Shown here in pieces: positions 1 to 32,000 of a stretch of 32,000 nucleotides of DNA. Source of the stretch: Candidatus Electrothrix sp. GW3-4. GTDB taxonomy: Bacteria; Desulfobacterota; Desulfobulbia; Desulfobulbales; Desulfobulbaceae. The stretch covers positions 600,001 through 632,000 of the forward strand of contig NZ_CP147990.1 of NCBI RefSeq assembly GCF_037902255.1, given 5' to 3'. The notes under the pieces are model-generated. The model was not told the origin of the DNA and ran no database searches. It saw only the letters and a list, made by a program, of their open reading frames with translations. Position numbers and translations under genes: made by a program. Position 1 is the stretch's first letter; each line of letters begins with the position of its first letter.

Positions 1-477
1 CTCGTTCGCGGCCTGCTGGCATTGTTGCCAAGAGAGTTGAGCAACGACCACCGGCAGGATGTGGAGGTTCTCTTGAAAATATTGGAGAAAGGGGACCTGG
101 ACCTCCAGTGAGTGTTCATCGCGATGGGCCGTGTCGTCCGCTGTGAAAAGGGCAGAGGAATTGAGCAGGGCTTCAGCGAGTTCCTTGGCCAGAGGCACCC
201 GCCCCAGCGGCATGTCCCAGTCCTGGGTTCCCACAGCAAGAGGCATCCCTTGACCGTGATGATTGGGCCCGAGAAGAATCACTGTCTCAGGGATGTTGAT
301 TCGGGCAAAGGTCTCCCCAGCCACCCCGCCTGAATAGATATAGCCTGCATGGGGCGAAAGCACGGCCGTGGCTTCTACCTTGGCCAAATTTTCAGGTATC
401 AGGCTATGGAGAGAATGATGAAGTCTGGTTGGATCACCGTCGTAGAATCTGTCCGTAACTACGGGTTGACGAAGCAT
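1..477 (-). CDS. amrB: AmmeMemoRadiSam system protein B (Memo-like); 5' part only, gene runs off the left edge
   Basis: Absent from the ORF track because no stop lies in the window. My translation of the minus strand from the ATG at 475-477 gives MLRQPVVTDRFYDGDPTRL..AVLSPHAGYIYSGGVAGETF..VILLGPNHHG..DEHSLEVQVPFLQYF. HAGY.YSG, GPNH and EHS.EVQ.PFLQ are family hallmarks. An AAGGAG RBS lies 5 nt upstream. Confidence 0.8.
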   Translation of the reverse strand, partial: MLRQPVVTDRFYDGDPTRLHHSLHSLIPENLAKVEATAVLSPHAGYIYSGGVAGETFARINIPETVILLGPNHHGQGMPLAVGTQDWDMPLGRVPLAKELAEALLNSSALFTADDTAHRDEHSLEVQVPFLQYFQENLHILPVVVAQLSWQQCQQAANE

Positions 478-593
478 GGGGTCTCCTTAATGTGAGTGAT
501 GATTTGTAGCGAATTATTATATTGTTATAGTTGTATTTCTGCCTGCTTGCCACATTTTTTTGTCCACACTCCTTACTGGTGATCTTGCCATGT

Positions 594-1889
594 TCACTCC
601 GCAGCCTCCTCTTGCAGCAGTAAACTGAAAACAGCTGGCAGGGCTGCCCTTCTCTGCTGTTCATGCCATTCCTGCCAGTAGGCTGTATAGCCGTCATATA
701 GCACCTGACGCATTGCGCTGTCGTCTTCTGCTGAGTCGCCTAACAGGGGATCAAAGGTGTAGGCATCATTGGGGTCCATAAAGTGAAAATCAAAGCTGAC
801 GATCTTGTCAACATGGGGTGCCATTGTCTCCAGTTGGAGGCGGATTTTTTCCATGCTGGAGGGAATAAGCTGCGGGGCCTCCCTGGTGCCCTGGTTTGTG
901 AAGAGCTCTGCATTGCCCCAGAGCGGCTTACCCGCAGCAACGGCGGCATTGCGGGCTGCCATAAAATATTTTGTCACTTTGTCGTTTGTCGGTGTCAGGG
1001 TGTGAGGATCCACGCCAACGCCATCCTGGAGCATGAGGATATCCAGTTCGCTGTTTTTTAGTGCATACTCCAACATGTCACCGAATTCTTGCGCTGTTGT
1101 TGGAAGCCCGGTGTTAAAAAAGGGGCAGATGGCGAGTTGCTTTTCCGGTAGGGCTGTGTGAACGGCCTTGGCAACTCTATCCAGGATTGAGGCAAGGTAC
1201 GGGTGATTTATTGATGGGATAAAGGCAATGTTGGCAATTTCGATGGAGTAGTAGAATCCGCCAAGGGCTGGATGATCGCCGTATTGCTGAGCAAGATCGT
1301 TCACCACCGCGATGGAGCGCTCCACATGGTGCTCTATGGCTTCGATATCCTCCGTGCTGAGTGTCGGGTCTGTGATAGCGTTCCACCAGTTATAGGGTGA
1401 ATCCTCTCCTTCATTGAGATAGAGGCCCAGCCAGACCTTGATCCCGGCCTTTTGCGCTGCATCAAGCAGGTAGTTAACCGGCTCCTTGCCGCCTCGATTA
1501 GGCGATCCGGTCCATTCGGTCGGGGTGACCCAACCTTGGGTTGGAATGCCGTTGATGGTGGCAGAGGAGGGGTTGTAAAAGGCAAAGTCCGTTTCTGGGC
1601 TGCCACCATAGGCATCGATGTACCAGGTAGGCGGTGTGTTTTCGTAATGGGTCACCCATTGATAAAAGAGCATTTCTGCTCCGGTATCGGCCATGCTTTG
1701 CAGCCATTGATCGTACTCTTCCTGGCTGGAAAATTTTACATCATTTGTTGCTCCGTAGCCCAGGGAGGGCTGGACAAAGAAGCCATGAATACGTGGTTCT
1801 CCTGCCATTGTCAGCAGGGCACTGTGAGCGATTATCAGAGCAGTCAGGAAAAAGATAGAAGGTAGTCGGCTGTATTGTATATCTTTCAT
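594..1889 (-). CDS. Secreted glycoside-hydrolase-like TIM-barrel protein (DUF4434-like), N-terminal signal peptide
   Basis: 431-aa ORF with a GGAGGA RBS. The hydrophobic N-terminus is LPSIFFLTALIIAHSALLTMAG. The IHGFFVQP...W..W...M...G...L..QW pattern recalls DUF4434. The family call is from memory only. Confidence 0.55.
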   Translation of the reverse strand: MKDIQYSRLPSIFFLTALIIAHSALLTMAGEPRIHGFFVQPSLGYGATNDVKFSSQEEYDQWLQSMADTGAEMLFYQWVTHYENTPPTWYIDAYGGSPETDFAFYNPSSATINGIPTQGWVTPTEWTGSPNRGGKEPVNYLLDAAQKAGIKVWLGLYLNEGEDSPYNWWNAITDPTLSTEDIEAIEHHVERSIAVVNDLAQQYGDHPALGGFYYSIEIANIAFIPSINHPYLASILDRVAKAVHTALPEKQLAICPFFNTGLPTTAQEFGDMLEYALKNSELDILMLQDGVGVDPHTLTPTNDKVTKYFMAARNAAVAAGKPLWGNAELFTNQGTREAPQLIPSSMEKIRLQLETMAPHVDKIVSFDFHFMDPNDAYTFDPLLGDSAEDDSAMRQVLYDGYTAYWQEWHEQQRRAALPAVFSLLLQEEAAE

Positions 1890-2504
1890 TGCATTCCTCC
1901 TTATGTTGGAATGTTTATATGAAAATAGTTATTTTTCTTATTTTATCCTCCTTTGTTCATTCCGTTCAAGTCTTCTTTGAGGATTGGCGTAATAGTTCCT
2001 ATTGTTGATTGCTGCGTTCCTTGAATTTATTTCATTGATTGTGTAGATTTTGACTTACGAGTGATGCAATATTATGATTTTTTCTGGAAATAGTACCTGA
2101 AGTAAATCAGGAAATAGCTTCTGGGGGCAGATGACTTTTTTCCGGTACCGACCTTAGCAGGGTGAGCAAGATGAGCGGGGGGAGGGGGGTAAAATGGCTT
2201 TCAGATGATCAGAGCGGAATTCTGTTATCGGTATGTTCGAAAATCTAAAAATTCGGTTTGGGGTGAAAAAATATTGGAAAAAGCAGGCTAATCTGAAATG
2301 AAAGTTGTATGATATTCGCGGACTGTCAGGTTGTGGACAAAAAAGGGGTTTAGAAGAAACTTCTAAAAAAGTCGGAAAAGTGCAAGAAGCTTATGGAAGG
2401 CTGAACGTTTTTTCTACTTCTTCACTAACCGCAATAGAAAGCAGCTGGGTATATGGCAACGAGCTTTTTAATTATCAATGTATAATTAATTATTACAGGA
2501 TGAT

Positions 2505-3731
2505 ATGATCAGTAACAATATTGTTGGTTATTGTTTTCCAAAGGAAACGGTAAAGGGCGTTTTTCCTTTCGATACTGGAGAATTTTTCAAAAGAATTTTT
2601 TTGTTCGACAGGGTTTACCTGAGAAGTTCTCAATTAAATGATATTGGACATATAGTAAGGTGTATTGGTCCTGATCAAGTTATTGAACTGTTGAAATCAG
2701 GGGCTATAAAAATATTACTTGATGGCGTTTTTATGGCTTCTTGTGGTCAAACTGCACGCCTTGGTAGGCCAGCTAAAAAACCTTTGCTGCCACTAGGCTC
2801 TTATTCTTTTTGTACGTTTTCACGCAGGTTTGATAAAAATAGTATGAGTCAATTATTAGCAAATGTTAGGCCGGAAGGGTATTGTATTCAAAAAAAAACA
2901 TTTAAAAAGCTTAAACTTGCGGTTGTTGATAATATGATAAAAGAACCTGAAGAAATTACTTTTTTGTCTAACTCTTCTATAAGGAGTGATATCAAAAATA
3001 ACATTGAATGTATTCGTCATCTTATTGCTAAGAATATTTCATGCAAAAAGGGGATAAATAATTTTGACGAATCGAATATAGTTACAGAAACTGTTGAAAT
3101 CAGCGAAGGTGATCATGAGGTAAAAACAAACTTAAATAAATTATTGGGCATTGATAAAAAGGAAGAACACGAAATAGTACAAAGTGCTTTGTTATCGCTT
3201 GCTACTTTTAATATGATACTTTCTGAAATGAAAGTCTTTGATGCTATGCCAGTTTTTACTGATTTTGAAATTTGTTTATTTGAGCGTAAATATAATCTTT
3301 TTTCAAAGGATGTTATTGAGGATTATTCTATCCATCAGTTGGATAAGATTGTTCAGTTGAATGGTCTTCCAGATTTTTCTCAAGTAGGTTCTGGCTGCAA
3401 AATTAATATTGAAAAATTGCTTGAAGTTAAGAAAACGGAGGAATTTTTGCTGTTCCGGGAATTTTTAAAAAACAGCAACAAGTTAAGCGATAAAGAATTG
3501 ACGAACATTTTCTGTTCGTTAAAGAGTAAAATTTCAAACGCTAGTAGTTCGCTTTTAGGTAAAAGTGCGCGTGTGTTGTTTGGAACTGGAATTGGGGCTA
3601 TTCCTGGAATTGGTCTACCCCTAGGTGCTGTATATTCTGCTATCGATCAATTTTTCTTTGAAAAGATCATGCCTTCTAATGGGGCAATAAGTTTTATAAA
3701 AAACGGTTATTCGCGCATACTCAAACAATAA
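2505..3731 (+). CDS. Orphan hypothetical protein (408 aa), visibly AT-rich, C-terminal Gly-zipper hydrophobic segment
   Basis: Long uninterrupted ORF in AT-rich DNA. I recognise no family motif. The C-terminus GTGIGAIPGIGLPLGAVYSAIDQFFF looks membrane-inserting. The start overlaps (ATGA) the stop of a doubtful 67-aa TTG-start ORF at 2305-2508. Confidence 0.65.
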   Translation: MISNNIVGYCFPKETVKGVFPFDTGEFFKRIFLFDRVYLRSSQLNDIGHIVRCIGPDQVIELLKSGAIKILLDGVFMASCGQTARLGRPAKKPLLPLGSYSFCTFSRRFDKNSMSQLLANVRPEGYCIQKKTFKKLKLAVVDNMIKEPEEITFLSNSSIRSDIKNNIECIRHLIAKNISCKKGINNFDESNIVTETVEISEGDHEVKTNLNKLLGIDKKEEHEIVQSALLSLATFNMILSEMKVFDAMPVFTDFEICLFERKYNLFSKDVIEDYSIHQLDKIVQLNGLPDFSQVGSGCKINIEKLLEVKKTEEFLLFREFLKNSNKLSDKELTNIFCSLKSKISNASSSLLGKSARVLFGTGIGAIPGIGLPLGAVYSAIDQFFFEKIMPSNGAISFIKNGYSRILKQ

Positions 3732-4233
3732 AAATAGAGCTGGTGTAGTGATGCTGTTTTTTCAAAGTTCTTCAGTTTATTCTGGTTAACTATTTCGTAT
3801 CCAATCAGCTAGATGCCGCATAAAAGGTGTTGTAAACTCTGTTTCTTTTCGGGCTGGACACCGAATCTCCTCATTTCCCCGCTTGCCAACCCCGCAAACC
3901 TGTGTTTAAAAGACTTCGGAATTCAACGCATACCGTCCGTAGCAGCAACTAACAAATCCAGAGGGTGAAGGTAGTAACATGCCGAATCATTGAAATATCC
4001 GACAGCACCCCGGAGCTGCCGGAGCAACTCGGAACCAAAGGGAAATAGGGGGCTGACACCCGTTTTTTTGGCTCCCGATCTGGAGTGGATCAGACAGGTT
4101 GCATGATTGCTACCCTGTGATCAGTTACAAGGACATGTCTGAACAGGTGTTTTTCGCTCATTTGGTCTGTCCAAAAAAGATTATTCCCTGAAGGTCAGAA
4201 GATCAAAAAACAATCGGGGATAACTGCCTTCTA

Positions 4234-4386
4234 TCACACTCCAGCTTTTCGAAATTCCACAGCCCTGCAAATAGTCTCGTAGACCTCTACGGAAAATTCA
4301 TAACCAAGGCCCGGCTCTATTTCTTCGTAATAATCAACGGCCTTGCTGAACTCCTCTTCCGCTTCAGGATGAAAAGAAAAACTCAT
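4234..4386 (-). pseudogene. Truncated ParE/RelE-family toxin fragment (50 codons)
   Basis: My translation gives MSFSFHPEAEEEFSKAVDYYEEIEPGLGYEFSVEVYETICRAVEFRKAGV*. This is the typical N-terminal half of ParE-like toxins (F.PEAE.E...A..YYE...PGLG..F). It is too short to be functional and falls below the track's length cutoff. Confidence 0.55.
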
Positions 4387-4532
4387 TGCTCGAACTTTCT
4401 CCATATTTTCTCAAAGACTTCTTTTCCCGGTACCGGCTTGACGGAACCACTCTTTATTTCACTCAAACGCCTTTGCGCTACAGCGGCCCATTCTTTGTCA
4501 ATGGCTGATTCCGGTATGCTTCTTTTGCCCGC
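4383..4532 (-). pseudogene. C-terminal fragment of a putative addiction-module antitoxin (Unstab_antitox-like), no start codon
   Basis: The in-frame stretch ..PESAIDKEWAAVAQRRLSEIKSGSVKPVPGKEVFEKIWRKFEQ* ends in an ATGA overlap with the toxin fragment. The frame is closed by a TGA upstream and contains no ATG. Confidence 0.5.
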
Positions 4533-4835
4533 TCATAATCGGCTTTCGGTACTTTCCTTTTCCTTCCTGTACCTTCTTATACTTTAATTATATTGCCGGA
4601 TAAAAACAACGCTTATCCCCGATATGCCGTCCGCTGAAAAACGGATTCTCCTTCCTAATGCAGCAGACCGCCAAATTTCCGAACCGTGTGCCAAGGTGGG
4701 GCCGTGGGCAATGCTCTTTCTCAAGTCATGATCATATCCGCAAAAGAATCAATGCGGCGCGGGTGGATATCTGCAAAGTCTATAAGCGGCTGGAAGCGCG
4801 AGGTTTGGTATGCCGGGCGTTTGGAGATGCTTTTA

Positions 4836-4871
4836 AACAAAAAAAGGAGTTAAGCGTTTCCGCTTAACTCC
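4836..4871 (-). terminator. Rho-independent terminator downstream of tRNA-Pro
   Basis: Perfect 11-bp stem ggagttaagcg/cgcttaactcc (4846-4856 / 4861-4871) with loop tttc. On the minus strand it is followed by a run of eight Ts. Confidence 0.75.
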
Positions 4872-4881
4872 TTTATATTAC

Positions 4882-4958
4882 TGGTCGGAACGAGAGGATT
4901 TGAACCTCCGGCCCCTTGACCCCCAGTCAAGTGCGCTACCAGGCTGCGCCACGTTCCG
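4882..4958 (-). tRNA. tRNA-Pro (anticodon GGG), CCA encoded
   Basis: The reverse complement reads CGGAACG-TG-GCGC-AGCCTGGTA-GCGC-A-CTTGA-CTGGGGG-TCAAG-GGGCC-GGAGG-TTCAAAT-CCTCT-CGTTCCG-ACCA. This is a full cloverleaf with a T-loop TTCAAAT, an anticodon loop CT-GGG-GG and G37. Confidence 0.9.
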
Positions 4959-5188
4959 ATATAGTCTTTGTGCAGGGTCTATCTACCATTTTAGGGAAGG
5001 TGCTGTCAACAGTTTTTCGCTGAAACGATTTGTTTCCAGAGAAGAGCTTGCTGCCCTAGTACAGCAACCGCTAAATTTTGCTAATAACTCATATCGGCTT
5101 AACCGGCTGTAAAAACCATAAGTTTCAAAAATTACTTGCGTGAAGTTATTAGTCGAACTTGCAAATTACTGTACTAGAGCGAGTCTTG

Positions 5189-5635
5189 CTACTGATCGGC
5201 TTTTGCCTCTTTCAAACTATAGATGAGGGGGTATATCTGACAGGCTACGCAAAATTTAAACGCGGCCTCAAGGGCAGCGCAGGTCATAAAGATTGCTCCG
5301 GCGGCCAAGGCGGTTTGTTCAAGGTTGAAGATCCATGCAGCTGTGAGCAGGCAGCAGAAGAGAAATCCTATTTTTGCGGCAAAGATCTTAGGACAGGCAT
5401 CGACCATGACCGGTTTGATTTTGAGGATGCTCAGAATGCCCTTGCTGATATTGGCAAACAGGCTGTACTGAGGGTTGAGAAAACCACGGATAAAGAAATC
5501 CACCCCAACAACCAGAATAATCCATTTCCAGGATGTCAGCAGAAAGAAAAGGATGGACAGAAACGCCAGCGCCGCATTGATTCGTACAGCATTTTCGTTG
5601 ATCTGCTTGAAGGATACAGGGCACATAAGATTCAT
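5189..5635 (-). CDS. DUF4395 domain membrane protein
   Basis: 148 aa with a GGAGG RBS. It shows the pattern INENAVRINAAL..(TM)..VDFFIRGF..P.YS....K.FAAKIG..F....LEAAF.FC..C.IY, which is typical of DUF4395. Confidence 0.75.
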   Translation of the reverse strand: MNLMCPVSFKQINENAVRINAALAFLSILFFLLTSWKWIILVVGVDFFIRGFLNPQYSLFANISKGILSILKIKPVMVDACPKIFAAKIGFLFCCLLTAAWIFNLEQTALAAGAIFMTCAALEAAFKFCVACQIYPLIYSLKEAKADQ

Positions 5636-5943
5636 GGGGGCCTCCTTTGCATATGGGGATGATAATTATTTTATAAAAACAATTTGTTGTCTTGTTTTGT
5701 TCTGAGGGAAGTTTGTACTGTATCAGACGGGGCAGGTCAAGAGAAAATAGTTTGAAAGACAGCGAGGTATTGGTTATTTTTGTTTTTACGGTGTTGTTTA
5801 GTCGGTTATGACCTGAGTTCAGGTGACTGGAGAATAATCCCCATCTTGGCCCAGTGAACCGAGACAGTAAAACATGAAAGTTGGGATGGGGGACTCCGTC
5901 ACCCATCCTTTCATATAAACAATTTGAAAATAAGAGAGAAGAG

Positions 5944-6360
5944 ATGAAAAGCTATCACAAAGAACTCTGGTTTGAGGTCAAGAGACGGCGGGAATTTGTC
6001 AATATTACCCAGGAGGTGGAGGCCTGTCTGGCAGAGTCGGGCATTCAGGAGGGGCTCTGTCTGGTCAACGCCATGCATATCACGGCCTCGGTCTTTATCA
6101 ATGATGACGAGTCCGGTCTCCATCATGACTATGAGGTCTGGTTGGAAAAACTCGCCCCCCATGCCCCGGTCTCCCAGTACCGCCATAATGGCTACGAGGA
6201 TAATGCCGATGCCCATATGAAGAGGCAGGTCATGGGCCGGGAGGTGGTCGTGGCGGTCACCGAGGGCAAGCTCCACTTCGGGACCTGGGAGCAGATCTTT
6301 TATGGCGAGTTTGACGGGCGGCGGAAGAAACGGGTGTTGGTTAAGATCATCGGGGAGTGA
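5944..6360 (+). CDS. yjbQ: YjbQ/UPF0047 family protein (secondary thiamine-phosphate synthase enzyme)
   Basis: [54 protein letters not shown]...AP....[14 protein letters not shown]...G.E..V.V..GKL.FGTW is the conserved UPF0047 signature. I prefer the ATG at 5944 (purine-rich RBS) over the track start at 5881. Confidence 0.85.
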
Positions 6361-6385
6361 GCGGGGAAAACCAGGAGCTGGCTTC

Positions 6386-6982
6386 TCAGAAGAGTCTGGT
6401 CTGCACGGTCCTGCGGATCTCCTCCTGGACCTGTTCCGGGGGCTGGGCTGCATTGATGCGGGCTATGCAGGGATCAGCAAAGGCGGCAAAATGGTCTGCC
6501 ACCTTGCGCAGCTGATCGAGTTGTTCAAAATCATTGAGCTCTTCACCACGACCCTCCTGGATCCGGGCAATGGAGATTTCCGGGTCCATGGTCAGGAGCA
6601 GGACCAGGTTCGGTACCGGGGCAAAGCTGTTACGGGCAAAGATCTCTGTAGGATCCATACCAGCGGCTCCCTGATAGGCAGCTGTGGAGTAATAATAGCG
6701 GTCCGTGAGGATGATTTTGCCCGCAGCCAGCTCTGGTTCAATTAATTCGTTTACATGAAGGCGACGGTCCTCAAGAAAGAGGTTGAGCTCTTCTTCCGGG
6801 GTGCAGCTGCTTCGATCCTTGTATAATTCCCTAATCCGACGACCGTACTTGCTGTCCGTGGGTTCATAGGTGGTGATGACCGTGAGGCCTTGCCCCTTGA
6901 GGAAATTCGCCAACGACTGCAATTGGGTTGATTTTCCCGTGCCGTCAATGCCCTCAAAGGCAACCAGCATACCGTTTTCCAT
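6386..6982 (-). CDS. tmk: Thymidylate kinase
   Basis: MENGMLVAFEGIDGTGKSTQ (P-loop), ..YEPTD..YG..IR, ..LTDRYYYSTAAYQG. The upstream part of the track ORF overlaps pdxA and is not tmk-like, so the start is set at 6982 (6970 is an alternative). Confidence 0.9.
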   Translation of the reverse strand: MENGMLVAFEGIDGTGKSTQLQSLANFLKGQGLTVITTYEPTDSKYGRRIRELYKDRSSCTPEEELNLFLEDRRLHVNELIEPELAAGKIILTDRYYYSTAAYQGAAGMDPTEIFARNSFAPVPNLVLLLTMDPEISIARIQEGRGEELNDFEQLDQLRKVADHFAAFADPCIARINAAQPPEQVQEEIRRTVQTRLF

Positions 6983-7985
6983 GCCTGTGTACTCCTGTTC
7001 TGTTGTTGGCAATATGCGCCGCCATTTGCCAGGCCGCCTCCAGGCTGGTCGGGTCTGCCTTGCCCTGGCCTGCAATATCATAGGCCGTACCGTGATCCAC
7101 AGAGGTGCGGATAATGGGCAGCCCTAAGGTGACGTTGACGCCGTCCTGGAAATGGAGCAGCTTAAAGGGGATTAATCCCTGGTCGTGGTACATACAGACC
7201 ACGGCATCAAACTCATGGTTGGCAGCCCTGTAAAAGATGGTGTCTGGAGGCCAGGGACCACTGATCTCGGCTTCGTTACCCCCTTGCTCATATTGGTCCA
7301 GGGCGGGTTGGATGATCTCAATTTCCTCCTGCCCGAACATACCCTGCTCGCCAGCGTGGGGGTTGAGGGCAGCCACGGCTATCTTGGGGGAGCGGATGGA
7401 AAAATCTTTACGCAATGACTCGGCTGTCATGCTGATGCAATCCTGGATTTCCGCAATGGTCAAGAGCTCAGAGATCTTTGCCAAAGGCTCGTGAATGGTG
7501 ACCAAGACCACCCGCAGCCGGGAACCTGCCAGCATCATCCGGTAATGATCGGTCTTGGTCAGATGGGCTAACATCTCGGTGTGACCGGGAAAATGGATTC
7601 CTGCATTATTCAGCGCTTTTTTGGAGATAGGGCAGGTCACCATAGCAGCAAAGTCTCCGTCCTGGGTATGTTCGACCGCCACACGAATGTACTCTGCCAT
7701 AGCAAGCGAGGTCTCCCGGGTCGGTTTGCCCCATTGCAGCTCTTTGGCATTGAGCTGGGAGAGCTCCATAACTGGCACAGTGCCCGGTCTGATTTCGTTG
7801 CCAGGATGCCAGGGAACCAGTTCTGCTTGGATCTGGAGTTGTTCGGCTGTGCGGGCAAGGACAGCAAGGTCCCCAAGGACAACGGGAGGGAACGCTGTCT
7901 TTTCCTCAAGATTTTTAAAAAAACGAAGGAGAATCTCCGGGCCAACCCCAACGGGGCATCCCATGGTCATGGCAATCGGTTTCAT
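6954..7985 (-). CDS. pdxA: 4-hydroxythreonine-4-phosphate dehydrogenase PdxA
   Basis: 343 aa with a GGAGG RBS. Motifs present are MGCPVGVGPEI, FPGHTEMLA, AALNPHAGE, CMYHDQGLIP.K and TSVDHGTAYDIAG. Confidence 0.9.
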   Translation of the reverse strand: MKPIAMTMGCPVGVGPEILLRFFKNLEEKTAFPPVVLGDLAVLARTAEQLQIQAELVPWHPGNEIRPGTVPVMELSQLNAKELQWGKPTRETSLAMAEYIRVAVEHTQDGDFAAMVTCPISKKALNNAGIHFPGHTEMLAHLTKTDHYRMMLAGSRLRVVLVTIHEPLAKISELLTIAEIQDCISMTAESLRKDFSIRSPKIAVAALNPHAGEQGMFGQEEIEIIQPALDQYEQGGNEAEISGPWPPDTIFYRAANHEFDAVVCMYHDQGLIPFKLLHFQDGVNVTLGLPIIRTSVDHGTAYDIAGQGKADPTSLEAAWQMAAHIANNRTGVHRHGKRYAGCL

Positions 7986-8430
7986 AATCCTCCGTTATTT
8001 TTGAAGTTGACGAGTTGGTATTCCGTGAGATACTGCTGCTTGCCGGGCATGAATGATGATGAATCATCCTAAAGAGAGCTGATGTCTTTGTCAAGAAATT
8101 AGCTGGGGGTAACATTGAGCCCCGCCCGTGAGGCGCTGGGTAAGCTTCTTGACAGTCAGGTTCGGATTGCTGTCTAATGAATTATAACCCTACATTTCTC
8201 TCATTCACATTCTGACACGACAGAGTATTTTCTGGGAACTATGGGGCGATACGTGCGAGAGGTCGGATGAAAGAGAGTGGCGGGAAACACGAGCTGGCAA
8301 TTCCTGTTTTTTTGAGAATGCAGGTGAGTACCAGAATGCGACACATTGAAGAGCGTAACGATGAGGCTAACCAAAGAAAATTTTTTCTTCAGGGTGGATG
8401 GATGGAACTTTTAAATGAGAGGTGGTTGTT

Positions 8431-8844
8431 ATGGAAGAACAAAATAGGCGGAGATTTTCACGAGTACATCTCCAATGGGCTGTTCGGCTTGACTTTGGTG
8501 TCGTGGAGTATAAGCGCTTTGTTCATAATGTCAGTCTGAGTGGATTGTATATTGAGGGCGATTTCCGGCAGATGCTTGGAGATGTCTGCATAATCAGCCT
8601 GAAACAATCCGGCCTTTTTTCTGGAGAATTTGTCCAGGCAGTCGGAACCATTGCCAGGATTTCCGAGCATGGTGTGGCAGTCGAATTCCTTTCTATGAAG
8701 CTGGATAGCTTCTTCTTCCTGCAAGCAACACTTTTTTGTAAGGCTGTCAACCCCTCCCGCCTGGGAAGAGAGTTTATCACCCATAATATTTTTGAGCTTG
8801 AGGGCGATCTTATCCTGTTTGAGCCCTTTACTATGGACGTTTGA
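8431..8844 (+). CDS. PilZ domain protein (putative c-di-GMP receptor)
   Basis: RRRFSR (RxxxR) is followed by NVSLSGLYIEG (D/NxSxxG), the two-part PilZ c-di-GMP binding signature. The ATG at 8431 is preceded by GAGGTGG. Confidence 0.7.
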   Translation: MEEQNRRRFSRVHLQWAVRLDFGVVEYKRFVHNVSLSGLYIEGDFRQMLGDVCIISLKQSGLFSGEFVQAVGTIARISEHGVAVEFLSMKLDSFFFLQATLFCKAVNPSRLGREFITHNIFELEGDLILFEPFTMDV

Positions 8845-8923
8845 ACGATGAAACAGGTGCAGAATCTCCTGCTCCGCCGGAACGAACACTGATACGTGGA
8901 TCCTGACGTATACGCCTTCTGCG

Positions 8924-9301
8924 TTATGACCAGCCTTCAAAGGCGTTTTTGAGTACCTCAATGCGCACACCCTGCTTGCTGAGATGGACGGCCACCACAT
9001 CAAAGCGAACAGGAATCTCCCTTCCATGGACATAGGCGGACGCAATTTTAACAATCTGCTGCTGCTTACGGATATCAACGGCCTCAAAAGGACTGCCGAA
9101 CCGTTTCGTGCGCCGGGTTTTCACCTCAATAAAGACGAGATCTTCACCATCGCGGGCGATGATATCGACCTCGCCTATCCGTAAGCGATAATTGCGTTCC
9201 AGAATGGTATAGCCCTGTTGTTCCAGGTATTGCGCCGCCAGATCCTCACCGGAACGTCCGGTTGCTTTTCTGGCATCTTTTTTGCAATCCGGGGGGATCA
9301 T
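8924..9301 (-). CDS. yraN: YraN family (UPF0102) endonuclease-like protein
   Basis: GRSGEDLAAQYLEQQGYTILERNYRLRIGEVDIIARDGEDLVFIEVKTRR matches the YraN consensus G..GE..A..YL...GY.IL.RN.R...GE.D.IA.D...LVF.EVK.R. Confidence 0.85.
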   Translation of the reverse strand: MIPPDCKKDARKATGRSGEDLAAQYLEQQGYTILERNYRLRIGEVDIIARDGEDLVFIEVKTRRTKRFGSPFEAVDIRKQQQIVKIASAYVHGREIPVRFDVVAVHLSKQGVRIEVLKNAFEGWS

Positions 9302-9363
9302 TCCTAAAAAAGAAACCTGTTTTTCAACTCAGCCGTTATATCGAGTCGTCGCGTTTTCTGTAT

Positions 9364-9452
9364 GTAGGGTTCCCGTAGGGACGAATCCCTGTGTTCGTCC
9401 TGAACATGCCGTGCAGGATATACAACGGGCAGGCACAGGGGCCTGCCCCTAC
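9364..9452. repeat. REPIN (inverted REP doublet, GTAG...CTAC) between yraN and secA
   Basis: The left arm is gtagg..gtaGGGACGAAtccctgtgTTCGTCC. The right arm is GGGCAGGCacagggGCCTGCCCctac. The right arm abuts the secA stop codon. The same right arm recurs at 12182-12207, 20825-20850 and 28049-28074. Confidence 0.8.
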
Positions 9453-12011
9453 TTAACTCAACTTTCCGCAACATTTTTTATACTTCTGACCAGAGCCACA
9501 AGGACAGGGAGCATTACGACCAATTTTATCGCTATCTCGACGGACCGTCTTTGGGCCCTCGTCCCCAGATCCCGATGAAGCGGCAGACAGTCTGGCCTGT
9601 TCCAGCTCTGCTTCCTGTTTGCGTCGCTGCTCCTCTTCAAAGCGATCCACTTCCTCGCTTTGGAGAATCCGAACATGCATCAGGGTGGTGATGGTCTGCT
9701 CCTTCACCGTCTCGATCATGGAGAGGAAGAGGTCATAGCCCTCTTTTTTATACTCATCCAAGGGGTTTTTCTGACCATAGCCACGTAGGCCAATGCCTTC
9801 CTTCAGGTGATCCATATTAAGCAGATGTTCCTTCCACAGGGTATCCACCATCTGGAGGAGAACCATCCGTTCAATCTGACGCATCTGGTCAGCCCGGTTG
9901 CGTTCATCCTGAGCTTTATAAGCCTGCTCAGCAACTGTCTGCAAGGTTTCCTGTAAGGATTCAGCAGTCACTTCCGTGGGGTCAGTAGCCAGCCAGCCCG
10001 GTTTGATATTGAACAGCTCCTCAACCCGGTCGTTTAAGGCGTCCCATTCCCAATCTTCAGGATGTTTGCGATCCTGGGCCGTCTCGTCAACCAGGTCGTC
10101 AACCAGATCCTGGATCATGTCCTCGATAATCTCGCGGACATCCTCGCTTTCCAGAACCTTACGGCGTTGACTGTAGATGACCTCACGCTGCTTGTTCATG
10201 ACATCATCATATTCCAGCAAATGCTTTCGGATATCAAAGTTATGGCCTTCCACCTTACGTTGGGCGTTTTCAATGGCCTTAGAGATCATGCTGTGCTCAA
10301 TGGGCTCATCCTCTTCCATGCCCAGTTTATCCATGATCGTACCGAGTTTTCCAGAACCAAAGATCCGCAACAGGTCATCTTCCAGCGAAAGGAAAAAACG
10401 GGAGGAGCCCGGATCGCCCTGGCGGCCGGAACGACCCCGCAGCTGGTTGTCGATGCGGCGGGATTCATGGCGACTGGTGCCCAGAATATGGAGACCACCT
10501 GCTTCGCGTACCCCTTGGCCCAGCTTGATGTCAGTACCACGCCCGGCCATATTGGTGGCAATGGTGATCTTCCCTGTCTGGCCAGCGTCAGCGATGATTT
10601 CCGCCTCTCGCTCATGATGCTTGGCGTTCAGTACTTCATGGGGGATGCGTTCCTTTTTGAGCATCCTGGAGATCTTTTCCGAGACATCAATAGAGATCGT
10701 GCCCACCAGCACGGGCTGGCCTTTGCCATGCAGTTCTTTGATCTCCCGGACAATGGCCCGATACTTGGCTGCCTGATTTTTGTAAATAACATCCGCATAA
10801 TCCTTGCGGGCCATATCCCGGTTGGTGGGGATGATGATCACGTCCAGATCATAGATCTTTTTAAACTCAGGCGCTTCTGTGTCCGCTGTTCCGGTCATGC
10901 CTGCCAGCTTGTCGTACATGCGGAAATAGTTCTGAAAGGTGATAGAGGCCAGGGTCTGGTTTTCCTTTTCGATCTTGACCCCTTCCTTGGCTTCCAGGGC
11001 CTGATGGAGCCCGTCCGAATAGCGACGTCCCTCCATGGTTCGACCGGTGAATTCATCAACAATGATCACCTCACCGTTCTTGACGATGTAGTCCACATCC
11101 CGTTGAAACAGGACATGGGCCTTGAGGGCCTGGTTGACATGGTGGAGCTGGTTAATATTGCTGGGATCATAGAGGTTATCTACACCGAGCAATTCTTCGC
11201 CAAGTATGACCCCTTCATCGGTGAGCAGGGCCTGGCGGGCCTTTTCATCCTTGGTGTAATGTTCATCCTCTTTGAAGTTTTTCATGATCCGATCCACTTT
11301 GAGGTACATGTCCGTGGACATGTCTGCTGGGCCGGAGATGATCAGGGGCGTTCGAGCCTCATCAATCAGGATGGAGTCCACCTCGTCAACAATGGCGAAA
11401 TGGAACCCGCGCTGGCAGAAATCCGCTGTGTCGAATTTCATATTATCGCGCAGATAGTCAAAGCCGAACTCGTTATTGGTCCCGTAGGTGACATCTGCGT
11501 CATAGGCCTCCTTGCGGGCAGCATCATCCATATCATGGACAATGGCCCCAGTGCTCAGGCCGAGAAAATGGTAGAGCTTGCCCATCCATTCCACGTCACG
11601 GCTCGCCAGATAATCATTGACCGTGACCACATGGACGCCCTTGCCGGTGAGGGCATTAAGATAGACCGCAGCAGTGGAGGTCAGGGTCTTGCCCTCACCG
11701 GTCTTCATCTCGGCAATCTTGCCCTGGTGGAGGACAATACCGCCGATGAGCTGGACATCGTAATGGCGCTCGCCCAGGACCCGTTTGGCAGCCTCCCGGC
11801 AGACCGCAAAGGCCTCGGGCAGGAGCTCGTCTAAGGTCTCTCCATCTCTATACCGTTTTTTGAATTCCGTTGTTTTTTCCTGTAACTGAATGTCGCTGAG
11901 CGGCTCTACAGAGGGTTCCAGCGCATTGATCTGCTCGACCACCTTGCGCAATACCTTGACCTCGCGATCATTTTTGCTGCCGAATACTTTGGTTAACGCT
12001 TTGCCTATCAT
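9453..12011 (-). CDS. secA: Preprotein translocase ATPase SecA
   Basis: [17 protein letters not shown].., the Walker A motif [28 protein letters not shown], the [10 protein letters not shown] motif and a C-terminal zinc finger [14 protein letters not shown]. The start is set at 12011 (GGAGAGAGGA RBS) rather than the track's 12068. Confidence 0.97.
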
Positions 12012-12115
12012 TCCTCTCTCCGCAAGCAGAACCAGGGGTTCTCTTTCTCTTCTTTTTTTGCAGGCCAATATCGATAGATATCAATGGCCCGTGTTTTTAG
12101 TCTATGCAGGGTGCG

Positions 12116-12207
12116 GTAGGGGCGAACCCCTGTGTTCATCCAGCCCCCTGTGTTCGTCTTGAAACGTTCGGTGCGGGGGATGGGCAGGCACGGGGGCCTG
12201 CCCCTAT
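12116..12207. repeat. REPIN between secA and the GNAT gene
   Basis: gtaGGGGCGAAcccctgtgTTCatCC ... GGGCAGGCacggggGCCTGCCCctat. It overlaps the GNAT stop codon at 12204-12206. Confidence 0.75.
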
Positions 12208-12677
12208 ATTCCTGTTTTCTTCTTTGCTCTCCAGATCAGGGCCTCTTCGTCACAGTCGGGAAACTTTGGGCATTGAAGACAATCGCTCCATATTTTATGG
12301 GGGAGATCATTCTTTTCTATAGGATGAAAATCGAGCTTACTGAAAAAGGCAGCTTGATAGGTCAGGGTAAAGACCTGGCCTATCTCCAGGCTTTGCGCCT
12401 CATCAAGGCAGGAATGCACCAGTTGCCTGCCAATCCCCTTGCCCTGGTGTTGTTCCGCAACGGCCAGCGAGCGTATCTCTGCCAGATTTTCCCAGGAGAT
12501 ATGGAGGGCGCAGACGCCCTGAATGCCGTTATCGTCCAAGACAATAAAGTCGCGCAACTGGTCATAGAGCGAGCTGATGGAGCGGCCCAGAAGCAGGCCC
12601 TTGGCGGCAAACTGCTGCAAGAGGTTGTGGATATCCTTGACATCGCTCATCCGGGCCGGACGGATGGGGACCCTCAT
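12204..12677 (-). CDS. GNAT family N-acetyltransferase (ArgA C-terminal-domain-like)
   Basis: IRPARMSDVKDI..L.......L..R....L......F.VLDDNG.I.GVCAL.....LAEIRSLAV...HQGKGIGRQL (acetyl-CoA Q/RxxGxG motif). MRVPIRPA (12677) is the likely start, with 12725 as an alternative. Confidence 0.8.
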   Translation of the reverse strand: MRVPIRPARMSDVKDIHNLLQQFAAKGLLLGRSISSLYDQLRDFIVLDDNGIQGVCALHISWENLAEIRSLAVAEQHQGKGIGRQLVHSCLDEAQSLEIGQVFTLTYQAAFFSKLDFHPIEKNDLPHKIWSDCLQCPKFPDCDEEALIWRAKKKTGI

Positions 12678-12835
12678 GACGCCCGGTGCAGTGTTGCATC
12701 TGCAATCTGTTGTACAATTATTCATTATGGCCTGTCAAATTATTCAAAATTTTTCCAACCTACTCCTTTACCGACTGTTGGTCAAGGGGGCAAATGATTT
12801 ATATATAATATCAGATCTATAGCCGTTGGTTTGGC

Positions 12836-13165
12836 TTAGGGTCCCTGGTATAGGGAGGGCTCACGGGGAGAGATGCGCCTTTTTCGTTCCCTGGGTTGAA
12901 CGCAGATCGCAGAGGTATCTGTTACGTCAGGCCGGGGCAATGTTGACTCCAGCTGGGCTTCTGGTGCAATTTTTTGGTCAATCGGAGCAGTCGGGCAGGG
13001 GGAGATGATCGTCTTGCCAGCCCAGATTCCCAGGAAGAACATCCAGAGAAAAAGGCAGAAGGTGGTCAGAGCTATCCCGGCAACACCGCTCAGGGTGAGC
13101 TGAAAGGTAAAATGTTTGACCGGTGCTTTTTTCGCGGCAGAAGGTGTTTTTTTACGTGGCGGCAT
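12836..13165 (-). CDS. Small hypothetical membrane protein (basic N-terminus plus one TM helix)
   Basis: MPPRKKTPSAAKKAP.. is followed by the TM segment GVAGIALTTFCLFLWMFFLGIWAG. No recognisable domain. Confidence 0.4.
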   Translation of the reverse strand: MPPRKKTPSAAKKAPVKHFTFQLTLSGVAGIALTTFCLFLWMFFLGIWAGKTIISPCPTAPIDQKIAPEAQLESTLPRPDVTDTSAICVQPRERKRRISPREPSLYQGP

Positions 13166-13171
13166 CGGGAA

Positions 13172-13399
13172 CTAGGCAATGTTAACTGCATACAGCAGAG
13201 GACTTGTGCTTGAGTAAATTTTCTCTATCATCTCATAATCAGGGTTTCTTTTCAAACATTTCTTTACAACCGGGCCATGCTGATGCGAATCAGGTCTTAT
13301 GGAGACAATAACCTCTTTAGAGGAGTTATGGAACCTTTGTGTACGGACGTTTTTTTTATAAGGGGCAGAAGGATTTTCCTGTAAAATAGGGGTAAGCAT
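13172..13399 (-). CDS. Hypothetical protein (75 aa), weak call
   Basis: The ORF lies directly upstream of 12836-13165 on the same strand with a 6-nt gap. No recognisable motif. Confidence 0.3.
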   Translation of the reverse strand: MLTPILQENPSAPYKKNVRTQRFHNSSKEVIVSIRPDSHQHGPVVKKCLKRNPDYEMIEKIYSSTSPLLYAVNIA

Positions 13400-13544
13400 C
13401 TCCTCTTTATTTCCCCCTTTTTTCGTTATTGTATTTTTTCAATATTACTGTAACGTTCCTCAAGTATAAAAATTTGTTCTTTTTGCCTCTTACTCGGATA
13501 ATAAAATCCTAAATATATCCTCCCCGTTTCCGAAGGAATAAACT

Positions 13545-16500
13545 ATGCGTAGCGTATCCTCTTTTGTTCGGTCCCACGGTTTTTCTTTTTCTTTTTCATC
13601 ATTCTTTATTCCTCCCCTGCTTTTTTTACTCATTCTTACTGGCTGTTCCAGTGATGATATACAAATTGAATTGACGGGAAAAATAGATCAGGGCTTTTCA
13701 GCAGGTACAAAGGCCTGCCTTGATATCTCAGGGAATGGGAAATGTGATGCGGACGAGCCATCCGCTCAGACAACCCCTGACGGCACCTATACAATCCTTA
13801 TTCCGGCCGAGAGCTTCGGAGATTTCCCCATCGTCGTTGAGTCGGCTTCCACTTCCAGTACTTCCCAGGAAAAGGCCGTTCAACTCTCCGCACCGGCAGG
13901 GAAGCACGAGTTTGTCTCGCCGGTCTCCACTGCTGTGCAGAGCAGGGTGTATCAGGGCAGCAGTTTGGCTGAGGCTGAAGCGGAGGTTCGAGCCCGCTAT
14001 GCCCTGCCAGAGGATGTTGATCTGTATGCGGATTATCAGGGTGGTTCTGTGCAACCTGAGACTGTGCAGGCCTTGATTGAGGCGGCTGAGGAGATTGGGG
14101 AAGATTTAGGAATTGAGGTGGTTGAGCAGGCAGACGCTGCTGAGGATGTTGCTGTTTCGCAGCGGGTTGGGGTGCGTAGGGCCAGTGATGCAAGCAGAGC
14201 CAGTGAGGCGAGCGATTCTGTTTCGTCCTCTGTTACAACGATTGCTGCAACGAACAATAATGATGCCGAGGCGGTGCAGGGGCAAAGTGCGGATGAACAG
14301 GTGCTTGTTGCTGCTGATGAGAATGCAGTTACTTCTGAAGAAGCTGTAGCTAGCGAGGCGGCGAGTTGTATTACTAAAATTAAATATGCCTATGAATTAT
14401 ATGGCCCACAGCCAGAACAACCAGAATTTGTTGAAGCAGGTACGGCAGTAACCGTTAAGTGGCGTGTATACAACGATCCTGAGTATAATTGTGACGTGGA
14501 GGATCTTCGGCTTGGATTTTATAAATCTACCCCTGGAAGCGAAACAGCAGATTACGGTGATGACGATCATCCTTCGTTTTCGCTAAAATCAGGGGAAGAT
14601 AAAATAATAGAAGCCAATATAGTTGCAGCTCCAGGTACTGAGGCGATCGGTACGAAATTTAAGGTTGAGTTCGATGTTCTTAAATCTGACGGAACCCCTC
14701 TTGATCCTTTAGTAAAAGGAAGATTGTATACAGAATTTACAATAATTCCCGGAGTAGATCCCCCTGAACCCCAAGATTGCACAGCAGAACTTACGTGGAG
14801 CGAACCAAAATTTGATGCTGGAGAACTTGCCAAAGGAGAAAGTGCAAAATTTCTTTGGTTTGTCACAAATACTTCCACAGACTGCGATGCCGTAGATTAT
14901 CATCTCGGCTTTAAATCCGCTGAACCAACCAGCCCCACCGCCGATTACGGCGGAATGGGACACGAGCCCTTTACGCTGCTGAGAGGAGAAAGCGGCATGG
15001 TGCAAGCAATAATACTTGCACCGAAAGAAGAGGGAACCTACAAGGCGACCTTTGATATCTACACCCATAAAGACGAATTGATACCCACCCCCGCAGGACT
15101 GGAAAACCTGTATGCGGAATTTAAGGTAACCGAGAAAGAGCCTCCACCGCCAGTTGACCCCTGCGCTGGAGTACTTGCCCCGACCGTACAAAGTGTCCGG
15201 CTGATACAGATGGGCGGCGGCAAGGTGCTTGTGACGGCTGATGTTCCCGGTGACCCGGATAAACTCACCGTGACCCTGGATCTCAATGGTCAAGAATACA
15301 CTATGAGTAAGCTGGATTCTGGGGCTTACGGAGCAATGGGTGAGGGAAAGAAAACCGGTAAGAATGATTACACGGTATCCGCTGGCAACGGCTGTAATTT
15401 TCATGAACTCGTCTTTGTTGACGGAGTTCTTGATTCCTATAACACAGGTGTCTGTTGTCAGGATGCCATGATGTCCTGTGAGAATCTTAGAAAATGCGGA
15501 CGGAACCAGTTTGCCGCTGCCAAGGGGCATCCGGTCAGCACTTGGAACGGCAATTTTGCCGAGATGGTCACTGACGGAGCTGTGGCCGGTATCGGCGACG
15601 CTGATCTGTTCATAAGTCGTGGGTACAACTCATCGGCAGCCTTCGGAGATGCCGCCTCTGTTTACGAATACACAGAGTCAGGTCGAGAAAAGGTCGCAGG
15701 TCCGCCGCAATACTTCGGTACCGGCTGGTCATCCAATCTTGATTCCTATCTCCTGGTTATGGACTATGCCCCATTGTATGAGGGGGTGCAGATCAGGTTC
15801 CCGGACGGTCATACCCAGAATTTCGAGAAAAGCGGCGATACATATGAGCCTTCCACAGCGGACAATTTTGATGTTTTAACCAAGGAAGGGGAAGATTTTC
15901 TCCTTGAACGGAAGCATAATCTTGAAATCTGGCATTTTGGATCAGACGGTAGGCTGCTGGATATAAAGGACAAGAACGACAATACTGTTGCGTATACCTA
16001 TGCCGGTGATCAGCTGACCAAAATCAGTGATGGAAAGCGATCCATAATGTTCAGTTATGATGCAGAAGGTCATATAACAGAGGCATCTCTGCCTGAAGGT
16101 ATTGTTCTTTCTTATGAATATAATGATGACCTGCTTACCGGGTTTACAGACGGACGAGGCAACCGGACAGCATATCAATATGACGACAATAAGCAGTTGA
16201 TAGAAATCGTCACCCCGTTAGGGCATTCTTCGGTGCAGATGAGCTATGACGAAAGTTACCGGGTAACCAGCCAGACAGTCGGGGAAGATGAGCTGTATTC
16301 CTTTGTGTATGAAGGCGAGGATGTCGCCGAGGCAACCACCATCACGGACAGCTACGGCAATGCCACCGTTCAGAAGCACGATGAGGACGGGCGACAGACC
16401 GAAGTAATTCACCCTGACGGCAGTACAGAGAAGTTTGAACACGATGAGAACAGCAACCGTAGCTATTACCAAGATCCCGCAGGGGGAGAGTACCGCTATA

Positions 16501-18782
16501 GCTATGATGATAAGGGGAATATGCTTACCCTTTCTGGACCTCTTGGACTGTATAAGGAATGGGATTATAACGAAAAAAGTCTCGTAGAATCAAAGACAGA
16601 AAAGATTGATGAAAGCAAGAGCCGTACCTTTAACTACGAGTATGATGAGAACGGTAACCTTGTACAATTCTGTCTTCCGCTCGGAGACTGCGGAAATATT
16701 ACATACAATTCAAACGGACTTCCTGAGAAGCTTACCGACCTGAGAGGAAACAGCACCGTCAACAGCTATGACAGTGAGGGCGACCTTATCACTGTAACCG
16801 ATCCCGAAGGAGCAATTACCGCATTTGAGCATGACGGATTAGGCCGGATCACAGGTAAAACAAAGCCTCTCGGAAATTCTTACAGCTACACCTACGATGA
16901 AAATTCAAACCTCACAGCCGTAGACGGGCCGTTAGGTTTTCATATCGGTTATGAATATGATGTAAATAATAATCTCAGCAAGTCCGTTGATCCCAACGGC
17001 GGAGAGATCAAATATAGTTATACCCAGTCAGAAAGCATTAAAACCGTCACCAATCAGTTAGGCTTTGTCACTGCTTTTTCATACGGACTTATGAACGAGC
17101 GGACAGGGGTAACCGACCCCGAGGGCAGGGTTTGGACGTATACATATAACGATATGTTGAGGGTGACCGATGTAAACGGCCCACTCGGATACCACCAAGG
17201 CTTTGCATACAATGCCCTTGGACTGGTCACTGATTCCACAGATCCAGAAGGGAAAGTAAAGCATATTGAATATGATCCCTTGGGAAGACCGCTTGAAGTA
17301 ACCCAAAATTATGTTGCTGGGGGTGCTGAGGACTCGGATACCAATGTAAGCACTTCTTTTAGTTACGACCTGTTGGGCAACAGGCTTTCAGTTACTGACC
17401 CTGAAGGGTATGCGTTCAAGGCTGAATATGATCTGCAAGGCAGACTTGTAAAAAGGCAGGATGCAGAAAGCTTTGAGTGGGAATATTCTTATGATCCAAT
17501 GGGCAAACTTCTTGCCGAGCTGAACCCCAGAGGATACAGCACTGCCTACAGCTACACCCCTACAGGTCGGCTCCAGTCTATAGCCAATCCTGAACAGCAC
17601 ACCCAGACTTTTGCCTATAATGCCAACGGCTCTTTGCTTGAAATTAAAGACCCTAAGGGCATTCAGACCGCCTACAGCTACAACGAGCTTGACCGCAGAG
17701 TTTCCAAAATCAGAAATTACAAACCTGCTGTTAATCCTGATAATGAAACCAATGTAACCACCAAGTTTGAATATGATGTAGCGGGTAACCTGCGATTTGT
17801 AACCAACCCGCTCAATCATAAAGGCGAAATCAAATATGATTCCGCCCACCGTAAAACCGAGATAGTTGATTTTGAGGGCGGTAACACCACCCTTGAATAT
17901 GACAAGGTAAATAACCTTGTCAGGGTCACAGATGCTGAGGGTAATTCCACAGCCTACAGTGTTGATGAACTGGACCGGCTCGTTTCCGTCACCAATGCTG
18001 AAAATGAGACCGTGGGTTATACCTATGACCTCGTAGGCAACCGTACCCAGCTTATACAACCTGATGACACCGTTACTCTGTTTGAGTTTGACGGGGTATA
18101 CAGGCTTAATAGAGTTCACGAGAATTATCGCCCTGACCAGGAAGCGGGGAATGATGTAAATGCCCTTACAGCTTACAGCTATGACCGCAGGGGACTGCTC
18201 ACAGGCATAGTGAATGCCAACGGAGCCGAGACCCTGTTTGCTCATAACGGTGTAGGCAAGATGATTCAAGAGACCGATCCGCTCGGGATGGTCTGGCAGT
18301 ATGAATATGACGGCAACCGTAACCGCACATCTCGCAAAGATGCCAAAGGGGATCTGACTGAGTACGGATTTTTCCCTGATGATATGTTGCAAAGCATATC
18401 ATACTCAGACGGCAGCTCTGTTGCATATCAGTACGATCCGAACAATAACCGCACCAGTATGACCGATAAACTTGGTCATACCTCTTGGAGCTTTGATGCC
18501 CTGAACAGGGCAACCGAGCAGAACGATCCTTTTGACAGGGTTCTTGCCTACTCATACGATGCAGATTCAAACAGGGTAGGTATGACCTATCCTGACGGCA
18601 ACCAGGTCGCCTATGCGTACAGCCCTAACAGTTGGCTGAAAACAATGACTGACCCCGCAGGGCAGGAGATAAATTATTCTCGGGATCTGGTCGGCAATCT
18701 CACCCATATAGTTAACCCCAATCAGACTGAAACCGAAATTGCCTACGATAAGGTCTATCGTACCCTGAAACGGGTTAACTGA
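13545..18782 (+). CDS. Rhs/YD-repeat lipoprotein, N-terminal 1745 codons, ending at an in-frame TGA
   Basis: Signal peptide with lipobox LILTGC|SSDD. Two tandem ~125-aa beta-sandwich-like repeats sit at about 14367-14760 and 14778-15140. The Rhs shell entry is GHPVSTWNGNF...RGYNS. Dozens of YD repeats follow (Y.YD..G.L, e.g. YTYAGDQLTKISDG, YQYDDNKQLIEI). Confidence 0.9.
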   Translation: MRSVSSFVRSHGFSFSFSSFFIPPLLFLLILTGCSSDDIQIELTGKIDQGFSAGTKACLDISGNGKCDADEPSAQTTPDGTYTILIPAESFGDFPIVVESASTSSTSQEKAVQLSAPAGKHEFVSPVSTAVQSRVYQGSSLAEAEAEVRARYALPEDVDLYADYQGGSVQPETVQALIEAAEEIGEDLGIEVVEQADAAEDVAVSQRVGVRRASDASRASEASDSVSSSVTTIAATNNNDAEAVQGQSADEQVLVAADENAVTSEEAVASEAASCITKIKYAYELYGPQPEQPEFVEAGTAVTVKWRVYNDPEYNCDVEDLRLGFYKSTPGSETADYGDDDHPSFSLKSGEDKIIEANIVAAPGTEAIGTKFKVEFDVLKSDGTPLDPLVKGRLYTEFTIIPGVDPPEPQDCTAELTWSEPKFDAGELAKGESAKFLWFVTNTSTDCDAVDYHLGFKSAEPTSPTADYGGMGHEPFTLLRGESGMVQAIILAPKEEGTYKATFDIYTHKDELIPTPAGLENLYAEFKVTEKEPPPPVDPCAGVLAPTVQSVRLIQMGGGKVLVTADVPGDPDKLTVTLDLNGQEYTMSKLDSGAYGAMGEGKKTGKNDYTVSAGNGCNFHELVFVDGVLDSYNTGVCCQDAMMSCENLRKCGRNQFAAAKGHPVSTWNGNFAEMVTDGAVAGIGDADLFISRGYNSSAAFGDAASVYEYTESGREKVAGPPQYFGTGWSSNLDSYLLVMDYAPLYEGVQIRFPDGHTQNFEKSGDTYEPSTADNFDVLTKEGEDFLLERKHNLEIWHFGSDGRLLDIKDKNDNTVAYTYAGDQLTKISDGKRSIMFSYDAEGHITEASLPEGIVLSYEYNDDLLTGFTDGRGNRTAYQYDDNKQLIEIVTPLGHSSVQMSYDESYRVTSQTVGEDELYSFVYEGEDVAEATTITDSYGNATVQKHDEDGRQTEVIHPDGSTEKFEHDENSNRSYYQDPAGGEYRYSYDDKGNMLTLSGPLGLYKEWDYNEKSLVESKTEKIDESKSRTFNYEYDENGNLVQFCLPLGDCGNITYNSNGLPEKLTDLRGNSTVNSYDSEGDLITVTDPEGAITAFEHDGLGRITGKTKPLGNSYSYTYDENSNLTAVDGPLGFHIGYEYDVNNNLSKSVDPNGGEIKYSYTQSESIKTVTNQLGFVTAFSYGLMNERTGVTDPEGRVWTYTYNDMLRVTDVNGPLGYHQGFAYNALGLVTDSTDPEGKVKHIEYDPLGRPLEVTQNYVAGGAEDSDTNVSTSFSYDLLGNRLSVTDPEGYAFKAEYDLQGRLVKRQDAESFEWEYSYDPMGKLLAELNPRGYSTAYSYTPTGRLQSIANPEQHTQTFAYNANGSLLEIKDPKGIQTAYSYNELDRRVSKIRNYKPAVNPDNETNVTTKFEYDVAGNLRFVTNPLNHKGEIKYDSAHRKTEIVDFEGGNTTLEYDKVNNLVRVTDAEGNSTAYSVDELDRLVSVTNAENETVGYTYDLVGNRTQLIQPDDTVTLFEFDGVYRLNRVHENYRPDQEAGNDVNALTAYSYDRRGLLTGIVNANGAETLFAHNGVGKMIQETDPLGMVWQYEYDGNRNRTSRKDAKGDLTEYGFFPDDMLQSISYSDGSSVAYQYDPNNNRTSMTDKLGHTSWSFDALNRATEQNDPFDRVLAYSYDADSNRVGMTYPDGNQVAYAYSPNSWLKTMTDPAGQEINYSRDLVGNLTHIVNPNQTETEIAYDKVYRTLKRVN

Positions 18783-18935
18783 CAGACCACCCAGGGCGGA
18801 AAGGTCAACAGCGGGTTTGAATATACCTATAATGATCTAGGGCATATTACAAAAGCGGTCAAAGAATACGGCTGGCGCAAACCGTCCACCGTTACTGAGA
18901 CCTATGAGTACGACGGTCTGCATAGGCTTTCTTAT

Positions 18936-20609
18936 ATGAATATGTCCCCGCTCAAGAATAACGGCGGGACGATGGAAACCGCCTACAGTTATGATCCTGT
19001 GGGCAATCGTTTGAGCTGGGAAACTAACGACGACCTGCAAACAAACACCCCCTTTGATGCATTTTACCGAACCTATGAGTACAACCAAGCCAACCAAATG
19101 TTGGCTATGGAAAATGTCGCTGAAAAGAAGAATGACGACTATGCATACGAGTACAGCTTTGACCAGAACGGCAATAGGATAAACAGGCAGTTAATAGACC
19201 GAAACGGTCCCCAGTACGGAGTTGATTACAGCTATGACCCGGAAAACCGCCTTGTCCTGGCTCAGGATTACCAGATAGTAGGAGGGGGCAAGAAGAAAGA
19301 AGAACCCCACAGGATTGACCGAGCTTTCACCACTCTGGAGTATGACGGCGGCGGTCGGCGACTGGTGCAGCATTACGACCCCAAGCAGGGAGGCAATGGG
19401 GTTGATAAGCGGGATGAGTATGTGTTTGACGGGCTTGATCCGGTGGCTGAATACAATATGCTCAATGGTCAGAGAACCGATTATTACCGTGGAGCTGGTG
19501 GACACCTTGCCCTGATGCACCAGTTCAAGGGCGGTACTCAAGGGCAGATGTACTGGTACCATTACAACAACAAGGGCGATGTTGCGGGGCTGACCAAGCA
19601 TAACGGGAATTCACACCATAATTATAGATATGATCCATACGGGGCGGTTTTGCCTGAGAACGGTAATTTCACTGATCCGCATAACCATTATACCCTTACC
19701 GGTAAGGAGTTTGATGAGAATACCGGGCTGGTTTGGTTTGGGTCTCGGCATTATGAGCCTGAGACTGGGGTTTGGATGGGGCAGGATGTGTATCGTGGTG
19801 GGCTGAATAGTCCTATGAGTTTGCATAGGTATGGGTATGTGGTTAATAATCCTTTAACCTACTATGATTATTATGGGTATTATTGGGGGGAGAGCGTAGT
19901 TAATGGGGTTGTGGATGGTACAAAATCTGTAGCTGGAGCTGTAGGAAGTGGTATTGCATCTGGATATAATTCTACTAAAAAAGGTGTAATCGCTACTGCA
20001 AAAGCTGTAGATAAGTATGTAGTAGACCCTACGGCTGATTTTATAGGTAACTATGTGATAGAACCGACTGTAGAATATTTAGATAGAGCAACATCTGAAG
20101 AAAATTTAGTAGAAATGCCTGGGGTTCAACAGGGAGTAGCCACTCTTTTTTATGTAAATGCCTTATATTCTAACGTAAAAGAAACTCCTACCGATTTGAT
20201 ATTTGATGCAAATGACAATATGTCGGTCAATATTGAATCAAGTAGTCAGTACAAAAAAATGATAGCCGCTGAGGTTTCTATTGCAGAGCAAAAAGGAAAA
20301 AAATGTATTGATAAAACGTATTATGAGGAAGAATCTATAAATCTTAGAGGAGCAAATTTTTTAAACCAATACGCTATAGGAGGAACGAATCGCACTACTA
20401 TTAAAGGTGAAAAAATGGATAGTGGAGAATGGTCTATTGAGACAACAATAATTGATAAATATGATTTTCAAAAGAAAAGTCGAGAAAAGGAAGGCCTTGC
20501 TAAGACATTCATTAATAATTTTTTTGGATATTATCCTCAAGAATTTGGAATACTTGAAACGTATACAAATGAGTTTAATATAAAAAGTACAGTTTCGGCA
20601 GAAAATTAG
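18936..20609 (+). CDS. Rhs C-terminal segment: YD repeats, RHS-repeat-associated core and a polymorphic toxin tip
   Basis: It is in the same frame as 13545-18782. YD-repeat sequence is already readable from 18783 (QTTQGGKVNSGFEYTYNDLGHI..YEYDGLHRL). The core motif is FTGKEFDENTGLVWFGSRHYEPETGVWMGQD..RYGYVVNNPLTYYDYYG. Confidence 0.85.
   Translation: MNMSPLKNNGGTMETAYSYDPVGNRLSWETNDDLQTNTPFDAFYRTYEYNQANQMLAMENVAEKKNDDYAYEYSFDQNGNRINRQLIDRNGPQYGVDYSYDPENRLVLAQDYQIVGGGKKKEEPHRIDRAFTTLEYDGGGRRLVQHYDPKQGGNGVDKRDEYVFDGLDPVAEYNMLNGQRTDYYRGAGGHLALMHQFKGGTQGQMYWYHYNNKGDVAGLTKHNGNSHHNYRYDPYGAVLPENGNFTDPHNHYTLTGKEFDENTGLVWFGSRHYEPETGVWMGQDVYRGGLNSPMSLHRYGYVVNNPLTYYDYYGYYWGESVVNGVVDGTKSVAGAVGSGIASGYNSTKKGVIATAKAVDKYVVDPTADFIGNYVIEPTVEYLDRATSEENLVEMPGVQQGVATLFYVNALYSNVKETPTDLIFDANDNMSVNIESSSQYKKMIAAEVSIAEQKGKKCIDKTYYEEESINLRGANFLNQYAIGGTNRTTIKGEKMDSGEWSIETTIIDKYDFQKKSREKEGLAKTFINNFFGYYPQEFGILETYTNEFNIKSTVSAEN
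19880..20606 (+). other. Variable C-terminal toxin domain of the Rhs protein (~240 aa, AT-rich, family not recognised)
   Basis: It begins right after the NNPLTYYDYYG motif (a variant of the Rhs PxxxxDPxGL cleavage motif). Composition switches abruptly to AT-rich DNA. Confidence 0.6.
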
Positions 20610-20612
20610 ATC

Positions 20613-20878
20613 AAATAGGTCAGGCTGAAAGCCGTGTAGGTCCGCTTGAGTGCAACGAAAGCAGACGGTTCTTTACTCGGATTGTCTGATTTCGTTGTAC
20701 TCAATCAATACCTACGTGCCTGCGCAATGACGATAATGCACGGGCCAGGGTGATTATTCGGAATTCGGTAGGGGCGGATCCCCGTGTCCGCCCTGTTCAC
20801 CCGCCATCCCGGTATGTTCCAACAGGGCAGGCACAGGGGCCTGCCCCTACGAAACCACGGTGTACCCAATAATTCACC
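20613..20878 (+). repeat. Composite repeat U1: AATAGG prefix, 80-nt hairpin H (20636-20715), RAYT 5' fragment-a (20716-20762), REPIN (20768-20850), RAYT leader
   Basis: It can be aligned base-for-base by eye with 27830-28165 (U4, only scattered differences). Shorter alignments exist with 24950-25163 (U3) and with 21885-21923 plus 23322-23397 (U2, split by an IS). Confidence 0.85.
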
Positions 20879-21058
20879 ATGTCATACAACCCCGACATCC
20901 ACCACCGCCGTTCCATCCGTTTGTGCAATTACGATTATTCGCAGGCCGGGGCCTATTTCGTCACCATCTGCGTGCAGCACCGGGAATGTCTGTTCGGGGA
21001 AATAACCAATCGGGCCATGCGGTTGAATGATGCGGGAAACATTGCGGCACAATGTTGA
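20879..21058 (+). pseudogene. RAYT (REP-associated tyrosine transposase) 5' fragment, 59 codons
   Basis: MSYNPDIHHRRSIRLCNYDYSQAGAYFVTICVQHRECLFGEITNRAMRLNDAGNIAAQC* is collinear with residues 1-59 of the intact RAYT at 23564. Homology then ends. Confidence 0.85.
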
Positions 21059-21141
21059 GGGATCAACAGGGTGGGTCTTTCTTTTAAGAAAAAAGGGGCG
21101 TTATAAAAGGATATGTAAAGCGATAAACAGAGCTTGGGAGA

Positions 21142-21489
21142 TTATAACTCCAATTCTTTCATAATATTTTTCAGTTCATCCGTGCTGATATCATTCTTTG
21201 AAGATTTTGCATAAATCGTATGCAGTATTATTTCATTATCTTCCGAGTCATCGTGTACGGAATAAATCAGCCTGAAACCGCCTCGTTTCCCCTTTTTCTG
21301 GTCAGAAGAGGCAACCCGTGTTTTGTAAAGGATATTATCACAACCAGAGATAGAATCTCCTATCAATTCACCTGATGCCAGCCTGTTTAATATCGGCAGC
21401 AAATCTTTTTTAATCTGACGGTATTTTTTTGAGAGCCTTTTGATATTTTTTCCAAAAATTTCTGTTGTTTTAACGGTATAACTTTTCAT
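21142..21489 (-). CDS. Type II toxin, RelE/ParE superfamily (Gp49/HigB-like)
   Basis: 115 aa. The sequence ..KKGKRGGFRLIYSVHDD..EIILHTIYAKSSKNDIS is typical of RelE-fold toxins (GG(F/Y)R.IY ... I.L..IY.K). It starts 6 nt after the upstream antitoxin ORF. Confidence 0.75.
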   Translation of the reverse strand: MKSYTVKTTEIFGKNIKRLSKKYRQIKKDLLPILNRLASGELIGDSISGCDNILYKTRVASSDQKKGKRGGFRLIYSVHDDSEDNEIILHTIYAKSSKNDISTDELKNIMKELEL

Positions 21490-21495
21490 TTCCGC

Positions 21496-21756
21496 CTACA
21501 GTTCAGCAAGGACATCACTGGCAAGGCGAAGCTCTTTGTTTCCCTTCCGATATTCAACCATTTCTTGAAGAGATTTTTTTAAATTTCCTTTTATATCAAC
21601 TGATTTTTCCTGCTCAGTTTCTGGAACTTCCAGCCTTTCTAAAACATACTTTTTCAGAGACATACCGGAAAGCAAAGCTTTTGCTTTAATAGCTTTATGC
21701 TGTTTTGCTGGTATTTCAATCACAAGCCTTTTCATTTCTGGCATAGCTAGCTCCAT
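21496..21756 (-). CDS. Ribbon-helix-helix antitoxin partner
   Basis: 86 aa. KRLVIEIPAKQHKAIKAKALLSGMSLKKYVLERL has an RHH-like strand-helix-helix pattern. Its position immediately upstream of the toxin supports the call. Confidence 0.65.
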   Translation of the reverse strand: MELAMPEMKRLVIEIPAKQHKAIKAKALLSGMSLKKYVLERLEVPETEQEKSVDIKGNLKKSLQEMVEYRKGNKELRLASDVLAEL

Positions 21757-21884
21757 TTTTTTTGGTTAATAATAGCTTATTTAACTATAATCAATGAGCT
21801 GGGTCTTGTCCATACCTGTTTTCCTTCCGATACATGCCGAGCAACAGCCCGGAGCTGACCGCAAACAAAAAATTAATAGGGTCA

Positions 21885-21923
21885 GCCCGGATTGTCTGAT
21901 TTCGCTGTACTCAATCAAGACCT
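21885..21923 (+). repeat. Right arm only of hairpin H (copy U2), ending at the IS110 insertion point
   Basis: gcccggattgtctgatttcgctgtactcaatcaagacct matches H3 25012-25047. The left arm is deleted. The repeat resumes at 23320. Confidence 0.8.
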
Positions 21924-21925
21924 TG

Positions 21926-21931
21926 TATTAT
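21926..21931 (+). promoter_or_regulatory. -10 box (TATTAT) at the IS left end, half of the predicted circle-junction promoter
   Basis: In the joined RE-CT-LE sequence TTGACG-gggataacagtatcttg-TATTAT the spacer is exactly 17 nt. In the integrated state, no TTGACA-like hexamer lies at that distance. Confidence 0.5.
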
Positions 21932-21936
21932 GAAAT

Positions 21937-23103
<1,167 letters not shown>

Positions 23104-23300
23104 TACGCATAAACTAAACATACAACATATTGTTTTTCCATAGTCAGCTCTTTTGTCCGAGCCCCGCCGGAGGCGTTCCTCCGCGTCGCCGTTTTCAGGT
23201 TCAGCGCAGGAACGAAAAGCTGTCAGGGCTGCGAGCCCGAGCGAGCACCCGAAGGGCTCGGCCTTGACGGCTTCGAGGCCCGTGCTACACGAAAAAAGCC

Positions 23301-23306
23301 TTGACG
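23301..23306 (+). promoter_or_regulatory. -35 box (TTGACG) at the IS right end, other half of the predicted circle-junction promoter
   Basis: See 21926-21931. 13 nt of right end, the CT core and 2 nt of left end give a 17-nt spacer. Confidence 0.5.
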
Positions 23307-23321
23307 GGGATAACAGTATCT

Positions 23322-23563
23322 ACATGCCTGCGCAATAACGATAATGCACGGGCCGGGGTGATTATTCCGGTAGGGACACGGCATGCCGTGCCCTTACAAC
23401 GCCCCCCCATACCACATCGCATCAACCATGAAATACAACCCCGACATCCATCATCGTCGTTCCATCCGCCTGCGCAATTACGACTATGCACAGGCCGTAG
23501 GGACACGGCATGCCGTGCCCTTACAACGCCCCTACCTATCCAACCCCGTTCATGCTATCAACC
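23322..23563 (+). repeat. Continuation of U2: RAYT fragment-a, REP (23370-23397), duplicated RAYT leader plus first 23 codons (23428-23496), REP (23497-23524), leader of the intact gene
   Basis: gtagggacacggcatgccgtgcccttac occurs twice. MKYNPDIHHRRSIRLRNYDYAQA duplicates the start of the intact gene and is cut by the second REP right after caggcc. Confidence 0.85.
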
Positions 23564-24196
23564 ATGAAATACAACCCGGATATCCAGCACCGTCGTTCCA
23601 TCCGCCTGCGCGGTTACGATTATTCACAGGCCGGGGCCTATTTCGTCACGATCTGCGTGCATCATCGGGAATGTCTGTTCGGGGAAATCACCAACCGGAT
23701 CATGCGATTGAATGATGCGGGAAAAATCGCGGCACAATGCTGGCAGGATATCCCGGTGCATTTTTCCCATGCCGCCTTGGATGAATGGACGGTTATGCCC
23801 AATCATGTCCATGGAATTATCGTGATGGCCGATACCGCCGGTCGGCACACGGCATGTAGGGGCACGGCATGCCGTGCCCCTACACATCGTGCCCCGACGA
23901 AAGAACAATTCGGCAAACCGGTTTCCGGTTCCTTTCCCACCGTTGCCCGATCATTCAAATCTGCCGTCACCAAATACATCAACATTCTGCGCAACACGCC
24001 CGGTAACAAATTATGGCAACCCAATTACTGGGAACACATCATCCGCAACGAAACCGAATTGCACCGCATCCGCGAATACATCCATAATAACCCGGCCCGT
24101 TGGCGGGAAGACGCCCTGCATCCCGATCAGCCGCCGTTCCCCGGTGAAACCCGTGAACCCTCCCCGCCCTACGGCCATGAGGCGTGGATGTTGTAG
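23564..24196 (+). CDS. REP-associated tyrosine transposase (RAYT; IS200-like Y1/HUH transposase)
   Basis: MKYNPDIQHRRSIRLRGYDYSQAGAYFVTIC..., the HUH motif MPNHVHGIIV, and the catalytic-Tyr region LWQPNYWEHIIRNE..L.RIREYIHNNPARW. The start is set at 23564, because the track's 23510 start is just translation of the REP. Confidence 0.9.
   Translation: MKYNPDIQHRRSIRLRGYDYSQAGAYFVTICVHHRECLFGEITNRIMRLNDAGKIAAQCWQDIPVHFSHAALDEWTVMPNHVHGIIVMADTAGRHTACRGTACRAPTHRAPTKEQFGKPVSGSFPTVARSFKSAVTKYINILRNTPGNKLWQPNYWEHIIRNETELHRIREYIHNNPARWREDALHPDQPPFPGETREPSPPYGHEAWML
23856..23883. repeat. 28-bp perfect REP palindrome inside the RAYT coding sequence
   Basis: GTAGGGGCACGGCATGCCGTGCCCCTAC is read in frame as ..CRGTACRAPT... 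It lies between the HUH motif and the catalytic Tyr. Confidence 0.9.
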
Positions 24197-24290
24197 GGAC
24201 ACGGCATGCCGTGTCCCTACCGGATTACCCATTGCCGTTCCATCCATCTGCACAATTATGGTTATTCACAGGCCGGGGACTGTTCACTGT
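24193..24290 (+). repeat. REP (24193-24220) overlapping the RAYT stop codon, then another RAYT 5' fragment
   Basis: In gtagggacacggcatgccgtgtccctac, the TAG stop at 24194-24196 is part of the GTAG. After it, ..ccgttccatccatctgcacaattatggttattcacaggccgggg is homologous to RAYT codons ~10-25. Confidence 0.8.
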
Positions 24291-24301
24291 TGATTCTTAT
24301 G

Positions 24302-24349
24302 TTGACAGAAATTTTAAAAAGTATACAATATATACGACGTATACTTTTT
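24302..24349 (+). promoter_or_regulatory. Predicted sigma70 promoter and operator of the RHH/ParE operon
   Basis: TTGACA (24302-07), 16 nt, TACAAT (24324-29). The 11-bp inverted repeat aaaaagtatac/gtatacttttt (24316-26 / 24339-49) overlaps the -10 box. Confidence 0.45.
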
Positions 24350-24370
24350 AATTTTATGGAGCTAACTACT

Positions 24371-24652
24371 ATGGCTACTGTTCCGTTTTCTCTAAGGATT
24401 GATCCAAGCACCAAGGCACTGCTTGAACAGGAAGCGAAAAGAGGTGACCGAACACCTTCCTACCTTGCCAACAAAGCAATCAAGAATTTCCTGCAGGCTA
24501 GAACAGCGAAAAGAAAGGCTATTAACGAGGCAATCAAGAAGGCTGATAAGGGAGCATTCGTTTCTGAAGAGGCGGTCGATGCTTGGGTTGATTCATGGGG
24601 AACTGAAAATGAACTTCCTGTACCTGAACCGGATATATTCCCTGATACCTAA
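24371..24652 (+). CDS. CopG/ParD-like ribbon-helix-helix antitoxin
   Basis: MATVPFSLRIDPSTKALLEQEAKRGDRTPSYLANKAIKNFL is a classic RHH N-terminus. A GGAG lies 9 nt upstream. The upstream part of the track ORF is REP/RAYT-fragment translation. Confidence 0.8.
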   Translation: MATVPFSLRIDPSTKALLEQEAKRGDRTPSYLANKAIKNFLQARTAKRKAINEAIKKADKGAFVSEEAVDAWVDSWGTENELPVPEPDIFPDT

Positions 24653-24658
24653 TAAATT

Positions 24659-24943
24659 ATGCAGGTAAAATTTTTAGCAAGCTCGTTAAATGATTTAAAA
24701 TGGTTCAGGTATTACTATGAGAGTGTTTTTCCTCAAGGACTGGAAAAAGCGCAAAAACAATTTCATAGCACAAAAGGTTTAATAAAAGAGAGTCCATACA
24801 TCGGGCACGTTATCCAAGATAATAATATCTTGGAGTTTTCTATACCAAACATACCGTTTTCTTTTATCTACCGAATTAAAGGCGAAGTAATTGAAATTTT
24901 AAGGGTGTGGGACGAAAGGCAGGATAGAGCAAGGTTGAGTTGA
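24659..24943 (+). CDS. parE: ParE/RelE family toxin
   Basis: 94 aa. ..L..YY......GLEKA.K.........L.E.PYIG......N.LEFSI...PFSFIYRIKGEVIEILRVWDERQD is the ParE C-terminal signature. Confidence 0.8.
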   Translation: MQVKFLASSLNDLKWFRYYYESVFPQGLEKAQKQFHSTKGLIKESPYIGHVIQDNNILEFSIPNIPFSFIYRIKGEVIEILRVWDERQDRARLS

Positions 24944-24949
24944 GAGGGA

Positions 24950-25163
24950 AAATAGCAAATCAATAGCCGTGTAGGTCCGCTAGAGTGCAACAAAAGCAGG
25001 CGGTTCTTTGCCCGGATTGTCTGATTTCGTTGTACTCAATCAAGACCTACATGCCTGCGTAATGACGATAATGCACGGGCCGGGGTGATTATTCGGTAGG
25101 GGCACGGCGCGCCGTGCCCCTACAACCCGGACATCGTAGGGGCGGTTCGCGAACCGCCCTTAC
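24950..25163 (+). repeat. Composite repeat U3: hairpin H (24971-25050), RAYT fragment-a, REP (25096-25123), 12-nt RAYT remnant aacccggacatc, REP variant (25136-25163)
   Basis: Direct alignment with U1 and U4. The REPs are gtaggggcacggcgcgccgtgcccctac and gtaggggcggttcgcgaaccgcccttac. Confidence 0.85.
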
Positions 25164-25225
25164 ACCACCCCCTTTTCTTATTTGCTCCCTCCAGTCACCA
25201 TCCACATACAGAGCTGGTACGTTAC

Positions 25226-25254
25226 TTGACAAATGTAACCTGCGGGGTTACGAT
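25226..25254 (+). promoter_or_regulatory. Possible higBA promoter with palindromic operator
   Basis: TTGACA (25226-31), 17 nt, TACGAT. The palindrome gtaacc-tgcgg-ggttac (25235-25251) lies in the spacer. The ATG at 25262 would make the mRNA nearly leaderless. Confidence 0.3.
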
Positions 25255-25516
25255 ATATCGCATGATCAAGTCATTCAAACATAAGGGACTGGAAAAATTT
25301 TTCTATTCTGGAAAGAAGAAAGGAATTCGCCCGGAACAAGCAATCTCAAGATTGCCAGGATTCTAGATCGATTAAACGCTGCTGAAAATATTAAAGATAT
25401 GAATTATCCCGGTTCATTTCTTCATCAGTTGAGCGGTACGTTGAAAGGGCAATACTCGGTTCGTGTTTCAGGGAATTGGCGTATATTTTTTGAATTTAGA
25501 GATGGTGACGCATATA

Positions 25517-27448
25517 TCTCCCCATTCGCTCATTTGAAATAGAGTATTTTTAATTTTCAAGACCATAATAAACAAATGTATCCAACTCTAGCCTTTGTAT
25601 TATTTCTATTTGTAAATTCGACAATGGTTTTAGTGAGCGAACAACAACATTCCTTGCTTGATCAAAAATAATGGTGAGATTAATTCTTGAAAAAGCCTTC
25701 AGAATCCTCTCTGCGGACGGTTTATCAGTAATTTTTTTTCGGTTCTCAGGATGCATACCAGACAGCCCGGTTTTTTCTTCCTTCAATGAACGCCGAACAA
25801 CAAACTCTATCAACGTCATAACCCTGACACACAAGGTCAACAAGTAGGTCATACCTTGAATTTGATCGTCTTTTCGAACAAATAACGGAGCGATATTGAG
25901 TCGACTTTTTAGTCTTCCGAAAATGCATTCAACCCGATATTCATTTCGGTATGACAGTACAGCATCGTGCAATGACAGTTTATCCGCAGCGAGCTCAGTC
26001 ACAAATGCTTTCCAGCCAAACCGAGTGCTTTGCTCTGCAATGGCCTCTTGGTTCTTTTCAATAGAGGTGATTTGATAACGGACTGTTTCGACAGTGACTT
26101 TTTCTCTATTGGCTGCCCCCTGCCTCTGCCAACATATTTTGTTTTCTGCTCGATCTGTTTTTCGTATTGAATGTTCAGTAACCCATCAACCCTTTGAGCT
26201 TCTGTTATTTTAGTGACAGCCGCAAGCAGTTCTGCTTCATCGCTTATCTGACGCCTGCCTCGCCCTCGCGGAGGAGTCAATGCTTCAATTTTTTCTTGGG
26301 CTTTTACCAGTCGAGCCTCAAGTCCCGCAGTTTGTTGCCTGGCATGGGCAGGGGAATGGACAACCAAAACACGTTCATCCCATTCCATTTTTTCGACGTC
26401 TTTTTCAAAAACCTGAGTACGATTAAACTCATAGCCTTTAGCTGCAAAAATCAATTCGCCCTTATAATTTTCTCTGAAAACAGAGACCAAATCATCTTCT
26501 TGATCTTTGGCAATACCTGTATTAATCCAATCAGTTATTTCATGAGAAGTTTTACCGGTCAACGGCAAGGGGCACAAATAGTGCTGCCTGGAAGAGACCA
26601 AGTAAGCCCGAGTCTCCAATGCACTCATTTTGCAATCACCTGAGAACAATAATCCGGATTTTTCAAGGCTCTCATTGACCCGGGCTATCAAGGGAATATA
26701 GAGACCGTCGTCTGCCTTTTCACCGGAAACAACATCAGAAGCCAATGGCATTCCCAGAGGATCCAGAGCAGCACTCATCAATTTTATTTGTGGTAACTTG
26801 GCATTGTCTTTGCTGTGACCGAATTGTACCAATCCATCTTCCGTGATTTCTTGATCTGCAGAAACTGTAGTTGCATCACATCGGATTGTTTCCGGCTCCA
26901 GATTATATACCTCTATCGTCTGTTGATTGAGATCCGCTTCTATCTTTGACCAGCATGTGTTATTGCTTAAATGTCTGAGAAGATGGGCCAAACGGTCATC
27001 ACTGAAATCTAGTGGCACTACCGGCTGATCCGCCAAAAAGCTCAATGTGTGTTGCATTTCCTGGACATACTCACTCATCGAGACTTTGCGATGATCCCCT
27101 TCAGTTATGATATGGGCCATCCATATGACGGTGGTCCATCCCCAGCTGAGTTGTCTCTGATTTCCATGTTGAGGAATATGCCTGTCGATGATTTCCCGAA
27201 GGCCCATCCTGATCATTTGTGCTATAAGCAGAGGGATATCATCCACTCGCTCTGTGATGATTTGAAGTTTGTCTTTGTCGAAAACGCCTTGCTCTTCTGA
27301 TGTCAAATTCGCTATCATTTCAGTGTCATTTATGATTATAGAAAAAGGAGTTTCAACTCAATCTCATACCAAAATAGGGTCTGTTTGAAATTTTACAAGC
27401 CCGATTCAGAATTAATTTTTCCAAATTTAAAATGAGCGAATGGGGAGA
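25517..27448 (-). mobile_element. IS4-superfamily (IS1634-like) insertion sequence, 1932 bp, 19-bp perfect terminal inverted repeats
   Basis: IR tctccccattcgctcattt at 25517-25535, and its reverse complement at 27430-27448. Flanking TATA on both sides is an apparent 4-bp duplication, ambiguous because the site is palindromic. Confidence 0.85.
25550..27318 (-). pseudogene. IS1634/IS4-family DDE transposase split into 439-aa and 150-aa ORFs by a frameshift
   Basis: DUF4277-like N-terminus (VDDIPLLIAQMIRMGL..IID), GHSKDNAKLPQIK.. and a C-terminal YRNEYRVECIFGRLKS block. Shifting the frame at the C5 run 26116-26120 restores ..GRGRG-AANREKVTVETVRYQITSIEKNQEAIAEQSTRFGWKAFVTELAADKLS. Confidence 0.8.
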
Positions 27449-27489
27449 TATATCGTCAATTATGCCGATTATCATTGAGAGGTAATGTC

Positions 27490-27804
27490 ATGGATAAAGT
27501 AAAAAGAAAACCAACCCATCCGGGTACTATTTTAAAGGAAGATTATCTTGTTCCTTTAAAGATCAGTGTTACGGAAATGGCCGAGAAATTGGGAGTTTCC
27601 CGTAAGACACTTTCCAGGATATTAAATGAAAAGAGTTCAATCACCCCTGATATGGCCCTGCGATTGGCATGGGCATTTGATACCACACCGAAGTTATGGC
27701 TCAATCTTCAGCAAAATATTGACCTGTGGAATGCGGAACATGCATCGACAGGTTGGAAACGCGTCAGGCAGCTTCCTTTTCAAGTTCTTCATCCTGCCTT
27801 ATGA
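27490..27804 (+). CDS. higA: HigA family antitoxin (XRE-type HTH)
   Basis: THPGTILKEDYLVPLKISVTEMAEKLGVSRKTLSRILNEKSSITPDMALRLAWAFDTTPKLWLNLQQNIDLW is the canonical HigA sequence. Confidence 0.9.
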   Translation: MDKVKRKPTHPGTILKEDYLVPLKISVTEMAEKLGVSRKTLSRILNEKSSITPDMALRLAWAFDTTPKLWLNLQQNIDLWNAEHASTGWKRVRQLPFQVLHPAL

Positions 27805-27829
27805 CATTGAACCCGCAGCTGTGGAAATA

Positions 27830-28165
27830 GGGAAATAGGGGACGTAGCCGGGTAGGTCCGCTTGAGTGCAACGAAAGCAGACGGTTCTTTGCCCGGATTG
27901 TCTGATTTCGTTGTACTCAATCAAGCCCTATGTGTCTGCGCAATGACGATAATGCACAGGCCGGGGTGATTATTCGGCATTCGGCATTCGGCAGGGGGCG
28001 GATCCCCGTGTCCGCCCTGTTCATCCGCCATCCCGGTATGTTCCAACAGGGCAGGCACAGGGGCCTGCCCCTACGAATCCACGGTGTATCCAATAATTCG
28101 CCATGTCATACAACCCGGACATCCAACACCGCCGTTCCATCCGCCTGCGACGTTACGATTTGCAC
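27830..28165 (+). repeat. Composite repeat U4: hairpin H (27852-27931), fragment-a, (cattcgg)x3 microrepeat, REPIN (27991-28074), RAYT leader plus ~21 codons (ATG 28103)
   Basis: It aligns with U1 over about 320 bp. MSYNPDIQHRRSIRLRRYD.. then diverges into the relB promoter region. Confidence 0.85.
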
Positions 28166-28223
28166 AGGATCATTGATATGCAGCCTTGCCAGCGTGTTGC
28201 ACATGTGCTACGCTAAAGCTACT

Positions 28224-28481
28224 ATGAAAACTGCAACCATACATGCTCGCATTGAGCCGGACACCAAAGAGAAAGCCGAAAAGGTTCTCCGAAAACTCGG
28301 ACTTACTCCCACCGAGGCAATACGCATATTCTACCGCCAAATTTGCCTCGGTAACGGACTGCCTTTCCCTGTCGAAATCCCGAACAGGCGTACTGCCGAA
28401 ACTCTGGAAAAGAGCCAACGAGGCGAGGAAGTGGAGGAGTTTGACAGCCTTGACGATATGTTTGACACTTGGCCCTTATGA
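28224..28481 (+). CDS. dinJ: RelB/DinJ family antitoxin
   Basis: MKTATIHARIEPDTKEKAEKVLRKLGLTPTEAIRIFYRQICLGNGLPFPVEIPN matches the DinJ/RelB consensus. The upstream part of the track ORF is repeat translation. Confidence 0.88.
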   Translation: MKTATIHARIEPDTKEKAEKVLRKLGLTPTEAIRIFYRQICLGNGLPFPVEIPNRRTAETLEKSQRGEEVEEFDSLDDMFDTWPL

Positions 28482-28750
28482 GAAAAGTTTCTCAGACGCG
28501 CCAGTTTTCAAGGGATTTGAAACGAGTCGCCAAGCGGGGAAAGAATCTGGATAAGCTCAAACGGGTTGTGACTCTCCTTGCAAAGGACCAACCGCTTGAA
28601 CCGAGGCACAGAGATCACGCCCTGACTGGAAACTGGAAGCATTCTCGTGACTGCCATATCGAACCGGATTGGCTTCTGATTTACACTTTGGGTGACGAGT
28701 CGTTGCGCTTGGAGAGAACAGGCACACATAGCGATCTGTTTAAGAAATAG
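28478..28750 (+). CDS. yafQ: YafQ family mRNA-interferase toxin
   Basis: ..F.RDLKR..KRGK.L.KL..V...L....PL....RDHALTGNWKHSRDCHIEPDWLLIY......L.LERTGTHSDLF. There is an ATGA start/stop overlap with dinJ. Confidence 0.9.
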   Translation: MRKVSQTRQFSRDLKRVAKRGKNLDKLKRVVTLLAKDQPLEPRHRDHALTGNWKHSRDCHIEPDWLLIYTLGDESLRLERTGTHSDLFKK

Positions 28751-28845
28751 GATTTTCCAGCATTCTCCCCCCCTTTCTCTCCTGCCATCCAGTCGGCTTC
28801 AACCAAGGCAGCCGCCTGCCCCGATAATCTGTGGTGCATAACGTT

Positions 28846-29003
28846 GTAAGGGCACGGCATGCCGTGCCCTTACAATAACCGCCCTTACTCGCCCGCGCCT
28901 CTACGGAATAACGACGGAAACACAGGGTTTCGTCAACAAACGCCCATGCCCTGCAACCCGGATATCCATTATCATTGTTCCATTCATTTGTCACAATGGC
29001 CGA
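28846..29003 (+). repeat. REP palindrome (28846-28873) plus degenerate RAYT leader/5' fragment (about 28935-29003)
   Basis: gtaagggcacggcatgccgtgcccttac is followed by ..atgccctgcaacccggatatccattatcattgttccattcatttgtcacaatggccgattattca (MPCNPDIHYHCSIHL..). The fragment ends exactly at the yoeB stop. Confidence 0.75.
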
Positions 29004-29270
29004 TTATTCATAATGTGACCACATCCTGAGAATATGCACGACATGTTGATCTGGATCAACGGAATACACCAGTCGATGCTGAATGTTTATCCGGCGTGAA
29101 TAAAACCCGTTGAGATTACCCACCAATTTTTTGTATGCCGGATAGCGGATAAAAGGATCCTCCTGCAGAAGCTGTAAGAGGCGTTCCGCTTTTGAACGCA
29201 GCCCAGCACGGCGTAGCTTTTTTGCATCCTTGACGGCCTGGGTCGATAAAATAACCTTCCATTTCACCAC
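29004..29270 (-). CDS. yoeB: Txe/YoeB family toxin
   Basis: ..L.GNLNGFYSRRINIQHRLVYSVDPDQHVVHILRMWSHYE carries the YoeB signature (L.G..SRRI...HRLVY.V). Confidence 0.9.
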   Translation of the reverse strand: MVKWKVILSTQAVKDAKKLRRAGLRSKAERLLQLLQEDPFIRYPAYKKLVGNLNGFYSRRINIQHRLVYSVDPDQHVVHILRMWSHYE

Positions 29271-29515
29271 TCAAGATCCTCAAGCGATGTTCCGTCCTCA
29301 AGCGGTTCGCGGGCCGCTTCCTGAATACTCTCCGCCATGCCGGGAATTTGGTTGAGGTACACTGTTTCCGCCATTGCATGCCAGTCTTCTTCACCAAGCA
29401 CGATGAAATTTTCTCCGTTGCGTCGGGTAACCCGTAATACCTCATGATTTTCAATGCACCGGTCAACTTCCGGCTTTAAATGCTGCCGAAAACGGTTCGC
29501 TGTTGTTTCTCTCAT
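29264..29515 (-). CDS. yefM: Phd/YefM family antitoxin
   Basis: MRETTANRFRQHLKPEVDRCIENHEVLRVTRRNGENFIVLGEEDWHAMAETVYLNQIPGMAESI. It overlaps the yoeB start by 7 nt. The start is at 29515 (GGAGG RBS), not the track's 29629. Confidence 0.88.
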   Translation of the reverse strand: MRETTANRFRQHLKPEVDRCIENHEVLRVTRRNGENFIVLGEEDWHAMAETVYLNQIPGMAESIQEAAREPLEDGTSLEDLEW

Positions 29516-29541
29516 AGCTTTTGCCTCCAATCTGAAATGAA

Positions 29542-29586
29542 AAAGCAGTATTGCTTTACAGTACTGCTTTGGGTGAAATTTGTCAA
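29542..29586 (-). promoter_or_regulatory. Predicted yefM-yoeB promoter and operator
   Basis: On the minus strand: TTGACA (29586-81), 17 nt, TACTGT. The 9-bp inverted repeat aaagcagta/tactgcttt (29542-50 / 29562-70) overlaps the -10 box. Confidence 0.4.
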
Positions 29587-29615
29587 GAAAGCGCGAAAAA
29601 GGGGACAGATTTATT

Positions 29616-30591
29616 GTGCGGCCGGGCAAGGTCGTGTAATCAAGCGGGTGTAAAGCCCGTCCCGGAAGGTTGGCCAGCCACCGGGTAGCAAGTCTTTGGA
29701 GGCTCTATGGTAACATAATGTTTTAAGCGTAAGATAGCGAGCAGATAGGCCGTAAGTCAGAGGTTGAAGGGATTGAGCCCCGTAATTGTCGCGTTGGGAA
29801 GGACGACACTGATATGTACGCAGAAAATCTGGACGCCAATCTGAAAGATTTGATAGATCGGCTGCACCGGATGGCGTACATACCGCAACCTGTCCGGCGT
29901 AAATATATACCAAAGCCGGGCAGCACCAAACAGCGTCCCTTGGGGATACCGTGCTTTGAAGACAAGCTTGTTCAGGCCGGGCTCGTCCAGATAATGGAAG
30001 CGGTGTACGAACAGGATTTTATCGAAAATTCGTATGGATTCCGGCCGTCACGAAGCTGCCATGACGCGCTCAGAGGTTTGGTAGATTCGCCGTTCAGAAT
30101 GCCGTGAGAAGGGGGAAAAGGGCAGAGACGTTTGATTTTCTGGGCTTTACTCACTACTGCGGCACGAGGAGGGACGGTACAGGGTTTCGGATGAAGCGGG
30201 TAACCGCCCGTAAGAAGTTTGTCGCCAAGGTGAAGATCTTTAAGGAATGGTTGAAGAAAGCCAGGATTTTAAAGACTGGGAAACTTTGGGCGATCGCCAA
30301 GGCCAAATTGAGAGGTCATTATAACTACTACGGTGTAACCGATAACCTGGTTGGAATCGCAAGATTTTTCGAGGCGGTAAAGAGGCTGCTGTTTAAGTGG
30401 CTGAACCGTAGAGGAAAGAGGAACTGTATCAATTGGGAAAAGTTCAATAAAATGCTGAAGCGATTTCCTCTTCCGAAACCACGGATTAGGGTCAGTATGT
30501 TCGGGACACCGTGAATTGACTATGTGAGGAGCCGCGTGCGGCGGGGCGTAGTCTGAGACCTTTTATTGGGCTGTTTGGAGAAACCGGTCTA
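29616..30591 (+). mobile_element. Degenerate group II intron remnant (approximate boundaries)
   Basis: GTGCG at 29616-20. It contains an RT/maturase ORF missing its N-terminus and its central RT domains. Only ~200 nt lie upstream of the ORF, too short for domains I-III. I could not fold a canonical domain V in 30515-30591. Confidence 0.6.
29814..30514 (+). pseudogene. Group II intron reverse transcriptase/maturase with an internal deletion and frame change
   Basis: The N-terminal part YIPQPVRRKYIPKPGSTKQRPLGIPCFEDKLVQAGLVQIMEAVYEQDFIENSYGFRPSRSCHDAL covers RT domains 1-2. The sequence then jumps to FDFLGFTHYCG...LRGHYNYYGVTDN (RT7/X maturase). The YADD catalytic block is absent. Confidence 0.8.
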
Positions 30592-30867
30592 CTCGACTTT
30601 CTTTATCAAGGTACTCAGTTTCCCGTTAAATGCCAATTGAAAAAAAATCTGTCCCCTTTTTCGGTCTTCAGCTTTCCGTGGTTTGCCCGTTGATATTTCA
30701 CTGCGTGCAAGGTATCATAGGTAAGTCTTTCTGTGTGGACCGGTTTTCTGCTGAAAAGATGAGCTCTTTTTTCTGTACCGGGTCGATCCTGCGGTGAGAA
30801 CATAGATGTCTTCCGGCCTGTCTCAGGTCAATAGAATATTTTTGCCTTGTCAGGATTATATAATACG

Positions 30868-31638
30868 ATGAGTGAAACACCGGCCAAGGTGGTGGCTATT
30901 ATTCCGGCTCGCTACCATTCCAACCGTTTTGAAGGAAAACCGCTGGCGCTGATAGCAGGTAAGCCCATGATCCAGCATGTGGTGGAGCGGGCCTGGCAGG
31001 CCAAACTGCTCTCCCGGGTTGTGGTGGCAACAGATGATGAACGGATAGCTGAGGCCGTTACCGGCTTTGGTGGTGAGGTGGTGCTGACTCGGTCCGATCA
31101 TGTCTCGGGCACGGATCGGCTGGCTGAAGCGGCTGAGCTGCTCCATATTGAAGAGCATAGTGTGGTGGTGAATATCCAGGGCGATCAGCCTCTGTTTCCC
31201 CCTGAGGTCATTGACCAGGTTGCGGGCCCCCTGCTGGAGGACCCGGCCCTGCCCATGTCCACCCTGATCTATAAGATTATCAGGCCGGAAGAGATCACGG
31301 ACCCGAATCATGTCAAGACCGTGTTTGATTGTGAGAGCAATGCCCTCTATTTTTCCCGCTCACCGGTTCCTTTTCAGCGCAACCCAGAGGAGGAGGTCCA
31401 GCCGACCTATTATAAACATCTCGGCTTTTATGCCTATCGCAAGGGTTTTCTCCTGACCTTTGTGGCCCTGCCGGAAGGGGAGTGGGAGCGCTTTGAAAAG
31501 CTGGAACAACTTCGGGCCTTGGAATACGGCTACCGGGTTCGGGTGGTCTTGACCGAGCATGACTCCATCGAGGTGGACACCCCCAAGGATGCCCAGCGGG
31601 TACAGGGGATGATCCAGAGCAGCAAGGTGAGCTTGTAG
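30868..31638 (+). CDS. kdsB: 3-deoxy-manno-octulosonate cytidylyltransferase (CMP-KDO synthetase)
   Basis: VVAIIPARYHSNRFEGKPLALIAGKPMIQHVVERA...VVVATDDERI...TRSDH.SGTDRLAEA...VVNIQGDQPL. I prefer the ATG at 30868 over the TTG at 30847. Confidence 0.9.
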   Translation: MSETPAKVVAIIPARYHSNRFEGKPLALIAGKPMIQHVVERAWQAKLLSRVVVATDDERIAEAVTGFGGEVVLTRSDHVSGTDRLAEAAELLHIEEHSVVVNIQGDQPLFPPEVIDQVAGPLLEDPALPMSTLIYKIIRPEEITDPNHVKTVFDCESNALYFSRSPVPFQRNPEEEVQPTYYKHLGFYAYRKGFLLTFVALPEGEWERFEKLEQLRALEYGYRVRVVLTEHDSIEVDTPKDAQRVQGMIQSSKVSL

Positions 31639-31667
31639 GGTTGTAGGGGCAGGTCCTGTGCCTGCCC
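31635..31667. repeat. REP element overlapping the kdsB stop codon
   Basis: gtagggttgtagGGGCAGGtcctgtgCCTGCCC. The kdsB TAG (31636-38) lies inside the first GTAG. Confidence 0.7.
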
Positions 31668-31727
31668 GCTAAACCATTGAAAATGATGTTGGCTAGGAGT
31701 ACGGCGTACTGTCCTCCTACAGCGTAA

Positions 31728-32000
<273 letters not shown>

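Follow-up and report, generated by a model that had tools for sequence, protein, structure and literature searches.

The interval between an rhs gene and kdsB of Candidatus Electrothrix sp. GW3-4 in a genome of the Candidatus Electrothrix type (cable bacteria), is a chromosomal hotspot in which five type II toxin–antitoxin (TA) operons of five families are separated by mosaic repeat units (U). We consider it somewhat better than an even chance (roughly 0.55) that homologous recombination between the U repeats leads to gain, loss and shuffling of these cassettes, with TA addiction biasing their retention. The window, i.e. the whole stretch of DNA analysed, comprises 32,000 nt of the forward strand (GCF_037902255.1, NZ_CP147990.1, 600,001-632,000); within it the array occupies positions 20613-29615 (Table 1). 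Loci of relatives are given L numbers.

Table 1 Features of the array and its anchor genes (window positions)
Feature	Position	Strand	Parts and evidence
Rhs gene, left anchor	13545-20609	+	RHS_repeat Pfam match; broken into two ORFs, 13545-18782 and 18936-20609
U1	20613-21058	+	prefix AAATAGG; H 20636-20715; core* 20717-20762; REPIN 20768-20851; RAYT leader and codons 1-60 (ATG at 20879)
TA cassette 1 (TA1), ParD/RelE-like	21142-21756	-	ParD-family antitoxin 21496-21756; RelE/ParE-superfamily toxin 21142-21489; Pfam PF09386 E=1.5e-11, PF06296 E=1.4e-5
U2, left part	21871-21923	+	prefix AATAGGGTCAGCC; right arm of H only
IS110-family element	21924-23313	+	transposase 22132-23103; NCBIfam transpos_IS110, 246.7 bits
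U2, right part	23314-23563	+	H foot and core* 23314-23367; palindromic REP 23370-23397; leader and RAYT 5' ending at nt 70, 23398-23496 ('empty' unit); second REP 23497-23524; leader
Full-length RAYT gene	23564-24196	+	NCBIfam REP_Tyr_transpos E=3.9e-17, 62.5 bits (cut-off 80); palindromic REP inside the ORF, 23856-23883
REP over RAYT stop codon, then RAYT 5' fragment (nt 13-79) abutting ParDE	24193-24284	+	
TA cassette 2 (ParDE), RelB-like RHH/ParE	24285-24949	+	RelB-like RHH antitoxin 24356-24652; ParE toxin 24659-24943; Pfam and NCBIfam
U3	24950-25171	+	duplicated prefix AAATAGCAAATCAATAGCC; H 24971-25050; core*; REPs 25096-25123 and 25136-25163
TA cassette 3, HigB/HigA	25203-27825	+	HigB 25262-25517; HigA 27490-27804; Pfam HigB-like_toxin, HTH_3
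IS1634-family element inside higB	25518-27447	-	1930 bp; NCBIfam transpos_IS1634, 177.5 bits
U4	27826-28168	+	duplicated prefix; H 27852-27931; core* 27932-27975; REPIN about 27983-28076; leader and RAYT 5' as far as nt 67
TA cassette 4, RelB(DinJ)/YafQ	28169-28750	+	RelB/DinJ antitoxin 28224-28481; YafQ toxin 28469-28750; Pfam RelB E=3.7e-14, YafQ_toxin E=6e-36
U5	28748-29003	+	prefix AAATAGG; REP 28846-28873; no H; diverged leader and RAYT 5' to about nt 63
TA cassette 5, YefM/YoeB, with promoter region	29004-29615	-	YoeB 29004-29270; YefM 29264-29518; Pfam and NCBIfam matches
Degenerate group II intron, broken RT ORF, right array edge	29616-30590	+	Rfam RF02005, 51.3 bits
kdsB, right anchor	30868-31638	+	Pfam CTP_transf_3

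All five operons, which the earlier note had assigned to five type II families from the sequence, were confirmed by Pfam matches. The top sigma-70-like sites lie directly 5' of the ParDE, HigBA and TA1 operons (TTGACA-16-TACAAT for ParDE), and palindromes read from the sequence overlap these promoters, in agreement with the suggestion that the operons carry their own promoter and palindromic operator. The stop codon of the YafQ gene falls within the AAATAGG prefix of U5. The earlier description of HigB/HigA has to be corrected: higB is a pseudogene, frameshifted relative to the intact copy of the cassette in L007 and also cut by an IS1634-family element with 18-bp terminal inverted repeats, a 6-bp ATATAT target duplication and a transposase broken into 439 + 150 aa.

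The U units all lie on the plus strand in direct orientation and follow one order: prefix, an 80-nt hairpin (H), a fragment of RAYT nt 43-85 (core*), a GTAG REP or REPIN, and the RAYT leader with 5' codons. The proposed origin of the repeat in a RAYT/REP system holds: it comes from the 5' side of the resident RAYT/REP locus (H, core*, REP, leader and RAYT 5'). The repeats of the array, where families D1-D8 were found, greatly exceed chance: four copies of the H core 30-mer alone occur in the window against 0 expected. U1 and U4, said to align over ~320 bp with scattered differences, are indeed 90% identical over 315 nt. Of the claim that the same directly oriented unit separates all operons, the orientation stands but the sameness does not: the units are mosaics, not identical copies, and neither the leader nor the RAYT 5' part is present in U3, while H is missing from U5. 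An IS110-family element interrupts U2 at the CCT^AC foot of H, with duplication of CT; in L015 this U2 is uninterrupted. The fold of H has two stems, the outer one of 6-7 bp and the inner one with a mismatch, separated by an internal loop and closed by a terminal loop; the foot of H, GTAGG...CCTAC, is also that of the REPs. The 19 copies of H from at least eight genomes share 94.6% mean pairwise identity, loop and internal-loop bases included. This exceeds what a mere homology patch would need and suggests that H is a recognised site.

The earlier description also needs correcting between U2 and ParDE, where an 'empty' unit of RAYT 5' sequence is accompanied by a RAYT gene of full length; this gene encodes HUH (HVH) and Tyr (YWEH) motifs and gave a weak Pfam Y1_Tnp match. 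The RAYT gene of L004 is 80% identical to it at the nucleotide level, and its protein contains a similar REP-encoded peptide, RRGTARRAPTCRAPT. The junction of the RAYT 5' fragment with ParDE is identical in the window, L007 and L013.

The repeat-cassette grammar is conserved genus-wide. The same grammar and orientation were found in the window and in at least 10 loci from at least eight Candidatus Electrothrix/Desulfobulbaceae assemblies, and the cassettes in these assemblies are all TA-like, of at least 17 types. Elsewhere in Electrothrix genomes, where the earlier note had proposed to look for U units, U/H units always adjoin TA cassettes or rhs 3' ends. An rhs 3' end leads straight into H in L004, L006, L009 and L015, and into the U prefix and REPIN2 in L013; the L007/L014 array adjoins fbp. 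The gene order rhs-array-kdsB-ldh-cofD is common to the window and L013, and comparison of this interval, also proposed earlier, revealed a different TA set and order, differing by whole cassette-plus-U units. L013 has nine cassettes (HigBA, YoeB/YefM, DinJ/YafQ, ParDE, RHH/RelE, Phd/YoeB-2, VapBC, HEPN/MNT and RHH/ParE) against TA1, ParDE, HigBA, DinJ/YafQ and YoeB/YefM in the window. L015 reads rhs-U1-TA1-U2-ParDE, without the IS110 element and the full RAYT unit, and a unit of Gp49/HTH plus H-core* is present in one and absent from the other of L007 and L013 between RHH/RelE and Phd/YoeB-2. With related species differing here in both the identity and the order of their TA pairs, the site behaves like one for integron-style gene swapping.

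Sequence divergence differs strongly between cassettes and their surroundings. Between the window and L013, third-codon divergence is 25.5% in kdsB, 20.5-22.9% in YoeB/YefM, 10.6-13.3% in HigA/DinJ/YafQ, 2.2% in ParD and 0% in ParE, and nucleotide identity amounts to 88.8% for kdsB, 99.3% for the ParE antitoxin and 100% for ParE. The ~25% in kdsB versus 0-2% in ParDE argues that cassettes are exchanged individually. Moreover, L008 and L010, from two different GTDB species representatives, carry TA1 at 99.8-99.9% identity. Judged by these divergences, individual cassettes are far younger than their host genomes.

In the window RAYT is truncated at nt 179 (U1), 70, 79, 67 and 63. The single RAYT breakpoint spot proposed earlier (the YDYSQAG codons) therefore suits four of five, but not U1, and across loci it gives way to a range from nt 45 to 179. 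All 20 independent truncation points fall within nt 45-179 of the 633-nt gene (P about 1e-11 under uniformity), and 11 of them within nt 45-79 (P about 1e-9); the 3' ends of nearly all cassettes abut the same 25 nt, AAATCAATAGGGTCAGCC, preceding H. Junction pairs are fixed and differ from one cassette type to the next, and those of ParDE, RHH/RelE, DinJ, TA1 and HigBA are kept across genomes, which argues for rare illegitimate capture followed by repeat-mediated shuffling and not for a recurrent site-specific reaction. Microhomology deletions account for many of the junctions and variants of H. Half-H forms come from such deletions at GCCGGG/GCCCGG, where U2 lost its left H arm, and at CAGCCGG/CAGACGG; in L005 the interior of a RelE gene is joined to H at TCAG, and H is also joined beside a DinJ promoter remnant; and L015 has an H-core* deletion at AAT. 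Upstream of Gp49, H-core* in L007 stands against leader-RAYT 5'-core in L005 and L011, a difference that probably arose by recombination between core and core*. Points where flank matches switch are scattered over H, core*, REPs and RAYT 5', in an analysis that is noisy because the U units are all alike.

The earlier note had offered RAYT- or homologous-recombination-driven accretion, or a TA-stabilised hotspot; accretion by homologous recombination joined with TA-stabilised retention fits best. New TA operons would enter rarely, via illegitimate joins into a U unit, and the 0.1-0.45-kb U repeats would then serve as portable homology for RecA-type recombination. Recombination of U with U could loop out U-plus-cassette circles that re-insert at any other U, delete or duplicate units, and integrate cassettes from other Electrothrix genomes. 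Ordinary genes between direct repeats would soon be lost; addictive TA modules would penalise their own deletion, leaving TA cassettes and IS insertions of recent date as the sole survivors, each cassette being pared by successive deletions to promoter-to-stop-codon. Such events may be promoted by RAYT nicking at GTAG hairpins, those of the REPs and possibly H. The first cassette joints are beyond the reach of homologous recombination and are non-randomly placed; such strongly non-random junctions, together with the highly conserved H, make a RAYT- or hairpin-dependent mechanism possible.

An explicit form of the latter, which we regard as doubtful, is that the array-encoded RAYT (HUH, single-strand) mobilises the cassettes: it would recognise H and GTAG REPs as subterminal hairpins, cut beside them and move or copy TA modules or U into a preferred RAYT 5' site, so that a domesticated IS200-like transposase would underlie an analogue of the integron. 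Full RAYT genes inside the arrays of the window and L004, a RAYT 3' end opening L005, the foot shared by H and REPs and a conservation of H about equal to that of the REPIN (blast identities) are consistent with this, and co-orientation of all units is expected of a strand-specific ssDNA mechanism. Junctions cluster strongly at RAYT nt 45-79 and at the AATAG prefix before H, and REP insertions occur within RAYT, at nt 70, nt 293 and the stop codon. However, the right-hand junctions, specific to cassette type, have no fixed nucleotide, several cassettes are flanked by H-less units (U5 of the window, the right half of the L013 array), and the H/core* joint is explained by CTG microhomology deletion of an H/RAYT-nt17 joint found in L007. 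Unlike a RAYT-amplified REPIN, H is also low-copy: the E. laxa chromosome, complete at 4.08 Mb, contains two exact matches to the H core. RAYTs are not known to mobilise passenger genes. They have been described as single-copy and domesticated (PMC5581495).

Site-specific recombination systems fare much worse. It is very improbable that the array is a degenerate integron (CALIN, or a sedentary chromosomal integron with intI outside the window) with H as attC, despite H spacing of 0.8-2.9 kb in an integron-like repeat-cassette grammar, an H fold superficially like attC, and an inner GTGCAAC...GTTGTAC pair that, read from the sequence, matches the R''/R' consensus at 6/7 positions. attC sites are known targets of IS110-family elements and group II introns, and both kinds are present. 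TA cassettes with their own promoters, as here, are typical of chromosomal integrons (e.g. PMC3856429, PMC8191803). Yet this is, as the earlier note had it, a cassette-like array without an integron integrase, and attC is absent as well: no integrase was found in the window or in 20 kb of L013 spanning the whole array, no tyrosine recombinase in the whole 32 kb, and no canonical R boxes, i.e. RYYYAAC...GTTRRRY pairs, in 20600-29620 (0 found, 0.6 expected). The outer stem of H is GTAGGTC/GACCTAC, and conservation extends 25 nt past its inner GTT, to GACCTACGTGC, in all copies; since the conserved repeat runs on into RAYT/REP sequence, cassette boundaries are not at G^TT. The IS110 target is the CCT^AC foot, common to an ordinary REPIN and not an attC feature. 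Without integrase and canonical R boxes, and with cassette-specific junctions showing microhomology deletions, integron identity was rejected. We find it least credible that modules are exchanged by host Xer recombinases acting on dif-like sites within U, in the manner of the pdif modules of Acinetobacter plasmids, which include many TA modules. Modular TA units that lack a recombinase of their own do resemble these, and RAYT core nt 43-66, where many junctions cluster, is an imperfect inverted repeat, CTGCGCAAT / ATTCGCAG, with a 7-nt spacer. But dif-like sites were not found, the best matches to E. coli dif/Acinetobacter pdif arms (14/22) being below the shuffled-sequence mean (14.6-14.7); junctions lie at or beyond the core edge, outside the central spacer, at positions that differ by tens of nucleotides; and the units here are all in direct orientation, while pdif modules have inverted sites at their ends.

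The group II intron at the right array edge, whose RT ORF gave RVT_1 and group_II_RT_mat matches, is flanked by a 27-nt inverted repeat.

Positions 20613-29615 of the window hold what appears to be an undescribed, genus-wide variant of cassette array, in which toxin–antitoxin (TA) operons stand on a repeat scaffold derived from a RAYT/REP locus and anchored at rhs. No such arrays are described in the searchable literature on cable bacteria combined with TA or integron, or on RAYT/REPIN combined with TA. The five type II TA operons of five families that an earlier note had read from the sequence were confirmed by ORF listing and by Pfam and NCBIfam scans. Each of the five pairs consists of two small adjacent or overlapping genes for a known toxin family and a DNA-binding antitoxin, with higB as the inactivated member; the pairs of related arrays are built in the same way. 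The best promoter-like sites of the region lie directly upstream of ParDE, the second cassette (TTGACA-16-TACAAT, 11/12), HigBA (10/12) and TA1, the first cassette (10/12), and all three are overlapped by palindromes read from the sequence. The array is flanked on the left by rhs, split into two ORFs, and on the right, past a group II intron remnant, by kdsB. The remaining window is ordinary chromosome with secA, pdxA, tmk, a PilZ gene, a GNAT gene and a tRNA. No tyrosine recombinase was found among the ORFs of the 32-kb window, and no immunity-like gene lies between the Rhs C-terminus and the first repeat unit.

Table. Features of the array and of the surrounding sequence; positions refer to the window unless a locus is named.
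Feature	Position	Strand	Remark
Low-GC stretch	2000-5000		35% GC, about 50% elsewhere
ORF of 408 aa	2505-3731		no Pfam or NCBIfam match
tRNA gene	4885-4958	minus	adjoins the 408-aa ORF stretch
Single REPs	9427-9452; 12182-12206		either side of secA
rhs	13545-20609		ORFs 13545-18782 and 18936-20609
ParD/RelE-like (TA1)	21142-21756	minus	ORF listing, Pfam/NCBIfam
IS110-family element	21924-23313		splits second repeat unit
GTAG-headed REPs	23370; 23497; 24193		flank RAYT gene
Complete RAYT gene	23564-24196		REP inside ORF (23856-23883)
RelB-like RHH/ParE (ParDE)	24356-24943		ORF listing, Pfam/NCBIfam
HigB/HigA	25262-25517 plus 27490-27804		ORF listing, Pfam/NCBIfam
IS1634-family element	25518-27447		1930 bp, inside higB
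RelB(DinJ)/YafQ	28224-28750		ORF listing, Pfam/NCBIfam
YefM/YoeB	29004-29518	minus	ORF listing, Pfam/NCBIfam
Group II intron, degenerate	29616 to about 30590		5' GTGCG at 29616; Rfam D1-D4 match 29652-29880
Inverted repeat around intron	29589-29615 / 30642-30668		27 nt, 89% complementary
Short reiterated modules	27826-27851; 25165-25200; 28765-28795		
Short reiterated modules, locus L005	2382; 2990		
Short reiterated modules, locus L013	8246; 13140; 14318		

The composite repeat unit (U) that the earlier note had described was recovered by a direct-repeat search and by blastn. It consists, in this order, of the prefix (AAATC)AATAGG(G)TCAGCC, the hairpin H, core* (a diverged copy of RAYT nt 43-85), a palindrome that is either a perfect 28-nt GTAG REP or a REP doublet (REPIN), and the RAYT leader with its first codons. 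H comprises 80 nt with an outer stem GTAGGT(C)/(G)ACCTAC, an internal loop, an inner stem of ~21 bp with one mismatch and a loop of 15 nt, and its DNA fold z-scores range from -2.0 to -5.2. All U copies lie on the plus strand; U1 and U4 are 90% identical over 315 nt, and the core of H occurs four times in the window, where none is expected. The units are mosaics of these modules and not one identical repeat: U2 has only the right arm of H and is split by the IS110-family element, U3 has neither leader nor RAYT 5' part, and U5 has no H. An ‘empty’ RAYT 5' unit, the complete RAYT gene and a third RAYT 5' fragment follow downstream of U2.

The copies of H, with a mean pairwise identity of 94.6% (loops included), are too similar for covariation to be informative. 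A role of H as an intrinsic terminator was dismissed, the terminator count being equal to the shuffled expectation and the T-tract weak, with the apical stem flagged in three copies; so was a pairing of AAATAGG with CCTATTT (RAYT nt 74-80) as terminal inverted repeats, a match of 7 nt whose CCTATTT half is missing from most units. Rfam, which holds no attC family, returned at gathering threshold and at E<=10 only the group II intron, the tRNA and meaningless, sub-threshold miRNA-like hairpins. U had no blastn match in the plasmid collection PLSDB. Short modules are also reiterated in and around the arrays, among them module P, GGAAATAGGGGACGTAGC(ACGTTT), which is joined to RAYT nt 6, to RAYT nt 57 or to H, and a C-rich motif, CCCCYTTTCT...TCCAGTC. 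The related loci L005 and L013 also contain RAYT-like leaders of a second type, which have a REP of their own.

Among 185,579 species genomes, an exact 24-mer from H was confined to assemblies of Candidatus Electrothrix and Desulfobulbaceae, in nine stretches and usually in two to three copies per locus, 1-2.7 kb apart; a metagenome scan for H yielded only four short contigs. Look-ups of identical proteins gave no record for RAYT (two start variants), YafQ (two) or KdsB read from its TTG start, and KdsB read from its ATG start matched only Logan contigs, which end about 0.3 kb upstream of kdsB. The complete 4.08-Mb chromosome of E. laxa contains two exact matches to the H core, both in one array, so that H, contrary to what characterises REPIN/RAYT repeats, is not dispersed at high copy number. 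Module maps of the loci with H, and of loci fetched through exact TA proteins, revealed the same grammar and a single orientation in every locus. Each cassette between units is a TA or TA-like pair, of at least 17 types: HigBA (three kinds), ParDE-like (four kinds), RelE, YefM/YoeB (two kinds), DinJ/YafQ, MazEF, VapBC (several kinds), HEPN/MNT, Gp49/HTH and DUF2442. IS elements, RAYT genes and an intron make up all the non-TA content. H or the U prefix stands directly 3' of the rhs end in the window, in E. aarhusensis (L004) and in four further loci (L006, L009, L013 and L015).

In the comparison that the earlier note had called for, of the interval between rhs and kdsB, relatives differ by whole units of cassette plus U. 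Locus L013, on a 2.69-Mb contig of GCA_032595675.1, has the same rhs-array-kdsB-ldh-cofD interval with nine cassettes in another order (HigBA, YoeB/YefM, DinJ/YafQ, ParDE, RHH/RelE, Phd/YoeB-2, VapBC, HEPN/MNT and RHH/ParE). L015 reads rhs-U1-TA1-U2-ParDE, without the IS110 element and the full-RAYT unit. In L007 and L014, where the array lies next to fbp, the order is HigBA-ParDE-RHH/RelE-Gp49/HTH-Phd/YoeB-2-MazEF-DinJ; Gp49/HTH, together with one H-core*, is present in L007 and missing between the same two neighbours in L013. Third-codon-position divergence between the window and L013 is 25.5% for kdsB, 20.5-22.9% for YoeB and YefM, 10.6-13.3% for HigA, DinJ and YafQ, 2.2% for the ParD-like protein and 0% for ParE, and copies of TA1 in two different species-representative genomes match it with 99.8-99.9% identity. 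Exchange between species has therefore proceeded cassette by cassette and at different times.

Each cassette type has its own pair of junctions, kept wherever the cassette occurs: ...GGCCGGGGA|CTGTTCACTG for ParDE, ...GGCCGG|ACCAGACAGG for RHH/RelE and RAYT nt 179|AGGGATCAAC for TA1. The left joint falls, on the cassette side, at or just before the -35 box, and the right joint within a few nucleotides of the stop codon, in some cases supplied by the TAG of the AATAG prefix; nearly all cassette 3' ends abut the ~25 nt preceding H. The left side of the unit is roughly constant, with the AATAG prefix at 13 of about 18 junctions, and the right ends vary between RAYT nt 45 and 179. All 20 independent truncation points of the 633-nt RAYT gene lie within these limits (P about 1e-11 under uniformity), 11 of them in nt 45-79 (P about 1e-9 under uniformity). 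All copies of H are conserved up to GACCTACGTGC, and most then run into core*, REP and the RAYT 5' part.

Many variants are plain microhomology deletions. The half-H forms show the microhomologies GCCGGG/GCCCGG and CAGCCGG/CAGACGG; in L005, H is joined at TCAG to the interior of a RelE gene, or to what is left of a DinJ promoter, and in L015 H-core* was lost at AAT. Recombination between core and core* is seen upstream of Gp49. A ‘core’ palindrome acting as a tyrosine-recombinase site, with core* beginning exactly at its left arm, was considered and is undermined by L007, where H is joined to RAYT nt 17; the common joint of H to nt 43-47 can be derived from this variant as a deletion at the microhomology CTG. 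Flanks of shared cassettes stop matching between genomes at scattered points in H, core*, the REPs and the RAYT 5' part, in an analysis that is noisy. REP-bounded modules were likewise set aside as the exchange unit: many end points lie at REP edges, but this comparison is uninformative because non-orthologous U mosaics force end points to module edges.

The RAYT ORF carries readable HVH (HUH) and YWEH (Tyr) motifs and matches NCBIfam NF047646 with E=3.9e-17 and 62.5 bits, below the cut-off of 80, the match being split into two stretches by a REP-encoded insert. This insert is a perfect 28-nt GTAG palindrome that is read in frame, as ...GTACRAPT..., between the HUH and Tyr motifs; a REP in the RAYT of E. 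aarhusensis (205-aa ORF, 3494-4111 of L004) encodes a similar peptide, RRGTARRAPTCRAPT. REP sequence also overlaps the stop codon of RAYT. GTAG-headed REPs flank the gene, and REPINs are found in U1 and U4. The second REP of the REPIN (GGGCAGGC...GCCTGCCCCTAC) recurs as single copies around secA, so that the GTAG REP family, in contrast to H, is spread over the genome.

The cassette-array reading of the earlier note was largely right and the observation behind it is real; its analogy with integrons holds for behaviour and fails for membership. As in sedentary chromosomal integron arrays and CALINs, for example the TA-bearing superintegron of Vibrio cholerae, a single homogeneous hairpin repeat recurs between compact cassettes, units are co-oriented, TA cassettes are self-promoted and some inverted, relatives differ in cassette content and order, and stop codons overlap the start of the repeat. 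Unlike them, the array is 100% TA, its repeat of 0.1-0.45 kb is made of RAYT gene fragments and REPs, and its junctions are cassette-specific with microhomology scars. An intI gene is needed for a complete integron, not for a CALIN; no integrase was found in the window or among the called genes of the 20-kb L013 locus (rhs to cofD). A hand scan of 20600-29620 for attC R''/R' pairs (RYYYAAC/GTTRRRY) 45-160 nt apart gave 0, against 0.6 expected in shuffles, and the cassette boundary does not lie at a fixed G^TT of R', the repeat staying conserved well past every G^TT. As attC boxes, the inner pair GTGCAAC/GTTGTAC of H was rejected because conservation and repeat continue well past it. By these testable criteria the array is not an integron or CALIN. 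The pdif (Xer) modules of Acinetobacter plasmids are likewise discrete, often TA-bearing and shuffled between replicons without a module-encoded recombinase, but the units here are chromosomal and direct instead of inverted, and no 28-bp match to E. coli dif or Acinetobacter pdif rose above shuffled background; judged against those two references, the array is not of pdif type. Integron and Xer readings, even taken jointly, are highly improbable. Orphan toxin/immunity arrays after rhs/cdi and Neisseria minimal mobile elements resemble the array in other respects: it lies directly 3' of rhs, a conserved-gene fragment precedes each module and offers homology for swapping, and exchange of modules between strains by homologous recombination of conserved flanks is the probable route here too. 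In this array, however, the reiterated fragment comes from RAYT and not from rhs, and in place of Rhs-CT/immunity pairs the modules are type II TA operons of the classical kind.

We consider recombination between U repeats, combined with TA retention, as the process that builds the array, with a probability of roughly 0.55. Rare illegitimate joins would place a TA operon into a U unit, and the repeats would then provide portable homology for RecA-type recombination, which could loop out, re-insert, delete or duplicate units of U plus cassette and integrate cassettes from other Electrothrix genomes, while successive deletions would trim the cassettes to minimal operons. Since genes between direct repeats are unstable, only addictive TA modules would persist. 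Such a process accounts for the TA-only content, the unit-wise polymorphism, the differing cassette ages, the cassette-specific junctions, the microhomology scars and the units without H. It leaves the sharply non-random capture joints and the strong conservation of H unaccounted for, and these keep in play a role for RAYT or another hairpin-recognising factor, at least in the creation of breaks. Mobilisation of cassettes by the RAYT/HUH enzyme itself is unlikely. The array shares with REPIN/RAYT systems a RAYT with HUH and Tyr motifs, flanking GTAG palindromes and REPINs, REP singletons elsewhere in the window and the GTAGG/CCTAC foot of H, and with IS200/IS605 elements and their non-autonomous derivatives (PATEs) an HUH Y1 enzyme, hairpins near unit ends, strict co-orientation and the absence of target duplication. 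RAYTs, however, are normally single-copy and without passengers, whereas dozens of RAYT-locus 5' fragments separate the TA operons here. The low copy number of H and its restriction to these arrays and to rhs ends set it apart from a typical REPIN. The right end is variable, H is far larger than LE/RE hairpins, no fixed cleavage or target tetranucleotide was demonstrated, and the array lacks the combination of constant ends, subterminal hairpins and fixed target or cleavage sequence of IS200/IS605 elements or PATEs. It is a shade more doubtful still that H, the GTAG REPs and the palindromic RAYT ‘core’ (nt 43-70) form the recombination site of a previously unknown RAYT-run cassette system, in which a domesticated HUH transposase would capture and shuffle hairpin-tagged TA or defence cassettes on single-stranded DNA; if so, a functional integron analogue made of entirely different parts would be maintained genus-wide in cable bacteria.

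By what route chromosomal TA systems move, and why they accumulate, are long-standing questions, and to our knowledge the architectures that gather and rearrange small gene cassettes are few, with integrons and Xer/pdif modules as the main ones. The present array occurs throughout the genus and is purely TA; it owes its organisation to fragments of a RAYT/REP locus and not to attC or dif sites, and carries dated evidence of cassette-by-cassette exchange between species. If recombination between U repeats suffices, it would represent a clean natural ‘integron without an integrase’, based on portable homology and TA addiction; a catalytic involvement of RAYT or H would amount to the first cargo-handling function for RAYTs. 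The locus evolves rapidly beside rhs, and the biology of cable bacteria (multicellular filaments, phage pressure) makes turnover of TA and abortive-infection systems relevant.

Several mobile elements reside in the array. The first matches NCBIfam NF033542 with 246.7 bits (cut-off 140) and has the traits of the IS110 family, namely a transposase with DEDD and Transposase_20 domains, no terminal inverted repeats and a short core duplicated at a specific target. It is inserted at the CCT^AC foot of H with duplication of the core CT, and this duplication at CCT^AC is seen in two independent targets. Such RNA-guided elements are found at hairpin feet in the window and in L005 (about 3127-4540); in E. 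laxa, a copy of 79% identity occupies an ordinary REPIN at its CCCCT^AC foot. The 3' foot of GTAG-type hairpins therefore seems to be what this IS targets. In the related locus L010 a 5-nt TGTAT remnant marks the same position of H. The IS1634-family element inside higB is bounded by terminal inverted repeats of 18 bp and shows a 6-bp duplication (ATATAT), with a transposase broken into ORFs of 439 and 150 aa; higB has, in addition, a frameshift near 25340 relative to the intact copy of L007. The RT ORF of the group II intron survives in pieces of 97 and 136 aa, and, to judge from the inverted repeat around it, the intron seems to have gone into a long hairpin of terminator type at the array's right edge.

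Outside the array, L015 has rhs as one ORF of 2605 aa, where the window has two, and a c-di-GMP-I riboswitch (53.6 bits) just upstream of it; none scored above threshold in the window. The low-GC stretch near the left end of the window, with its 408-aa ORF and adjoining tRNA gene, may be a small integrated island.
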